IMG/VR virus record: IMGVR_UViG_2974791188_000001
Coordinates: 5,603 to 69,602 of that record
Source: a virus
Length of the DNA stretch: 64,000 bases
Strand: one strand, 5' to 3'
The first letter of the stretch is position 1; each line of letters begins with the position of its first letter. Position numbers and translations under genes: made by a program. Below are positions 1 through 64,000 of this stretch, one piece after another. The notes under the pieces are model-generated. The model was given only the letters and a program-made list of their open reading frames with translations, did no database searches and was not told where the DNA came from.

Positions 1-9
1 AAGACTCTT

Positions 10-42
10 TAGCCCCGTTAGCGTAACACGTTAGCGGGGATT
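10..42 (+). terminator. GC hairpin (CCCCG...CGGGG) followed by T-rich tract, upstream of terminase genes
   Basis: gCCCCGttagcgtaacacgttagCGGGGatttt read directly; same AGCCCCGTT...CGGG motif recurs at 28704 and 41998. Confidence 0.3.
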
Positions 43-58
43 TTCTATATCAGGGGGC

Positions 59-412
59 TTGGTGTCGAACATTAACTCGCTTAAGACTGCCGGTAAGGCG
101 CTCTGGGATGGCGTAAAGACCATCCGACGAGTTGATTCCGCATTCGAGCCGCTGCTCTTCAATGCTTGCCGCATTGCCGATCGTTTGGACGAACTTAACG
201 ACGCACTAGAAGCTGCGCCGCTAACCGTCACAAACGCTAAGGGTGACGAAGTCGCTAATCCACTAATGACTGAGCACCGACAGCAACTACTAGCTCTTCG
301 ACAAGTTCTGCACTCTCTCGGCATCCGCGAACTGGACCTTGAGGTTGCTCAGGAGAAGTCGCTTGCAGAAGTACTCGCGGAAGCCAAGGAGCAGATGAAG
401 TCGAAAGGGTAA
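59..412 (+). CDS. putative terminase small subunit
   Basis: 117-aa ORF immediately upstream of and co-oriented with terminase large subunit; helical, charged; positional inference only. Confidence 0.45.
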   Translation: MVSNINSLKTAGKALWDGVKTIRRVDSAFEPLLFNACRIADRLDELNDALEAAPLTVTNAKGDEVANPLMTEHRQQLLALRQVLHSLGIRELDLEVAQEKSLAEVLAEAKEQMKSKG

Positions 413-415
413 GCC

Positions 416-1891
416 TTGACTCGCATCGGTGCCCAACTTCCGCCAGCGGAGCACTACCACGTACCCCTCTTTCATTCCTCTCTAGGTGAAGATGCCATTG
501 CGCTCGCCCAACTCGCTGGGCTTGAGCTAGACGAATGGCAGCAACACGTCCTCGAATGCAGTTTGCGATTCAAGGAGGACGGACTCTTCGCCGCCCCCGA
601 CATGACGCTGATCGTGCCCCGCCAGAACGGTAAGGGTTCGGTCATTGAAGCGCGCGAACTGGCTGGACTGTTCCTGCTCAAGGAATCCACCATCGTTCAC
701 TCTGCGCACGAGTTTAAGACTGCGGTTGAAGGCCACATGCGGCTTACTGCGCTTGTCGAGAACTCGGACTATCTGAGGGCAGAGGGTAACCCCAAGTCGA
801 CCAACTCTGGCGCGGCCGGGACTATCGTCAAACTCCAATCTAAGAAGTACAAGCTGCCTGACGGCTCTTTCCCACGTGTGGTGTTCGCTGCACGGTCAAA
901 GGGATCTATCCGAGGCTTCACCGTTGACGCGCTGATCATGGACGAGGCTTACGAGCTTCCCGACGCGGCGCTTGACGCTATGACGCCGACAATGGCTGCG
1001 GCCGACAACCCGCAAATGTGGTTCATCTCTTCTACGGGCATGGACGACAGTGACGTGTTGCGACGTAAGCGCAATAACGGCATGGCGAAGCTCGACGATC
1101 TCGGATATTTCGAGTGGAAGGCTGACGACGACTGTGACCCGGCTGACCGGGACCAGTGGTACCAGTCCAACCCCGCTCTGGGTATCCGCCTCAAGGAAAA
1201 CAAGGTCGCTCAGGAGTTCCGGACGTTGTCCCCTGTGGGCTTCGCTCGTGAACGTTTGGGCCTCTGGGCGTCGAACGACATAGACGCTCTGATTCCCGCC
1301 ACGGTGTGGAAGACCCTTGAGTACCAGGATCACGAGCTTGAGTCTGACGAGCCGGGTGTTGGTGAGCCTATCGGCCAGGTGTCTGTGGCTGTCGATGTTG
1401 CCCCTGAGGGTGACTCTGCCGCTATCTATGTGGCCGGCCAGGATAAGCACGGCTTGTTCTGTGTGGAGCGTGCCGACTTCTTGGAGGGTATCAACTGGGT
1501 GCCTGATGCACTCAAGTCGATCCAGGAGAAGCACAAGCCTAAGTCGATTGCCATTGACGTTACTAGTCCCGCTGGTGCTTTGGTTCCCGCTTTGAACGAC
1601 CTGGAAGTCGAATACCAGGCGTTGACTTTGAACGACATTACTTCTGCATGCCAACAGTTCCTCACTCTTGTTATTGAATCCCGACTGCGTCACCGCCGTG
1701 TCGTTGATGACCCGGAGTTGACTAAAGCGGTCTCTATGGGCATTAAACGTCCGATCGGCCATAAGGGTTCATGGGCGTGGGCGCGGAAGGACATTGCCGC
1801 GAACATTTCCCCGCTCGTTGCCGCCACTTACGCCTTGTACGCATACCAGGCTTTGGAGGCTAAACCTAAGCGGGTTGGAAAGGTGTTTTAA
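416..1891 (+). CDS. terminase large subunit
   Basis: 491 aa, TTG start; N-terminal ATPase with Walker-B-like LIMDEAYELP, C-terminal nuclease-like region; position at head of structural operon. Confidence 0.88.
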   Translation: MTRIGAQLPPAEHYHVPLFHSSLGEDAIALAQLAGLELDEWQQHVLECSLRFKEDGLFAAPDMTLIVPRQNGKGSVIEARELAGLFLLKESTIVHSAHEFKTAVEGHMRLTALVENSDYLRAEGNPKSTNSGAAGTIVKLQSKKYKLPDGSFPRVVFAARSKGSIRGFTVDALIMDEAYELPDAALDAMTPTMAAADNPQMWFISSTGMDDSDVLRRKRNNGMAKLDDLGYFEWKADDDCDPADRDQWYQSNPALGIRLKENKVAQEFRTLSPVGFARERLGLWASNDIDALIPATVWKTLEYQDHELESDEPGVGEPIGQVSVAVDVAPEGDSAAIYVAGQDKHGLFCVERADFLEGINWVPDALKSIQEKHKPKSIAIDVTSPAGALVPALNDLEVEYQALTLNDITSACQQFLTLVIESRLRHRRVVDDPELTKAVSMGIKRPIGHKGSWAWARKDIAANISPLVAATYALYAYQALEAKPKRVGKVF

Positions 1892-3387
1892 TGAGCCAAA
1901 TCCTGTTTCAGGACTACCGTCAGCCCGACCAGTTCTTGTATCTGAACGAAGAGCCTGGGGTTCTAGTCCAAGCTAAGGCGATTTTGGATCGCGCTAAGAA
2001 GATGTGGGCTGATGCTGAGACCGAGACTGCGCGCCTCGACAGTATCGACAAGTGGTACAAGGGCACGCAGGACCCGTATTCGATTCGGGGTGCGGCTTCG
2101 GAGGTTAAGGAACTTAATGAGCTTGCTCGGACGCCGTGGCTGGGGCTGGTTGTTACGACCATTGCGCAGGCCATGTTCGTGGATGGTTACCGTTCCCCGG
2201 TTACCGGTTCTGATGTTCCCGGTCCTTGGAACATCTGGAATGCCAACGGTATGGCTAAGCGACAGATCCCTGTTCATCGCGCGGCCTTGGGATACGGGTA
2301 TTCGTACATTCTCGTAGAGCCTGGGGTTTCGCCGATCACGGGGCAGCCTATGGCCCGCATGCTCGGCATGTCTCCTAAGCGCTTGTTTGCGGTGTACAAC
2401 GATCCTGCTGTTGATGACTGGCCGGTCTACGCGTTGCGCATTGATCGGAGTATCGACGGTAAGACGAATCTGTACCTGTACGACAAGCTGTACAAGCACA
2501 CTATCCGGCGTGTTGACCGGGAGTGGGCGGTGTTGGCTACGGAACGTCACGGTGCGGCTGTCTGCCCGGTTGTGCGGTACACGAACAACTTGGATCTGGA
2601 CGGCCACACGCCTGGTGAGGTTGAACCGTTCATCGTTACTGCTTCGCGTGTCGATAAGTCGACGTTCGATCGTCTGTTGACTCAGCACTACAACTCGTGG
2701 AAGAAGTTCTGGATCGCTGGTCTCGCCGATATTACGTCGGACGAGGAGGCCCGTAAGAAGAAGATCCAGATTCGCCAGGATGGCGTCCTTATCGCTCCTG
2801 ATGTGGATACCAAGTTCGGCACTGTGGATGAGACGAACCTTGACGGGTTTGTTAACGCTATCGGCGCGGACATTGAGCATCTGTCGGCTATCGCACAGCT
2901 CCCTAGTCACCTGTTGACGGGCAAGCTGGTGAACCTGACTTCTGATGCGCTGTCGGCTGCTCGTGCACCGCTTACTCAGAAGGTGTTCGAGCGGCAGGTG
3001 TCGTTCGGCCAGTCCCATGCTCAGGCGTTGCGTCTGGCGTCGGCTATCCAGGGTGACACCACTGGGGCTTCGGATGTGTTGGCGCGTGTGACGTGGCAAG
3101 ACATGGAGATTCGTTCGCTGGCTCAGGCTGCTGACGCTCTCGGCAAGATGGCTGTCCAGTTGGGTATTCCGCGTGTGGCTTTGTGGCGCATGATTCCGGG
3201 TGTCACTCAGGACGATATTGATGAGTGGTCGGAGCATCTGCTGGACGACGATCCGGTGTCGGTGTATCTGCGTGGCTTGAACGCTACGGGCCAGTCTGAT
3301 GGGCCGGGAGATCCGGCTAAGGACAGTCCGGAGGCTGATAAGGGCACTGCCGATCCGGAGAAGGATTCCGCGTCGGGTGGTAGCTGA
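1891..3387 (+). CDS. portal protein
   Basis: 498 aa, ATGA overlap with terminase stop; size and position between terminase and MuF-like gene. Confidence 0.8.
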   Translation: MSQILFQDYRQPDQFLYLNEEPGVLVQAKAILDRAKKMWADAETETARLDSIDKWYKGTQDPYSIRGAASEVKELNELARTPWLGLVVTTIAQAMFVDGYRSPVTGSDVPGPWNIWNANGMAKRQIPVHRAALGYGYSYILVEPGVSPITGQPMARMLGMSPKRLFAVYNDPAVDDWPVYALRIDRSIDGKTNLYLYDKLYKHTIRRVDREWAVLATERHGAAVCPVVRYTNNLDLDGHTPGEVEPFIVTASRVDKSTFDRLLTQHYNSWKKFWIAGLADITSDEEARKKKIQIRQDGVLIAPDVDTKFGTVDETNLDGFVNAIGADIEHLSAIAQLPSHLLTGKLVNLTSDALSAARAPLTQKVFERQVSFGQSHAQALRLASAIQGDTTGASDVLARVTWQDMEIRSLAQAADALGKMAVQLGIPRVALWRMIPGVTQDDIDEWSEHLLDDDPVSVYLRGLNATGQSDGPGDPAKDSPEADKGTADPEKDSASGGS

Positions 3388-4394
3388 TGGCCGAATCCGA
3401 GGATCAGTCGCTATGGGAGTTGCTGGCTGCTTGGCTTATCGGTAAGCACACAGCTAAGCAGGAGGAGATCGCGGACACGGTCCGGAATGGTGTGATCCGC
3501 CAGTTCCGGTCCTTGGACTTCAACAACCTGGACCGCACTCAGGTTCCGTGGATTGAAGCCACTATGCCGTCCGTCCGTTGGGGCTATGAACGTTCCCAGC
3601 AGGCCACTTCTTCGTTCATTACTGACTATCGCAAGATGAGGCTACAGGAAGCCGACGACGAGGATGACGGGATTGATCCGGTCATCACTGCGCGGCAGGC
3701 CGACAGGATTGGTGCTGTCGACCGGTCTGTGGCCGCCCCGTTCAATGAGCAGAAGGCTGCTGTTCAACTGCTCACGACGGGACCGGCTCGGGTTAAGAAG
3801 GCTATGCCGACGCCTGAGTCGGACGCTATGGCTAAGGGCCTTAAGGGGGCTATTGGGGCTGCTATCCAGGTTGCGATGGATGGTGGCCGTGGTGTTGCTG
3901 AGGGTGAGACGCGCCGCGATCAGAAGGTGATTGCTTGGCAGCGGATCACGGACTCTAACCCTTGCTATTTCTGTGCTCTCTTGGCGGCTAATGGGCCGGT
4001 TGAGACGCGCACTATCTACCGCAACAACAAGGCTTGGAATGTGAATCGCCGAACTAAGAAGGCGTTCGTTCCTAATGCTGCGTTTGAGGCTACTGGCGAA
4101 CCTGACAATATCGCTAAGGCCCACGACCATTGCCGCTGCACTCTTGTGCCGGTGTATGGGAATTTCCATGTGTCTGAGGTAGCCAAGGAGGCTGCTGAGC
4201 TGTGGAAAGAGGCTTCTACGGGGGTTTCCCCTAAGGAGGCTTTGAACAACTATCGGCGCGCTTATGACGCGTTGCGTAGGTCTAGTCCGCTGGTGGATGA
4301 GCCGGTGGATACGGACGTTGTTCGCACCGCCCTTTTGGAGAGCGGTAATGCGGATCTTCGGGCTTGGGGTAATCGCCTTAAGCCTGCTTCTTGA
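3387..4394 (+). CDS. MuF-like minor capsid / head morphogenesis protein
   Basis: 335 aa; C-terminal HDHCRCTLVP matches the conserved H-x-N/H-CRC motif of the Phage_Mu_F (SPP1 gp7) family; ATGA overlap with portal. Confidence 0.72.
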   Translation: MAESEDQSLWELLAAWLIGKHTAKQEEIADTVRNGVIRQFRSLDFNNLDRTQVPWIEATMPSVRWGYERSQQATSSFITDYRKMRLQEADDEDDGIDPVITARQADRIGAVDRSVAAPFNEQKAAVQLLTTGPARVKKAMPTPESDAMAKGLKGAIGAAIQVAMDGGRGVAEGETRRDQKVIAWQRITDSNPCYFCALLAANGPVETRTIYRNNKAWNVNRRTKKAFVPNAAFEATGEPDNIAKAHDHCRCTLVPVYGNFHVSEVAKEAAELWKEASTGVSPKEALNNYRRAYDALRRSSPLVDEPVDTDVVRTALLESGNADLRAWGNRLKPAS

Positions 4395-4457
4395 CCCTTT
4401 GTGGTCTATTCCGGCGCTCAGGTTGGGCGTCGCATGCTGACGAGCTACGGAGCTTTG

Positions 4458-5087
4458 ATGACTAATCCTGTTACGCCTGCTGTGCCTGCTGAGATCACCC
4501 CCGATGGGTCTGCTGCGCCTGCTGCACCGACTACGACTGTTACGCCTGCTGATCTTGCTGCTCAGGTGAACGCTGGCGGTGCCCAGACTGTTGAGACCCC
4601 GGCTGTTCCCGAGTTTAAGGCGATTACCTCTCAAGAGGAATTTGATCGTCGGATTGGGCAGCGTATCGGCCAGATTGAGGCTAAGTACCCGAACTATGAC
4701 GACTTGAAGGCTAAGGCCGAGAAGTATGACCAGTCGGAGCGGGCCAAGTTGGATGAGGTTCAGCAGAAGGATCTCACCATTGAAGAGCTGAATCAGCGGA
4801 TTGCTGATTTCGAGGCTCGTGAACAGGAACGGCAGTTTAACGATCTCCGTACCGGTATTGCCCGCGCTAAGGGGCTTCCGGATGCGCTTGCTAGCCGTTT
4901 GACCGGTACCACGAAGGAAGAGCTTGAGGCTGATGCCGAATCGCTCTTGTCGTTGGTTCCTCAGGCACCCGTTGCGGTCGCCACCCAGACCCCAGAGCCG
5001 GTTGGCGGTGGGGCACCCCCGGTTCCGGGGACTAACGAAGCTAAGAACGAGAGCTTGATCGACGACCTGATGCGTAACGGGTTCTGA
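4458..5087 (+). CDS. scaffolding protein
   Basis: ORF open from 4401 but ATG at 4458 has GGAG 5 nt upstream; Ala/Pro-rich N-terminus then coiled-coil-like charged region (EEFDRRIGQRIGQIEAKY..., QRIADFEAREQERQ); position before capsid gene. Confidence 0.6.
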   Translation: MTNPVTPAVPAEITPDGSAAPAAPTTTVTPADLAAQVNAGGAQTVETPAVPEFKAITSQEEFDRRIGQRIGQIEAKYPNYDDLKAKAEKYDQSERAKLDEVQQKDLTIEELNQRIADFEAREQERQFNDLRTGIARAKGLPDALASRLTGTTKEELEADAESLLSLVPQAPVAVATQTPEPVGGGAPPVPGTNEAKNESLIDDLMRNGF

Positions 5088-5122
5088 GTTCTTAATTCTC
5101 TTTTCTACAGAATGGATTTCCC

Positions 5123-6079
5123 ATGACTTTTAACGCCGTTAAGGTTGAAAAGCTGGCTAGCTACGGCTTGGAGCTGTTGCAGCGTCAGATTGTTCTTCCT
5201 AGCCGTATCACCATTAAGAGCGGTGCCGAGTTCCAGGGCGCTCTTGGCGATGCCATCACTATCAAGATCGGTGCTCGCACCAAGGCCCGTCGGGCTAAGA
5301 TCCGCCCCGCTACTGAGGCGGAACGTCAGATCCAGTTCTCGGATCTGACCGAGCAGAAGACCCACGTCACTCTGACTGACCGCATCTACTCGGCTGTTGG
5401 CCTTGAGGATGAAAAGGCCAAGTTGGACGTCGAGGACATTTTCTCGCAGGTCGTTGCTCCGCAGGTTCGGGCTATCGCGGTTGACTACGAGAACCTGTTG
5501 GCTGAGGAAATTGCGGGTGCCCCGTACAAGCACGTTGTGCCTGTCGACCCGGACGAGCCTTACCAGGCTTTCGTTGAGGCTAACCGCCTCTTGGGTCTGT
5601 CGTTCGTTCCGGACGAGAATCGGACCCTGTTGGTTGGTGCCAACTTTGAGGCTGCGCTGCGCAAGTCGCCGCAGTTCATCGCTGCTACCAGCGCTGGTGA
5701 CAACATCGCCGCGAGCCTGTTGGCGCGTGCGACCCTCGGCACCATCAACGGCTACACCGTGGTTAAGAGCTACGCGTTGCCGGCCGATGAGGCTTACATC
5801 ATCCACAAGAGTGCGTTCAGCTCTGCGTGGTTGGCTCCTGTCGTCCCTGACGGCGCTAGCTGGGGTAAGTCGCTGGGTCTGGGTGGCGAAACCGGCATCT
5901 CGCTGACCTGGTTGAAGGATTACGACTTCATGGTTGGCCGCGACCGTTCACTCCTGCACTTCTACACCGGCGTCAACACCACGATTGACGAGCCGGACGT
6001 GAATGCGGACAACGAGATCGTCGCTGCGGGTGGTTTCCTCCGTGGCGTCAAGCTGGTTATGCCTGCTTACAGCTCCTGA
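5123..6079 (+). CDS. major capsid protein (HK97 fold)
   Basis: 318 aa after scaffold gene; composition and length typical of actinophage HK97-like capsid subunits. Confidence 0.85.
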   Translation: MTFNAVKVEKLASYGLELLQRQIVLPSRITIKSGAEFQGALGDAITIKIGARTKARRAKIRPATEAERQIQFSDLTEQKTHVTLTDRIYSAVGLEDEKAKLDVEDIFSQVVAPQVRAIAVDYENLLAEEIAGAPYKHVVPVDPDEPYQAFVEANRLLGLSFVPDENRTLLVGANFEAALRKSPQFIAATSAGDNIAASLLARATLGTINGYTVVKSYALPADEAYIIHKSAFSSAWLAPVVPDGASWGKSLGLGGETGISLTWLKDYDFMVGRDRSLLHFYTGVNTTIDEPDVNADNEIVAAGGFLRGVKLVMPAYSS

Positions 6080-6104
6080 TCCTAAGCGACCTTAGGGGGT
6101 CTTG

Positions 6105-6572
6105 ATGGGGGCTTTGGCTTCTGTTGATCGACTCTCGGCTCGTTTGGGTGTCACTCTGACTCCGGGTAATCCCGACTATGTGCGGGCGGAAGAGGCACTA
6201 TGGTCCTCTTCCGTCCGCGCTAGGGGTATTGCGGAGCGCGAGTGGGATGATCCGGCGACGGTTCCTGATGAAGTGCTTGACGTTGTGTTGTCGGCGGCTT
6301 TCAGGATCTTCAAAAACCCGGATCGGTTCCTCACTAACCAGGCCGGGACTTTCCAGGCAACTTTGGCGCAGTCGGATTTCGCTACTGGCGATATTTTCCT
6401 GCCTGCTGAGGCTGCGATCCTTGAGAAGCATCGCCCGTCGGCCGCTTTGCGGGTGTTGGGTGTGTATCGGGATGACCCTCGGGACCGTTATTGGGACGCT
6501 AAGCAGTTTGTTGCCGATGGCGGCGCGGGTGAACCGATGCTTGTGTACCGGCCTGATGAGGTTGGACTCTGA
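6105..6572 (+). CDS. head-to-tail adaptor
   Basis: 156 aa; ATG at 6105 preceded by AGGGGG; first of four small connector-sized genes after capsid. Confidence 0.5.
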   Translation: MGALASVDRLSARLGVTLTPGNPDYVRAEEALWSSSVRARGIAEREWDDPATVPDEVLDVVLSAAFRIFKNPDRFLTNQAGTFQATLAQSDFATGDIFLPAEAAILEKHRPSAALRVLGVYRDDPRDRYWDAKQFVADGGAGEPMLVYRPDEVGL

Positions 6573-6907
6573 TGCTTCTATTCAATTTGGCTGACGCTGA
6601 AACCATCACGGTTTTGCGTAAGGGTGTCCGTGATTGGACGGGCGACCCTGTTAGCGGTGACGACTTCGATGAGTCGCACAAGATTTCTGGTGTGCTGGTG
6701 GATTACCAGACCACTAACTCCAATAAGTGGCTTACGGACGATTACACGGTGCGTGGTGTGCTGCATATGCCTATGGGGTCGGACGTGTTGCCGACCGATC
6801 AGGTGGAGCTTGCGGACGGTACGCGGGTGGTTGTTGACGGTAAGCCTTTCAAGTCCGCTCTCGGCTTTGCGCGTGGCGTGTCTGTGAGGTTTAGGGGGGT
6901 CAAGTAG
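6572..6907 (+). CDS. head-to-tail connector protein
   Basis: 111 aa; ATGA overlap with upstream gene. Confidence 0.5.
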   Translation: MLLFNLADAETITVLRKGVRDWTGDPVSGDDFDESHKISGVLVDYQTTNSNKWLTDDYTVRGVLHMPMGSDVLPTDQVELADGTRVVVDGKPFKSALGFARGVSVRFRGVK

Positions 6908-7263
6908 TGGAAGTTAACATCCCATCCCCTAACCCCGGTCTTCGGAAGTTCCTTCTTTCGGCGACTTTGAATAAGGCGCTTGTGCCGGTCGCTATTGAGG
7001 CTGCGGCGCTGTACATGGCGTTGGCCCCTAAGCGGTCGGGACGGCTGGCGGCTTCGGCTACGCCGCGTGTGTCTTTGCATCAGTACGGGAAGAGAGATCC
7101 CCGCTGGATTGCTGAGGTTCAGGTTCAGGCCCCGTACTCGGTGTGGAACGAGATGGGCGCTGGCCCCGGTAAGCACCCTAAGTCGACTGGAAACACTCCT
7201 AGGTATGGCCCCTTTGAGGGGTCTTTCACATTTAAGAAGGTTCTTGAGGGGATGAAGGGTTGA
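6907..7263 (+). CDS. head-to-tail stopper / connector protein
   Basis: 118 aa; GTG start overlapping upstream TAG; synteny. Confidence 0.45.
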   Translation: MEVNIPSPNPGLRKFLLSATLNKALVPVAIEAAALYMALAPKRSGRLAASATPRVSLHQYGKRDPRWIAEVQVQAPYSVWNEMGAGPGKHPKSTGNTPRYGPFEGSFTFKKVLEGMKG

Positions 7264-7748
7264 CAGTCACTTTCCCGGACTGGTTCAAGGGTGGTTTTCC
7301 GGACGCTGAGGCGGCGGTTAAGGCGATTCTTGATCCGTTCCTTGAGGCTATGTCTCCGACGCCGAAGGTGTGTGCGTGGCTTCCGGATGACTATGGGGAT
7401 CACTTGCCGATCGTTGCTATTCAGCGTGTCGGCGGGAAGATCTCTGATGATGGTCTTACCGATAACCCCCTTGTGTGGGTGTGGGTTATCACTGATCGCC
7501 GTCACGATTCGTGGCGGACTATTGAGTATTTACGTCAAGCGGTTTTGACGTATGCGAAGGGTGGCCGCGTCCAGAACTCTGCGGGCGAGGTCTTCCTTAT
7601 TGAATCTGTCAGCGAGGTCCAAGGGCCTGAGTTGACACAACGAGACGTGCCAGACGAACGCGCTATCCCTGTGGCGTTCGCATTCGAGACGAAGAAGTTT
7701 GCTTCGACTCCTGATTACGCACGCATTCGCGGGGAACTTTTCGACTGA
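7260..7748 (+). CDS. tail terminator-like protein
   Basis: 162 aa; TTGA overlap; position immediately before major tail gene. Confidence 0.45.
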   Translation: MTVTFPDWFKGGFPDAEAAVKAILDPFLEAMSPTPKVCAWLPDDYGDHLPIVAIQRVGGKISDDGLTDNPLVWVWVITDRRHDSWRTIEYLRQAVLTYAKGGRVQNSAGEVFLIESVSEVQGPELTQRDVPDERAIPVAFAFETKKFASTPDYARIRGELFD

Positions 7749-7759
7749 GAGGGCCAATT

Positions 7760-8419
7760 ATGGCTAATGGTATTAAGTCTCTTAAGGACAAGAACGACGG
7801 CTTGGTCGTTATGGCGCGCGACGCTGCGGTCATTGCGACTCCTTACGGCGTGGGCAGTATCCCCACTAAGTTGACGGGGCCGGGTGGAAACCTGATTTCG
7901 TTGCCGTCTAACTGGGATTCGTTCGGCGAGCTGGACCAGCAGGCGGGTATCAGCATCACTCCTGATGTTCAGACTGCGAACGTTGATGGCTATGGCTCGA
8001 CCGGCCCGCGACGGACTGTTAAGACCGGCGAGTCGGTGACTCTGGCGTTCGCGGCTCAGGAGTCGCGGAATCTGGTTCTGTCGGCGTTCTGGGATCTCGA
8101 CCTGGACAACACTGTTGCTGATAGCAACGGCGAGTGGCAGGCCAAGAAGAGCTACACGTCGGACATGAAGCTGTGGAGCCTCATCCTGTTGGGTGCGGAC
8201 CAGAACGAGTTTGGCGACGTCTACCCGTACTGGATCTTCCCGAAGGTCATGGTTACTCAGACTGATGCGGTGACCTTGGGTACCGATTCGGCTCTGGTGT
8301 ACCCGTTCACCTTCCAGGCGTTCGAGGACGAGAGCTTTGGTGGCTTCATGGCTATTGGTTCGGCTGGTCCGGGCCAGGCTGGCGTGAACGCTGCTGCTGG
8401 TTTCGGTAACGGTTCCTGA
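7760..8419 (+). CDS. major tail protein
   Basis: 219 aa; upstream of chaperone pair and tape measure; Gly/Ser/Thr-rich beta-type composition. Confidence 0.7.
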   Translation: MANGIKSLKDKNDGLVVMARDAAVIATPYGVGSIPTKLTGPGGNLISLPSNWDSFGELDQQAGISITPDVQTANVDGYGSTGPRRTVKTGESVTLAFAAQESRNLVLSAFWDLDLDNTVADSNGEWQAKKSYTSDMKLWSLILLGADQNEFGDVYPYWIFPKVMVTQTDAVTLGTDSALVYPFTFQAFEDESFGGFMAIGSAGPGQAGVNAAAGFGNGS

Positions 8420-8528
8420 TCTAAGCATTTCCTAAGACTGCGGTCACTCGGAAGGGATTTCTCACGACTCTCTTCCGGGTGGCCGCCGTTTTGCTTTCTC
8501 TACACACTTTTTCGGAGGTTTCCTAACC

Positions 8529-8834
8529 ATGTCCACCCCCACTAACGAGGCTGGCCTTAAGGGCTTGTTCCACGAGCTTAAGCAAGAGATCGGTGTTCCT
8601 GCCGATATTCAGTTCACTGAGGACATTCTGCTTAAGTTCCCTACGCGGGAGCAGATGCGCGAGTATGCGTTGGCTTCGTCTGCGCAGGACAAGAACCGAG
8701 CGCTCTTCGGTGAGCACTACGACACCATCCAGGCGATGTTCGACAAAGAACCTCCCCAGTTGTATTTGGCGTTTGTGAACCGGATTGAGGAACTGTGGTT
8801 CGGTAAGGGTGCGAATAAGGTACCGGGAAAATAG
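8529..8834 (+). CDS. tail assembly chaperone (G-like, short form)
   Basis: 101 aa; ends ...VPGK* with slippery heptamer G GGA AAA directly before stop. Confidence 0.7.
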   Translation: MSTPTNEAGLKGLFHELKQEIGVPADIQFTEDILLKFPTREQMREYALASSAQDKNRALFGEHYDTIQAMFDKEPPQLYLAFVNRIEELWFGKGANKVPGK

Positions 8835-9301
8835 CGGGCCTGCTTGACATGATTGACCGCTACTGGGATGAGCTGGAATGGGATTTCCAGGAGATCCTTG
8901 GGTTGCGGGCAATGGACTGGATAGCAGGCAAGAAGGACTGGCGAGAGTTCTATCGCTTTAAGGCACGTTTCGGGATGGGTTCAGCGTATTTCAATGCTGT
9001 GGCTAACGATCCTGAGGTTGCCGCTCAGTTGGCCGAGGAGATGGCTAAGAGTCCTCAGCGTGGCCGTAAGGCTCCGTCTGCTGAGGGTTGGACTCCTTTG
9101 CGGGATGACATGGCTGATCTTAAGGACCAACTGACTGCCCTTAGGGGCGCTTTGACTGGGGCTAAGGCTCACGAGTTGTCGTTCGTGACGCGTCCCGAGT
9201 TTGAGTATGACCGTATTCGACGGCGTAAGGCCGTTAAGAAGCTTCGTGTTGCGCAGTCGATTCTGTTGCCGCACAAGAACATCGAACTTTTGAATGATTG
9301 A
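8529..9301 (+). CDS. tail assembly chaperone, -1 frameshift fusion product (G-T-like)
   Basis: frame-2 ORF 8849..9301 is open upstream to 8819; this is the conserved G/GT arrangement upstream of tape measure genes. Confidence 0.6.
8825..8831 (+). promoter_or_regulatory. -1 programmed ribosomal frameshift slippery heptamer G_GGA_AAA
   Basis: zero-frame codons ccG GGA AAA tag; -1 frame (GGG AAA ATA GCG ...) is open from 8819 and continues to 9301. Confidence 0.65.
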
Positions 9302-9314
9302 AGGGTTACCTGTA

Positions 9315-9704
9315 ATGACTACCGAATTTGTCGCTGACGTTGTCGCTAAGCCTGCAACTCTGATTGAAGAGCTGCGCGCTGAGAAGCCGGATCTGTTCCG
9401 CAAGGCCATCCAGTTCACTGATGAGATCGCTATTCCGATTCCTACCCAGGAGCAGGCTAAGGCGATTCAGGAGACTGAGGACCCGGAGGACATGGTTCGG
9501 ATCATGTTCGGCGACCAGTTTGACGCGGTCGAGGCTTATTGCGCGTCGCTCCCGGTTGGTGCCGGTGTTGTAGCGCTCGCAAAGCTGGTTGAGGCGATTC
9601 GGGCTTCGCTCCCGGATCTGGATTTGGTGTTCGCCGAGTACGGCATTGACAAGGGTGAGATTGAGGCGCAGTTCGCGGCCAAGCTCAAGACTAAGGCTGA
9701 ATGA
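9315..9704 (+). CDS. hypothetical protein (between chaperones and tape measure)
   Basis: 130 aa acidic ORF; ATG at 9315 after AAGGG; not part of the usual G/GT pair. Confidence 0.5.
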   Translation: MTTEFVADVVAKPATLIEELRAEKPDLFRKAIQFTDEIAIPIPTQEQAKAIQETEDPEDMVRIMFGDQFDAVEAYCASLPVGAGVVALAKLVEAIRASLPDLDLVFAEYGIDKGEIEAQFAAKLKTKAE

Positions 9705-9744
9705 CGTTCCCCCTTTTGGTGGGGTTGCGAGGGGGTAGTCGGTA

Positions 9745-12700
9745 ATGGCTGAGAAGTTCACGGTTGGCGATGCGGTCCTAAAGATTATCCCCTCGCTTGA
9801 CGAGTTTAAGAAGCGTCTGGATAGCGAGCTTAAGGCTTACCAGAAGTATTTCGATGTGACGATCCGTGCTGACATGGATCGGTTCAAGCGGGAGTTGCCT
9901 GCCGAGGTTAAGGCTGCTGCGGCTGCTGCTCGTTCTGACGTCAAGGTCGGGGCGGATGCTTCTGAGGCTCATGCGGAGATCGCCAAGGCTAAGGGTGCGA
10001 TTAAGGCTGCTGGCGGGGATATTCGTGTCGGCGCTGATACGGCGGAAGCTGTTGCTGAGATCGCGGCGGCTAAGGCGGCTATCGAGGCTGCTAGTGGCGA
10101 GATCAAGGTCGACGTTGATACGTCGGAGCTGCGCGAGGCATTGAAGCTGGCCCGCGATGAGGCGCGTATCCGTCGGGATATTGCGTTGGCCCGCGACATG
10201 GCTAACAAGGCTGCTGATGATGGCGAGAAGAAGGCTGCTCGCAAGATGGAGCAGAACCTTAAGCGTGAGCTTGATTCTCGTCAGTTGATTGTCGCGGCGT
10301 TGCGTGCGGCGAATGACATTGAGGGCATGTCGACTCAGGAGCGCGAGTCTGCCATGCGCAAGATTCGCGCGGCCGAGCAGGAGGTTGCCCGTAGTCGTGC
10401 GCGTGCCCGTGTGGACACGCAAATGTCGAACGAGGATCTACTTAACGCTCTCACGTCTGAGGCTGTACTGCGGGATCGGATTGCTCGTGCGCGTGCGGCG
10501 GGTGACGAGGCTAGCCTTGCTGCCGCCCGTGAGGAGCTGGGTATCCGGCAGGAGTTGGAGCGTGCGGAGCGTGCTCGTACTCGTGCTGCGGAGCCGGCCG
10601 ATAAGGAAGCTAAGGCTGCTCTCGAAGCTGAGAAGAAGTTGCAGGCTGAGCGCGCCAAGGCTGCCGGTAAGTGGGCTGAGGACCGCCGTAAGGAGCGGGA
10701 GCGCCAGGAGCGTGCACAGGCTAAGGAGGCGGCGAAGAAGGTCGACCTCGGTGCTGCTGAGGCCAAGATTGCGCAGTTGCAGGCTGAGATTGACACCCTC
10801 TCGGGGGACGTTGAGATCGGCGCTGACACCGAGCAGGCCAATATGCGTATTGCGCTGCTTGAGGAGAAGATCCGCCTGCTTCGTTCGGAGTTGCGGATCG
10901 GTGCTGACACTGTTGAGGCCCGCGCTAAGGTTGCGATCCTTGCGGCTCAGATCCGTGCGACGAAGGCCGACATTCGTGTTGGCGCTAACACGCGGGATGC
11001 TGCCGAAGAGGTGGACGATTTCGAGGCTAAGTTCCGGGTCGTCCAGTCGTTCCAGGGCTTCAATCTGTTCTCGCTGGGCAACATCACGTCGGCGATTGTC
11101 GGTATCGGCACTGTCATCGGCTTGCTTGGTGGCGTGGTCGCGGCTGCTGGTGCGGCTGCTACGTCTTTGGGTGCGATGGGCGGCGCTGTCGCTATCGGCT
11201 CTAGTGGCGTTTTCGGCGCGTTTTCTGAGCTTCGGGCACAGAACCAGCCGGGGGCTAAGGATTCGGGCCAGCAGGCCGCTGACGCTATGCGTGAGCAGCG
11301 TGAGGCCACTCAGCGTGTTGCTGATGCTCAGGAGAACTTGCGTAATGCGTCGTCGGATCTGGCTAACGATCAGAACCGGTTGCGTGATGCGACGAAGGAT
11401 GCGACCCGCGAGATTCGGGACCAGAAGCTCGCCTTGGAGGATGCGGCTCTAGCGCAGGAGGGTTCGGCTATTGCTGTGGCCCGCGCTAAGGAGCGGTACA
11501 CGGAGGTTGAGCGTCGGTACCGGCGTGGTGAGGCTTCGGCGCTGGACTTGCAGGAAGCGGATCTGAATGTCCGTACTTCGCAGTCGCGGTTGAAGGCGTC
11601 TCAGAACAACTTGGTGGATCAGCGGGAGACTACGCGCACCACGGTAGCTAACGGTGTGGCTAACAACCCTGGTGTTGTTGCGGCCCGTGAGCAAGTGGCC
11701 GATGGAGTCACTAAGGTGGCTAAGGCCCGCCGTGAGCTGGATGATTCGCGTGCGGATGCGTCTGCTGCGACGGCCGGTGCTGGTGTGGATCGGTTCACGC
11801 AGGCTATGTCTCGTCTGTCGCCGAATGCTCAGGACTTTGTCACTAAGGTGCGGTCTTTGGGTGGGGCTTGGACTGAGCTGCGCACGGCTACTCAGCAAGC
11901 GTTGTTTGCGGGCTTTGGTGACACGTTCACCGAGGTTGCCCGTAAGCAGATGCCTGAGTTGCAGAACGGCATGGTGTTGCTGGCTGGCACTGCTAACACG
12001 GTGTTGTCGGATTCGTTGCGTCGGGTGTCGGATACGTTCTCCGAGTTCACCGCTAATGGCACGTCGATGAAGTTCTTCGACAGCGTCGCGGCGTCGTTCT
12101 CTGGGTTCGCCCCGTTCGTCGAGTCGCTTGTGCGGGTGTTGACCGAACTGACTATCGGTATGGGTCCTCAGCTTGGCGTGTTCTTCGAGAGTCTGGGCCA
12201 GTTCCTAGAGGATCAGGCACCGATGTGGACCCGTATGGGTTCTCAGGTGCTTGCGGTTATGACGATGCTGATGCCTGTTATGGATCAGATGTTCAAGGCG
12301 CTTGAGCCTGTCTTCTCTGAGGGCTTCGAGCAGTTCGTGCGCATCTTCTCCGAGCTAGCTGTCGTGTTGCAGGATAACCAGGGTCCGCTTACCGAGTTTA
12401 CGTCTGCTCTTGGGTCGATGATCGTTAATCTGCTTAAGGCGGTTAACGAGCTGATGCCGATTTTCTTGGGTGCCTTGACGCTGTTTATGCAGGGTATCGC
12501 GGCGTTCGATCCTCAGGTTCTGGCGATCATTCTTGGCACGGTCGTTGCGCTTAGGTCTATTGTTGGCGGCTTTATCGCGGTGGGTAACACTGCGGGACGT
12601 ATGCTCGCGGCTGGTGAAAGCTTGGCTGAGGCATTCAAGTTCCTTAAGCTGTTGCCTGGTCGTCTTGCGGCTAGCGCTATTGGGATGAAGGTTGCTGCGG

Positions 12701-15700
12701 CGGCTACGTTCCTGTGGGGCAAGGCGATGCTGCTGGTCAACGGCATTATGAACGCGTCTCCGGCGATGAAGATTGCGATGGCGGTTACCGCTTTGGCGGC
12801 GGCTGTCGTGTACGCGTACCGAAACTTTGAGCCTTTCCGCAATGCGGTGAATGGCGCATGGGAGGCGCTTAAGAGTTTCTGGGATCTGCTTAACGGTTCG
12901 GGTGAGGGCCAGGCTGCTATGGCGCTTGGTGCTCTGCCGTTGTTGTTTATGCGGACGCGTATTGCGGCGTTGGCTGCGGCTGCTGCGACTACGGTGTGGG
13001 CTGTTGCTCAGCGCGTGTTGAATGCGGCTATGTCGGCTAACCCGGTCGGCATTGTGATCACCCTTTTGGCGGCTCTTGTGGCTGGCCTTATCTATGCCTA
13101 CAAGAACTCGGAAACGTTCCGGAATATCGTGCAGGGAGCCTGGGAAGGAATTAAGGTTGCGGCTCAGTTCTGCTGGGAAGTCCTTAAGTCTGTCTTCGGA
13201 TTCCTAGGCGAGGTCATCTCCGGCTCTATCGAGAATGTTAAGGGCTGGTGGGAAGCGTTCGTTAAGGCGCTGAAGATCGTCGGTGAAGCCTTTAAGGGTG
13301 CCTTCAAGTTGCTTACGGGTGACTTCGAGGGATTCAAGAAGGCGATGGGGTCTATCAGCACTGTGGCCGGTCAGGTCGGAGAGGGAATTAAGAAAGCCTT
13401 CTCTGGTGTCGTCGATGTGATCAAGGCTCCGGTTCGGCTTATCGGCCGTCTGTTGCAGAAGATCCCGACGTCTATCGCGGGCTTCAAGATCAAGGGCGCG
13501 CAGTCGTTGCATGACTGGGGCGAGTCGCTTGCCCGTCTGAGTGTTGGTGGTTCTGCTGCTGGCGCTGGACGTAAGCCTAACGGGATGCTTTATGGTCCCG
13601 GTACGGGCACGTCGGATGACATTCTGGGTGTGAACGCTTATGGCATGCCTACGGCGTTGGTTTCGACCGACGAGGCTGTGGTTAATGCGCGTGGTGTTCA
13701 GAAGTATTGGCCGATCATTGATGCGATCAACAAGGACACTCTTGCTGACGCGTTCGGGATCAAGAAGCTTAATACGGGCGGCACTGTCGCTGATGGTGTG
13801 AATGCTAAGACCCAGTTGGGCGCTAGTGCATGGGATAAGCAGTGGCAGGCGTATTTCAAGACCCAAGGGGCTGATACGCCTAAGAAGGCTTACGACTTCA
13901 TGCAGTCCAACTCGATGGTGCGTGAGTTGTACCGTGGCGGGTCTTTGCCTCCGGATGGTGGCGGTAACGGGTCGCAAGATCCGCAGTCGATGCTCCTCAC
14001 GGGCACTGGCTTGGATGGTGGCGCTTCGGCGCGGGCCGACCAGGAGCAGTTCGCTCGTAATGAGCAGCAGCGGATTAATGAGCTGATCGAGGCTGAGGCT
14101 GATCGCGGGTTCCGGGCGAACGCTCGGAAGATGTTCGATGAGGCGTGGACGGCGTACTTCAACGAGAACGGCGGAAACGACAACCGGGACGCTTATCTGG
14201 GCCGTAACCCTGAGGTTGCGGAGCGGTGGCGGTCGGGTCAGTTCCCTCCGGGTGATGAGCGTTCGCAGGAATCGGTTGCCGATGACCTTAAGGGTGGCGG
14301 CGATGGTAGCGACGATCTGGGTGGCGGCGATTTCGGTGGAGACACCGACTTTGACGACGATTCGGGTTCGAGCAACTATGACGTTGACACTACGGGTGCG
14401 GGCGGCGATCCCAGCTCTGTCGAGATCACCCCGCAGGAGGAATCCCTCCTCATGGGTCAGGAAGTCAATACGTCTCTGTGGCGCGCGGTTAAGGCCGAGT
14501 TCCCGGACGCGATCTTGACTTCGGCTAAGGGTGCTCACGATGATGACGGCGGATACCATCCGGCCGGTAAGGCGATTGACATTGCGGGTTCTAACGACCT
14601 GATGTTGCGTATCAACCATTGGTTGTTCGAGACGTTTGGTACGAAGCTCGCGGAGTTGATTTACGCTCCTGCTCCCCCGGCGAAGCTCATGTACAACAAG
14701 GGCGGGCAGCTCATCACGGATCAGGCGCAGCTTGCTAACGAAGTCTATGCGGGTGATCTTGCTGGGCACACCAACCATGTGCATGTGTCTGCCGATACGG
14801 CGGTGCAGGTTCCGGATCAGGAAGTTGATGGCGGTGTAGGCGGCTTCGGTAACGACGATTTGGGTGACGGCGGTAGTGGCTACGGCGGCGATCCGCTCTA
14901 CGACAACGGCGAGGGCTTGGAGAAGGACGAGGGGCCTAAGGCTTCGACGTCGATCTCCGACGCGATGCGCGGTGACTACTTCGATCCTAAGCGGTTCTCG
15001 CAGAATGTGGCTCTTGCTGTGCATGACGCCACGTGGGACGGAGTTGTTGACGCTTTCGGCTTGGACACAACCTATTACGACGCTTACGGCCAGGCCGTAG
15101 ACGAGACGGAGCGGTTGCGTTTGAAGAAGCTGGAAGAGCAGGGCGGGAAGACCCCGAACGTCGGTGGTGGTGACCCGAACGACCCGGCAACCAAGCGGTT
15201 GATGAGTCGCGGTCAAGGCCCGGTCGGCGGCGAGATGGAGGAGATCAAGGAAGAGCTGGATCACACCTATACCCCTGGTGGTGGTGTGGAACAGTGGCGT
15301 CCTTTGTTCGCCAAGATCTTGGAGTTCGGCGGCTGGTCTATGTCGTTGCTTGAGCCTGGGTTGGCGCAGATGAAGACTGAATCTGGCGGCAATCCTAAGG
15401 CGATCAACAATTATGACTCGAATGCCGCTAAGGGCACTCCGTCTAAGGGCTTGATGCAGGTTATCCAGCCTACGTTCGATGCCAACAAGTCGTCGCAGTT
15501 GAAGGACGACATTTACGACCCGGCAGCGAACATTTATGCGGGCACCAACTACGCGGTTAATCGTTATCCGAACCTTGAAGAGGTCTGGGGCAATGGTCAC
15601 GGCTATTCCACGGGCGGCAAGGTTAAGGGTAAGGGTGGTCGACGTACTGACAGCATTCCGGCTTGGCTTTCGGACGAAGAGTTCGTGATCAATGCTGAGT

Positions 15701-16143
15701 CGGCTATTGCTGCTGGGCCGCTGCTTGAGTGGATCAACGATTCACCTGAGATGGCCGGCCAGTTGGTGGAGACCCTTGCTGGTGGTGCTGGTGCGATCCC
15801 TGGGATTGGGCCTGCTATCGCGGCTGGTGCTCCCCTGTTGGGTGATCTGGTCGAGCATGGTGTCGGCGGGTTGGCTGTTGGCGCGGAAACCCTCGTGGAG
15901 GGTGGCGCGGAGTTCCTGTCTATCGCTGAGCGGGATCGTGTGCAGGCTATTCAAGCGTTGGGTGGGATCTCTGGTTCTGCCCCGTTGACGGCCGCTAAGC
16001 ATGAGGCTCCGGCTCAGGTTGTGAATCAGGGTGCGCGGTACGGCGACGTACATACGCAGTCTCTTCGGGAGTTCCAGCAGTTCATCGAGAAGGAGAACGC
16101 TCACGCGGCGTTCGCCCATATGGCGGGTCATACGATCCGCTGA
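9745..16143 (+). CDS. tape measure protein with internal lytic transglycosylase (SLT) motif
   Basis: 2132 aa; N-terminal tandem ~25-aa repeats (VGAD..EA.AEIA.AK.AI); Gly/Ala TM-like central segments; ESGGNPKAINNYD...GLMQVIQPTF...YAGTNYAVNRY matches SLT catalytic motifs; also AKGAHDDDGGYHPAGKAIDI...NHVHVSAD motif. Confidence 0.9.
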   Translation: MAEKFTVGDAVLKIIPSLDEFKKRLDSELKAYQKYFDVTIRADMDRFKRELPAEVKAAAAAARSDVKVGADASEAHAEIAKAKGAIKAAGGDIRVGADTAEAVAEIAAAKAAIEAASGEIKVDVDTSELREALKLARDEARIRRDIALARDMANKAADDGEKKAARKMEQNLKRELDSRQLIVAALRAANDIEGMSTQERESAMRKIRAAEQEVARSRARARVDTQMSNEDLLNALTSEAVLRDRIARARAAGDEASLAAAREELGIRQELERAERARTRAAEPADKEAKAALEAEKKLQAERAKAAGKWAEDRRKERERQERAQAKEAAKKVDLGAAEAKIAQLQAEIDTLSGDVEIGADTEQANMRIALLEEKIRLLRSELRIGADTVEARAKVAILAAQIRATKADIRVGANTRDAAEEVDDFEAKFRVVQSFQGFNLFSLGNITSAIVGIGTVIGLLGGVVAAAGAAATSLGAMGGAVAIGSSGVFGAFSELRAQNQPGAKDSGQQAADAMREQREATQRVADAQENLRNASSDLANDQNRLRDATKDATREIRDQKLALEDAALAQEGSAIAVARAKERYTEVERRYRRGEASALDLQEADLNVRTSQSRLKASQNNLVDQRETTRTTVANGVANNPGVVAAREQVADGVTKVAKARRELDDSRADASAATAGAGVDRFTQAMSRLSPNAQDFVTKVRSLGGAWTELRTATQQALFAGFGDTFTEVARKQMPELQNGMVLLAGTANTVLSDSLRRVSDTFSEFTANGTSMKFFDSVAASFSGFAPFVESLVRVLTELTIGMGPQLGVFFESLGQFLEDQAPMWTRMGSQVLAVMTMLMPVMDQMFKALEPVFSEGFEQFVRIFSELAVVLQDNQGPLTEFTSALGSMIVNLLKAVNELMPIFLGALTLFMQGIAAFDPQVLAIILGTVVALRSIVGGFIAVGNTAGRMLAAGESLAEAFKFLKLLPGRLAASAIGMKVAAAATFLWGKAMLLVNGIMNASPAMKIAMAVTALAAAVVYAYRNFEPFRNAVNGAWEALKSFWDLLNGSGEGQAAMALGALPLLFMRTRIAALAAAAATTVWAVAQRVLNAAMSANPVGIVITLLAALVAGLIYAYKNSETFRNIVQGAWEGIKVAAQFCWEVLKSVFGFLGEVISGSIENVKGWWEAFVKALKIVGEAFKGAFKLLTGDFEGFKKAMGSISTVAGQVGEGIKKAFSGVVDVIKAPVRLIGRLLQKIPTSIAGFKIKGAQSLHDWGESLARLSVGGSAAGAGRKPNGMLYGPGTGTSDDILGVNAYGMPTALVSTDEAVVNARGVQKYWPIIDAINKDTLADAFGIKKLNTGGTVADGVNAKTQLGASAWDKQWQAYFKTQGADTPKKAYDFMQSNSMVRELYRGGSLPPDGGGNGSQDPQSMLLTGTGLDGGASARADQEQFARNEQQRINELIEAEADRGFRANARKMFDEAWTAYFNENGGNDNRDAYLGRNPEVAERWRSGQFPPGDERSQESVADDLKGGGDGSDDLGGGDFGGDTDFDDDSGSSNYDVDTTGAGGDPSSVEITPQEESLLMGQEVNTSLWRAVKAEFPDAILTSAKGAHDDDGGYHPAGKAIDIAGSNDLMLRINHWLFETFGTKLAELIYAPAPPAKLMYNKGGQLITDQAQLANEVYAGDLAGHTNHVHVSADTAVQVPDQEVDGGVGGFGNDDLGDGGSGYGGDPLYDNGEGLEKDEGPKASTSISDAMRGDYFDPKRFSQNVALAVHDATWDGVVDAFGLDTTYYDAYGQAVDETERLRLKKLEEQGGKTPNVGGGDPNDPATKRLMSRGQGPVGGEMEEIKEELDHTYTPGGGVEQWRPLFAKILEFGGWSMSLLEPGLAQMKTESGGNPKAINNYDSNAAKGTPSKGLMQVIQPTFDANKSSQLKDDIYDPAANIYAGTNYAVNRYPNLEEVWGNGHGYSTGGKVKGKGGRRTDSIPAWLSDEEFVINAESAIAAGPLLEWINDSPEMAGQLVETLAGGAGAIPGIGPAIAAGAPLLGDLVEHGVGGLAVGAETLVEGGAEFLSIAERDRVQAIQALGGISGSAPLTAAKHEAPAQVVNQGARYGDVHTQSLREFQQFIEKENAHAAFAHMAGHTIR

Positions 16144-16227
16144 TTTTCTTTCAAGGTCCACAAGAGCATGCGAGTTTCTGCCTCTGCTCTTGTGGCCTTC
16201 CAATTCTTTTTGTTTGGGGGTTGAGGC

Positions 16228-17139
16228 ATGCCTAAGTCCGATTTGTCGATCGAGTACCGGGCACCTAACGGTTCGGTTTGGCACGTTTCCGGCGAGGGCG
16301 CTGAGGAAGAGGGGGTTCTCCTTCTCCCTAAGCCCACTAAGCTTTATGACGCTCCGACCGTAACGTATTGGGCGCAGTCGGCGTGGAAGCATGTGTATCA
16401 GGGTTTCCGCATTGAGCGACGCGAGCCTGTGATCGGTTTTCAGATCTGGGCGGGGCCTTACGGTACTGCGCGGGATTGGCGCGATATTGACTCGGACTTT
16501 TCGCTTGCGTGGGAGTTTGAGCGTGAGGGCCAGCTTGTGTTCATCACTGATGATGGTGAACGTTCGCTTGGTCTCCGTAAGCTGACTGAGCCTACCTGTT
16601 ATGAGGGCAACATTGAGCAGGGCAAGGACCCGTTCATGTATGCCGATGCCACGGTGGTTATGAACACGGCGGGTGAGAATCCGTTGTGGGTTGGCGAGAC
16701 TGTCGAGATCCCGTTCACCTGTCCTACCACTTCTGGTAGCACCACTTTTGAGATCGAGAACGACGGCAATACGGATATGTGGCCGCGTTGGACGGCGTCG
16801 TGTTCTAAGGCTGGTGGCCGGTTCGTTCTGCCTGACTGGTCGTTCGGTTCGGATGCTTACGGGCGGGCGATCGAGGACCAGAACCGCACGTGGCCTACTC
16901 CAGTGCTGTTGCTGAACGAGCACATTGATGTGAACGCGGACCCGGACGAGGAGCTGTTGGCGTCTTCACTGGGCACTAACCCGTGGAATCGCACTGAGGG
17001 CAACGGCCTTATGTATCCGATCCCTGCTCACACACCTAAGACGCAGGTTCCGGTGTCGTGGTCGGGTGTCGAGCCGGGTGATTCGATCATGCTGACTTAC
17101 ACGCGCATGTATACGCGGCCGTGGGGGGTCACTCGATGA
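16228..17139 (+). CDS. minor tail protein (distal tail / Dit-like by position)
   Basis: 303 aa directly after tape measure. Confidence 0.55.
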   Translation: MPKSDLSIEYRAPNGSVWHVSGEGAEEEGVLLLPKPTKLYDAPTVTYWAQSAWKHVYQGFRIERREPVIGFQIWAGPYGTARDWRDIDSDFSLAWEFEREGQLVFITDDGERSLGLRKLTEPTCYEGNIEQGKDPFMYADATVVMNTAGENPLWVGETVEIPFTCPTTSGSTTFEIENDGNTDMWPRWTASCSKAGGRFVLPDWSFGSDAYGRAIEDQNRTWPTPVLLLNEHIDVNADPDEELLASSLGTNPWNRTEGNGLMYPIPAHTPKTQVPVSWSGVEPGDSIMLTYTRMYTRPWGVTR

Positions 17140-18887
17140 CTACTCCTCTTGAGCCGTTGGTGGATCTGCGTGAGGTTAAGGCGCAGTGTGATGCGACGCG
17201 GCAGGCGCACAAGGCGATGGCTAAGCGTGCTCCGTGGGTGCGGTTGTGGGCTAATCCGCCTGATGACCAGATGGGCCGTGGCCTGATCTTGCGTGGCGTG
17301 GTGAATGACTCGATTGCGGGTTCGTTCCCGTTCACGATTAAGGACCCGGCGACTGGGACGCTTAGGTTGCGGTTGGACCACTATTTGGCTAAGTGGCTGA
17401 TCTCGATTCCGGATGATCCGGAAGCTAAGAAGAATGTGGTGATCTCGGTTGACCACATGGGGCGTGGCAAGAATTGCAAGCTCCGCTGGTCTGGGATTCT
17501 GCATCACTGGACGGTCAAGAAGGATGGTTTCGGGGTCTACTACCTTGAGGCTACGTTCATTGATGACCGCCAGTTCTTGCGTTATCTGCTCGGCCCGCCT
17601 AACCCGGCACTGCCGATCCCGGTGTTCCAGTTCCCTCGTGTGCTCCCGGTCTTCGCTCCCGCTAAGTGGGGCATCTCTTTCCTAATCCTTATCAACCTGA
17701 TGCGCGTGCAATCCAACTGGTTGCAGCTACCAGATGATCCGTTCAACTGGTCCTCGTGGGTGTCTGGCTTTGATCCACGAACGTGGCAGGCCCACATTAA
17801 GGCTGACAGCCTATTGGCTGATTCGTCGTTGTGGGCGTTGCTTGCTACCCGCATGAACACGATGGAAGAGGTTATCTCCGACACGTTGGACGACGCTAAG
17901 CTCGTTATGACGTATCGGCGGATCTTCTCCGTTGATGGTGAAACTCCGGAAGATGCCGGTATGGGTCACCTGTCGTCTATGCGTAATGGTGCGTTGGTGT
18001 TCGAGGTAGTCGATAAGTCGGGCTACTACAACCCTGAGGGCACTTGGTACACGGGTGAGATGTTTAAGGGCTTGGCCCGGTCTGCTGTCCAGTTCTTGGA
18101 GGGCTTCGTTGAGTCGATCCTGACTCCGGTGACGGATGATCAGGGTATTTGGCCTGACGAGTACTACCAGCAGGGCTACTGGGGACAGGCACCTAACCGA
18201 CCTTGGATTGTGCTAAGGGATTCTAAGTGGTCTCAGATAGAGACAGGTTCGCTCACTTGGAATCCCGCTGGACCGGTATCTGTCATCGTTGGTGGCAGTA
18301 ACCCGTATGCGGATCAGATGGCTTCGTTGGCTATCAAGGCTGTGGGTAACATTCTGGGCTATTTCGCTTTGGCGGGCTTCTCGTCTGCTGGCGATATTGC
18401 CGAGTCGATCATTATGCCGTTCCTACAGGGAACGATCCTTGCTTGGCAGCAGTGGAAGAACACTTCCCGCGCTAAGAATCTGGGTTGGGTTCATTTGTGG
18501 GAGACGTATCAGCAGGGCGGCGATAACGCTTGGTCTCTGGCTGCTGCGGCGGCGTTGAAGGCAGGGTTTGAGGCTACCGAGTCTAAGACCTCGCACGAGT
18601 TCACTATGGGTGTTGGGCCGATCTATCCGGGTCTGCACTTCATGCCTGGTGATCGTATCGGTTCTACGGCTGAGCAGATTATCAAGAACAAGGTGTTTGT
18701 GGACGATGTCCAGGTGATCACTTTGTCTTGGGATTTCTCTTCTACGAATACTGATGGCCCTATGTGGTCGTTCTCTGTGACTGTCGGCACGAATGAGGCT
18801 GGCATGTCGGTTTCTGAGCGTCAGGCTCGTCTTGTGTCTAAGGCATTGGCGACGATCCGTGATATTGGCGTTCGCATGGTTACGTAA
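17136..18887 (+). CDS. minor tail protein (Tal-like by position)
   Basis: 583 aa; ATGA overlap with upstream gene; second gene after tape measure. Confidence 0.55.
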   Translation: MTTPLEPLVDLREVKAQCDATRQAHKAMAKRAPWVRLWANPPDDQMGRGLILRGVVNDSIAGSFPFTIKDPATGTLRLRLDHYLAKWLISIPDDPEAKKNVVISVDHMGRGKNCKLRWSGILHHWTVKKDGFGVYYLEATFIDDRQFLRYLLGPPNPALPIPVFQFPRVLPVFAPAKWGISFLILINLMRVQSNWLQLPDDPFNWSSWVSGFDPRTWQAHIKADSLLADSSLWALLATRMNTMEEVISDTLDDAKLVMTYRRIFSVDGETPEDAGMGHLSSMRNGALVFEVVDKSGYYNPEGTWYTGEMFKGLARSAVQFLEGFVESILTPVTDDQGIWPDEYYQQGYWGQAPNRPWIVLRDSKWSQIETGSLTWNPAGPVSVIVGGSNPYADQMASLAIKAVGNILGYFALAGFSSAGDIAESIIMPFLQGTILAWQQWKNTSRAKNLGWVHLWETYQQGGDNAWSLAAAAALKAGFEATESKTSHEFTMGVGPIYPGLHFMPGDRIGSTAEQIIKNKVFVDDVQVITLSWDFSSTNTDGPMWSFSVTVGTNEAGMSVSERQARLVSKALATIRDIGVRMVT

Positions 18888-18908
18888 TTGCTTTGAAAGG
18901 TGATTGTT

Positions 18909-19376
18909 TTGAGTGAGCAGGCCCGACGTTTTGAGTCCGAAGTGACCGATTGGGATGACCCTACTCAGCATCTAGCTCCGTTTCTTTATGAGTGGCCGGC
19001 CTTCGGGAAGATGCAGGCTATGCCTGCCCCGACGGCTTTGGTGCCGTATCAGGCTGAGCTTCTGTACAAGATGGGTGTTCGTTTCCATCCGGAATTGGCT
19101 GAGGTTGTGAAGGTGTCGGATGCGGATGGTGTTTCCCAGTGGGTTTCTAAGGCTGAGGCTGAGGCGTTGGCTGAGGCCGAGTCTGAGCGTTTGGGGTCGG
19201 ATGAGGCGTTGGGCCTGCTTGCCAAGATTTCGCCTGATCGTGCGGCCGAGATTGAGTCGATGAGCGATGAGGAGCGGGCGGCGCAGGCTGACGCTATGGC
19301 CCCCGATCTGGCTGAGGCGCTTAACGAGTTGGCGCGGCTTCGTAAGGCTTTGGAGGTTGCTAATGCTGGTGCCTAG
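18909..19376 (+). CDS. hypothetical protein
   Basis: acidic 155 aa; TTG at 18909 with GAAAGG 9 nt upstream (ORF open from 18900). Confidence 0.4.
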   Translation: MSEQARRFESEVTDWDDPTQHLAPFLYEWPAFGKMQAMPAPTALVPYQAELLYKMGVRFHPELAEVVKVSDADGVSQWVSKAEAEALAEAESERLGSDEALGLLAKISPDRAAEIESMSDEERAAQADAMAPDLAEALNELARLRKALEVANAGA

Positions 19377-20856
19377 TGGGTCTGTGAATTTCCCGGCTGG
19401 CGCTTTCCCGGTCGGCGCGGGTGGCGCTGCTCGGGCACGCATGGAGAACCGCAATGAGGGTGTTGTTAAGGGCCTTCTTAAGGGCGATTACAAGCCTGAG
19501 GTTGATGAGGCTTTCGAGGGGTTCAACACTGGCTTTGCTGGTGTCTTGCAGCGCATGCTTACGGGGTCTGGGTCGGGACCTTTGTCGTCGGGACTGTCGT
19601 TTGTGCGGGATCTGTTGTCCCTTCGGTGGGCGCAGGTCGACACGCACGATGTGGATATTGAGATCACGCGTCGTATCGCTATGTCGGCGCAGTCTCAGCT
19701 ACAGGACATTGCGAACAACATTGAAGATCCAACCGGCCAGTTCAACGGCATGCAGTGGTCGACAGTGTTCGGCGGCGTGGTGGGTTCGCCTCTGGCTACG
19801 GCCGACTGGGGCGGTCCTGGCTCCCTCGTGGTGCGCACTGAGGCTGGCTATGTCGGTCCCGCGTCGGGCCTGCCGGACGGTGTGCATCACGCCTTCACTA
19901 CGCGGACGTTCAACACGGACTGGCAATCGGTGTCGGTGGTTGTCGGTACGTCGGTGTCGCGTGGCGGCAGTCTCTCGTCGGCGATGTTCTGCCGTTGCAA
20001 CGAGGACATGACTTCGGGTGTGTATTGCCGGTTCACGGACAGCCTGATTGATGTGGGCGTGTTTACCCGCACGGGGACGACCCTCACGCCGACGTCGATT
20101 ATTAGTCGAGCGATCACGGTCAAGCAGGGTGACATTATCCGGCTTCGGGTTAACGGACACACCTACAACGTGTTGGTGAATGGCGTTAGCGTTTTCTCGT
20201 TCACGGACCCGAACAGTCGGGCCGCTATTGGTTTGCAGTATCGGACTGCGGGTGTCTCGTGTTTGCGGCATTCGGACTTCTTTGGTCCTACAGATTCTTA
20301 CCGGTTGGCGTCGTTTGCGATGGCTGACTGGCTTCCCCCAGGAGCAGATGTGTCTACCCCTTCTTGGCGTATCCGGCGTGGCGCTACGGGTGCTGCGGCG
20401 CTAACTGTGGCGCATGGCGCGACGGCCCCGATGCCTGACAACTTCTTTACGGTCAATGACCTTTCAGAACAGGTCGGCGTCAACATGACCACGGGTGCGG
20501 TGACGATTCAGGAAACGGGCTGGTATGAGATCACGGCCACGTCGACCAACGTTGATACGAGTGATGCATCGTCGTCTCTGGGCACCCAGGACAACCTTGC
20601 TAACGCTTACCGGCCGTCTCCGTGGGTTATCTACGTTGATGGCACTCCTATTGCGGGTCCGATCATGGCCGGTACGGCTTCGACGGTCTATCTGGTAGCC
20701 GGTCAGGTTGTGCGGACTGGTGTTTCCGCTTCGTGGCCGTTCACCACAACCCTGGTTAGCGAGGGTGGAACTAGCGGTTTCCACTCGTACTCGCGCTCGA
20801 ATATCACTCACGTTAGTGGCGGTCCTGCTGCTTCGTTTACTGGTCGAAAGGTGTAA
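19363..20856 (+). CDS. minor tail protein
   Basis: 497 aa; ATG overlaps upstream stop; Gly/Thr/Ser-rich beta composition. Confidence 0.55.
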   Translation: MLVPSGSVNFPAGAFPVGAGGAARARMENRNEGVVKGLLKGDYKPEVDEAFEGFNTGFAGVLQRMLTGSGSGPLSSGLSFVRDLLSLRWAQVDTHDVDIEITRRIAMSAQSQLQDIANNIEDPTGQFNGMQWSTVFGGVVGSPLATADWGGPGSLVVRTEAGYVGPASGLPDGVHHAFTTRTFNTDWQSVSVVVGTSVSRGGSLSSAMFCRCNEDMTSGVYCRFTDSLIDVGVFTRTGTTLTPTSIISRAITVKQGDIIRLRVNGHTYNVLVNGVSVFSFTDPNSRAAIGLQYRTAGVSCLRHSDFFGPTDSYRLASFAMADWLPPGADVSTPSWRIRRGATGAAALTVAHGATAPMPDNFFTVNDLSEQVGVNMTTGAVTIQETGWYEITATSTNVDTSDASSSLGTQDNLANAYRPSPWVIYVDGTPIAGPIMAGTASTVYLVAGQVVRTGVSASWPFTTTLVSEGGTSGFHSYSRSNITHVSGGPAASFTGRKV

Positions 20857-20863
20857 GCCCCTA

Positions 20864-21058
20864 ATGGCTAACAGTACTTCTTTCACTCTCCCCGATTTGC
20901 CTGATGTGACGTTCGAGGTTTCGCGCGGGGCTACGGCTGATCCGTATTCGTCGTCTAACACGATCACAATTATTGGCACCAAGCCTGGTATTGCTACCGA
21001 GGATAACCCTAGCCCGGATCGGCTTGTGGTTATCGAGTTGGCTTTCGCTGGGCCGTAA
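20864..21058 (+). CDS. hypothetical small protein
   Basis: 64 aa; ATG 8 nt after upstream stop. Confidence 0.35.
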   Translation: MANSTSFTLPDLPDVTFEVSRGATADPYSSSNTITIIGTKPGIATEDNPSPDRLVVIELAFAGP

Positions 21059-21076
21059 AATTGGAGGGGTTCCGTT

Positions 21077-21385
21077 ATGGCTAACCTTGGATATGACCCC
21101 ATGAAGGGGAAGATTCTTCTTAGTAAGGGTGCCGATTGGGTTTGCACTCTCAGTACGGGTGATGTGTGGCCTGCCGGTACCACAGTGTGGGCGCAGGTTG
21201 GGGATCTCGCGCCGTGGAATGCGGCGGTCACCGAGTCGACGGGCACTGCGGCGTTCCGGGTGGAGTCGACGATCACTGACGAGGTTGAGGACCGCACCCC
21301 GTACACGATCTATCTGCGTTTCCCTGGCTCTCCTTCCACCGAGTTTGCGTGGTTTGAGGATCAGGTTCGACGCACACGTAAGTGA
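21077..21385 (+). CDS. hypothetical protein (tail region)
   Basis: 102-aa ORF. Confidence 0.45.
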   Translation: MANLGYDPMKGKILLSKGADWVCTLSTGDVWPAGTTVWAQVGDLAPWNAAVTESTGTAAFRVESTITDEVEDRTPYTIYLRFPGSPSTEFAWFEDQVRRTRK

Positions 21386-21392
21386 GGCTGTG

Positions 21393-22523
21393 ATGACTTT
21401 CCTTACGGGCACGGTCAATGTGTCGTCTCCGGGCGGCCCGTCGTGGTCTGTGCGTTCCCCTGCTGGTAGCTCGGTGAACGTTTCTCCGGCCACTCCGGGT
21501 CCTCCGGGGCCGAAGGGCGACCAGGGTATCCAGGGGCCGGTTGGCCCTAAGGGCGACAGTGTGGTTGGCCCTAAGGGCGATGCGGGACCTAAGGGCGACA
21601 AGGGTGATCCGGGTGATGTTTCACTCGCGCAACTCGATTCCGGTCTCGCTACCAAGGTGTCCAAGAGTGCGACCAACAACTCCGTGTATGGCACGGACGG
21701 TTCGGGTGTGGACCGCATGTGGCTTATCGCTTCGGGGGTCACTGGCGGATCGCTCGCATTGCGTGGCACTGGCGGTGTGCTCTCGGTTGCTGAGCCGACC
21801 GCGACCACCCACGCGACCACCAAGAACTATGTCGACACCGGCCTAGCTGCCAAGGAATCTGCGGCCAACAAGGGTGTGGCTAATGGTTACGCCTCGCTGG
21901 ATTCTGGCGGCAAAGTTCCGATCACGCAGCTCCCGTCTTCGATCATGGAGTACAAGGGCGTTTGGAACGCTGCCACGAACACTCCTGCTCTCGCGGATGC
22001 TAGCGGCGGGCGGGACCAGGGCGACGTATACCGGGTCACTACTGCGGGCACACGAAACTTGGGTTCGGGCAATATCGAGTTCGCGGTGGGCGACTATGTC
22101 ATCTACAACGGCACGACATGGGAGAAGTCCGACACCACGGATGCTGTTGCGAGTGTCGCCGGTAAGACGGGTGTTGTCACGCTCGTTAAGGGCGATGTGG
22201 GCCTTGGGAACGTGGACAACACCTCTGACGCCAATAAGCCTGTATCTACTGCTACGCAGACGGCTTTGAATAGCAAGGTCAATGTGTTGCCTACGCCTTG
22301 GCTGCTTTATGCGACCGACGCCTCCGGCCTGACAGGGATGCAGTATTCCGCTAACGACTGGGCTGCGTGGACGATTGTGCAGCGCGGCGAGAATGGTGTG
22401 GTCAAGGCTGGTACTCCGGTGGCTAATAACGATGCGGCCACTAAGGCTTACGTCGATTCCAAGGTTGTGTTTGGTGCGCTGCCCCCGACCGGGCAGGCTG
22501 GCGTCTTGTACGTGGTGCCGTAA
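21393..22523 (+). CDS. minor tail protein with collagen-like Gly-X-Y repeats
   Basis: GPPGPKGDQGIQGPVGPKGDSVVGPKGDAGPKGDKGDPGD run; ATG 21393 in frame of longer ORF. Confidence 0.65.
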   Translation: MTFLTGTVNVSSPGGPSWSVRSPAGSSVNVSPATPGPPGPKGDQGIQGPVGPKGDSVVGPKGDAGPKGDKGDPGDVSLAQLDSGLATKVSKSATNNSVYGTDGSGVDRMWLIASGVTGGSLALRGTGGVLSVAEPTATTHATTKNYVDTGLAAKESAANKGVANGYASLDSGGKVPITQLPSSIMEYKGVWNAATNTPALADASGGRDQGDVYRVTTAGTRNLGSGNIEFAVGDYVIYNGTTWEKSDTTDAVASVAGKTGVVTLVKGDVGLGNVDNTSDANKPVSTATQTALNSKVNVLPTPWLLYATDASGLTGMQYSANDWAAWTIVQRGENGVVKAGTPVANNDAATKAYVDSKVVFGALPPTGQAGVLYVVP

Positions 22524-23242
22524 TGGCCCTTAAGCACTGGAATGGTACGGCTTTTGTCGATCCGTCCCAGTACAGGGTGTGGAATGGGTCTGCTTTCGTG
22601 GCCCCCTCGGGGATCTACGAATGGGATGGTGCGCAGTTCGTTAAGCGCTGGCCGACCTACCAGGAATCGGTCCACCTGTTCACTACGACTGGCTCGTCCT
22701 CGTTGCCTATCCCGTCGTGGGCGCGGTACGCGGATGTGGCTGTGATCGGTGGCGGCGGTGGCGGCGGTGGACGTGGATCGTTCACCACGAACATCGGCAA
22801 GGGCGGCAACGCTTCGGTGTGGAACGCTTCGACGTTCGATCTGCTCGGTAACACCGCTACATCGGTTCTGGTCGTTGTCGGCTCCGGTGGGGCTGCTGGA
22901 CCTAACAGCAGTCCTTACAACGGCTCTGCGGGCGGTACGTCGTCTGTGGCGCTCAACAACGACCCGACCAACCTGTTCTCGTCCGTGGGCGGTTCTGGCG
23001 GGCAGGGGCAGACCGGTGCGCCGGTCACTCCTGGCGGCTCGTCTGCGGGCATTACGACCTCGTTTGGCATCACGTTGCCTGGCGGCACGGGTGGTGCTGG
23101 CGGTACGGGTTCGATCGCCCCGACCGACGGTGAGGCTCCGGGAGCTGGTGGCGGTGGAGCTGGTGGCGGTGCGGTGAATCCGTCTCGTGCTGGCGGTGGT
23201 GGCGCGGTTGGCCGCGTGTATGTCCGCTTCCGGACTGGCTAA
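22523..23242 (+). CDS. glycine-rich minor tail / fibre protein
   Basis: 239 aa with poly-Gly tracts (GGGGGGGRG; GGTGGAGGTGS; GAGGGGAGGGA). Confidence 0.55.
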   Translation: MALKHWNGTAFVDPSQYRVWNGSAFVAPSGIYEWDGAQFVKRWPTYQESVHLFTTTGSSSLPIPSWARYADVAVIGGGGGGGGRGSFTTNIGKGGNASVWNASTFDLLGNTATSVLVVVGSGGAAGPNSSPYNGSAGGTSSVALNNDPTNLFSSVGGSGGQGQTGAPVTPGGSSAGITTSFGITLPGGTGGAGGTGSIAPTDGEAPGAGGGGAGGGAVNPSRAGGGGAVGRVYVRFRTG

Positions 23243-23284
23243 GTATTTCTTCCCCTTCGGGGGCTTTCCCTTAAGGGGTTTTCA

Positions 23285-24004
23285 ATGTTTAAAAAGACTC
23301 TCCCTTATACTGCTTCGATCATTAAGCAGGACACCTATTACTGGTGTGGGCCTGCCACGGTGCAGAACATCTCTTCGTCTCGCAAGTTTGTTGGCGAACC
23401 GGCGTTGGCTAAGGAGATGGGCACCACGGTTAACGGCACGAACCATATCGGCTTGCTGGCTAAGGCACTGCATAAGCATCTGGGGATCTTGTACGCCACG
23501 GTGCTTATCGGCGGCGCTGACGCCACGGTCAAGCAGCGGGACAAGTTGTGGGCGGATCTTAAGGCGTCTGTTGATGGCGGATATGGCGTCGCCATGAACT
23601 GGGTTGCTCCCCCTAATGGATACCCTAAGGGTGTTCTGGGGTCGCGTAACCCGTCGTATGGCGGCGGCACTGTCTACCACTATGTGGCGGCTATGGGGTA
23701 TGCCGAGGAGAACGGTAAGCGTTATGTGCTGATCGTTGACTCGGGGTTCTCCCCGTATAGCTATTGGGTGACGCTGGAACAGTGCGCCACGCTGATCGCG
23801 GGCAAGGGCTACGCCTATGCGGTGGTCCCGGTTCGGGACGATCTTGAGGCTAAGCCGGTTACCGATTTTGTTAAGGCATTCCTGGGGCCGTTGGCTTCGG
23901 ACGTCAAGGATATTCGGGGCCAGTTGGTGACTGCTTGGAAGCAGCTCGGGGGCCGCACTGTTGTGGACGGCCTGGCTGATACGCGGGGGTTGCTCGGTGG
24001 TTGA
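23285..24004 (+). CDS. endolysin component, papain-like cysteine peptidase domain (Lysin A-like)
   Basis: YYWCGPATVQ (Cys) ... GGTVYHYVAAMGY (His) typical of C39/NlpC-like peptidases; C-terminal module shared with next gene. Confidence 0.65.
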   Translation: MFKKTLPYTASIIKQDTYYWCGPATVQNISSSRKFVGEPALAKEMGTTVNGTNHIGLLAKALHKHLGILYATVLIGGADATVKQRDKLWADLKASVDGGYGVAMNWVAPPNGYPKGVLGSRNPSYGGGTVYHYVAAMGYAEENGKRYVLIVDSGFSPYSYWVTLEQCATLIAGKGYAYAVVPVRDDLEAKPVTDFVKAFLGPLASDVKDIRGQLVTAWKQLGGRTVVDGLADTRGLLGG

Positions 24005-24812
24005 GTCTTCGATCACCCGGACCCAGATTTCACCGAACAAGCATTACGGGGGCCGGGACGTCGACTGGGTTGTGATCCACACTCAGGAGGGCAATGGGCG
24101 GGCGCGGGACATTATCCCGTTCTTGTGCAACCCGGCGTCTCAGGTGTCCTACAACGCGGTTGTTGACGATGTGGAGTCGGTGCTTGTGGTGCCGTGGGAT
24201 GCCAACCCGTGGGCGGCGTCCAACGCTAACTCCAGGGGCGACCATCTACTTTCGGCCGGCTCTTTCGCTAAGTGGTCTAAGGCTAAGTGGCTTGAGACGG
24301 ATGCGCGTGACGGCAAGAACGAGAACGCGCAGATGGATCGGCTGGCGTTGCTGACGGCGTGGCGGTGCAAGGTTCGGGGTATCCCCCCGGTGTATGTGGG
24401 CGGCAAGGGCCGTCCTTCTAAGCCCGGTATTTGCGGGCATGTCGACTTTGGCGCTTGGGGTGGTGGTCATACCGACCCTGGGCCGAACTTTCCCTGGATC
24501 GAGTTCATTAAGCGCGTCCAGGACTTCTACTACGGTGAGGATTTTGATATGGCCGCTAAGGACGAAGTTATCAACTTCATTAAGAGCTTCGTCGGGCCGA
24601 TCGTGTCCGACGTTAAGGACATTCGTCAGCAGCTCACGGGTGGCCGTGACTATGGCGAGTATCCGGGCTGGAAGCAGCTCGGGCAGAACGCTAAGGGCGA
24701 GAACTTCACGATCGTTGACTCGTTGGCGGATACCCGTCAGCGGGTGATCGGCTTGGTGGATCTTGTTAAGGGTTTGGAGGCGCGGGTCTCCAAGTTGGAA
24801 GGTGGTAAGTGA
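23997..24812 (+). CDS. endolysin component, N-acetylmuramoyl-L-alanine amidase (amidase_2/PGRP)
   Basis: WVVIHTQEG ... GICGHVDFGAWGGGHTDPGPNFPW zinc-amidase motifs; GTG start in GTGGTTGA overlap. Confidence 0.75.
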   Translation: MVESSITRTQISPNKHYGGRDVDWVVIHTQEGNGRARDIIPFLCNPASQVSYNAVVDDVESVLVVPWDANPWAASNANSRGDHLLSAGSFAKWSKAKWLETDARDGKNENAQMDRLALLTAWRCKVRGIPPVYVGGKGRPSKPGICGHVDFGAWGGGHTDPGPNFPWIEFIKRVQDFYYGEDFDMAAKDEVINFIKSFVGPIVSDVKDIRQQLTGGRDYGEYPGWKQLGQNAKGENFTIVDSLADTRQRVIGLVDLVKGLEARVSKLEGGK

Positions 24813-25042
24813 TGGCTACTCAGGTTGAGCATCCTCGTCGGGCTGTTGTTCGGACGGTGTTCCAGGTTGTGATTGCCTTGGCGGCTGCGTTGCCCCTCAT
24901 TGTTGTGGCGTCGGGTGTTCCGGCGACTGCGGCTGGTGTGGGTGTGGCGTTGGCTGTTGCGGCTGGTGTTACTCGGGTGATGGCGCTGCCCGTGGTCAAT
25001 GATCTGATTGACCAGTATGTGCCTTGGTTGCGCACTGAGTGA
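24809..25042 (+). CDS. holin-like membrane protein
   Basis: 77 aa, two hydrophobic segments, directly after lysins. Confidence 0.5.
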   Translation: MMATQVEHPRRAVVRTVFQVVIALAAALPLIVVASGVPATAAGVGVALAVAAGVTRVMALPVVNDLIDQYVPWLRTE

Positions 25043-25413
25043 TTGAGCAAGTCGATCTGACGAGTGGTGGATGGTCCTCGATCATTCTGGTTGTGGGGTT
25101 CTTCTTCGCGGCTTTGGCTTCGGGGTTCATCCACTACTTGTACAAGAAGACGTCTCGTCTCCAAGCTGATTACGAGTCCTTGCGCCTGGACATGGAGAAG
25201 CTTAAGGAAGAGTCGCGGAAGCAGGAAGAGCGGCACCGGCAGGACCGTGAGAGCGACTACCGCATGATTAACCGCTTGCAGAATTTCATTGTGGACTTGC
25301 AGGTGTATGCGGCCCGGTTGCGGGGCATGCTTGCTGAGAAGGGTCAGGCTTCGCCTGTTCCTCCCGTGTTGGACGATGTTGACCTTGACCCTAAGGAGCT
25401 GGTCACCCCTTAA
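25039..25413 (+). CDS. membrane protein with coiled coil (holin/spanin-like)
   Basis: N-terminal TM then charged heptad-like region (LRLDMEKLKEESRKQEERHRQ). Confidence 0.45.
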   Translation: MIEQVDLTSGGWSSIILVVGFFFAALASGFIHYLYKKTSRLQADYESLRLDMEKLKEESRKQEERHRQDRESDYRMINRLQNFIVDLQVYAARLRGMLAEKGQASPVPPVLDDVDLDPKELVTP

Positions 25414-25418
25414 TACAG

Positions 25419-25466
25419 AACACCCCCTAGTTGGCCCTGAGTGGCCCGCTAGGGGGTGTTTTTTGC
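25419..25466. terminator. rho-independent terminator between convergent operons
   Basis: AACACCCCCTAG ... CTAGGGGGTGTT stem followed by TTTTT. Confidence 0.7.
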
Positions 25467-25562
25467 GTTTGTGCCTACTTGTGAGAGGACGCACCCCCGA
25501 AGGCTTAAAACGGGAGCTAACCGATTTTGGGTTGCCTCCGGGGATGCCCGCTCACTGTAGCA

Positions 25563-25931
25563 CTAGCCTGCGGCGGCTTCGGATGCCTCGTAGGCTTCCA
25601 TGACGTGCTTGGGGACGCGGCCCTTCTCCGACACGGTGTAGCCGTTGTTGTTGGCCCATGCGCGGACGACGGACAGGTCGAGGCCGGATTCCGAGGACGT
25701 CGAGGCCGGCTTCGGCTTGCTGCCGCCGACCTTGGGTGCGCGGCCGACCTTGGTTGCCCGGTTGATCCACTTGTCCATGTCCTTCTGGAACCGCTCCTGG
25801 TTGGCGGCTCGGAGGTCGAGCTGGTAGGCGGTGCCGTTGACAACGAAGGGGACGGGCGACCACTCCTCGTCCGGGCCGATCATCTTGCCGTCGTAGTCGT
25901 CGGTGATTTCGAGAACTTCTTTGCGTGCCAT
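25563..25931 (-). CDS. lsr2: Lsr2-like nucleoid-associated DNA-bridging protein
   Basis: N-terminal dimerisation-type segment (ITDDYDG...AYQLDL) and C-terminal RGR-type DNA-binding segment (VRAWANNNGYTVSEKGRVPKHVMEAY), colinear with mycobacterial Lsr2. Confidence 0.8.
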   Translation of the reverse strand: MARKEVLEITDDYDGKMIGPDEEWSPVPFVVNGTAYQLDLRAANQERFQKDMDKWINRATKVGRAPKVGGSKPKPASTSSESGLDLSVVRAWANNNGYTVSEKGRVPKHVMEAYEASEAAAG

Positions 25932-25942
25932 GTGGTCTTACC

Positions 25943-26221
25943 TCATTTCTTCATCTGAGCGGCTGCTTGGAACCATGAGTCTCTGCGCTGTCGTTCGAGG
26001 TTTGCGTAGATGAGTGCTTCGGCTTCGGTGCCGCCCGCGTTGCGGATCTTCTGTAGGTCTTGCTTGTGCTGTTCCTCTTCGCCCACCTTCACCAGCTTGA
26101 AGAAGCCGATGAGCAGTGAGACGGCGATGAGGAGGAATCCGATCCCGGCGAGCGTCGGTGCCACGGACATGCCGATGACGATGCACGCGATACCGACGAG
26201 GAAAGTGACGAAGGTCTTCAT
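25943..26221 (-). CDS. small membrane protein
   Basis: 92 aa with two TM segments. Confidence 0.5.
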   Translation of the reverse strand: MKTFVTFLVGIACIVIGMSVAPTLAGIGFLLIAVSLLIGFFKLVKVGEEEQHKQDLQKIRNAGGTEAEALIYANLERQRRDSWFQAAAQMKK

Positions 26222-26242
26222 GCCGGGAACCTTAACACCCGC

Positions 26243-26635
26243 TTAGGGCTTTAGGCCCAGAGTTTGCTTCAGCTCGGTTACGGCGACGTGATAGCCGTAC
26301 CGTTCGCCTTCGCCATCGACTACCTTCGGGTAGGGGGTGTTGATGAACTCTCGCACCTGGTCAAGCACGGTTTTCTGGCCGGTCTTAGCCAAGTGGAACT
26401 CGATGCCCGCGAGGAAGCCGTCGATATACATGGCGACGGCATTTGCTCCCTCTCGTGTCGACATGGGATCGCTGGTGCCGAGGTTCTTACCGACACGTTC
26501 GAGTGCTGTTTGCACGAGGGCTTCTGGGTCGACGTGTTCGGAGATCGTTTTGTGAAGATCCGGGTCGCTGCCCGTGGGTGGGCTGTTGATGGCTTGTTTG
26601 AGCCACCACGCGTCCACGCGGTTGTCGTTGCTCAT
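26243..26635 (-). CDS. hypothetical protein
   Basis: 130-aa ORF in leftward cassette. Confidence 0.5.
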   Translation of the reverse strand: MSNDNRVDAWWLKQAINSPPTGSDPDLHKTISEHVDPEALVQTALERVGKNLGTSDPMSTREGANAVAMYIDGFLAGIEFHLAKTGQKTVLDQVREFINTPYPKVVDGEGERYGYHVAVTELKQTLGLKP

Positions 26636-26769
26636 GGTGTTGCTCCCGTTTTGTTGGTGATGGGGGGAAGTCCCACCACCGACTATACACAGGGAACGTA
26701 TCGAGCGCTACTCGGATAAGAAAGAAGTTTTATAGATTTCTATATCCGCTTAGCTTAGTGGCTTAGCGC

Positions 26770-27543
26770 TTAGCCGTTATCGTTTTGGCCGGCTGACCAC
26801 TCTTCGGGGACGTTGTCGGGGATCACTAGTGGCTTAGCGAATGCCCGGTAGGACAGTCGGGACGCGGTGTACATGAGGGTGCTGATGATGATGAGGGTTG
26901 AGGCGAGGACTGCGTAGTACTGGGGGCTGGTGCTGATGCAGGGGAAGATTGCTGCGGCGAGGTTGACGGCTGAGCCGGTGATCCATGTTGCGCCTACTCC
27001 GAAGAAGCAGAGTGCGATCTTGCGGGCGGTGGTGCCTTTGTGGCTGACGCTGCGGATCTGCAAGGCGATCTGACAGGTGATGCCAGCGAAGTAGGTGATG
27101 GCTGCGGTTATGGCGAGTTGGTTGACGAAGTGGATCTCGAATGGGCCGAGGTAGGCGGACCAGGAGATGGCTAAGGCTAGGTAGATGACGCTCTGGGTGC
27201 GCTTGCGTTCGTTGCGGGAGAGTGCCCCGATTGAGGCGAGTAGGTGGATGGACAGTGTTCCGGTGCCGATGAGGACGAAGGCGACTCCGAGTTGGAGGTT
27301 GAGGTGGGGGCGTTCGATCAGTCGGGCGAGGGGGTCGGTGGCGAGTGCGACGAGCGGGGTGTACAGAAACCACGCCAGGGTGGTGGTGAGCAGGGAGATG
27401 GTGAGCCAGCAGCAGTGTGTGCTCTTAAACCATCGTCTGCGCTGGATCAACGCTGCGGCCCCGATCGCGGCGGGGAGTCCGGTGGCAACGGTGATGGCGA
27501 TTGACTGCAATGTCACGTCGATACTTCTTCTCTTGCGGCGCAT
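26770..27543 (-). CDS. polytopic membrane protein (possible superinfection exclusion)
   Basis: 257 aa, around 7 hydrophobic helices; co-oriented with repressor. Confidence 0.5.
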   Translation of the reverse strand: MRRKRRSIDVTLQSIAITVATGLPAAIGAAALIQRRRWFKSTHCCWLTISLLTTTLAWFLYTPLVALATDPLARLIERPHLNLQLGVAFVLIGTGTLSIHLLASIGALSRNERKRTQSVIYLALAISWSAYLGPFEIHFVNQLAITAAITYFAGITCQIALQIRSVSHKGTTARKIALCFFGVGATWITGSAVNLAAAIFPCISTSPQYYAVLASTLIIISTLMYTASRLSYRAFAKPLVIPDNVPEEWSAGQNDNG

Positions 27544-27666
27544 ACAGCGGGGGTTAGACAGAGAAAGAGCACCCAGACCGGGTTAGCAGCCTGGGTGCTC
27601 CGAGGGGAGGAGAACGGTTGGTGCAGTGTAGGTATCGCGCCTTGCGGGCTTTGTGTTACAGCGGGG

Positions 27667-27996
27667 TTACAGCGAGTAGCCGTGGTCCACGTCGGTGTCA
27701 CTCTTCTTCCGCGTGGCGGTTGCCCCCCTCTCTGTCCGGTTGCTGGGGGAAAAATCGGCGTCCCACTGGTCCACCGCTTCGATGACGGTGGCCTTGTCGG
27801 AGTAGCCCATCTCCACGAGGGCTTCGATCTCGTTGAGTCCGAACACGCGCATTGCGCGCATGACCTGGTCTGCGGTGATGGTGCCGTTGTCGCGGTGGGC
27901 GGTGTACTGCGTGCGGCCGAGGCCGACTGCTTCTGCCGCTTCGGCGACGGTGACCCGTCGTAACAGCTTGTAGTGCGCGTATGCCTCGATGCTCAT
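27667..27996 (-). CDS. HTH DNA-binding protein, candidate immunity repressor
   Basis: helix-turn-helix VTVAEAAEAVGLGRTQYTAHRDNG; ATG at 27996 preceded by GAGGAAACGAAAA; divergent from Cro-like gene. Confidence 0.55.
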   Translation of the reverse strand: MSIEAYAHYKLLRRVTVAEAAEAVGLGRTQYTAHRDNGTITADQVMRAMRVFGLNEIEALVEMGYSDKATVIEAVDQWDADFSPSNRTERGATATRKKSDTDVDHGYSL

Positions 27997-28054
27997 TTTT
28001 CGTTTCCTCATGTTGTCGAGCTTACTGCACGGTAGGCCGTGCCACAAGCCCGGT

Positions 28055-28064
28055 TTTCCGAACA
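28055..28064. promoter_or_regulatory. candidate operator half (TTTCCGAACA)
   Basis: exact inverted copy TGTTCGGAAA at 28150-28159 and a CCCGAACA copy at 28160-28167, all in the repressor/cro divergent intergenic region. Confidence 0.4.
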
Positions 28065-28149
28065 ATTTTGTGACTTGTTACCTGGGTTACGAAACGGTGT
28101 CTGACCAGCGTTTACCCGCCGTTTACCCCGACCGGTCAGCCGTGAAACA

Positions 28150-28167
28150 TGTTCGGAAACCCGAACA
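28150..28167. promoter_or_regulatory. candidate operator (inverted and direct copies of CCGAACA motif)
   Basis: see 28055. Confidence 0.4.
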
Positions 28168-28271
28168 GGGTCCTTGCGCCGCCGAACGACCCGGCCGTAG
28201 TGTCCTCAACCGTGAGCAGCACCACGGCGGCCAGGACGGCCGGAACGAAAGCCCAAAACCCCAGCTACGCA

Positions 28272-28484
28272 ATGGCTCTCGACTACAAACAAATCAACAA
28301 CCTGATGCAGGTCGCTGAAATTCCCAGCATCACCCGTCTCGCCAAGACCTCCGGTGTAAGCCGGACTGTCCTCACCGAGTTTATGGATGGCAAGCCCGGT
28401 GTCTCCGCTAAGACGGTCGGCGCGCTTGCCGGTGCTCTTGGCACCTACCCCGACCGAATAGCTCGCTGGATGCGTGCAGCATAA
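28272..28484 (+). CDS. Cro-like HTH (XRE-family) protein
   Basis: 70 aa; HTH ITRLAKTSGVSRTVLTEFMDG; divergent from repressor; the longer ORF from 28149 runs through the operator region and is rejected. Confidence 0.55.
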   Translation: MALDYKQINNLMQVAEIPSITRLAKTSGVSRTVLTEFMDGKPGVSAKTVGALAGALGTYPDRIARWMRAA

Positions 28485-29219
28485 CCCTCTCCCCCGACAA
28501 CTTCATTCGCCTGAGTAGCCCACGCCAGGGGTGCGAGTCCCTTGGCAGGCACGACGGAGATGCGCCTCTAGCGCCTCCCTCATTCTTTCATTCCCTTTGA
28601 ATCCGCGGTCTCCGTAGGTCTATTTGGCCTGCGCCCGTGCGGTTCGTGTTCCTTTCAGAACTTCATATGCCCGATGACGCTCCTGCCTAACGGTTTAAGA
28701 GTGCAGCCCCGTTGACTTGTCCGGGGAAGCAGCCTAAAGGGGTGGGTGTCGGGAAGTGGCAGAGCCACACAACACAAAGTCTTCACCTGCTGTTTGAGAC
28801 ATGCCGCAAACACATACACAACACACTCCTGCTTCCCCGTTGGGGTGTGGTGATCTGGCGACCAACGTCCTCAGCGTCAGAGCATTAGGTCAACCCACCA
28901 TACGAGTATGGGACGGCACAGCTAGGGCTAAAGCTGTGGGGTTAGGCCGTAAACAGTTCAGGTGAGGGCCGAAGCGAGACGCAACGTTACATGCGGTGGT
29001 AGTCCGATGTTTCCCTTATGAAACGGGGATAGTCCATGTCTGCCGAGGTAGTTCCATCTTTTCTTATTCCAATGTGGGGCCGGTGAGCCTCCTTGGCCGC
29101 GTTGCAGGTTTCTACGGTTCGATCCGACTTCGGCCTGCTGGTTCCTCCCTTCCCGAAACGGGTTGGGGGTTGAACCATCCATGTTCTACCAAGCAAACCA
29201 ACCCTTTAGGAGCACACAA

Positions 29220-29690
29220 ATGACCACTGCGGAACTGATCGACGAACTGCTCAAGCCCGCTCCGATGCCGGAGAAGATGCTAGAGGGTCGTTTCGTCACT
29301 GACGAAACGTTCATCGCGGCACTGACTAAGGCTGCTGTCCTCAATCCGGACTTCGTGTACGAGCCGCGCAAGACCGGCGAAGTACTCCACGATCAAGAGG
29401 TCACGGCCTGCAAGTACCTCAAGGAAGACGGCGTTACCGGCGACTGCGGCGTGGGTGTCGCGCTGATCGAGTGCGGCGTCAACCCGGAATGGCTCAAGCG
29501 CAAAGAGGGCGGCGGCGCTTACACCCTGCTCTCCCAACTGGGCCTGTCGGAACGGGTCCGGTCTATCGCTAGCAGTTTCCAGGAGCGCCAGGACACCGGC
29601 ACTTCGTGGGGCGAAGCGTTGCAGGAGTCGCTTACCAACACCGAGCGGTACGCACGGCGGGACGCTCACTACTACTCCCCTACCGTCTGA
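29220..29690 (+). CDS. hypothetical early protein
   Basis: 156 aa; AGGAG RBS before ATG 29220. Confidence 0.5.
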   Translation: MTTAELIDELLKPAPMPEKMLEGRFVTDETFIAALTKAAVLNPDFVYEPRKTGEVLHDQEVTACKYLKEDGVTGDCGVGVALIECGVNPEWLKRKEGGGAYTLLSQLGLSERVRSIASSFQERQDTGTSWGEALQESLTNTERYARRDAHYYSPTV

Positions 29691-29739
29691 TCCCCCATCC
29701 CCCTCAACTAACCACCACTTGAAAGAAGGTTTCACCGCT

Positions 29740-30360
29740 ATGACGATCGCCACCGAGGACGCCTTGAAGGTTGTTGCCCGCCACCTGGACGCCATCGACC
29801 AGGACGTGTTCACCCCGGATCTGCTCCGCGAGGAGGCTAAGCGTCTTGTCAAGGAGGCCGAGCTGGACGCCATCCAGGACGAGATCAACAAGCTGCCGGG
29901 TATCGCTCTTGCGCTGGCCGGGTTCGGTTGGCTGGCGGTTAAGGCCGCTAAGCCCGACCTCGATGGTGTCAGTAACTACGACGACCTGTCGCTGCGTAAG
30001 AAGTTGGAGTACTACCAGTTCGCGGATGCGGTCATCACGGCGTTCCGGCTTGCGGACCCCAGGTTCATCGAGCTGTCGGATCGGTGCGTTGGCCGAATCC
30101 CGACCGAAGAGGACGAGGCGGCAGTGTATGGCGCGCCGATCGTGGTGCAGCAGGGCGAGAAGATCCCTGGCGATGTGAACGCGGTTCGGTCTTCGTTCGA
30201 CGGCGGCCAGGTGTTTGTGCGGTCGTTCGACCGTGAGCGCTGGGTGCCGAGTCAGTATGTCGAGGCCGACACCAGCTCGCTCGCCAATCAGGGCCTCGGT
30301 TTCACTGAGGACAAGTTCATGCGTGTGGAGTACCCGCTGACTCAGGTCTGGTCCTTCTGA
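29740..30360 (+). CDS. hypothetical protein
   Basis: 206-aa ORF. Confidence 0.5.
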   Translation: MTIATEDALKVVARHLDAIDQDVFTPDLLREEAKRLVKEAELDAIQDEINKLPGIALALAGFGWLAVKAAKPDLDGVSNYDDLSLRKKLEYYQFADAVITAFRLADPRFIELSDRCVGRIPTEEDEAAVYGAPIVVQQGEKIPGDVNAVRSSFDGGQVFVRSFDRERWVPSQYVEADTSSLANQGLGFTEDKFMRVEYPLTQVWSF

Positions 30361-30474
30361 TGCAGGGGCGGCGTACACACAAACTCGACTTGGGTACGGC
30401 GTTCGCCTGTGTGTGCGCCGTCCTCATCTTCGCCCTCTTCTTCTACACACTGCTAACAGGAGCCAACTAAACCC

Positions 30475-30750
30475 ATGACTGCACCTAAGGAGCACCCGCT
30501 TGTCGAGCTGATCGGATCGTGCCTTGCTGCTGATACCGCCGATGAAGCCAACCTGCTGGTATCCAAGTTCCTCGTCGAATACGAGGTCGTGAACCGGGCC
30601 GAGATGGAAAACATGCTTGTCGCGGTCGCTAACCGTAATGCCGCGTATGCCGCCGAAGCTAAGGTGCTGCGCGAAATGTCGAACCTGCCGAACCTCGACG
30701 AGCTGGACGGCCTGAACGACATTACCTACGCCACAGAGGACGATCTGTGA
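30475..30750 (+). CDS. hypothetical protein
   Basis: 91-aa ORF. Confidence 0.45.
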   Translation: MTAPKEHPLVELIGSCLAADTADEANLLVSKFLVEYEVVNRAEMENMLVAVANRNAAYAAEAKVLREMSNLPNLDELDGLNDITYATEDDL

Positions 30751-31037
30751 GCGCTATCGGCGTAGTGGCCGGCCGAGTTTACCGGATCACTAACCGGGTC
30801 ATCGACCAAATGTTGGACGAGTTGATTGACCCCGAGGACGTTAAGGCGGCGCTTAGCGCTGTCCCTCAGTACATCGCGGGTGACCGCTACATGTTCCACG
30901 GTGCCTCACTGACTGCTGTTGGTGTGGATTCGGGTGACGGCTACAAGGTGATCGCTTTGTGTCGGACCCTGGGTGAGTTGGTGTCGTGGGGCTTCAACCC
31001 TTTCGAGAGCGAGAAGGAATGCCTGCTGGCAGCGTAG
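30747..31037 (+). CDS. hypothetical protein
   Basis: 96 aa; GTGA overlap. Confidence 0.45.
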   Translation: MSAIGVVAGRVYRITNRVIDQMLDELIDPEDVKAALSAVPQYIAGDRYMFHGASLTAVGVDSGDGYKVIALCRTLGELVSWGFNPFESEKECLLAA

Positions 31038-31369
31038 AAGACAAGGCCGACTGGGAGGACCGTAACTGGAATGTCCTGGTCGCTGAGAACGCGGAGCTTA
31101 AGGCCGAGAATCGTCGGCTGCGTGAGCAGTTGGATGATCCGATCTATTCAATCTTCGAGGTTGCCAAGGTCTTGGAGGACGGCGGCTACCACAATCCTCA
31201 CGAGAACACGTGGGACACCATCGAGTTCTGGGCGCTGCTGCATCCGGATTGGTGGGATAGCAGTTTGATGAACGAGGAGGGCCGTCGTCATGCCCGTTTG
31301 ACTCGTAACGGGATCATGTTTACCGAGCTTGGTATTGAGGCTGCTAAGGCTCAATATCTGGACGAGTAG
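31019..31369 (+). CDS. hypothetical protein
   Basis: 116 aa; GAGAAGGA RBS before ATG 31019. Confidence 0.45.
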   Translation: MPAGSVEDKADWEDRNWNVLVAENAELKAENRRLREQLDDPIYSIFEVAKVLEDGGYHNPHENTWDTIEFWALLHPDWWDSSLMNEEGRRHARLTRNGIMFTELGIEAAKAQYLDE

Positions 31370-31572
31370 TGGGTTGGTGGTTTAGGCGTCCTAAGCCTGA
31401 CGAGCTTGGGCGCTGCGCTCACATCGTGTGTTCTCCCTGGGAGATGCTTCAAAAGGTTGAAGTCTTCCAGACCGCTAAGTCCGAGCGGCCAATCGGATAC
31501 ATGTTCATCCAGAAGCGGAGCTGCATTGCGTGCGGCTTCACCGAAATATCTGAGAAGGAAGTCAATTTCTAA
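31369..31572 (+). CDS. hypothetical Cys-containing small protein
   Basis: 67-aa ORF. Confidence 0.35.
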   Translation: MGWWFRRPKPDELGRCAHIVCSPWEMLQKVEVFQTAKSERPIGYMFIQKRSCIACGFTEISEKEVNF

Positions 31573-32450
31573 TGGGTTTGCTCATTGCAGCAATCGTCCT
31601 GTCGCTGGTGGTCGCACTGCCGGTGTCGCTCATGCTCCTCGCCAAGAGCCGCTATGACGGTGTCGAGGTCGGTAAGCCTGTTCGCTTCGGCGGCGCTCTA
31701 CTGGTCTGGCTGATCGCGCTCTCCCCTGTCATCTTCGGTTCGGTCACCACCGTCTCCACCAAGAACATCGGTGTCGTGACCGCGTTCAATCGTCCGACTG
31801 GCGAGAACCTGTCCAACGGCCTGCACTTCAAGGCTCCGTGGGAGAAGGTCCACGAGATGGATGGCGCTATCCAGATCCAGACCAAGGAGGGCGAGAACTC
31901 GACCCAGGTCCGGTTGGGTGACAACTCGATGGCGAAGGTCGACTACACGGTGCAGTGGCGGATTAAGCCGGATGCTGCGTCGGCGCTGTACCTGGATTAC
32001 CGAGGGTTCGACTCGGTTAAGGAAAACCTGGTCACTAAGCAGTTCAACAACTCGCTGTCCGATGTGATGAGCCAGTACAACCCGCTGTCTTCGCTGGACA
32101 ATCAGCAGGCCGACACTAACGCGGCGCTGGCTAAGAAGGTTCTCGACGCGATGCGTGACCGTGTCGGCAACCGCATCGAGGTCATGTCGGTGATGCTGCC
32201 GGTCATCCATTTCGACCCGGACACTCAGCACAAGATCAACCAGTTCAACGAGGAGCTGGCGAACACCAAGGTTGCGTTGCAGAAGCAGGCCACGGCGTCG
32301 GCTGAGGCTAAGGCGAACGAGAACCTTAAGTCGTCGGTTACCGACCCGAATGTTCTGGTGTCGAAGTGCCTGGATATTGCGGCGCAGAACAAGACGTCCC
32401 CGGCTGGTTGCTGGCCGGGTAGCAGCACACACATCACTGGCGTCAAGTAA
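31572..32450 (+). CDS. SPFH/band-7 (stomatin/prohibitin-like) membrane protein
   Basis: N-terminal TM then IGVVTAFNRPTGENLSNGLHFKAPWEKVHEMDG...VDYTVQWRI SPFH core. Confidence 0.65.
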   Translation: MGLLIAAIVLSLVVALPVSLMLLAKSRYDGVEVGKPVRFGGALLVWLIALSPVIFGSVTTVSTKNIGVVTAFNRPTGENLSNGLHFKAPWEKVHEMDGAIQIQTKEGENSTQVRLGDNSMAKVDYTVQWRIKPDAASALYLDYRGFDSVKENLVTKQFNNSLSDVMSQYNPLSSLDNQQADTNAALAKKVLDAMRDRVGNRIEVMSVMLPVIHFDPDTQHKINQFNEELANTKVALQKQATASAEAKANENLKSSVTDPNVLVSKCLDIAAQNKTSPAGCWPGSSTHITGVK

Positions 32451-32470
32451 GCCGGAAGGGATCAAATCAA

Positions 32471-32941
32471 ATGAGTCTCACGTATGCGCAGAAAGATGTT
32501 GCCCAGTTCATGCGAACTGCGGGCCAGACGGTTCGTGAAACCCCAACTGTCCCGGAGATGACTCGCGCTCAGCGGACATACCTGGGGCATGTGGTTGACG
32601 CGATGATCCAGACGGCCGAGCTTGCTAAGAGCATTGCGTTGGTCTCCCCGTCGGAGCAGTCGCTACGTGTCCGGCTGCTCACTGAGGAGCTGGCAGAGCT
32701 GGTCGAGGCAATCTGCGACGGCGACCTCGTCGGTATTGCGGACGGCACCACGGACCTGTCGGTGGTGAACATCGGCACCATGTGCACGTTCGGCCTCCCG
32801 GCTGGCCCTTTGTGGGATGAGGTTCACGCCTCGAATATGTCCAAGTTTGTGGACGGTAAGGCTCTTAAGGATGCGTCGGGCAAGGTGATTAAGGGTCCGG
32901 GCTATTTCAAGGCGGATTGCGCGGCGGTGATGCACTCGTGA
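32471..32941 (+). CDS. MazG-like NTP pyrophosphohydrolase (all-alpha)
   Basis: EELAELVEAI...DGTTDLSVV acidic helix motifs typical of MazG/HisE fold. Confidence 0.5.
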   Translation: MSLTYAQKDVAQFMRTAGQTVRETPTVPEMTRAQRTYLGHVVDAMIQTAELAKSIALVSPSEQSLRVRLLTEELAELVEAICDGDLVGIADGTTDLSVVNIGTMCTFGLPAGPLWDEVHASNMSKFVDGKALKDASGKVIKGPGYFKADCAAVMHS

Positions 32942-33204
32942 TCGTCAAGAAGATCAAGGATCGGGTCTACGGCCGCAAAGACGGCGGGAAGCTGCGCATT
33001 CACAGCATCGTCCGCCACAGCGATGCCGGGTTCATCTATGTGGGCCTACGCCAGGGGCAGGCCGACGAGGAAGAGCGGTTGGACCCGGACGGCAGGACGG
33101 CCAGGTTCGACTTCTACCCAGCCACCCCGCGTGAGTGCCGGGAACTTGCCAAGGCCCTTAAGAAAGCTGCTAAGCACATCGACCCGAACAAGGAGTGCCG
33201 ATGA
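32938..33204 (+). CDS. hypothetical protein
   Basis: 88 aa; GTGA overlap. Confidence 0.4.
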   Translation: MIVKKIKDRVYGRKDGGKLRIHSIVRHSDAGFIYVGLRQGQADEEERLDPDGRTARFDFYPATPRECRELAKALKKAAKHIDPNKECR

Positions 33205-33653
33205 AGCGTCTCATCGCTGCGGCAGTGATCGCCGCTGTCGCCGGTATGGGTGTCACCGCATGCAACAGTTCCGCCCCTGCCGGGCAGGACGTGAGCGCTG
33301 TCTGTATCGACCAGCACACCAACATGCGGCTGGACGATGACGAGTGTGAGGACGATGACGGGATCTCTGGCTGGTGGTATTTCGCTGCCGGTGCTGCGAT
33401 CCCGGCTGTCGGCCATCACGTGGCGAAGTCGTCGGGTTCGTACAAGAAGCCGCCGCGCGCTCATGTCCGTAAGCAGCCCCGCATGGGTGTGGCTAAGCCG
33501 TCTCTGGTGAAGCCTCCCAAGCCGTCGGCGTCCAAGCCCCGCACATCGGTATCCAAGCCGACACAGACGACCCGGAAGCGATCGTGGCTGGGGTCGAGCA
33601 GTTCCGGGTCCAAGTCCAAGTCATCGTCACGGTCGGGAGGTTCCCGCCGCTGA
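33201..33653 (+). CDS. secreted lipoprotein with basic Ser/Lys/Pro-rich tail
   Basis: MKRLIAAAVIAAVAGMGVTAC lipobox; AAGGAG RBS. Confidence 0.55.
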   Translation: MKRLIAAAVIAAVAGMGVTACNSSAPAGQDVSAVCIDQHTNMRLDDDECEDDDGISGWWYFAAGAAIPAVGHHVAKSSGSYKKPPRAHVRKQPRMGVAKPSLVKPPKPSASKPRTSVSKPTQTTRKRSWLGSSSSGSKSKSSSRSGGSRR

Positions 33654-33720
33654 CACATTCAAGGGAGGCCCCTAACTGACCGACTACGCAATTAAGCGGA
33701 ACTACTACGACCAGCCGTGG

Positions 33721-34656
33721 GTGATGCCCCCAGGCCCCAACGGTGAGCCGCAACCCCTCACGGGTGAATGGCGGGAGGGTCGGAAGGGTTCCAAGAAGGC
33801 CCGGTGGTGGTACTCGGAGGACGCAACCCCATACTCCCGAATGTCGTCTATCGCTAAGGCCCTGGACACCAAGGAGAACTTGGTTGACTGGGCTGCATGC
33901 CAGGCGGCGGTCGGGGTCATGCTGGATGCGTCCGCACGGTCGGAGGTTGTCACTCTGATCAACGAGTACGACGCCGATCCGTGGAACAACGGTGACGACA
34001 ATTCGCCGAAGAATGGTAAAGCCCGGTTGAAGGAGGCGGTGGAGCAGGCCCGCACTACTGCGGGATCTCATGTCGCCTCGTCGGCGGGTACCGAGTTCCA
34101 CAAGCTGGGCGAGTTGCACAACAGTGGGAAGTCTCCCCGGATTGTGCAGGACCATTTGAAACCTCTGTTTGAGCATTACAAGCAGGCGGTTGCGCCGCTT
34201 GAGTTCTTGCAGCAGGAGTTGTTTGTCGCTAACGATGAGCTTAAGAAGGCTGGGTCTGTTGACTACATGATCCGCATGCCTAAGGGGCTTGTGGTTAAGG
34301 TGCCGTGGATTAAGGGTCCGATTGATTTGTCTGATCGGGTCCTGATCGGTGACCTTAAGACTGGTAAGTGGGATGCGATGTATCCCATGTCTGTGACTAC
34401 GCAGATTGCTGGTTATGCGACGGCTAAGAAGTATGACCAGGAGACGGGCGTCCGTGAGGATTTGCACCCTGACTTGTATGAGTCGTTGGGGTTGTTGGTG
34501 CATTTCCCGATTGGTCGTCCGAATCCTCGGGTCAAGTTCTATCTGCTGGATACGCGGCTGGGGCTGCGTGCGGCACATGTTGCGCAGGACATTGAGGAAC
34601 TGCGTAAAGAGTTCAAGCGCACTGGCGCCAAGCCTAAGGAAGTGACATTTGAGTAA
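33721..34656 (+). CDS. PD-(D/E)xK exonuclease (RecB/RecE/Cas4-like)
   Basis: motifs ...VDYMIRMP...IGDLKTGK (D..E.K arrangement); frame open from 33676 so the start is uncertain; adjacent to Erf-like gene. Confidence 0.65.
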   Translation: MMPPGPNGEPQPLTGEWREGRKGSKKARWWYSEDATPYSRMSSIAKALDTKENLVDWAACQAAVGVMLDASARSEVVTLINEYDADPWNNGDDNSPKNGKARLKEAVEQARTTAGSHVASSAGTEFHKLGELHNSGKSPRIVQDHLKPLFEHYKQAVAPLEFLQQELFVANDELKKAGSVDYMIRMPKGLVVKVPWIKGPIDLSDRVLIGDLKTGKWDAMYPMSVTTQIAGYATAKKYDQETGVREDLHPDLYESLGLLVHFPIGRPNPRVKFYLLDTRLGLRAAHVAQDIEELRKEFKRTGAKPKEVTFE

Positions 34657-35200
34657 CGTCAAGCTCTATCAGCACGGCAATCGGATCATCGGAAGCGATG
34701 GCACAACGATCGAGTCGTGCCAGTGGGATGAGGGTGAGGGTTTCTACAACTTCGACCTTCTCGATACGGTTCCGGCGGCGGCTCGACCGCTGGTGGATCT
34801 TCCCCCGGTTACGGACATGGGCACTGACATTGACGGCGATCCGCTCTACACCACGGGCAACGGCCCCTGGTCCCTGGACGAGACCGACACCACCGTCGCC
34901 TTGGCTGCCCGTATCGACGAGCTGGCCGAGGAACTGTCCATCACCATCGCCTTCCACGACTACCTGCTTGAGCAGAAGGCCAAGGACGCGGAGCTGCTGC
35001 GGCAGATCGAGTCCGAGATTGCCGAGACGGTCAACAAGGCCCGGATCGACCGGTTCGCCGATCTGTACATCAGCACCCGCACCGAGCTGGCCGCGCAGAA
35101 CGGCCGCGAGTACTACGTCACGAGTGACGAAAATCTTCGTGGCGGTATCGCCGCTGTCATCGCCGCTGTCATCGACGCGGTCGAACAGGAGGTCAAGTGA
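34649..35200 (+). CDS. hypothetical acidic protein
   Basis: 183-aa ORF. Confidence 0.45.
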   Translation: MSNVKLYQHGNRIIGSDGTTIESCQWDEGEGFYNFDLLDTVPAAARPLVDLPPVTDMGTDIDGDPLYTTGNGPWSLDETDTTVALAARIDELAEELSITIAFHDYLLEQKAKDAELLRQIESEIAETVNKARIDRFADLYISTRTELAAQNGREYYVTSDENLRGGIAAVIAAVIDAVEQEVK

Positions 35201-35871
35201 CAGATGTTCAATCACGGCTGAGGGCCGTGCAGGGTGCTCTCAAGGCACCTAAGGGGCAGTACAACTCGTTCGCCAAGTATCACTACCGGTCGGCGGAAGA
35301 CATTCTGGAAGCCGCCAAACCGCTGTGTGTCGAGCATGGCCTTGTGTTGACGGTGTCGGATGAGGTTCGCCTGCTGGCCGATGATGGCGCTGCCCGCTTC
35401 TATGTGGTGGCGACCGCGAAGGTGGAGGCCGAAGACGGCAGCTTCATTCTCGCTACCGGCTTTGCGCGTGAAGGTGACGACAAGAAGGGCATGGACCCGG
35501 CTCAGTTGACCGGTGCCACGTCTTCGTATGCCCGCAAGTACGCACTCAACGGCCTGTTTGCGATCGACGACTCTAAGGACGCCGATTCGGACGAGCATGC
35601 CACCCAGACGGGCCAGCAGCCTAAGGGCGGTAAGCCTTCCGGTGGTGCAGCTAAGAGTCGGCCGGCTGCAAACAAGTCGGCGGCGGCTAAGCCTGATGCC
35701 AAGCTGACTGGCTTGAGGGTTAAGGCGAAGAAGGCGCTCTCTGAAAACGAGGTGCCGGTCGATGAGTTTCGCAAGCATCTTGCAACTCTTTCGCCGCTTT
35801 GGGCTGGTGTAGACGAGGTTGATGATCCGGCTGCGCTGGAAGGGATCATTGAGTGGGCCAGCCAGAAGTAG
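35197..35871 (+). CDS. Erf-family single-strand annealing protein
   Basis: GATSSYARKYALNGLF matches the conserved ERF core; followed by low-complexity basic tail. Confidence 0.6.
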   Translation: MTDVQSRLRAVQGALKAPKGQYNSFAKYHYRSAEDILEAAKPLCVEHGLVLTVSDEVRLLADDGAARFYVVATAKVEAEDGSFILATGFAREGDDKKGMDPAQLTGATSSYARKYALNGLFAIDDSKDADSDEHATQTGQQPKGGKPSGGAAKSRPAANKSAAAKPDAKLTGLRVKAKKALSENEVPVDEFRKHLATLSPLWAGVDEVDDPAALEGIIEWASQK

Positions 35872-35882
35872 GTAAGGCCCTT

Positions 35883-36188
35883 TTGCCTGCCGATAGCTGG
35901 ATTCGGCATGAGATGCCGGTGTTGCCTGACGGGTTCTCGTGGCGCATTGATTATGTGCGGGAGAAGCGTGAGGCGTTGGTCCGGTTGACTACGAGGCTGG
36001 CGGGTACGGCCCTGGGTGTGGCGTTGGCTGAGGGCCGCGTCCCGCTCGGGGACAATTCCCCGGATCTCATGTCGGCGGCGTGTGTGGAGCTGGGCAAGGA
36101 GTTGTTGGCTTCGGTGTCGCCGCTTGAGTTGAGTCTGCCGAATCTGCACGGGTATTCGCCCGGTTTGGGGATTGCTAGTGAGTCTTGA
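35883..36188 (+). CDS. hypothetical protein
   Basis: TTG 35883 after AGGTAAGG; ORF open from 35853. Confidence 0.35.
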   Translation: MPADSWIRHEMPVLPDGFSWRIDYVREKREALVRLTTRLAGTALGVALAEGRVPLGDNSPDLMSAACVELGKELLASVSPLELSLPNLHGYSPGLGIASES

Positions 36189-36561
36189 ACCGTCTGAGTG
36201 GGCGCAGTTGGCGCGGCGACTGTGGACTTTGTCCAAGGAGTTGCACGCTGAGCCGCTGGTGTTTGAGCGTTATCCGTATGCGGTGTTCCGTGATCGGAAA
36301 CGCACTTATGACCGGGCGCGGGCTAAGGCTTTGCTTAGGGCACCTATCCGTGACCCTAATGATGAGTCGCGGAAGATGAATGCTGATGATCGTGACGCTT
36401 GGGTTGAGTCTCAGCCTGAGGTTATGGCGGCGTTCGAGGAGTACATGGTGGCTGAGGTCGCTTACGAGTATTTCAAAGAGACGGTGTGGAATCGGAAGTT
36501 AGAGACTGAGATTCTAAGAACGCTGTCTGCGGATAAGAGAGCGGAGTTGAATGTCACGTGA
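36172..36561 (+). CDS. hypothetical protein
   Basis: 129-aa ORF. Confidence 0.4.
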   Translation: MLVSLEPSEWAQLARRLWTLSKELHAEPLVFERYPYAVFRDRKRTYDRARAKALLRAPIRDPNDESRKMNADDRDAWVESQPEVMAAFEEYMVAEVAYEYFKETVWNRKLETEILRTLSADKRAELNVT

Positions 36562-36956
36562 GTGACCTTGCATTGAGCCTGTTGGCTGAGAGTTTGATTG
36601 GTAAACGGGTTAAGTCTGCTACCACGAACAGTTTGACGTTGGATGACGGCACGGTGATCGAGCTGTTCGAGTCGGCGTCGGATTGTTGCGCGTCGGCTTA
36701 TGGCGACTGGGCTTTGGCTGACGCTGTGGATCTGGATGCTGCGATCACGGCCGTGGATCTGACGTCCGAGGAACACGAGGACTACGACAGCCATTACACG
36801 ACGGGTGAGCTGCGGATCATGCACAACCAGAATCCGATTGCCCTGGGTGACCTGTACGCGAACTCCGGTAATGGTGGCTACTACTACTCGGTGCTGTCGG
36901 TGAAGGTGCATCTGCCGACGGGTGGTTCGATCCAGACGGAGTTGATTTCGTCGTGA
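36558..36956 (+). CDS. hypothetical protein
   Basis: 132 aa; GTGA overlap. Confidence 0.45.
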   Translation: MSDLALSLLAESLIGKRVKSATTNSLTLDDGTVIELFESASDCCASAYGDWALADAVDLDAAITAVDLTSEEHEDYDSHYTTGELRIMHNQNPIALGDLYANSGNGGYYYSVLSVKVHLPTGGSIQTELISS

Positions 36957-37243
36957 GCTACCAGGAGGACATGCTGGCATGGGCCGTCCATAAGGCTAAG
37001 GCCGCTAACCAGTGGCATGACGGCCGTGAGGCGGTCGAGGTTGTCGTCGATACCGAAACCCGGTGGTCGGGTGGCTGTGAGACGTGCGAGTACAGCTATG
37101 ACGTCACTGTCGTCACGGTCTACTACAAGGCCGAGGGTGGTTGGCGTAGGCCGGTCGAGGTCGATTTGGGGGAAATGACCACGTCTGACGTGATGATCGA
37201 CTTCCTCAAGTTCTGTGACGAACTGAGGGAAGCCGGTAAGTGA
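36953..37243 (+). CDS. hypothetical protein
   Basis: 96 aa; GTGA overlap. Confidence 0.45.
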   Translation: MSYQEDMLAWAVHKAKAANQWHDGREAVEVVVDTETRWSGGCETCEYSYDVTVVTVYYKAEGGWRRPVEVDLGEMTTSDVMIDFLKFCDELREAGK

Positions 37244-37620
37244 TCGACAAGCTGCTCGCTGACATTCACTTTCAAGCGTGCGGCATGGCGGGAGTCGAAA
37301 TACCGTTCGGCTCCCGCGAAGTGAGTCCCGCTCACGTGGTAGAGGCACTGCTGCCCAAAATTGCCACGGGGCGGGACTCCATCCCCTTCCTAGGCTCCCC
37401 CGACTGGGCCGACACGAAAGACCCACGGTCGATCTACGTGGCCGCTCTGTCGTGGGCGCTGCTGTCCCAGTTCCTCCAAGACGGCCAGCTCGACGCGGAA
37501 CGCATAGCGCGCTTCTACCAAGAGCAGGGCTGGGACATAACCCAACTGCCGCTACGTCTGAGGTTCGCCGCTGAGGCGATGGAAGGAGTTACCCAACGTG
37601 CACTGGATGCTGCGGGCTAA
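37240..37620 (+). CDS. hypothetical protein
   Basis: 126 aa; GTGA overlap. Confidence 0.45.
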   Translation: MIDKLLADIHFQACGMAGVEIPFGSREVSPAHVVEALLPKIATGRDSIPFLGSPDWADTKDPRSIYVAALSWALLSQFLQDGQLDAERIARFYQEQGWDITQLPLRLRFAAEAMEGVTQRALDAAG

Positions 37621-37909
37621 ATGTCGCGGTAATGACCCAGAACTGTACGACGTCGGGAATCTAACTCCCGGCAGAGAAGACGTAGAAGCAGCTCAGCTAT
37701 GTGCGGGCTGCACGGTAGTGCCCGAGTGCGCGGAAGATGCGCTGACGCTCATCAACGTCTCTCGGACATTGCGCGCTGTTGCTGACAAGCCGGACCCCGA
37801 ACCGGGAGACGACCTTGTCCCCCACCTAGGCGTTGTGCGCGCAGCAACGGTTATCAGGATGCCGAAAGGATTTGATTTTGAGCTACTTTCGGCCGGGGCC
37901 GGAACTTGA
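37598..37909 (+). CDS. WhiB-like Fe-S transcription factor
   Basis: four-Cys pattern AKCRGNDPELY...CAGCTVVPEC. Confidence 0.6.
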   Translation: MHWMLRAKCRGNDPELYDVGNLTPGREDVEAAQLCAGCTVVPECAEDALTLINVSRTLRAVADKPDPEPGDDLVPHLGVVRAATVIRMPKGFDFELLSAGAGT

Positions 37910-38147
37910 CTGGCAGCTAAGCGCTAAGTGCGCTAACGAAGATCCCGCTAACTACGAGGTCGCGGCCCTTAACGAGTTGTGGCCCGAGAAGCAAGCAGAA
38001 CTGTTGTGCCGGGGATGCCCGGTGCGCAACGCCTGCTATCTCAACGCCTTGCAGGAGTACTCAACTTCGGAGTATGCGGGATTCACCGACGAGCTGGACG
38101 CCGAGCTGTGGACAGAGGGCGTGGTTCGAGCTGGGAGAATTTGGTGA
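37878..38147 (+). CDS. second WhiB-like protein
   Basis: AKCANEDPANY...LLCRGCPVRNAC; TTG 37878 after AAAGGA; ORF open from 37833. Confidence 0.5.
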   Translation: MSYFRPGPELDWQLSAKCANEDPANYEVAALNELWPEKQAELLCRGCPVRNACYLNALQEYSTSEYAGFTDELDAELWTEGVVRAGRIW

Positions 38148-38938
38148 GCACTGGGAAAACAAACTCGCGGCGAGTTCTGATCGGCGACCGTCAAGCGGTC
38201 GAGAAGCGGGCCACAATCTTCGCGTCCCGTGGGATACCGCTGACGCTTGACGTGGACCCGATTGCCCGTCACGTGAACACGCTCATGGATTGGGGTTTGC
38301 CCCCTAACTCGATAGCTGCTGCGGCCGGTGTGAACGTGGATACGGTGTTCTCGGTTGCGAACGGTGAGCGCGAAAGTCGGGTACATCTTCGGGTTGGCCG
38401 ATCTCTTTTGGCGGTCGGGGCCAAGCCGGTTCCCGCCCAAGAGGGCCACACCGTTCTCGCGATCGGCGCGCGGCGCAGACTCCAAGCGCTACGCCGGATT
38501 GGCTACAACCTCAAGCTCCTCGATGAGTTGTTGGAGTCGCGGGATCTCGCATACCGGATCGAGAAGCAACTCACCATCACCTACGGCATCTGGATGAAGG
38601 TGGACGCCTTGTACCGGGCCAAGAGCCACGTAGCAGGCCCCTCATCCAGGGCCAAGATCCACGCTGAGCGGCAGGGCTGGCCCGACCCGTTCGATTGGGA
38701 GACGGCGAATATCGACGACCCCACGTCTTGGCCGAAGGAACTACCCAAGCCGGAATCTGCGCAGGTGACTGCCCGTCGACAGGGTGTGGCGTTGCTCGGT
38801 AAGGGCCTGTCTCACAAGGCGGTGGCCGCGAAGGTCGGTGTTGCGGAGCGCACTGTTGCCCGCTGGTCAACACAGATGAAGGAGGTCAATGACGGACGAA
38901 ACGACCCAGATTCACAGTCACTCGGATTGGTGGCGTGA
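38144..38938 (+). CDS. multi-HTH DNA-binding protein
   Basis: GTGA overlap start; C-terminal HTH LLGKGLSHKAVAAKVGVAERTVARW plus internal HTH-like IAAAAGVNVDTVFSV. Confidence 0.5.
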   Translation: MSTGKTNSRRVLIGDRQAVEKRATIFASRGIPLTLDVDPIARHVNTLMDWGLPPNSIAAAAGVNVDTVFSVANGERESRVHLRVGRSLLAVGAKPVPAQEGHTVLAIGARRRLQALRRIGYNLKLLDELLESRDLAYRIEKQLTITYGIWMKVDALYRAKSHVAGPSSRAKIHAERQGWPDPFDWETANIDDPTSWPKELPKPESAQVTARRQGVALLGKGLSHKAVAAKVGVAERTVARWSTQMKEVNDGRNDPDSQSLGLVA

Positions 38939-39195
38939 GCACTGGGGTTGGGCACTTGATGAACAACGAGAGGCTGGAAGTTTTGAAGAGAACCGCTAAG
39001 TGGATTGTCGGCGTGGTGGCGGGCTTGCTGCTCCTGCTGGCACTGGCGGGCTGTAGTGGCGGCACCGAGTACGAAGGCCCGGACGACTACACCGCGAAGA
39101 TCGTCGAGCTGCGGGACGGACGGGAGCTGACCTGCATTGTGTTCGGCATGGGGCAGGACCAGATGATGAGCTGCGATTGGGAGAACGCCAAGTGA
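38935..39195 (+). CDS. putative lipoprotein
   Basis: LLLLLALAGC lipobox; GTGA overlap. Confidence 0.45.
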   Translation: MSTGVGHLMNNERLEVLKRTAKWIVGVVAGLLLLLALAGCSGGTEYEGPDDYTAKIVELRDGRELTCIVFGMGQDQMMSCDWENAK

Positions 39196-39371
39196 CCTAC
39201 CTGCTAGCGCTGTTGTGGCTGGCAGGCATCCTGATCTGCGCATTCCCCCCGTCACGATTCGTGGTGTGGGTAGCCGGCCGAAAGCTTAGCGCCGTCGACT
39301 CGATCGAACGGTTCATAGCACCCCGACCGCTCCTGTGGAGGTTCTGGAATCCCACCGTCATCACGACGTAA
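39192..39371 (+). CDS. small membrane protein
   Basis: GTGA overlap; hydrophobic helix. Confidence 0.4.
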   Translation: MTYLLALLWLAGILICAFPPSRFVVWVAGRKLSAVDSIERFIAPRPLLWRFWNPTVITT

Positions 39372-39399
39372 ATGCACGATCTGCAAGAAGCCGGTCCTC

Positions 39400-39579
39400 A
39401 TGGACCAAGGCACCCGCCACCTGGTGTGTTCGGAAGTGTGCGACGTCTGCTTCAACCCCATCCCGTCAACTGACGTGGACGCATTGAGCTACCGCCACTC
39501 CTACTGCACCCCAAAGACTTCTAAGGGTCGAGGGGCTAAGCCTAAGCAGGCTGAGGAGCTGGAAGAAGGCTTGATCTGA
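39400..39579 (+). CDS. small Cys-rich (zinc-ribbon-like) protein
   Basis: 59-aa ORF below the ORF-track threshold; CSEVCDVC...C pattern; ATGA-coupled to downstream HNH gene. Confidence 0.3.
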   Translation: MDQGTRHLVCSEVCDVCFNPIPSTDVDALSYRHSYCTPKTSKGRGAKPKQAEELEEGLI

Positions 39580-39920
39580 TGACCGACGAGCCATTCGACA
39601 ACCAGAAGAAGTGCAGAGCGATCCTCGCTAACCGCTCAGACGGCATATGCGAACGATGCTGCGCCGCACCCGCCCAATCAGTGCACCACCGCCGCAAACG
39701 CGGCCAAGGCGGACCCTGGTCCCCCACCAACTGTGTGCACATCTGCGGAGACGGCACACGCGGCTGCCACGGCTGGATCGAAGGACACCCCAACGCCGCA
39801 CGAGAAGAAGGCTTCCACGTGCGGTCCTACGAAGACGAATCCCAGGTCCCAGTACTCATCTGGGGAACCCTGGTCTACCTAGACGATGAAGGAGGCACAA
39901 CACGTGTCGACGAACGGTAA
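39579..39920 (+). CDS. HNH endonuclease
   Basis: CERCC...VHHRRKRGQGGPWSPTNCVHICGDGTRGCH. Confidence 0.6.
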   Translation: MTDEPFDNQKKCRAILANRSDGICERCCAAPAQSVHHRRKRGQGGPWSPTNCVHICGDGTRGCHGWIEGHPNAAREEGFHVRSYEDESQVPVLIWGTLVYLDDEGGTTRVDER

Positions 39921-40098
39921 ATCCCACCTGACCACCCCGGCGTTCTCGGTGTACGGCGAAGAGGCGTCAGTCCTCGTCCGACCGTCCACCAAGCACAAGG
40001 GCGGAATCATGCTCAACCAGGCATCCTCATGGGTGCACCTGGACCCCGGCATGGTCGATGCAGTTCAGGATGCGATCGACCAACTCACCGGCAACTGA
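39904..40098 (+). CDS. hypothetical protein
   Basis: GTG 39904 with AAGGAGG 8 nt upstream. Confidence 0.4.
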   Translation: MSTNGKSHLTTPAFSVYGEEASVLVRPSTKHKGGIMLNQASSWVHLDPGMVDAVQDAIDQLTGN

Positions 40099-40302
40099 TT
40101 GCCGTGGGTACCGATCCCCGGACTTACCGGCACCGCTAACGCGCTCTACGCCGAAAACCAGTCACTCATTGAGTGGATGGAGGCCAACGTAGACATAGCC
40201 CCCGACGAAGAAGTCGAGCAGGTTGTGGACATGCTGATCCGAGTCGGCAAGAAAATCGACGCTCTCGACAACTCAGGGCTACGTCTCAGCCTCCTGAAAT
40301 GA
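40099..40302 (+). CDS. hypothetical protein
   Basis: 67 aa, TTG start. Confidence 0.3.
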   Translation: MPWVPIPGLTGTANALYAENQSLIEWMEANVDIAPDEEVEQVVDMLIRVGKKIDALDNSGLRLSLLK

Positions 40303-40478
40303 CAGGGTCGGTTGCTACCTTTCATCCATCGGCCTTTCGAGGGCCGGGGTCGTCTAGCAAACGATGCGGAGCCGTCAGACGGGGATCTCTTGTCGTGCCT
40401 CACATAGCCCCGAAGTATCAGGCTTGAAGTTGTGGCGCACGACGGTTTACTCAGCGATGGCGATAGCGTGGCTCCGCA

Positions 40479-40520
40479 GGGGAAGCCCCTTCTGGGGGAC
40501 TCTAGGGGGCACTCTTCCCC
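40479..40520. promoter_or_regulatory. nested GC inverted repeat upstream of dnaB (terminator/attenuator or origin-associated)
   Basis: GGGGAAG cccc ttct ggggg ... CTTCCCC nested hairpins in a 257-nt noncoding gap. Confidence 0.3.
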
Positions 40521-40559
40521 TGTGGTGAACGTTGGAGCTGTCCGGAAAGGACATGCCCA

Positions 40560-41870
40560 TTGGTAGATGTTCTCAAGCGTGCGATTGATTCCACTAATCG
40601 TCACACTGATGAACAGATCCTTGTAGCAGCGTTGACTAGCTTCACCCTCAGGGATGAAGTCAAAGAGCTGGTGCCCCATCTAGCGGGTGCCGACTTCTAC
40701 AACGCGAACTACGGGAAAATCTGGGATGCAGCGGTAGGTCTCGTTGAAGACTCGCGCATCCTGTCCGTCGAGAATCTGTTGGGCAAGGTTAAGTCCGATG
40801 CCCAGAAGCAGATCCTTGACGATCTAGCCGGTACCCCGGTGCGACTGATTGAGGTCACGAGGGGTATCGAGATTGTTAAGAACGAGGCGATGAAGCGTCG
40901 CCTGTTCGAGGCGATGAGGGAATCCGCACAAACAGCCTCGTCGGCTGACAGTGTTGGTGAGGCGTTGGATGCCTTCCACACGAACTTGCAGCGGATCAAC
41001 GGTGAAGAGGTTGCAGCAGCTTCGGCCGGTATCGGTGAGGCGATCGGCGACTTCTGGCAAGACCTGGATCTCCCCGAGGATGAGAAAGAGCCACCGTTCC
41101 CTACGCCGTGGCTTGAACTGGATGAACGCCTTAACGGCGGGCTTAGGCGTGGCCGTCTCTACATTTGGGGCGGCCGTCCGGGTGAGGGTAAGAGCTTAGC
41201 TTGCTGCAACATTGCGGGCTTGGCTGCTGAGCGTGGCCTTAAGTCCATCTACTTCACTGCGGAAATGTCTAAGGGTGAGGTGACGGCCCGGATCTTGTGT
41301 GCGGGTGCTCAGGCTGATTACGGCCAGATCACTCGTGGGGACGTGGACGCTGCCAACCGGGCGATACTCTCTAATTACTCGGATGAGATCAAGGATGCTG
41401 ACCTTGAGATCGTGGACAAGCCTTCTATCTCGATCCGCGATATTCGGGCTATGTCTGCCGCTAAGCATCGTGCGGGTGGTCTTGACATTGTGTTCGTGGA
41501 CTACTTGCAGATGATCCAGCCTGATGACAAGTCGATTCCTCGTGAGCAGCAGGTGGCGGGTATCTCGTCTTCGCTCAAGGTGTTGGCTCGTCAGTTGAAT
41601 GTGGCTGTGGTGTGCGCGGTCCAGTTGAACCGTCCGCCTCAGCAGCAGGGGCGCGATAATTCGGGCGGGTCTAAGCCTCGTCCGACGTTGGAGTCGATTC
41701 GTGAGTCTGACCGTATCGGCCAGGACGCGGATGTGGTGATCTTGAATCACTGCCCTAATGGCAATACGCAGGCGGGTGTGGAGATGGAGTTCTGCATGCC
41801 GAAGTGTCGCACTGGCCGTCCGGGTGTGGTTAAGCGGATATGGCGGGCGGATCAAGCCCGGATTCAGTGA
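40560..41870 (+). CDS. dnaB: DnaB-family replicative helicase
   Basis: N-terminal DnaB domain; Walker A GGRPGEGKSLACCNIAG; DnaB-type C-terminal motifs; TTG start after GGAAAGGA. Confidence 0.85.
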   Translation: MVDVLKRAIDSTNRHTDEQILVAALTSFTLRDEVKELVPHLAGADFYNANYGKIWDAAVGLVEDSRILSVENLLGKVKSDAQKQILDDLAGTPVRLIEVTRGIEIVKNEAMKRRLFEAMRESAQTASSADSVGEALDAFHTNLQRINGEEVAAASAGIGEAIGDFWQDLDLPEDEKEPPFPTPWLELDERLNGGLRRGRLYIWGGRPGEGKSLACCNIAGLAAERGLKSIYFTAEMSKGEVTARILCAGAQADYGQITRGDVDAANRAILSNYSDEIKDADLEIVDKPSISIRDIRAMSAAKHRAGGLDIVFVDYLQMIQPDDKSIPREQQVAGISSSLKVLARQLNVAVVCAVQLNRPPQQQGRDNSGGSKPRPTLESIRESDRIGQDADVVILNHCPNGNTQAGVEMEFCMPKCRTGRPGVVKRIWRADQARIQ

Positions 41871-42080
41871 TCTGTCAGACGTGCGGTGCGGAGCTTTTGT
41901 GGTCTCCGTTTGGCCCTATCACTGAGTGGGGTTACGTCTGTCGGGATGACTACAACCCCACGTATGTGGGTCTGGATAACGAGGGCCTACACGTGGTAGC
42001 CCCGTTCACCTTTTAGCCCGTCTACGGGCTTCTCAGGCCGCGCAATCGCGGTTCTGTTCTCTAACCAAGGAGTTACATAT

Positions 42081-42443
42081 ATGGCAATGCCGACTATTTC
42101 TGGCAGCAACGCAACTGTCTTCGGCGGCAAGGATCAGGAACTCAAGTACGACGTCGGCCAGTACGGTGCCTACGTCCTGTTCAACCTGGGCATGCAGAAG
42201 GCCAAGAAGGACCAGTACGGCGAGTGGGAGACGACCGCTAAGACCACCATTAAAGCTGCCGCCTACGGTGAGCTTGCCGAGTTCATTAAGGACAACATTC
42301 AGCATCTCGACAAGGTCGACTTCACGGCCGAGATGACCGGTGTTGACCTGTGGGAAGGCAAGGACGGCACCCAGGCCAACATTCAGGTGAAGATCCTCAC
42401 CATTGGTGCACCGTTCCGTAAGAAGGAAGATTCGGGTTACTGA
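42081..42443 (+). CDS. hypothetical protein (strong RBS)
   Basis: AAGGAG before ATG; 120 aa. Confidence 0.5.
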   Translation: MAMPTISGSNATVFGGKDQELKYDVGQYGAYVLFNLGMQKAKKDQYGEWETTAKTTIKAAAYGELAEFIKDNIQHLDKVDFTAEMTGVDLWEGKDGTQANIQVKILTIGAPFRKKEDSGY

Positions 42444-42682
42444 TGAGTCACCCGGTACTTGAGTCTCTGGACTTCGAGGCTCGCTGCGAGTGCGAGTGGG
42501 TTCGTCCGGGTGAGACTCGGTCTCGTCGCTGTCACTACGGTTCGCCGGATCATCTGGTGACCTTGGTGACGCCTAAGAAGACGGTGGCCCGCCGAGCTGT
42601 GTGTGGGGGCTGCTTGGAGCGTTTGGAGTTTTCGGGCCGTCTGGTCGGCACGTGGAAGTCTTCCGCGTTGTCACCTGCCTGA
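42443..42682 (+). CDS. Cys-rich small protein
   Basis: ATGA overlap; CECEW...C..C pattern. Confidence 0.4.
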   Translation: MSHPVLESLDFEARCECEWVRPGETRSRRCHYGSPDHLVTLVTPKKTVARRAVCGGCLERLEFSGRLVGTWKSSALSPA

Positions 42683-42830
42683 TTGGACTCCGAGGAGTGG
42701 GAGGGGGTGGCCGACTACTATTGCCAGTTTCTTGGTGAGCATGGTCGGCCCCCTTCCGTCTCTGAGATATGGGAACACCGTACTTCCCAGAATGCTGTGC
42801 GGGAACAAACCCTTTTGGAAGGAACACTCT

Positions 42831-43619
42831 TTGAGTGAATTTGACCCTGTAGCGATGCCTAAGCATTACAACGGGTTTTCGTCAGGTGCTCAGCCGATTG
42901 ATATTGCGCGGGACCTGACGTTCTGTGGCGGCAATATCGTCAAGTATGCGGCCCGGTCGACCCGCTTGGATAACGAGCACAACAAGGGTGACCGTGTCGA
43001 GGATCTTCGCAAGGTCATCCAGTACGCGGAGTTTGAGATTGCCCGTCTTGAGGGTGAGCAGTCGCGGCCTAAGCATGCGGCCGATCCGGTTGAGGCGTAC
43101 CTGGACAGTCAGGACGACGCGGACGCGTGGGAGGTGGATGACGATGACGACTACTGCGCGGATGACGACGACTATGGTCCCGCCGATCCGGCACCCGTCG
43201 AAGTAGGCCCCGGCGAGTACTTCCGCGTCACCCGCAACAACTTCCACGTCGGCTTCCCTCCTTACCATCCTGCCGAGGTTGGCGCAGTAGTTAAGTCGGT
43301 TGCCACCCAGCACGGCTCTCACCGATTCCAGTACTGCGAGGCCATGCCTGCAAACACCATCTGGGTTGCCCCGGAGCACTTGGAGCCTTACACCCCGCGA
43401 GTCGGGGACAAGATCCGAGTCACGCCGAACGGCGACGATTACCACAGTGTGAACACTGGCGCGGTCGGTGAGATCGCCAAGGGTGCAGACGAAGACGGCG
43501 ACTACCTCGGATCGTTCGCCGCCACCGACTACACCGACTACGGCATGTTCGGATACGTGGCCGATCCGTTCACCCAGTGGCTCCGACCCGAAGACTTCGA
43601 GCCGGTGCTTGCCCCTTGA
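42831..43619 (+). CDS. DUF3310-like protein with acidic linker and extra C-terminal domain
   Basis: PKHYNGFSSGAQPIDI...IVKYAARSTRLDNEHNKGDRVEDLRKVIQYAEFE resembles DUF3310 core; poly-Asp linker; start TTG 42831 or ATG 42855. Confidence 0.5.
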   Translation: MSEFDPVAMPKHYNGFSSGAQPIDIARDLTFCGGNIVKYAARSTRLDNEHNKGDRVEDLRKVIQYAEFEIARLEGEQSRPKHAADPVEAYLDSQDDADAWEVDDDDDYCADDDDYGPADPAPVEVGPGEYFRVTRNNFHVGFPPYHPAEVGAVVKSVATQHGSHRFQYCEAMPANTIWVAPEHLEPYTPRVGDKIRVTPNGDDYHSVNTGAVGEIAKGADEDGDYLGSFAATDYTDYGMFGYVADPFTQWLRPEDFEPVLAP

Positions 43620-44014
43620 CCCTGACCGTGTTCGTGCCCGGAGAACCAGCACCACAGGGCAGTAAGAAACACGTCGGCCGGGGAATCATGGTCGAAGCGT
43701 CAAAGAAGCTGGCCCCGTGGCGGAAACAAGTCGCTTCCGTCGTGGGGTCGGCCTACACGGGCGAACTAGTGGAAGGCCCCGTAGAGGGAAGTCTCATGTT
43801 CGTCATGCCAAGACCTAAGTACTTGGCTAAGAAAGCCACTCCCCTGCATATCAAGCGTCCGGACGTGGACAAGTTGACCCGCGCTGTTCTGGACGGGATC
43901 ACCGGCGTCTACCTCAAGGACGACTCTCAGGCATACAAGCTGCTCGTCGAGAAGCGGACTGCCGAGCTTGATGAGGAACCGGGGGTGCACATCGACCTTA
44001 AGGAAACCATCTAA
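43616..44014 (+). CDS. RusA-like Holliday junction resolvase
   Basis: TVFVPGEPAPQGSKKH ... IKRPDVDKLTRAVLDGITGVYLKDDSQ (PD.D..K); TTGA overlap start. Confidence 0.7.
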   Translation: MTLTVFVPGEPAPQGSKKHVGRGIMVEASKKLAPWRKQVASVVGSAYTGELVEGPVEGSLMFVMPRPKYLAKKATPLHIKRPDVDKLTRAVLDGITGVYLKDDSQAYKLLVEKRTAELDEEPGVHIDLKETI

Positions 44015-44701
44015 GTGAAGTACTACGGCGGGCGAGATCCGCACGCGGTGACTGAGGAGTTGCCGGCCGATTTGGACTACGAGCACCTAAAGGTGCTGTG
44101 GGATGCGCGGGAGCAGCAACGCTACGCGGTCGCTGACTGGATGCAGCAGGCGACAGCTCTTCCCACCGAAGTGCACATGGATGAGGACGTGGCTGAGAAG
44201 CTGCGCCGTGTCGCTACGCGGGAGAAGCTGCGGCCCGATGCGGCCGAGCTGGCAGACCAGATACCCGATGTTGTTGGTTGGCTCCGTGCCCGGATGACGA
44301 TGCGCGGCCAGGCCAGTGACGATGAAGTGACCAGCCACGCTAAGCCCGGTTCTAAGCCTCCGTTCCGGTTGGCGTACATGAGTGCTGCGGATCGTGAGGT
44401 TGCGGCGCTCGCTTACTGGTGTGCGCATTACGGCATCTATCCGAGTTCGCCGATGTGGCGGGTTGACGGTCAGGTTGCTGGGGTGTTTCCGGATCATCTG
44501 GATTGCGTGTCTGAGATGGCTAAGTCCCTTAGTGAGGCGATTAGGGGTCGGCCGCTTGCTGAGGGGATCTATACCGATCCCGAGTTCGGGTTGTGGGCGG
44601 TGCGGTCGTCGCATTATGCGGTGTGGCCTGAGCTGGCAACCATTTTTGAGCCGGAGCTTGTGGCTAAGGCCCTTCCGGAGACTCAGGAGTCATTGTTTTG
44701 A
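44015..44701 (+). CDS. hypothetical protein
   Basis: 228 aa; GTG start. Confidence 0.5.
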   Translation: MKYYGGRDPHAVTEELPADLDYEHLKVLWDAREQQRYAVADWMQQATALPTEVHMDEDVAEKLRRVATREKLRPDAAELADQIPDVVGWLRARMTMRGQASDDEVTSHAKPGSKPPFRLAYMSAADREVAALAYWCAHYGIYPSSPMWRVDGQVAGVFPDHLDCVSEMAKSLSEAIRGRPLAEGIYTDPEFGLWAVRSSHYAVWPELATIFEPELVAKALPETQESLF

Positions 44702-45045
44702 AACTGCGTGTTGAGTATGAAATTCCGGAGGATCAGCACGAGCGGGTGCGGTTGCAGGCGAAGCTTTCGGAGCTGGATTCGTTGCTGTCGTGGGTGGAGC
44801 CGTGGAAGCGGACTGTCAGCCTGATTGACGATGATCCGCTACCGGCGTGTGCGACTGAGAAGAAGTCGAGATACCAGCCGGTGTGCGGTAGCTGTCGTGA
44901 GCCGATCCAGGCGACCGAATGGTGGGGCTATCACCAACGCCTGTCCTCATACGTGCATCTCAACGCCCCCTGCTGGCACAACCTGTACGGGGAGGACGTC
45001 AGCGGCCACACGATGATGCTCGGTTCGGGGGGTGTGCCCGCGTGA
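44698..45045 (+). CDS. Cys-containing hypothetical protein
   Basis: 115 aa; TTGA overlap. Confidence 0.4.
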   Translation: MKLRVEYEIPEDQHERVRLQAKLSELDSLLSWVEPWKRTVSLIDDDPLPACATEKKSRYQPVCGSCREPIQATEWWGYHQRLSSYVHLNAPCWHNLYGEDVSGHTMMLGSGGVPA

Positions 45046-45971
45046 CCTTTCTAGTTGCTATGCGGGGGCTTCCCGCGTCAGGCAAGACCACCCGTGCCCG
45101 CGAGATCGCTAAGGAAACCGGGGCTGTCGTTGTCGGCCGCGACTTCGAGCGCTTCCAGATGTTCGGGGAATGGTGGACCGGTAAGAACGAGCATGAGAAT
45201 GCCGTGACGGTTGCGCTTAACGCTAAGGTTCGGGCCTTGCTTAAGGACGATCAATCCGTGATCGTTGATAACACCCACGTTCAGCTTCGCCTCCTCAAAG
45301 CCTGGGCCAAGATTGCGTCCGAATGTGGGGCAACTTTCCACGTCGAGGACGTGAAGACGCCGGTCGAAACCTGCCTGTTCCGCGACATGCAGCGCCAAGC
45401 CAACGGTGAGCGCTGGGTCGGCGAGGACGTCATTAACCGAATGGCTAAGCAAATCAACTGGGGGCAGGTTAAGCCCGTCCCGCCGATCGTGGTCAAGCCG
45501 CTCGAACCGTGGGAAACGCAATGGGATGCACCAGCCGCGATCATCGTCGACATTGACGGCACCCTGGCCCACATGCGGGAAGTCAACGGCACTGTTCGTA
45601 GCCCGTATGACTACAGCCGCGTTCACGAAGATGCCGTAGACCCCGCTATCCGCCAGATGGTCATTGACTATGACGCGATGGACGGAGACGTGATCGTCTG
45701 CTCTGGCCGAGACGATGACTGCCGGGACGTCACCGAAGCATGGCTGTGCGCCCACGGCGTGCCGTTCGATGAGCTGCTGATGCGGCCGAAGGATGCACGG
45801 GACGCTAACGGCAACAAGCTCCCGGACTGGATCGTTAAGTACAACCTGTTCAACGAACACATTCGCGGCCAATACGACGTGGAATATGTGCTCGATGACC
45901 GCAATCAGGTTGTGGACATGTGGCGGGCGCTCGGGCTTAAGTGCCTCCAAGTGCAGCCGGGAGACTTCTGA
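45042..45971 (+). CDS. polynucleotide 5'-kinase / 3'-phosphatase (Pnkp-like)
   Basis: N-terminal P-loop GLPASGKTT kinase; C-terminal HAD phosphatase IIVDIDGTL; GTGA overlap start. Confidence 0.75.
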   Translation: MTFLVAMRGLPASGKTTRAREIAKETGAVVVGRDFERFQMFGEWWTGKNEHENAVTVALNAKVRALLKDDQSVIVDNTHVQLRLLKAWAKIASECGATFHVEDVKTPVETCLFRDMQRQANGERWVGEDVINRMAKQINWGQVKPVPPIVVKPLEPWETQWDAPAAIIVDIDGTLAHMREVNGTVRSPYDYSRVHEDAVDPAIRQMVIDYDAMDGDVIVCSGRDDDCRDVTEAWLCAHGVPFDELLMRPKDARDANGNKLPDWIVKYNLFNEHIRGQYDVEYVLDDRNQVVDMWRALGLKCLQVQPGDF

Positions 45972-46246
45972 TGGCAGACGAACCGAACGTTATCGAACTC
46001 AAGTCGCCTAGCGAGAAGGTCATCACCCTTGTGCATCCCTTCCCGCCTGGTATGGCGGCGCAAGTCCTTGAAGAACTCAAGATCATGCGCGGCGGGTTCG
46101 ACGAAATGATTGGCGACCTCCAAAAGCGTGTCGATCAGATGCGCGCGGCGGGCCTTGTGGAGCCTGCCCCGGTCGCTTACCTCGATGATTACCGGGCACG
46201 TAAGGCCGCTAAGGCGAGTGCTCTTGAACCTAAGGATATTGGTTGA
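45971..46246 (+). CDS. hypothetical protein
   Basis: ATG in TGATG overlap. Confidence 0.45.
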   Translation: MADEPNVIELKSPSEKVITLVHPFPPGMAAQVLEELKIMRGGFDEMIGDLQKRVDQMRAAGLVEPAPVAYLDDYRARKAAKASALEPKDIG

Positions 46247-47541
46247 TTCTCGACGACCCTAAGAACAACAACTATGCCGTGACTGTTGTGCGTGTCCCGG
46301 CTACCTATGATCTGGACGGCTTGGACAACCTGGTGGGTGTCAAGGTGTTCAATTCGCAGATCCTCACTCAGCGTGACGGTGTGGAGCCGGGTGAGTTGCG
46401 CCTGTACTTCCCGGCCGAGGTTCAGATTTCGGCCGAGTATGCCGAGTACAACAGCCTGTACAGCAGCGGCGCGGGCCTTAACCGTGACCCGGAAGCGAAG
46501 GGCTACTTGGCTAAGAACCGACGCGTGCGGGCTATCAAGCTTCGCGGTCACCGTTCGGACGCACTCCTGATGCCGCTCGATTCGCTCAAGTGCTTCACTG
46601 GCCGCTACGACTACCTGCAAGAGGGCGACACGTTCGACGTGATCGAGGGCCACGAGGTTGTCCGCAAGTTCGAGCTACCCCGCAACGAACCGAAGGCCGG
46701 CGCAACTAAGCTCGCTAAGGTTCTTAAGCGGGTAGACAAGGCTCTGTTCCCTGAGCACCTGTCGACCGACAACTTTTTCCGCAACTCGCACCTGCTCGAC
46801 GCGAAGCGTGAGGTTGTCATCACCCAGAAGTTGCACGGCACGAGCATCCGCGTCGGCCGTGTCCCGGTGCGCCGCGAGAAGGGCCGCTGGGAACGTTTCC
46901 TCAACCGCCTGGGCGCTGCCACCCCGGACTTTGCTCACGAGCCGGTATTCGGCTCCCGCAAGGTCATCAAGGAGGCCGACAACAGCCGCCAGAACCACTA
47001 CTACGGTTCGGACATTTGGACCCGTAAGGGTGCTGAGATTGTCGCGGACATTCCGGACGGCTTCATTGTTTACGGCGAGCTGGTCGGTTGGACCGAGGAC
47101 GGTTCTCCGTTGCAGAAGGGCTACACCTACGACGTGCCTAAGGGCCAGTCGGAGCTGTACGTGTATCGGGTTGCACGTATCGACGTGAACCGGACGCTCA
47201 CGGATCTGCCTTGGGACGGTGTTAAGCAGTTCTGCAAGGAACGCGGCTGGAAGCATGTTCCGGAGATTGATCGGATCATTCCGGACTTCTGGGAAGCTTT
47301 GGTCGGCGAGACGATGGTCGAGTTTGTTGAGGACATGATGGACCGCCGCTACACCGAGGCTTACCACAGCCCCATCGACAAGCCGGTCGCGCTGTCGGAC
47401 CCCAAGACTGTCGATGAAGGCGTATGCATCCGTCAGGACGCAATCGCCCCGCTCATCCTCAAGGCTAAGGCCCCGAAGTTCTTGCAGCACGAAACCAAGC
47501 AGCTCGATAAGGGCGAAGTCGACTTGGAGAGCGCGGCCTAG
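46243..47541 (+). CDS. ATP-dependent RNA ligase (Rnl2-like, KxHG motif I)
   Basis: nucleotidyltransferase motif I ITQKLHGTS (cf. T4 Rnl2 KIHGTN); TTGA overlap start. Confidence 0.6.
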   Translation: MILDDPKNNNYAVTVVRVPATYDLDGLDNLVGVKVFNSQILTQRDGVEPGELRLYFPAEVQISAEYAEYNSLYSSGAGLNRDPEAKGYLAKNRRVRAIKLRGHRSDALLMPLDSLKCFTGRYDYLQEGDTFDVIEGHEVVRKFELPRNEPKAGATKLAKVLKRVDKALFPEHLSTDNFFRNSHLLDAKREVVITQKLHGTSIRVGRVPVRREKGRWERFLNRLGAATPDFAHEPVFGSRKVIKEADNSRQNHYYGSDIWTRKGAEIVADIPDGFIVYGELVGWTEDGSPLQKGYTYDVPKGQSELYVYRVARIDVNRTLTDLPWDGVKQFCKERGWKHVPEIDRIIPDFWEALVGETMVEFVEDMMDRRYTEAYHSPIDKPVALSDPKTVDEGVCIRQDAIAPLILKAKAPKFLQHETKQLDKGEVDLESAA

Positions 47542-47732
47542 TGCAGAACGGGCAATCGCAGTGTTACGTGGCGTTCCCCGGCCACCAATTTGACGTGGGA
47601 TCGTTGCGCCTCGCATACGACCAGCTCATTGGCATGGGAGTTCCACGTACCCGAAAGCTGACAATCGAATCCGTGCCCAAGGTGGGCGACGAGAAGTGCG
47701 ACGGGATCGCATTTGTGGAGGTAGTTCCGTGA
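47541..47732 (+). CDS. hypothetical small protein
   Basis: 63 aa. Confidence 0.35.
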   Translation: MQNGQSQCYVAFPGHQFDVGSLRLAYDQLIGMGVPRTRKLTIESVPKVGDEKCDGIAFVEVVP

Positions 47733-48568
47733 CCGTACATCTTTGGGCGCAAAGCCTCGACGACAAAGAGCTACACCCCGTCCACCCATTCCAGTTCCCT
47801 GGCGGCGAATGGCACATCCAACTCGCATTCGACGACCCCAAGCGGTCCTACCAGTGGATCGCAGTCGTCTACGGGGCCAGCGCCGAAGACCTCGTGAAGG
47901 CAAGCCTGCTGGCCGACATTGCGTTGGAACGCGAGGAGCACTCCGTACTGCTCATCCCCTACCTGCCTGCGGCACGGGCAGACCGGGGAGTCCCGCTGGG
48001 ATTGAGTGTGTACGGCGGGATCATTAACGTTGCCTGCTTCGGTGACGTCGTCACCCTGGACGCGCACAACCCGGAAGCTGCCTACCGGGAAGTCAACGGG
48101 CTGGTGAATCTGTCGGCTACCCCGCTGGTCACCGCGACCGTCCAGTACCAGGACACGTTCACCGGGGTCATCGCACCCGACAAGGGGGCCGCGGATCGGG
48201 CAGGAGACGTAGCCCGCGCGCTCGGCGTCGAGCTGGTCGTTGCAGACAAGGCCCGCGACTTCGACACCGGACGGATCACTGGTCTTAGCTGCCCGAAAGT
48301 CGACCCTAAGGGCAACTACCTGGTGGTCGATGACATTTGTGACGGCGGCGGCACCTTCATGGGACTGGCCGAAGCGACCGGCCTGCCGCAAGATCGACTG
48401 TCCCTGTGGGTCACGCACGGCATCTTCTCGGGTAACGCGGCCAACCTGCTCAAGCACTACTACAAGGCTGTTTACACCACCGACTCTCACCCCGGTTCGG
48501 GGCAGCTCGGCATGTGGACGGTCAAAACCCCCACGTGGGCATACATGTTCAGAAAGGTCCAAGCATGA
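47729..48568 (+). CDS. ribose-phosphate pyrophosphokinase (Prs) homolog; candidate Adps of NARP1
   Basis: PRPP-binding loop LVVDDICDGGGT and Prs-like topology; GTGA overlap start. Confidence 0.72.
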   Translation: MTVHLWAQSLDDKELHPVHPFQFPGGEWHIQLAFDDPKRSYQWIAVVYGASAEDLVKASLLADIALEREEHSVLLIPYLPAARADRGVPLGLSVYGGIINVACFGDVVTLDAHNPEAAYREVNGLVNLSATPLVTATVQYQDTFTGVIAPDKGAADRAGDVARALGVELVVADKARDFDTGRITGLSCPKVDPKGNYLVVDDICDGGGTFMGLAEATGLPQDRLSLWVTHGIFSGNAANLLKHYYKAVYTTDSHPGSGQLGMWTVKTPTWAYMFRKVQA

Positions 48569-50043
48569 CCAAGTTCGCACCCATCGCTGCACTGATGCAG
48601 ACCGATGCTTACAAGCTTGACCACCGCAACCAGTACCAGTTGGCCGGCCGCGTTAGCCGTGTCTACTCGAACTACACCAACCGTAAGAGCCGCATCGACG
48701 GGGTCGACCACGTTGTGCACTTCGGGTTGCAGGCGTTCATCCAGAAGAACCTTGTGGAAGCGTTCGAGCCGTTCTTCGCGGCCGACGAGGATCTGGTGTG
48801 CGACCTGTACGAGGAGCGGGTTACGCAGATCCTTGGCCCGAACACGATTGGTTCGGATCACATTCGGGCCTTGCACCGTAAGGGCTACCTGCCGCTTCGG
48901 TTCTCTGCTCTGCCGGAAGGTACGCCGGTTCCGATCCGGGTTCCGTCGTTCGTCGTGGAGAACACCGAGGACGAGTTCTTTTGGCTGACCAACTATGTGG
49001 AGACGGCGCTTAGCGCTGGCGTGTGGCAGGCGTCTACGTCTGCGACGATTGCCCGCGAGTACCGGAAGATCCTCGACCAGGCCGCCGAGGCTACCGGTGG
49101 TGTCCGTGAGGCTGTCGACTTCCAGTGCCACGACTTCTCTTACCGGGGCATGTCGTCTCAGGAGTCGGCGCAGCTTAGCGGCGCTGCCCACCTGCTGTCG
49201 TTCAGCGGCACCGATTCGCTGGTGGCCTTGGACTGGATTGACCGCTACTACGGCGGCGAGTACGTCGCGGGATCAGTTCCAGCCACCGAACACTCGGTGA
49301 TGTGCACCGGCATTGAAGCCGTGGGCGAACAGGAGTTGTTCTCTAAGCTGCTGGACCTGTACCCGACTGGCATCTTCTCGGTGGTGTCTGACACGTTCGA
49401 CCTGTGGACGGTCCTGACCGAGTACCTGCCAGCACTTAAGGACAAGATCCTGGCGCGCGACGGCAAGCTGGTGATCCGCCCGGACTCTGGCGACCCGGAG
49501 AAGATCATTTGCGGAGACCCGGACGCCGAGACGGGGACCGCCGAATGGTTTGGTGTCGTCCGGCTGCTTCGGATGGCGTTTGGTTGCACCTGGAATGAGG
49601 CTGGCTTCCGCGAGTTGAACTCGCATGTAGGGGTCATCTACGGCGACTCCATCACCCTCGAACGCGCTAAGAGCATCACCGCGCGACTCGAATCTATGGG
49701 CTACGCATCCACCAACGTCGTGTTTGGTGTCGGCTCATACACCTACCAGCACAACACCCGCGACACGTTCGGCTCCGCGATGAAAGCCACATGGGCTGAG
49801 GTCGACGGTAAGGGCGTCAACCTGCTTAAGGACCCCATCACTGATGACGGCACGAAGAAGTCGGCTACGGGACGTCTGGCAGTCGTTAACAGCGAGTACG
49901 GCGGAGACCTCAAGCTCATCGAACGGGCAACCCCCGAAGCTGAGCAGTGGAGCCTCCTCAAGCCCATCTGGGAAAACGGACAGTTCGTACAGCGAGTTAC
50001 CTTCGCCGATGTACGGGCAACCCTGGCTAACGCGGGGGCTTGA
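48565..50043 (+). CDS. nicotinamide phosphoribosyltransferase (NAMPT/NadV) homolog; candidate Namat of NARP1
   Basis: TDAYKLDHRNQY...FSYRGMSS...SGTDS NAMPT family signatures; ATGA overlap start. Confidence 0.78.
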   Translation: MTKFAPIAALMQTDAYKLDHRNQYQLAGRVSRVYSNYTNRKSRIDGVDHVVHFGLQAFIQKNLVEAFEPFFAADEDLVCDLYEERVTQILGPNTIGSDHIRALHRKGYLPLRFSALPEGTPVPIRVPSFVVENTEDEFFWLTNYVETALSAGVWQASTSATIAREYRKILDQAAEATGGVREAVDFQCHDFSYRGMSSQESAQLSGAAHLLSFSGTDSLVALDWIDRYYGGEYVAGSVPATEHSVMCTGIEAVGEQELFSKLLDLYPTGIFSVVSDTFDLWTVLTEYLPALKDKILARDGKLVIRPDSGDPEKIICGDPDAETGTAEWFGVVRLLRMAFGCTWNEAGFRELNSHVGVIYGDSITLERAKSITARLESMGYASTNVVFGVGSYTYQHNTRDTFGSAMKATWAEVDGKGVNLLKDPITDDGTKKSATGRLAVVNSEYGGDLKLIERATPEAEQWSLLKPIWENGQFVQRVTFADVRATLANAGA

Positions 50044-50044
50044 G

Positions 50045-50347
50045 TTGGCTGACGGTAGCTGGTGGGCCTTGGAGAATCCGGGCCGATACAGGATCGAATC
50101 ACTCAAGTGCGACGTTGAGGTCGACTGGCCTGCGTACTCATTCGGCTCTCTCGAATCGCCACGGCCCCGGAAGTATCTGACACTAATCGAACTGACTAAC
50201 GGCCGAACCACCACGGTGCTCAAGGCGTACACCGACCCGGACACGGACGAGAGCATTGTGGCGGCTTACGGCAAGGGCCAGCTTAAGGAGCTAAGCGTCT
50301 ACCTCGATGAGAAGCCCGACGCTTTCTCGTGGCGGAAGATCCACTAG
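50045..50347 (+). CDS. hypothetical protein
   Basis: TTG 2 nt after NAMPT stop; ORF open from 49844. Confidence 0.4.
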   Translation: MADGSWWALENPGRYRIESLKCDVEVDWPAYSFGSLESPRPRKYLTLIELTNGRTTTVLKAYTDPDTDESIVAAYGKGQLKELSVYLDEKPDAFSWRKIH

Positions 50348-51227
50348 TTGGGTTACGGAGCTGCCGCACAATACCCCGGCGACACCCGCGTCTGGGTATG
50401 GGACTACACAGGCCCCAAGGGACAACGGGGCCATTGGGAGGACAAAACTGAACACTCGGAAACTAGCTCTCGACAACCTCATAATGCTGGGGGTAGCAGG
50501 CTCCCAGCTCTACGGGACACAGCTTGACGACGGCGACAATGACCAAATGGGGGTGTGCATCGAGCCTCCAAGTCACGTCATCGGGCTAAGCCAATTCGAG
50601 CAATGGCAGTACCACAGTGCAGGCAACGGCGTCAGGTCCGGAAGTGAAGACCTCGACGTCACCGTGTACTCGCTACGGAAGTGGACCCGGCTAGCAGAAC
50701 AGGGCAACCCGACTGTCCTGCTGCTCGGGTTCACCCCCGATGAACTGGTCCTTGAGGACTCGTTCTGGGGTGCGCAACTCCGCTCCAATATGGACATGTT
50801 CATGTCCCGGCAGGCCGGATCGCGGTTCCTCGGCTACCTCGACTCCCAGCGCAAGCAGATGCTAGGGCTTACCGGCCGTAAGCATTCCAACCGCCCGGAG
50901 CTGGTTGAGCAGTACGGCTACGACACCAAGTTTGCCTACCACGCCGTCAGGCTCGGTATGCAGGGTGTGGAGTACCTGACCACCGGGCACATGGAACTGC
51001 CCATGAAGCAGGACTACCGGGACTACCTCATCGACATTCGGCAAGGCCGGGAGTCGAAAGAAGACGTGGTGACGGTCATCAACCTGTACATCGACCTACT
51101 GCGCAAGCTCAAGCATTCGCCGGATCTGCCGCCACGCGCTAACCGGGTGGAGATCGACGCCTGGCTTGAGGTCATGCACGAAACGTTCTGGACGTCGCAG
51201 GGGCGGACACTCGCCAATGTGGCTTGA
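50307..51227 (+). CDS. Pol-beta superfamily nucleotidyltransferase
   Basis: GVAGSQLYGTQLDDGDNDQMGV fits hG[GS]-x10-DxD; helical C-terminal domain. Confidence 0.5.
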   Translation: MRSPTLSRGGRSTSWVTELPHNTPATPASGYGTTQAPRDNGAIGRTKLNTRKLALDNLIMLGVAGSQLYGTQLDDGDNDQMGVCIEPPSHVIGLSQFEQWQYHSAGNGVRSGSEDLDVTVYSLRKWTRLAEQGNPTVLLLGFTPDELVLEDSFWGAQLRSNMDMFMSRQAGSRFLGYLDSQRKQMLGLTGRKHSNRPELVEQYGYDTKFAYHAVRLGMQGVEYLTTGHMELPMKQDYRDYLIDIRQGRESKEDVVTVINLYIDLLRKLKHSPDLPPRANRVEIDAWLEVMHETFWTSQGRTLANVA

Positions 51228-51471
51228 CGAGGATTCGGCGGTCAAGTACGTGGGCAGGTCCCGTAGGACTCTGCGCTGGTGGTATCAGATGGGCATTGTT
51301 CAGCGCCGCAAGCATCGGGAACGCTGGCAGTACGACTCGCTCACTCTGGATGCTGCTAAGGCCCGTCAGGAACACAACTACGAGTTTCGGCCGATCAAGC
51401 CGGGGCTTGGTGGTGCTCCGAACATGATGGGTGGAAGGCGAAAGCCTGAGGGTATGGACCCCTTGTTTTAA
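51217..51471 (+). CDS. small HTH (excisionase/MerR-like) DNA-binding protein
   Basis: AVKYVGRSRRTLRWWYQMGIV helix-turn-helix. Confidence 0.45.
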   Translation: MWLDEDSAVKYVGRSRRTLRWWYQMGIVQRRKHRERWQYDSLTLDAAKARQEHNYEFRPIKPGLGGAPNMMGGRRKPEGMDPLF

Positions 51472-51537
51472 GCGTGGTCGATGCCATGCGGTGAGTAATC
51501 TTTATGGTGTGAATGGTTGATGAACCGTTTGCGCTAT

Positions 51538-51609
51538 TCCCGTATAGCTTAATTGGCAGAGCGTCCGGTTGTTACCCGGATGGTCCAGGTTCGATTCCTG
51601 GTGCGGGAG
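51538..51609 (+). tRNA. tRNA-Asn (GTT)
   Basis: manual cloverleaf: acceptor tcccgta/tgcggga, D-arm gctt-aattggca-gagc, anticodon loop ttGTTac, T-arm ccagg-ttcgatt-cctgg. Confidence 0.75.
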
Positions 51610-51725
51610 CTTAGAGTAGATTGTTTCGGCTCCGTTTCGTAGAACACTCAGACGTCAATCCAAACGGGCAGCACTCGAAATCACTTACCCATGTGGGTGT
51701 CACTGGTTCATTGTTCGGGTGATCT

Positions 51726-51796
51726 GGGGCGATAGTTTAGTGGTAGAACGGCGGTCTCCAAAGCCGCTCGCCGGGGTTCGATTCCTCGTCGCCTCG
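51726..51796 (+). tRNA. tRNA-Trp (CCA)
   Basis: acceptor ggggcga/tcgcctc, anticodon loop ctCCAaa, T-arm cgggg-ttcgatt-cctcg. Confidence 0.75.
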
Positions 51797-51860
51797 CCGC
51801 GCTTGGCTGTGCGCGTAAACAGTCCGCCGCTGCCGACCGGCGTAAAACGGTACGGCTTCC

Positions 51861-51933
51861 GCCTTAGAAACCGAATTGGCTAGGTGCCTGACTTCCAATC
51901 AGGATTTTGCGGGTTCAAGTCCCGTCTAAGGCT
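51861..51933 (+). tRNA. tRNA-Gly (TCC)
   Basis: perfect 7-bp acceptor gccttag/ctaaggc, anticodon loop ctTCCaa, T-arm gcggg-ttcaagt-cccgt; short D-stem. Confidence 0.7.
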
Positions 51934-52036
51934 CAATGGGACGCCAGAGATAAACGCTGGTGCGGTAGAAGCTGACCCGATTCAGAAACCCGCCGATTCC
52001 CGATCACCGATGGCTGCCGGTATATGCAGTTTCTAA

Positions 52037-52112
52037 CTCTCCGTAGCTCAGTTGGTCTTAGAGCAGGGCACTCTTAATGCTCGGGTCGCAGGTTCGAGTC
52101 CTGCCGGGGAGA
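52037..52112 (+). tRNA. tRNA-Lys (CTT)
   Basis: acceptor ctctccg/cggggag, D-arm gctc-agttggtctta-gagc, anticodon loop ctCTTaa, T-arm gcagg-ttcgagt-cctgc. Confidence 0.75.
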
Positions 52113-52150
52113 CGTAGTGGGAGACGGGGGTTCGATTCCCTCCATGCGCG
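52113..52150 (+). pseudogene. tRNA-like 3' fragment (T-arm plus acceptor-like) without a matching 5' half
   Basis: ggggg-ttcgatt-ccctc T-arm-like element 38 nt after tRNA-Lys; no complementary acceptor 5' strand found. Confidence 0.3.
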
Positions 52151-52358
52151 CTGTAGCTTAATGGTAGAGCACCCACGCTTTGCAAATATGTTCCGGATGG
52201 CCCGCTCAAGGGATACGGCGCATAGAGCTAAGAGGTTGTAAGCCCGTAAAGCCCAACCCTTAGTCTCCGCAGGTTCGCCACCGAACTACCTGCGTTATCA
52301 AAACCCACGTGAATTGAGGCCGAAGGGCCGGTGGGCCTTAGTTGGAAGGGTGGACCCA

Positions 52359-52441
52359 GGGCTTGTGGCGGAATTGGCAGACGCGCCGGATTCAAAATCC
52401 GGTACTCATTGAGTGTGTGGGTTCGAGTCCCACTAAGCCCA
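52359..52441 (+). tRNA. tRNA-Leu (CAA)
   Basis: acceptor gggcttg/taagccc, anticodon loop ttCAAaa, long variable arm, T-arm gtggg-ttcgagt-cccac. Confidence 0.75.
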
Positions 52442-52442
52442 C

Positions 52443-52655
52443 ATGGAAAACACTGACATTCACAACCGGTTCGCCTTCCACCCGGCCACCACGGCTGAAA
52501 AGAAGGGTGCCCACGGCAGTATCCGAGAGGCAATGCTGTCGACCGCGCTCTACGTGAACAACAACGTTCCGGACGGCCGCGAAAAGTCTCTGGCTATCAC
52601 CGCCCTGGAAGAGGCTATGTTCTGGGCCAACGCTGCCATCGCACGAGCAGTGTAG
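52443..52655 (+). CDS. hypothetical protein
   Basis: 70 aa, starts 2 nt after tRNA-Leu. Confidence 0.45.
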   Translation: MENTDIHNRFAFHPATTAEKKGAHGSIREAMLSTALYVNNNVPDGREKSLAITALEEAMFWANAAIARAV

Positions 52656-52882
52656 TGGCAATCGTCCTGGGGGTCGGTGACGTCGACAAGATCACCGATC
52701 CCGGCCACCTAGAAGCGCTCAGACGCCTCGAAATGATCGCCGCCTACACAGTGGACGACCACGAGATGGTCGACCTGAACGCTATGGCACTTAGCGGTGC
52801 GTGGGCCACTCCCGCGTACCAACCATCCGAAATTGGCTCCAAGGCTGGAAAGAAGCTTCGGGTCATGTATTCCAAGAAGTAG
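52655..52882 (+). CDS. hypothetical protein
   Basis: 75 aa; GTG in TAGTG overlap. Confidence 0.4.
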   Translation: MAIVLGVGDVDKITDPGHLEALRRLEMIAAYTVDDHEMVDLNAMALSGAWATPAYQPSEIGSKAGKKLRVMYSKK

Positions 52883-52891
52883 GAGAATCCT

Positions 52892-53263
52892 TTGGGTTTC
52901 CGTGATCTGTTTACTCCCCGTACTAAGCGTCAGAAGAAGGCTAAGGGTAAGGGTGAGCAGTTGGGCCGCGCGATCGGCGAACTGACTGTGAGTGCGCAGG
53001 GCTTTACCGAGTCCGTCATCACTCCCCGCGTGGGTGGCAAGCTCCCCATGTCGAACGGCTCCCCGTTGGAGTCTCGTGGCCCGGTTCGGCCGGCTCCTAA
53101 GCCCCGTAGCTACGAAAGCCCCAGCTACTCGGGCTACGACCATTCGCCCGCGATCGCTGCTGCTGCGGTGTCGTCTAGCTACTCGTCGCCTTCGTACAGT
53201 TCGTCGTGTGATTCCAGCTCGTCTAGCTCGTTCTCGTCTGACTGTGGCGGCGGCGGATTCTGA
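52892..53263 (+). CDS. hypothetical protein with Ser-rich low-complexity C-terminus
   Basis: SSYSSPSYSSSCDSSSSSSFSSDCGGGGF. Confidence 0.4.
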   Translation: MGFRDLFTPRTKRQKKAKGKGEQLGRAIGELTVSAQGFTESVITPRVGGKLPMSNGSPLESRGPVRPAPKPRSYESPSYSGYDHSPAIAAAAVSSSYSSPSYSSSCDSSSSSSFSSDCGGGGF

Positions 53264-53436
53264 TGCTTGAGGCCATCATTGCGGGCTTCTTCACCACCCT
53301 ACTAGTGGGGGTATTCGTCGGATTCGTCTACTGGATGCTCAGTCCGCCGTCCTGGGTCGGCGGTGGCGGCACCTACAAGGGGGGGTTTGATCTGAGTTCG
53401 CCGCAAGGCGTCGCCCTGCTGGTGGCCGCGACATGA
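53263..53436 (+). CDS. tiny membrane protein (57 aa), followed by a 33-aa TM micro-ORF 53433..53534
   Basis: hydrophobic helix; ATGA coupling between the two micro-ORFs. Confidence 0.3.
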   Translation: MLEAIIAGFFTTLLVGVFVGFVYWMLSPPSWVGGGGTYKGGFDLSSPQGVALLVAAT

Positions 53437-53576
53437 TAACCACCGTCCTTAGCGGGATCGGCGCTATCGCGCTCCTGTATGTGCTCGGCTACATACTCGT
53501 CGGGGCCTGGTGCCTTTGGAGCCTAGGCCGATGATCTAACGGGTTTGGTCACGTTCCCTCATCTAAACGTGGCTCT

Positions 53577-53658
53577 ACTAGGTGATGCCCCAATGGCGGG
53601 GCAGCGGGCTGTAACCCCGTGGCGTTTTACGCAGGCAGGTTCGATCCCTGTCACCTAG
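53577..53658 (+). tRNA. tRNA-Tyr (GTA)
   Basis: perfect acceptor ctaggtg/cacctag, anticodon stem gcggg/cccgt loop ctGTAac, long variable arm, T-arm gcagg-ttcgatc-cctgt. Confidence 0.7.
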
Positions 53659-53725
53659 ACGTTTCACCTTCTTCTACGGGAGACCAACCTAACTCTGCTC
53701 CGTCAGGGGGAAGGTGACCTACCAC

Positions 53726-53770
53726 GCGCCACGGCCCATCAAACACTGGTGGTCCGTGGCGCTCTTTTTG
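53726..53770 (+). terminator. rho-independent terminator after tRNA cluster
   Basis: GCGCCACGG...CCGTGGCGC stem then TCTTTTTG. Confidence 0.6.
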
Positions 53771-53897
53771 TCTAAGAGAGGCTAAGCCATTCAAGGCGAA
53801 CAGCTTGTAGACGGGCGCTGTGTGCGTTCGGAGCTTCTACCCGATCACTGCTGGTGTAAGCATCACCGAAACCTAGAGGAAGTGCAGGTAACAATCC

Positions 53898-54212
53898 TTG
53901 ACTGAAACAGCCTACGAGCGCAGCGAGGTTATCGCCGAGGTTGGCGAGTACGACTGGTCATGGTCGGTCACTACCGCATTCTTTGACCCGGTACACAATG
54001 CTTACCGTGTCGGCTCCGATAGTGGGTGTTCCTGCTATGGGGAGTGGGAAGACGGTATCGAGAGCCTTGAGCCGGTCGGTGCTGCTGAGGCTATGCGCCG
54101 TTTCCGTAAGGAGGCCAACGACCCCGGCCACTACGGTGTCAAGTCTGAGGACATTGAGGCTGAGGTTAAGAAGATCCGGGAACACGCTAAGAAGGTTGGT
54201 GCGCGTCCGTGA
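53898..54212 (+). CDS. hypothetical acidic protein
   Basis: 104 aa, TTG start. Confidence 0.45.
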   Translation: MTETAYERSEVIAEVGEYDWSWSVTTAFFDPVHNAYRVGSDSGCSCYGEWEDGIESLEPVGAAEAMRRFRKEANDPGHYGVKSEDIEAEVKKIREHAKKVGARP

Positions 54213-54929
54213 AGCCTGTAACACCCAAGGTTCAGCTCGTCGGTCTCACCGAGGCGTTCATTCCGGAAATCATGGACACGGACGACGGCGAGGTTGCGCA
54301 CTTCCATCCGCAGCATTTGATGGAGTTTGCGGGCCGAAACTGCTACCAGTCATTCCACAAGCCTAACGAGGCCACCCGGTCTAACTGGGACTACATCACG
54401 AACATTCTCAAGCAGAAACACTACTCCGTGCTTGAGCATGCTTCGGTGTCGTTCTATCTGGCTGGTGTGTCTCGGAACTTCACGCACGAGCTGGTGCGTC
54501 ACCGGCACATGTCATTCTCGGAGCTGTCGGGCCGCTACGTCGATCCGGTCAAGGCTGGGCTTGGGTACGTGATCCCCCCGGCCACCCAGCTCGACGAGTG
54601 GGAGAGGCCGACTCTCGACTACACGTTTGAGTCAGCCGAAGACGGCTACAAGGATGAGCTGGAAGTCCAGGAAGCTAACGGGGTTAAGGGTAAGAAGGCC
54701 CGCGAAGCTGCCCGCGCACACTTCCCCGGTTCCCTCGAAACCCGCATCGTTGTGACCGCCAATATCCGCTCCTGGATGGAGTTCGTGTCTAAGCGTGACC
54801 ATCCGGCCGCTGACGCCGAGATGCAGCAGGTCGCCGCAACCATCTACGGACAGCTCAAGTTGTACTTCCCTGCTGTGTTTGAGCAGCGCGAGTTGTGGGA
54901 CGACCAGTGGGCGCAGGAGGCACCTAAGC

Positions 54930-54937
<8 letters not shown>
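54209..54937 (+). CDS. thyX: FAD-dependent thymidylate synthase ThyX
   Basis: ThyX signature RHRHMSFSELSGRY (RHRxxSxxxxSxRY). Confidence 0.85.
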
Positions 54938-56194
<1,257 letters not shown>

Positions 56195-56205
56195 CTAGGA
56201 GTCAT

Positions 56206-56442
56206 ATGGGTAATACAACGTTGCTGTCGCAGCCTGGTTGCGGTTCGTGCGTATTCGTTAAGCGGGCGTTCAGTGAAAAGAATGTGCCGCTTGAGGTCGT
56301 GAACATTCGTGTTGATGCGGAGGCGTTCGGCTGGATGCAGGAGCGTGAGCTTAAGAGCACTCCGGTCCTTATCTATGAGGATGGAACGTTCACGCAGAAC
56401 ACTGAGGAGATGTACCAGTACGCGGAAGCTAATAAGCAGTGA
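56206..56442 (+). CDS. nrdH: NrdH-like glutaredoxin
   Basis: 78 aa with CGSC redox motif directly after nrdF. Confidence 0.6.
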   Translation: MGNTTLLSQPGCGSCVFVKRAFSEKNVPLEVVNIRVDAEAFGWMQERELKSTPVLIYEDGTFTQNTEEMYQYAEANKQ

Positions 56443-56642
56443 CCGCGTGCGTTGTCGGCCAAAAGCTCGATGACGACGACAAGGCCGCACTCCCCGAACT
56501 GTTGACGCGGTACAAGCGCAACTTCCTACATGCCACCCTCGTGCAGGCCAACAACGGCGTCCAACCCTTTGGGCTTACCGCTTTCAAGGACCATTTGAAC
56601 GGAAGGTGCGTGTGCTATGGGCGTATTGGCAGCGCTGCTTAG
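56439..56642 (+). CDS. hypothetical protein
   Basis: GTGA overlap. Confidence 0.35.
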   Translation: MTACVVGQKLDDDDKAALPELLTRYKRNFLHATLVQANNGVQPFGLTAFKDHLNGRCVCYGRIGSAA

Positions 56643-57747
56643 TCAACCGACGGCCGCAGATCCGCCACCCGTGCGGGAAACGATTACCACGGTTGAAGAG
56701 GCCGGGAACTATTCCCGAACCTTTATCGACCACGAGCCTCCCGAAACACGGGAAGAGCTGTATCGAATGTTGGAGGTTCCCCGTGGGTATTCCATTGTGG
56801 GTGACATCACTTATCGCAACCGTGAGCTTGTTAACGGCAGCACTGTATCCGCCTACAACTACAAGCTCCGCGAGCTACCCCAACCCCTGGACTTCGACGG
56901 CCTTGCCGAACGGGTCCTAAAGTCCCCGCCCGCTAACCCAATCAATCAGCCGGGTCCATACTGGTTTGTCTTCCAGGCCGGTGACTTGCAGCTCGGGAAG
57001 ATTGCCCGCGACGGGTCTACTGAGCAGATCGTGGAAACGTACATGCAGTCCGTTCGGGCTGCTGTGGTCGAGTATGAGAGCTTGGCCGACGAGTTCGGCG
57101 TTTCTGGCGTCCAGTTGTCCTTCCCTGGCGATTGCATGGAAGGTGTGGTGTCCCAGGGTGGGCGGAACATTTGGCTCACTCAGGAGACGATCACGGAGCA
57201 AACGCGGATCTTCCGGCGTCTGCTGCTGTGGACGGTCGACCAGTTCGCTCCGATCGCTAACCACGTGTACGTCGATGTGGTCAACGGCAACCACGATGAA
57301 GCTAACCGGCAGGTGAACACTAAGCCTGGCGATGGTTGGGCTACCGAGTGCGCTATCGCCTTGTCGGATGCGATGGCCCTTAACCCTGGCGCTTACGGGC
57401 ATGTTGAGGTCCGGGTGCCGGATTCCTGGTGCGGGCATATGACTGTGCCGGTCGGGGATTCTCTGGTCACGGTGGCTCACGGTCACCAGTGGCGGCGCGG
57501 TAAGGGTATGGGTTGGTGGGCTGAGCAAGCCCTTAACTTGCAGTCCCCGACTACTTCGGGTGTTTTGCAGCACGGACATATTCACACCTACGAGATCGAG
57601 ACTACGCGCGACCGCACTCGGATCTCGTCCCCCACATTCGACACCGGCTCCGATTGGTTTAGGGAGATTCACGGTGGCGATTCTAAGTTGGGCGGTTTGG
57701 TGTACCTGTTGCGGTCTAACGAAATTTCGAGAGTGAGTTTGGTATGA
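56617..57747 (+). CDS. calcineurin-like metallophosphoesterase
   Basis: VVNGNHD and VAHGHQW...GHIH metal-binding motifs. Confidence 0.6.
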   Translation: MGVLAALLSQPTAADPPPVRETITTVEEAGNYSRTFIDHEPPETREELYRMLEVPRGYSIVGDITYRNRELVNGSTVSAYNYKLRELPQPLDFDGLAERVLKSPPANPINQPGPYWFVFQAGDLQLGKIARDGSTEQIVETYMQSVRAAVVEYESLADEFGVSGVQLSFPGDCMEGVVSQGGRNIWLTQETITEQTRIFRRLLLWTVDQFAPIANHVYVDVVNGNHDEANRQVNTKPGDGWATECAIALSDAMALNPGAYGHVEVRVPDSWCGHMTVPVGDSLVTVAHGHQWRRGKGMGWWAEQALNLQSPTTSGVLQHGHIHTYEIETTRDRTRISSPTFDTGSDWFREIHGGDSKLGGLVYLLRSNEISRVSLV

Positions 57748-57986
57748 GTAGGAACGTTCGTAAGCCTGTAGTTGCCGATGAACCGCTTATCGCTAAGATC
57801 ATCGCGGGGATTCTTGTTGGCCTGTTCGTTATCGCCCTAGTGGTTGGCGCGTTTGCGCTTCAAGTGTGGCTTATCATGCTGATTGTTGGCGCTCTCGGCT
57901 ACGCTGTCGGGTTCTTCAAGGTCGCGTTGATTATGCTGCTGGTCAATTTCGCCCTGTCGGCTCTGGGTACTGTGGGACGCCATTGA
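57744..57986 (+). CDS. small membrane protein
   Basis: ATGA overlap; two TM helices. Confidence 0.45.
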   Translation: MSRNVRKPVVADEPLIAKIIAGILVGLFVIALVVGAFALQVWLIMLIVGALGYAVGFFKVALIMLLVNFALSALGTVGRH

Positions 57987-58258
57987 GGTATCGCAAGAAG
58001 CCTGTAGAGATTGATGCGCAACAGTGGCTTGGCTTCACATTCCTGCTAATGAAGTGCTTCACGGGTGATGACAAATTCCGTGCGCCTACCAAGCAGGAAG
58101 CGTTAGACGATCCCGAGGTTACCGCCTACGTCTACGACGAGCTGCACCACACGTGGGTTGGTGTTCTTACTGGGGATTACATCATTCGCGGCATCCAGGG
58201 CGAGTTTTATCCATGCAACCCGGACGTCTTCGAGCAGACTTACGAGGTGGCTCCGTGA
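57983..58258 (+). CDS. hypothetical protein
   Basis: TTGA overlap start. Confidence 0.45.
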   Translation: MRYRKKPVEIDAQQWLGFTFLLMKCFTGDDKFRAPTKQEALDDPEVTAYVYDELHHTWVGVLTGDYIIRGIQGEFYPCNPDVFEQTYEVAP

Positions 58259-58977
58259 GGATCATTCTGTGTCGCGGCATCGGCGAACCTGCCAGCTCCC
58301 CCATGCTGCGAACCGTCATCGCGGAGATACGGAAGCTCGGTTACAGCCCTGAGGTTGTCAACCTGCCGTGGAAGGCCCAGTACGGGCCGGTACCTGACCC
58401 GCTGGGGGATGACTTCCACGATGCGTTAGCTCACGGTAAGGAGCTGCTGCGCCGTGAGCTGGACTTGGGGCCGGCTGTGGTCCTCGGCTACTCCGGGGGT
58501 GCCCAGTTAGCAGGCGACTTCGTCGTTGACGTCGGCCACCACAACCTGCGTGCGCTCGGCCTGGTTGCAGATCCGGGACAGCCTAAGGGCGCTACTGGGA
58601 ACTATGGCCGGTGGGGTATCACTGGGGCGCGTATCCCGTTCGGCACACCTACCGCGTGGATCGCAGACCCCAACGATGGCATCCCCTTGTGTCCCGCTAA
58701 CTCCCCGCTTAGGACGCTTGCAGACCAGTCGGAGAAGTTCAGCTTGATTGATCCGGTCGCTTGGGGATTTGAGTTGTGGCTCAAGCTTGTGCGCGGCGAC
58801 TTCCAGAAGGTTGATGCCTTCAAACAGTTCACTGAGGGTGAATGGTGGGAAGCTGCCGACTTGCTGCACGGTTACGTGTTTGGCCGGGACCACACAAGCT
58901 ACGGGAAGCGTATTGATCCGCGCACCGGTAACACGTACTCGCGCGATCTGGCTGAGTGGGTGGTGAAGTTCCTGTGA
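58255..58977 (+). CDS. cutinase-like serine esterase (Lysin B-like)
   Basis: GYSGGAQ nucleophile elbow (G-x-S-x-G) with downstream Asp/His candidates; GTGA overlap start. Confidence 0.5.
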   Translation: MRIILCRGIGEPASSPMLRTVIAEIRKLGYSPEVVNLPWKAQYGPVPDPLGDDFHDALAHGKELLRRELDLGPAVVLGYSGGAQLAGDFVVDVGHHNLRALGLVADPGQPKGATGNYGRWGITGARIPFGTPTAWIADPNDGIPLCPANSPLRTLADQSEKFSLIDPVAWGFELWLKLVRGDFQKVDAFKQFTEGEWWEAADLLHGYVFGRDHTSYGKRIDPRTGNTYSRDLAEWVVKFL

Positions 58978-59112
58978 GGTTCACTATTCGCCTGTTTGGG
59001 CGTGAGTTGTTGTCGTTCTCGTTTAGCGAAACGGACGCTTCCGAAGAGGTTGCGTCTCTGGTTTCGGATACGACTCCTTCGTTTGGGTTTGTGTACAGCG
59101 ATATGGAGGACA

Positions 59113-59577
59113 ATGGGAAGGCACTCTAAGCCGGTAGAAGTCGATGATCGCGGCCACCCACGCCTCAATCGTGTCAACCTTGAGGTTCTTGGGGACCGAC
59201 AATCCGGTAAGACCGAAACCATCCTTAGGGCACTGTTCTATGACTTGGTAGTTGAGGATAAGCAAGTCTTGTATCTGTGCCGCAATCAGTTGCAGGCCCA
59301 GGAAGTGTTCCACCGGTTCGATTCCATGCTTCCACGCACTAAGTTCATCCGGCGTAGAAGCTTAGGCACCTTGGATATGCGCGCGGAATGCGGCAGGGGA
59401 CGCATCTGCTTCCGGTCTATCAATGGCAGCGGCCACAGGGGCGTGTCGGTTGACACTGTTGTGCTCGACGACTGCGGACCCATCCCGGACGACGACTGGT
59501 GCTCACTGTTCATGTCAACCATCCAGTCCGATGAACCGAGAATGATCGTTATATCGACAGGGGGTGCGCCGCAATGA
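59113..59577 (+). CDS. small P-loop NTPase
   Basis: Walker A GDRQSGKTE and Walker B VVLDDCG; GGAGGA RBS. Confidence 0.45.
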   Translation: MGRHSKPVEVDDRGHPRLNRVNLEVLGDRQSGKTETILRALFYDLVVEDKQVLYLCRNQLQAQEVFHRFDSMLPRTKFIRRRSLGTLDMRAECGRGRICFRSINGSGHRGVSVDTVVLDDCGPIPDDDWCSLFMSTIQSDEPRMIVISTGGAPQ

Positions 59578-60188
59578 GGCTAATACTGGGCACATATCGA
59601 AAACGGGCCTACATCGAGCGTGCGCTAGCGTCCATCGACAAGCACCTTAAGGGTGTCACGGATATTGCTTTCGTGGACGACTCCGGGGATGCGGAGCATT
59701 CCGAGTGGTTGCGCCAGTACGGGCATGTGGTCGAGACCGGCGCTAAGGGATACAACGCGGCCATGAACGCTGTGTGTGAGACTGCTCAGGGCCAAGAGTT
59801 CATGTTCTGGGAAGAGGACTTCACCATGCTTGAGCCGGTGAACCTCACCCACATGTCGGAGATCCTGTTTCACCGCCCCTACCTCGCTCAGATCGCGCTA
59901 CTTCGCGGGCCTTGGTTCGACGTAGAGCACCAGCACGGGGGCCTACTTGAGGCTCTGGTGGCCCAAGGCCGAAAGGTCGAGCTGGTCGATGGTGTGCACG
60001 AGCAGACCGCAACGTTTACCTGCAACCCGTCGGTGTGGCGCGGGAGCGTGGCGGCAGCCGGTTGGCCTGCTGGCCGCTGGTCGGAGGAAAGGAAACGCGA
60101 TGAGCTGCTAAGGCAGGGTTATCGGTTCGGGTTTATGGAAGGGGTGAAGGTTGACCATGACGGAGAACGCACCGGCCACGACTACTAA
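59574..60188 (+). CDS. glycosyltransferase (GT-A fold)
   Basis: N-terminal Rossmann-like LILGTYRKRAYIERAL...FVDDSGD (DxD-type) ; ATGA overlap. Confidence 0.55.
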   Translation: MRLILGTYRKRAYIERALASIDKHLKGVTDIAFVDDSGDAEHSEWLRQYGHVVETGAKGYNAAMNAVCETAQGQEFMFWEEDFTMLEPVNLTHMSEILFHRPYLAQIALLRGPWFDVEHQHGGLLEALVAQGRKVELVDGVHEQTATFTCNPSVWRGSVAAAGWPAGRWSEERKRDELLRQGYRFGFMEGVKVDHDGERTGHDY

Positions 60189-60495
60189 CTACTTTGGGCA
60201 GGTAATCGGGCCGGGGACCATTGTTGCTGTCAATGTGTTGCAGCATCGGACCACTACGCTTCGGCTTGGGGTGGTTGCGTCTATCGGCAAGTCTGGTAAG
60301 ACGGCTCACGTCCATTGGGTGTTCAGTCGCCGAGGGGCTAATGGTAGGTCTGAGTGGTCTCGCACCGAGAAGAGCAATGTTCCAATCGTTAAGCTCATCC
60401 GGCCGGACCTTTCGGGCATTGACCCCGAGATTGCGTATGCCATCGCTAGTAAGCATCAGGAGTTGATGCACACGGGGGATGCTGATGACGCTTGA
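60157..60495 (+). CDS. hypothetical protein
   Basis: 112 aa. Confidence 0.4.
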   Translation: MTENAPATTTNYFGQVIGPGTIVAVNVLQHRTTTLRLGVVASIGKSGKTAHVHWVFSRRGANGRSEWSRTEKSNVPIVKLIRPDLSGIDPEIAYAIASKHQELMHTGDADDA

Positions 60496-61120
60496 GGTTT
60501 GCATCCCCTGGCGGGCGACACCCGAACGTAAACCGGCATTCGCGCGGGTAACCGACTTCTGGCTACACCACGACTTCGACCTGATTACCGGCGACAGTGA
60601 TCGTAGGTCTAAAGCGTTCTCGATCACCCAAGCCCGAAACAAGGCTGTGAACGCCTCTAAGGGCGATGTGGTGGTACTTGCTGACGCGGACACCATCGTG
60701 GACATTGCGGCCGTCAGGGAAGCAATCAGCACGGTTAAACCGGGGGAAGTGATCTACCCGTTCGCTACTTACCGGCATATCCCGGCCGATACCGTCTCGA
60801 TCAGCGATCTGCACGCAGCTAAGCCCGACCAGGAATACCGCAACAGTGTTGGTGGGATCATGGTCACCCTTAAGGACACCTACTGGGAGCTTGGGGGCAT
60901 GGATGAACGATTCGAGCCTAGGTGGGGTTACGAGGATTCGGCATTCAAGCTCGTAGCGGAAACGTTGGGAACTGTTCGACGTCTCCCCGGAACGATCTAC
61001 TCGTTCAACCATCCGGCCGACCGTGACCTTAGCTACGACAATCCGAACCGTCACCGGTTCGACCTGTATCGGGCATGCGCGGGTAAGCCGAATCTGATGC
61101 GAGAGCTGGTCAAGCGTTGA
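60479..61120 (+). CDS. glycosyltransferase (GT-A fold)
   Basis: VVVLADADTIVD DxD motif and GT-A topology. Confidence 0.6.
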   Translation: MLMTLEVCIPWRATPERKPAFARVTDFWLHHDFDLITGDSDRRSKAFSITQARNKAVNASKGDVVVLADADTIVDIAAVREAISTVKPGEVIYPFATYRHIPADTVSISDLHAAKPDQEYRNSVGGIMVTLKDTYWELGGMDERFEPRWGYEDSAFKLVAETLGTVRRLPGTIYSFNHPADRDLSYDNPNRHRFDLYRACAGKPNLMRELVKR

Positions 61121-61833
61121 ACCTGAGCCTTTGCGTACTTACGGTTCCTAGCCGGGAGGAGCAGGCCCGCCGTCTCGCCGAAGAGCTGGGGGCGTCACTG
61201 CACATCGACCACTACGGCAGTCCGACTAAGGCTCACGCTAACGCTTGGTATGAGGCCCTAGCTGATGCCCGGTGCAAGTCCGCGCACTACACCGAAGACT
61301 GGGTGGGGGTTATCGAGGATGACGCGATACTTGCTGACGGGGCTACTAGGGATGACCTGATGCACATGCTGCGGAAGGCCCCTGCCGATATTGTGTCCGG
61401 CTACCTAGGTCGAGCTAAGCCGGCCGATACCCAACCCCACATCGAGCAGGCCCTTAAGCATGACCCGCACTACGTCATCACCTACCGATTGTTGCACCAT
61501 GTGGCGGTATTCATGCGGGCTAAGCATGTCGCTAAGGCTGCTGCCTACTTGCGTGAACACCCCAAGTTCCCGTGCGATGAGGCGCTAGGGATCTGGGCGC
61601 AGACAGCGGGCGAACCTGTTGCTTACAGTGTGCCGTCTCAGTTCGATCACATGGACTCCGAGCCTGTGATCTTAGGTAGGCCCGTAACCACCGGTGACCC
61701 GGCAGAACCGCGGATCGCATGGGTGCTTGGTGACCGGGACGATTGGGACGGTAAGCGGATACAGCTACTCGACCAGCCCACACGTAACCGGTACGGGAGA
61801 CGGTACGGGCAGCGTCCAGCACAGCCCGCATGA
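61117..61833 (+). CDS. glycosyltransferase-like (GT-A, GT25-like)
   Basis: WVGVIEDDAIL acidic motif; TTGA overlap. Confidence 0.5.
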   Translation: MNLSLCVLTVPSREEQARRLAEELGASLHIDHYGSPTKAHANAWYEALADARCKSAHYTEDWVGVIEDDAILADGATRDDLMHMLRKAPADIVSGYLGRAKPADTQPHIEQALKHDPHYVITYRLLHHVAVFMRAKHVAKAAAYLREHPKFPCDEALGIWAQTAGEPVAYSVPSQFDHMDSEPVILGRPVTTGDPAEPRIAWVLGDRDDWDGKRIQLLDQPTRNRYGRRYGQRPAQPA

Positions 61834-62143
61834 CGGCAAGGCTGCGGGTAGCGAACACACCGGCCGGGGCATCCACCGGGGCAGGTTCGTACCAGGGGGC
61901 GTAATGCTCCCGCTCCGCACGCTCCCAGTACTCGGCTACGGCCAGATCCTCGGCACGCCGTGCACGCCACTCAGCGGCCACAGCGGACACCACAGACTTG
62001 TAAGTGACCCGTGGCTCAACCTCCCGGTAGTACTCGCGCTCCTCGGTTTCATACCCGACGCACCACGATTCCATCCGGGCTATCTGGATTTCACGGAGAG
62101 CAGCGTATGTCGCTTTGCACTCCTCGATGAACGCGTTTGCCAT
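61532..62143 (-). CDS. hypothetical protein (leftward; 3' end overlaps glycosyltransferase gene)
   Basis: first ~100 aa look protein-like (aromatic/charged); distal 100 aa are Arg/Ala-rich and overlap 61532-61833 of the plus-strand gene. Confidence 0.3.
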   Translation of the reverse strand: MANAFIEECKATYAALREIQIARMESWCVGYETEEREYYREVEPRVTYKSVVSAVAAEWRARRAEDLAVAEYWERAEREHYAPWYEPAPVDAPAGVFATRSLAVMRAVLDAARTVSRTGYVWAGRVAVSAYRPNRPGHQAPMRSAVLPGHRWLRAYLRSQARSPCDRTETAHCKQQVRPLSAPRSLAPHRTGTWGVHASRQQP

Positions 62144-62178
62144 ACGGCAATCGTAGCGGACGCTACGTAGGGAGTCAA

Positions 62179-62511
62179 ATGGGGAAACACAAGGGAAGAT
62201 CCGGCCGACCTTACCGGACTAAGCGCGCCAATTTCAGGCGTAAGTGTGCTGCCGAGAACCGGCCATGTTCGCTATGCGGTAAGCCTATCGACTACACGCT
62301 AACGGGTAAGAATCCGATGGCGTGGACGTTGGAACACATCATTCCGGTATCGGAGCTTAAGCGCATTGACCCTAACCATCGCCTGCTTGAGGCTGTGTCG
62401 AATTTTGCGGCTGCTCATTTCCTCTGTAACCAACGTAAGCAGGATGGGGGTTACCGGGATAAGGGTACGGCGGGTCCGGCTCCTGCTGCTAGCTCTAGGC
62501 GGTGGACGTGA
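62179..62511 (+). CDS. HNH endonuclease
   Basis: CSLCGK...WTLEHIIPV...HFLCNQRK HNH motifs; GGGAG RBS. Confidence 0.65.
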   Translation: MGKHKGRSGRPYRTKRANFRRKCAAENRPCSLCGKPIDYTLTGKNPMAWTLEHIIPVSELKRIDPNHRLLEAVSNFAAAHFLCNQRKQDGGYRDKGTAGPAPAASSRRWT

Positions 62512-62750
62512 GGCGGCATTTGACCGCTAAACGCGGGTGGATGGCGTTAGCGCTCAGTGTGCTGGTCTACGAGGTTGCGGCACCTGAGGGGGAACTACTC
62601 TCGGAGGGTGTCGATAGGGCTTTGCTTAGTAATCGTAAGAGTGTGCGGGCTGCGGCTTGGGCGGGGATCACGGTTACCGCATTGCATCTGCTTAATGTGC
62701 TGCCGGTGTGGTGCGATCCTTATGCCCTGTTGGCACGTGTTCGGATCTAA
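62502..62750 (+). CDS. small membrane protein
   Basis: two hydrophobic helices. Confidence 0.35.
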   Translation: MDVRRHLTAKRGWMALALSVLVYEVAAPEGELLSEGVDRALLSNRKSVRAAAWAGITVTALHLLNVLPVWCDPYALLARVRI

Positions 62751-62758
62751 ACAAGTAA

Positions 62759-62807
62759 TAACCCCCTCTGGGCTACCAGTAATGGCAGCTCGGAGGGGGT
62801 TATTTTG
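62759..62807. terminator. bidirectional rho-independent terminator
   Basis: TAACCCCCTC...GAGGGGGTTA stem then TTTTG between convergent genes. Confidence 0.65.
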
Positions 62808-62823
62808 CGTTCTGGGGGTGGTG

Positions 62824-63165
62824 TTACTGGGCCGGTTCTTCTGCCGGGGTCTCGGGGTCGGTCGGCTCTTCCACCGGGGGTTCCTCGGTCGGCTCCTCTT
62901 CCACCGGCTCCTCTTCCGGCTTGGGCAGTCGCCAGAACTTGGGGGCTTCCGGTTCTGCCTCGTCGGCTAGCGGGGTGCCGGTTGCGGGCAGTCCTCCGGG
63001 GCCTTGGGGCATGGTGGGCGGGCAGGGTGCGAACTTGCCGTTACCTACCTCGATCTGGCACTTGGGCTTGGGTGCCGGGGCCGCGTCGGCTGTGGCGGCG
63101 AATCCGAGCAGACCCCCCAGGGCCAGGATGGTGACGGCTGCGGCTCGGACGATGGTGCGGAACAT
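62824..63165 (-). CDS. secreted Pro/Glu-rich protein
   Basis: signal peptide MFRTIVRAAAVTILALGGLLGFAATADA then PEEEPVEEEPTEEPPVEEP repeats. Confidence 0.5.
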   Translation of the reverse strand: MFRTIVRAAAVTILALGGLLGFAATADAAPAPKPKCQIEVGNGKFAPCPPTMPQGPGGLPATGTPLADEAEPEAPKFWRLPKPEEEPVEEEPTEEPPVEEPTDPETPAEEPAQ

Positions 63166-63242
63166 CTGTGTTCCCCTTTCGTTAAGGTGTTTCTTAGCTT
63201 AGCTGGTGTTTACGGGTTGTTGGGGTGGTTTTTGTGCCGCGT

Positions 63243-63464
63243 TTACCTTGCGACTGCTTGAGTGTAGCTTGCGCTACGTCGTTTGTCTAGTTCCTTCTTA
63301 AGCTGGTCTTTCATCCATTCCCATTGCCAGTCTCCGTAATCGCCGTTTTGGAAGTCTTCCAGCGCGGCTAAGGTCCCGACCCCCTCGTTTGTCCATATGC
63401 TCAGGAATGCGACTAGACCCTTATCTTTGAGCGATACCGCGTGATCCTTGTAGTTCACAGCCAT
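63243..63464 (-). CDS. hypothetical protein
   Basis: 73 aa Trp-rich. Confidence 0.45.
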   Translation of the reverse strand: MAVNYKDHAVSLKDKGLVAFLSIWTNEGVGTLAALEDFQNGDYGDWQWEWMKDQLKKELDKRRSASYTQAVAR

Positions 63465-63595
63465 ACGTCCCCGTCCAGCTCCAACACATTCATAAGGTTT
63501 AGGTAAGTGCCATCTTCCCCGTATCTAACGTCAGCGTCCTGGTTGAACTTGAGTAGGGCAGCTACGAGGTCGGCTACCTTGACTGTGTCACTCAT
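63455..63595 (-). CDS. hypothetical small protein (46 aa)
   Basis: ATGA-coupled to upstream gene, 8-nt overlap with downstream gene. Confidence 0.35.
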   Translation of the reverse strand: MSDTVKVADLVAALLKFNQDADVRYGEDGTYLNLMNVLELDGDVWL

Positions 63596-63786
63596 CGCCG
63601 GTTGAACTCCCGATACTTGGCCCGGTACTCGCGGGCATCACGACGGATCTGCCGACGGCTACGCGTCTCAAGCATTAGCTGCGTGCCGCTATCCTCACGA
63701 GGCTTAGCCGACATGCGCTGAGCTGTCCGCACCCACTTAGCAAGAATCACAACCGTTGAAACAAGAATCCCAAACGCGACTAGCAT
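63592..63786 (-). CDS. small membrane protein
   Basis: N-terminal TM then basic tail. Confidence 0.45.
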   Translation of the reverse strand: MLVAFGILVSTVVILAKWVRTAQRMSAKPREDSGTQLMLETRSRRQIRRDAREYRAKYREFNRR

Positions 63787-63794
63787 CCTGCTAC

Positions 63795-63930
63795 CTACTT
63801 ACTTTCTGCTTCGGCTAGCCACCGGTTAATGGTGGTGCGCGCTATACCGGTTGCCTCGAATACGTCCGCGCGGGTGATCCCCGCCTTAACAGCACTGACA
63901 ACCGCCGCCCTTAGCTTCTGGTCTGCCATG
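63795..63930 (-). CDS. small HTH DNA-binding protein
   Basis: 44 aa ITRADVFEATGIARTTINRWL helix-turn-helix; in-frame stop upstream of its ATG. Confidence 0.4.
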
Positions 63931-64000
63931 CGCTTAGCTTCGGCCGACTCTTCCGCCGTTTGCTGAAGTGCGCTTAGAACCGCGTTCTTGTCAGTGCTCA

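Follow-up and report, generated by a model that had tools for sequence, protein, structure and literature searches.

The locus at positions 59113 to 61833 of the window, the whole stretch of 64,000 nucleotides analysed here, which derives from Gordonia phage Octobien14 (MH976515), encodes several putative sugar transferases and raises the question of which molecule they modify. It covers Octobien14 genes 117-121, whose products are labelled in GenBank, in this order, as AAA-ATPase, glycosyltransferase (GT), hypothetical protein, galactosyltransferase and GT. The reading preferred here, to which we assign a probability of roughly 0.6, is that the phage encodes, with genes 118, 120 and 121, a cassette for protein O-glycosylation that acts on virion subunits at their C-terminus. 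The cassette represents a foreseeable addition to an established virion-glycosylation system and is of low novelty; its genes were annotated before. Putative GTs in Gordonia phages had reportedly been noted already in the abstract of Freeman 2023.

Gene arrangement and the two accompanying genes

All five genes are on the + strand. They encode a stand-alone P-loop ATPase (gp117, 59113..59577, 154 aa), a soluble GT-A (GT2-like) glycosyltransferase (gp118, 59574..60188, 204 aa), a hypothetical 112-aa ORF of PHROG 2596 (gp119, 60157..60495), a GT-A protein with a beta4GalT-like C-terminal region (gp120, 60485, or 60479, to 61120, 211 aa) and a GT-A glycosyltransferase with a TTG start (gp121, 61117..61833, 238 aa). 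All five genes are joined by overlaps, namely, ATGA, 32 nt, 11 nt and TTGA, the last of these being the 4-nt overlap by which gp120 lies directly upstream of gp121. The gene coordinates given in a sequence-only reading of the window matched exactly, and all motifs that it quoted were found: the Walker A GDRQSGKT and Walker B VVLDD of gp117, FVDDSGD in gp118, LADADTIVD in gp120 and IEDDAIL in gp121. It had also described three consecutive coupled GT genes; the coupling is evident from the overlaps at all junctions, but the genes are not strictly consecutive, with gp119 placed between gp118 and gp120.

The cassette lies within a long rightward lytic operon, 3' of lysin B in the right arm, and is kept in 7 of the 7 DU-cluster phages. 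A promoter and terminator scan gave no sites flanking the cassette, with counts lower than the shuffled expectation, so that it does not have the look of an autonomous moron. No match was obtained when gp117-gp121 were scanned for PADLOC defence systems, an NCBIfam scan of the same proteins returned just weak N-terminal GT2-type matches, and PDB sequence searches with gp117, gp118, gp120 and gp121 retrieved nothing significant.

The first gene product, gp117, is a predicted terminase-ATPase-like mini-protein that is similar to the ATPase core at the N-terminus of terminase large subunits. Its features are an N-terminal ASCE ATPase with the Walker motifs mentioned above and a motif-III-like ISTGG, and it matched Pfam Terminase_6N over residues 29-145 (7.3e-6, over the cutoff), PHROG terminase-large-subunit families (1.5e-9) and, weakly, the terminase large subunit of Octobien14 itself (residues 154-208). 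The genuine large subunit is gp13 (416-1891 of the window), which adjoins the small terminase subunit and the portal; in the 154 aa of gp117 there is no C-terminal RNase-H-like nuclease domain, and its gene has no position beside the small terminase and portal genes. An exhaustive search of the gp117 family gave 28 representative clusters only, nearly all of 115-160 aa. In Ohgeesy and Denise, two phages without GTs, the gp117 homologue is encoded directly 5' of an HNH endonuclease, and this ATPase-HNH pair is present in Ohgeesy, Denise and Neville; in Octobien14, an HNH endonuclease is encoded 3' of the cassette (gp124, 62179..62511, + strand; Pfam HNH 1.4e-5). It is likely that the gp124-type HNH endonuclease is the original neighbour of the gp117-type ATPase. 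Since gp117-type proteins pair with HNH endonucleases in Gordonia phages that have no GTs, gp117 was rejected as a pathway component and is probably outside the glycosylation pathway. The same applies to gp119, which was found by tblastn in Octobien14 only and whose slot is filled by ORFs in Syleon (gp125) and Neville (gp121) that are unrelated past the first ~10 residues, the part overlapping gp118; gp119 was rejected as a pathway component and is a non-GT ORF in a variable, swappable slot between the first and second GT.

Three GT-A enzymes and their relatives

The presence of three GT-A enzymes, as initially proposed, was confirmed by AlphaFold models and Foldseek searches for gp118 and gp121 and by Pfam, the one source used to judge the GT-A fold, for gp120. 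The GT family assignments are far beyond chance, with matches to PHROG glycosyltransferase families at 1.9e-34 for gp118, 1.6e-49 for gp120 (PHROG 1721) and 4.5e-44 for gp121. The features of GT-A enzymes were found, namely, a single Rossmann-like alpha/beta/alpha fold, an acidic DxD-type motif after beta-4 and an upstream nucleotide-binding Asp, and gp118, gp120 and gp121 are thus putative sugar transferases that would use nucleotide sugars. No transmembrane level was reached by any of gp117-gp121, for which the maxima of a 19-residue Kyte-Doolittle scan were 0.63-1.26. An hhalign comparison of the three GT families against one another, based on shallow alignments, was not significant, so that recent paralogy of the three GTs is without support.

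For gp118, the Pfam GT2 match (7.3e-5) remained 0.1 bit under the cutoff, and the AF2 model, with a pLDDT of 95, gave Foldseek GT2/GT-A matches at ~4e-8 and TMq values of 0.6-0.7, among them RmlT, SpsA, TarP, TarS and GalNAc-T2. The FVDDSGD stretch that had been taken for the DxD motif is not a DxD but the GT2 'DDxS' nucleotide-binding motif (D35-D36-S37), and the invariant E80-E81-D82 occupies the DxD position. In gp120, matches to Pfam Glyco_transf_7C (8.9e-8, over the curated cutoff) and GT2 (1.5e-4) are accompanied by a DxD formed by D67-A68-D69 and an upstream D37, D69 and H176 being invariant in the alignment. Pfam and PDB sequence searches with gp121 were without match; its AF2 model has a pLDDT of 75, which is high over residues 1-180 and very low (<50) for residues ~181-213 and the last few, and it gave Foldseek GT-A matches at 1.4e-6. 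Invariant residues of gp121 are E67-D68-D69, H127, D154 and D177-H178-x-D180, with D31 upstream. The structural neighbours of gp121 include GnT-I as well as enzymes that glycosylate proteins and virus particles, namely, POMGNT1, COLGALT1, PBCV-1 A64R and Mimivirus R655.

Clear links emerged to two mycobacteriophages. gp121 is 34% identical to Che8 gp110 over residues 4-210, nearly its full length (blastp 2.5e-27), and 37% identical to Corndog gp38 (2.7e-18), and gp120 shares 28-30% identity with Che8 gp109 and Corndog gp37 (blastp 1e-16 and 9e-22); the order of the gp120-gp121 pair is the same as that of Che8 gp109/gp110 and Corndog gp37/gp38. The Che8 gp108-110 and Corndog gp35-38 cassettes also share with Octobien14 a third, variable GT upstream and soluble enzymes. 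They differ in host genus, which is Gordonia for Octobien14, and in their third GTs, Che8 gp108 and Corndog gp36, to which gp118 is unrelated. Furthermore, both contain an O-methyltransferase, as a TylF-like domain of Che8 gp108 and as Corndog gp35, whereas the Octobien14 cassette has none and, unlike the others, is split by an unrelated small ORF. The position differs as well: the Corndog cassette is beside the capsid gene and that of Che8 at the genome end.

Homologues of the entire GT set, arranged in the same order, were found in just one further phage group, that of the Bxz1-type cluster C1 phages (gp226-231), in which gp228, gp229 and gp231 are 39%, 45% and 34% identical to gp118, gp120 (blastp 3.6e-57) and gp121, respectively. 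These phages are myoviruses and possess a PnuC-like transporter gene between the second and third GT as well as an extra GT2 (gp226). For gp118, 119 homologues were found; besides DU-cluster phages and metagenomic contigs, its homologues are limited to cluster C1 myophages and a Mycolicibacterium contractile-injection-system (eCIS) locus. In the metagenomic contigs with gp118 homologues, the capsid and tail genes fall outside the 10-kb flanks. In the Mycolicibacterium eCIS locus, a module of gp118-like and gp120-like genes (~60% identical) lies between the sheath/tube genes and a core gene, and the sheath ends in ...GQSSS.

C-termini of virion proteins and the predicted modification

Glycosylation of the capsid and the tail tube has been demonstrated experimentally in Che8 and Corndog, as described in sources that include PMC12363180, and it is stated in that article, with Freeman 2023 as the source, that the GTs Che8 gp110 and Corndog gp38 are essential to the glycosylation of the capsid. 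The Octobien14 major tail (tube) protein gp22 (7760..8419, + strand) has a Gly/Ala-rich C-terminal tail with the translated end ...GFGNGS-COOH, and the major capsid protein gp17 (5123..6079, + strand) ends in ...MPAYSS-COOH, hence in SS and not GS; just 3 of the ~142 annotated CDS of this phage end in GS. The four tail proteins examined from the DU cluster all have a GS end (GNGS, AAGS, AAGS and AEGS), and the capsid proteins of relatives end in ...DTSA (Syleon) or ...PDPS (Neville and Rabbitrun), the motif being more uniform and stronger in the tail protein than in the capsid protein. As in Octobien14, the Che8 and Corndog proteins of the capsid and of the tail tube end in Ser, usually Gly-Ser: ...KTGS and ...SDGS are the ends of the Che8 capsid and tail proteins, the sole GS endings among its structural-region proteins (2 of 12), and ...LVGS and ...KGDS are those of Corndog. 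For the exact residue glycosylated in Che8, the source is secondary citation of Freeman 2023, and several of the citing articles contain no detail at the level of residues. Marvin has a capsid end ...PQGS and a tail end ...GFGGS, the latter in a protein homologous to gp22. The gp22 homologues of the GT-less MargaretKali and Stickynote, the GT-negative status of the latter being derived from taxon counts only, end in ...PTP and ...VTP.

When major capsid and major tail proteins from four siphophage lineages with GTs were compared with those from five GT-less ones, a small control set, terminal Ser was present in 8/8 and 0/10 proteins, respectively (Fisher p = 2.3e-5), and terminal GS in 6/8 and 0/10 (Fisher p = 1.5e-3); the GT-less phages were Denise, Poushou, BPs, MargaretKali and Stickynote. 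The C-terminal tails thus display a pattern that is sharper than the Ser/Thr-rich one anticipated from the sequence alone, with Gly-Ser in the tail and Ser-Ser in the capsid protein. The terminal Ser or Gly-Ser motif defined in this work is a putative acceptor motif. In the cluster C1 phage Amataga, the capsid protein (...LRKA), the sheath (...TTSF) and a 155-aa post-sheath ORF, presumed to be the tube (...TTTV), are without terminal Ser, unlike in Octobien14, which indicates that the motif is not universal or that the C1 target is different; Amataga gp99, adjoining the capsid gene, ends in ...GGS, the only such end among those examined. The Octobien14 portal was rejected as an acceptor, because its end ...SGGS is replaced by ...STSGD in Neville and is taken as a coincidence. 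A Corndog-type cassette of three GTs was also found within the tail module of a metagenomic contig, where an ORF located two genes upstream and labelled 'head-tail adaptor' in PHROG has the end ...WTGS; judged by sequence, this may count as an independent case of the C-terminal motif link.

Octobien14 thus possesses a homologue of the essential GTs of Che8 and Corndog (gp121), an adjacent upstream homologue (gp120) and terminal Ser in both the capsid protein and that of the tail tube, and the earlier suggestion that phage GTs decorate the virion is supported as far as sequence goes. We infer from these features the acceptors, the order of the enzymes, the sugars and the biological benefit. During lytic growth, the three GT-A enzymes, all of them soluble, would work in the cytoplasm of the host with host nucleotide sugars as donors. 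They would synthesize a short glycan at the very C-terminal end of virion subunits, either ahead of assembly or in its course. The most likely acceptor is gp22, and gp17 is a probable second. As the counterpart of Che8 gp110 and Corndog gp38, gp121 would likely initiate by transferring the first sugar onto the terminal Ser, and gp120 and gp118 may then extend the chain. Given the different third enzyme and the absence of a methyltransferase, the glycan is probably different from that of Che8 and Corndog. The tail, and perhaps also the head, would thereby acquire a glycan coat that alters surface properties and antibody recognition.

If this reading is confirmed, the range of virion glycosylation would widen from Mycobacterium phages to those of Gordonia through Octobien14 and the other six members of the DU cluster. 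Glycan coats affect the antibody recognition of therapeutic phages, and the correlation with terminal Ser or Gly-Ser, if it holds, would provide a cheap sequence predictor of modified virion proteins and might also offer a tag with which glycosylated phage particles can be engineered. A further proposal, which is tentative and on balance doubtful, is that a free C-terminal ...Gly-Ser-COOH is a short portable tag for protein O-glycosyltransferases of the gp110/gp121 family and that eCIS particles are glycosylated. Were the tag reading true, sequence could be used to predict which virion proteins of actinobacteriophages are glycosylated; in Octobien14, these would be the tail tube and perhaps the capsid, along with, possibly, further proteins that have a GS end.

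Alternative targets and comparable systems

A division of labour within the cassette, with a core of gp120 and gp121 for protein glycosylation and with gp118 either acting on an acceptor of its own or serving as an extender that can be dispensed with, is considered unlikely; in that case, the three-step route suggested at first would not hold as a simple chain. No gp118 counterpart was detected by blastp in Che8 or Corndog, whose third GTs differ, that of Che8 (gp108) being a GT2-methyltransferase fusion, and the Mycolicibacterium eCIS locus has homologues of gp118 and gp120 without one of gp121. In addition, gp121 diverges much faster, with 69% identity between Octobien14 and Syleon as compared to 90-94% for gp118 and gp120. 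The proximity of gp118 to the wall-teichoic-acid GTs TarP, TarS and RmlT also makes a non-protein acceptor possible for this enzyme. However, homologues of the three GTs are found together throughout the DU cluster as well as in ~200 records of cluster C1 phages, and the three genes share one overlapping operon, both of which argue against such a division.

Equally improbable is a modification of a host envelope glycan, such as arabinogalactan, a lipoglycan or a surface glycolipid, that would block superinfection, aid release or change the surface. Such a role would suit a temperate phage with an integrase and an immunity repressor, and it is in line with the presence of RmlT, TarP and TarS among the best structural matches of gp118, with an NCBIfam hit, albeit weak, to the N-terminal part of a dolichyl-phosphate hexose transferase and with the gp118 and gp120 homologues on bacterial chromosomes. 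These bacterial homologues, however, reside in the locus of a phage-tail-like particle and not in a cell-wall locus. TarP and Gtr systems likewise involve phage-encoded GT-A (GT2) enzymes, but they are expressed from prophages and target host wall polymers, and Gtr requires membrane proteins, whereas no flippase, membrane GT or anchor was detected on gp117-gp121 or annotated nearby, and no GtrC-like partner is annotated. Host-surface modification is disfavoured because of the absence of transmembrane segments and of a flippase and the location within the rightward operon of lytic growth, at a large distance from the region of immunity and integration and without a promoter or terminator signal of its own. 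Moreover, it leaves the C-terminal Ser correlation unexplained, and the gp120/gp121 pair matches a pair tied to virion glycosylation.

Glycosylation of phage DNA (hypermodified bases) for the evasion of restriction is very improbable: although the PHROG label of gp121 is 'glucosyltransferase' and nucleotide-metabolism genes (ThyX, ribonucleotide reductase and MazG) are located upstream, the genome annotation includes neither a dCMP/dUMP hydroxymethylase nor any other gene for base hypermodification, the best 50 Foldseek PDB matches of the gp118 and gp121 models contain no DNA glucosyltransferase but sugar-polymer and protein glycosyltransferases, plus some nucleotidyltransferases for gp121, and the Che8 and Corndog homologues are linked to protein glycosylation.

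The preferred reading of virion O-glycosylation has a parallel in PBCV-1 A64R and Mimivirus R655, which are, as predicted for gp121, virus-encoded cytoplasmic GTs acting on their own particle; they belong to eukaryotic giant viruses, have other acceptors and glycans, and share 8-13% identity with gp121.

The glycosyltransferase cassette of Octobien14

The DNA is 100% identical to Octobien14 (MH976515.1 / NC_060134.1) across 3.3 kb around the gp117 to gp121 cassette at window positions 59113-61833 (record position minus 5602 gives the window position). Octobien14, a temperate siphophage (subfamily Deeyouvirinae, cluster DU), infects Gordonia terrae; its cassette lies after lysin B in a long rightward lytic operon. 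A signal scan found no promoter or terminator signals flanking it. Existing GenBank annotation lists gp117 as an AAA-ATPase, gp118 as a glycosyltransferase (GT), gp119 as a hypothetical protein, gp120 as a galactosyltransferase, and gp121 as a glycosyltransferase; the genes had been annotated before, and inferring virion glycosylation from them has been standard since 2023. All ORF coordinates and motifs quoted in the sequence-only reading are present. That reading had described three consecutive, coupled GT genes: the reading frames do overlap at all junctions from gp117 to gp121, but the annotated 112-residue gp119 separates gp118 from gp120, so that the three GTs are not consecutive. Likewise, the FVDDSGD of gp118, taken for a DxD motif, is there but represents the GT2 nucleotide-binding DDxS, the DxD position being occupied by an invariant EED at residues 80-82.

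gp118, gp120, and gp121 all matched PHROG glycosyltransferase families (1e-34 to 1e-49). In Pfam, gp120 matched Glyco_transf_7C over the curated cutoff (8.9e-8), gp118 matched GT2 but fell 0.1 bit short of the cutoff (7.3e-5), and gp121 had no match. Since PDB sequence searches with gp117, gp118, gp120, and gp121 returned nothing significant, gp118 and gp121 were modelled from alignments of 38 and 10 sequences, respectively. Foldseek neighbours of the gp118 model (pLDDT 95) were the GT2-type GT-A enzymes RmlT, SpsA, TarP, and GalNAc-T2 (about 4e-8, TMq 0.6-0.7), and those of the gp121 model (pLDDT 75, high over residues 1-180) were the GT-A enzymes Mimivirus R655, POMGNT1, GnT-I, COLGALT1, and PBCV-1 A64R (1.4e-6 to 1e-3). 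Conserved acidic motifs occupy the positions required in GT-A enzymes.

In local blastp comparisons with Che8, Corndog, and the cluster C1 myophage Bxz1, gp121 aligned with Che8 gp110 (34% identity, residues 4-210, 2.5e-27), Corndog gp38 (37%), and Bxz1 gp231 (34%), and gp120 with Che8 gp109 (1e-16), Corndog gp37 (9e-22), and Bxz1 gp229 (45% identity). A gp120-like gene followed by a gp121-like gene is common to all three phages, the two directly adjoining in Che8 and Corndog. The sole match of gp118 was Bxz1 gp228 (39%), whereas the third enzyme of Che8 and Corndog is a different one, Che8 gp108 being a GT2-methyltransferase fusion. In Che8/Corndog-type systems the glycans are reportedly O-linked at the C-termini of capsid and tail-tube subunits, and putative GTs have reportedly been noted in some Gordonia phages. 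What the present analysis adds is that gp120 and gp121 match this particular gene pair of Che8 and Corndog. Passages in papers citing Freeman et al. 2023 place glycans on the proteins of capsid and tail tube in Che8, Corndog, and Myrna virions and describe Che8 gp110 and Corndog gp38 as the essential GTs. The Octobien14 cassette is a new, putative member of this Che8/Corndog-type virion glycosylation system, from which it differs in host genus, third enzyme, and the absence of a methyltransferase.

Terminal serines and the predicted acceptors

The Ser/Thr-rich C-terminal tails suggested for capsid and tail proteins gave way to a more specific pattern, a terminal Ser or Gly-Ser. Among GT-carrying phages, capsid and tail proteins end, respectively, in ...KTGS and ...SDGS (Che8), ...LVGS and ...KGDS (Corndog), ...PQGS and ...FGGS (Marvin, cluster S), ...AYSS and ...GFGNGS (Octobien14), ...DTSA and ...AAGS (Syleon), ...PDPS and ...AAGS (Neville), and ...PDPS and ...AEGS (Rabbitrun). 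In the GT-less Denise, Poushou, BPs, MargaretKali, and Stickynote, the last capsid residue is A, A, A, A, and L and the last tail residue P, A, A, P, and P, respectively; GT-negative status was assigned by tblastn for four of these five controls and by taxon counts for Stickynote. When capsid and tail proteins of four GT-carrying siphophage lineages were compared with those of the five GT-less phages, terminal Ser was present in 8/8 versus 0/10 proteins (Fisher p = 2.3e-5) and terminal Gly-Ser in 6/8 versus 0/10 (p = 1.5e-3). The tail proteins of Marvin and Octobien14 are homologous (31%), and homologues of the Octobien14 tail protein in MargaretKali and Stickynote end in ...PTP and ...VTP. 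Gly-Ser endings occur in 2 of 12 Che8 structural-region proteins, exactly the capsid and tail proteins, and in just 3 of about 142 annotated Octobien14 CDS; besides the tail protein, these are only the portal (window 1891-3387, ...SGGS), whose ending is not kept in Neville, and the small hypothetical gp135 (...KQGS; minus strand, Octobien14 record 70951-71190, outside the window). The cluster C1 myophages form a counter-example: they hold homologues of all three GTs, but Amataga, the one C1 phage examined, has no terminal Ser on the capsid, the sheath, or the 155-residue ORF after the sheath, the presumed tube. Its gp99 (L021:4627-5169, 180 residues, PHROG 2783 with function unassigned), whose gene immediately precedes that of the capsid protein, ends in ...GGLAGGS, which makes it a candidate for the acceptor in C1 phages.

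The most likely function, with a probability of roughly 0.6, is cytoplasmic post-translational O-glycosylation of C-terminal Ser residues. The target would be the Ser at the free C-terminus of the tail-tube protein, with the capsid protein a probable further one and host sugar nucleotides as the sugar source; initiation would fall to gp121 and extension to gp120 and gp118, an order that, like the sugars, we infer. The terminal Ser and Gly-Ser evidence pointing to the tail tube as acceptor is a further addition of this work. No transmembrane segments were found in gp118, gp120, and gp121, and no nucleotide-sugar synthesis genes are annotated across the whole Octobien14 genome. That a host envelope glycan is modified instead is unlikely: the temperate lifestyle and the similarity of gp118 to wall-teichoic-acid GTs would suit it, but membrane machinery is absent, the genes are placed in the lytic operon, and the terminal-Ser correlation would be left unexplained.

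gp121 (window 61117-61833) has diverged far more quickly than gp118 and gp120 before it (59574-61120), with identities between Octobien14 and Syleon of 69% for gp121, 90% for gp118, and 94% for gp120, and between Octobien14 and Neville of 43%, 71%, and 68%, respectively. This disparity and the different distribution of gp118 would be consistent with a split function in which gp118 acts elsewhere, to which we give little credence. DNA glycosylation is highly improbable, as supporting genes were not found and the top structural matches include no DNA glucosyltransferase. Capsid C-terminal tails vary in parallel with gp121 divergence (AYSS in Octobien14, DTSA in Syleon, PDPS in Neville).

The neighbours gp117 and gp119

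The small P-loop protein gp117 (window 59113-59577) matches the N-terminal ATPase domain of the terminase large subunit (Pfam Terminase_6N over cutoff, PHROG terminase families) and, weakly, Octobien14's own terminase; it has 154 residues and no nuclease domain, the real terminase being gp13. A homologue lies just upstream of the GT cassette in 7/7 DU-cluster phages. The GT-less Gordonia phages Ohgeesy (L013:7091-7863) and Denise (L016:44257-44984), the latter with no GT homologue found by tblastn, also carry one, which sits at the right end of the genome with an HNH endonuclease gene directly after it. An HNH gene in Neville (L012:3103-4016) sits between the ATPase and the GTs, and in Octobien14 the GT cassette sits between gp117 and gp124, an HNH gene. 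When 1.84 billion representatives were searched exhaustively, only 28 clusters emerged, nearly all of 115-160 residues. This distribution points to gp117 as a rare mini-ATPase that stands alone and travels with HNH endonucleases, and the two may form a packaging or end-processing accessory pair. Since homologues pair with HNH in GT-less phages, gp117 appears to be a neighbour rather than a member of the pathway.

For gp119 (window 60157-60495), tblastn found no homologues outside Octobien14. Between the first two GT genes, Octobien14, Syleon (L011:2752-3081), and Neville (L012:4661-4951) each have a small ORF of their own; the three are unrelated, alike solely over the first ~10 residues, the part overlapping the upstream GT gene end. 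As judged from these ORFs, gp119 is a variable insertion, and the slot has the look of a replacement hot spot; gp119 was removed from the pathway because Syleon and Neville have unrelated ORFs in its place. The exclusion of gp117 and gp119 is likewise new.

Related loci and other Octobien14 genes

Homologues of gp118 (62%) and gp120 (60%) occur with a third GT2 inside an extracellular contractile injection system (eCIS) locus (L026:1356-8518), with sheath/tube genes (Phage_sheath_1, T4_gp19) on one side and an eCIS_core gene on the other. The contig is from Logan DRR827108, with a protein named as from Mycolicibacterium aubagnense, and the arrangement is repeated in three others (L027-L029). 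Genes that look like ordinary cellular ones (a GntR/aminotransferase regulator, an HSP70-family gene) flank the locus. Its sheath ends in ...LAGQSSS, and glycosylation of eCIS particles is a possibility. These ~60% identical homologues in a Mycolicibacterium contractile-injection-system locus are also added here.

A metagenomic phage contig (L032:254-3683) carries a Corndog-type three-GT cassette in the tail module, where connector/tail genes and the tape-measure gene enclose it. Two genes upstream of it, a 206-residue ORF (PHROG label 'head-tail adaptor') ends in ...WTGS, and the 175-residue ORF directly before it in ...DSKS. On another phage contig (L031:7836-10681), an NAD-dependent sugar epimerase/dehydratase gene lies 1.2 kb upstream of a gp118 homologue; some relatives thus encode a nucleotide-sugar-modifying enzyme that is absent from Octobien14.

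The adjacent gp90 and gp91 (window 47729-50043) are annotated, one as a 'phosphoribosyl pyrophosphate transferase', the other as a member of the NAPRTase/NAMPT family (Pfam 9.5e-38), and together resemble a counter-defence pair for phage NAD+ reconstitution (NARP1-type). Within their GT cluster, cluster C1 phages encode a PnuC-like nicotinamide riboside transporter. Six tRNA genes and those for the polynucleotide kinase gp86, the RNA ligase gp88, and the RlaP-family nucleotidyltransferase gp93 (Pfam 9e-29) are near one another (window 45042-47541, 50307-51227, and 51538-53660) and look like a module for tRNA repair and replacement.
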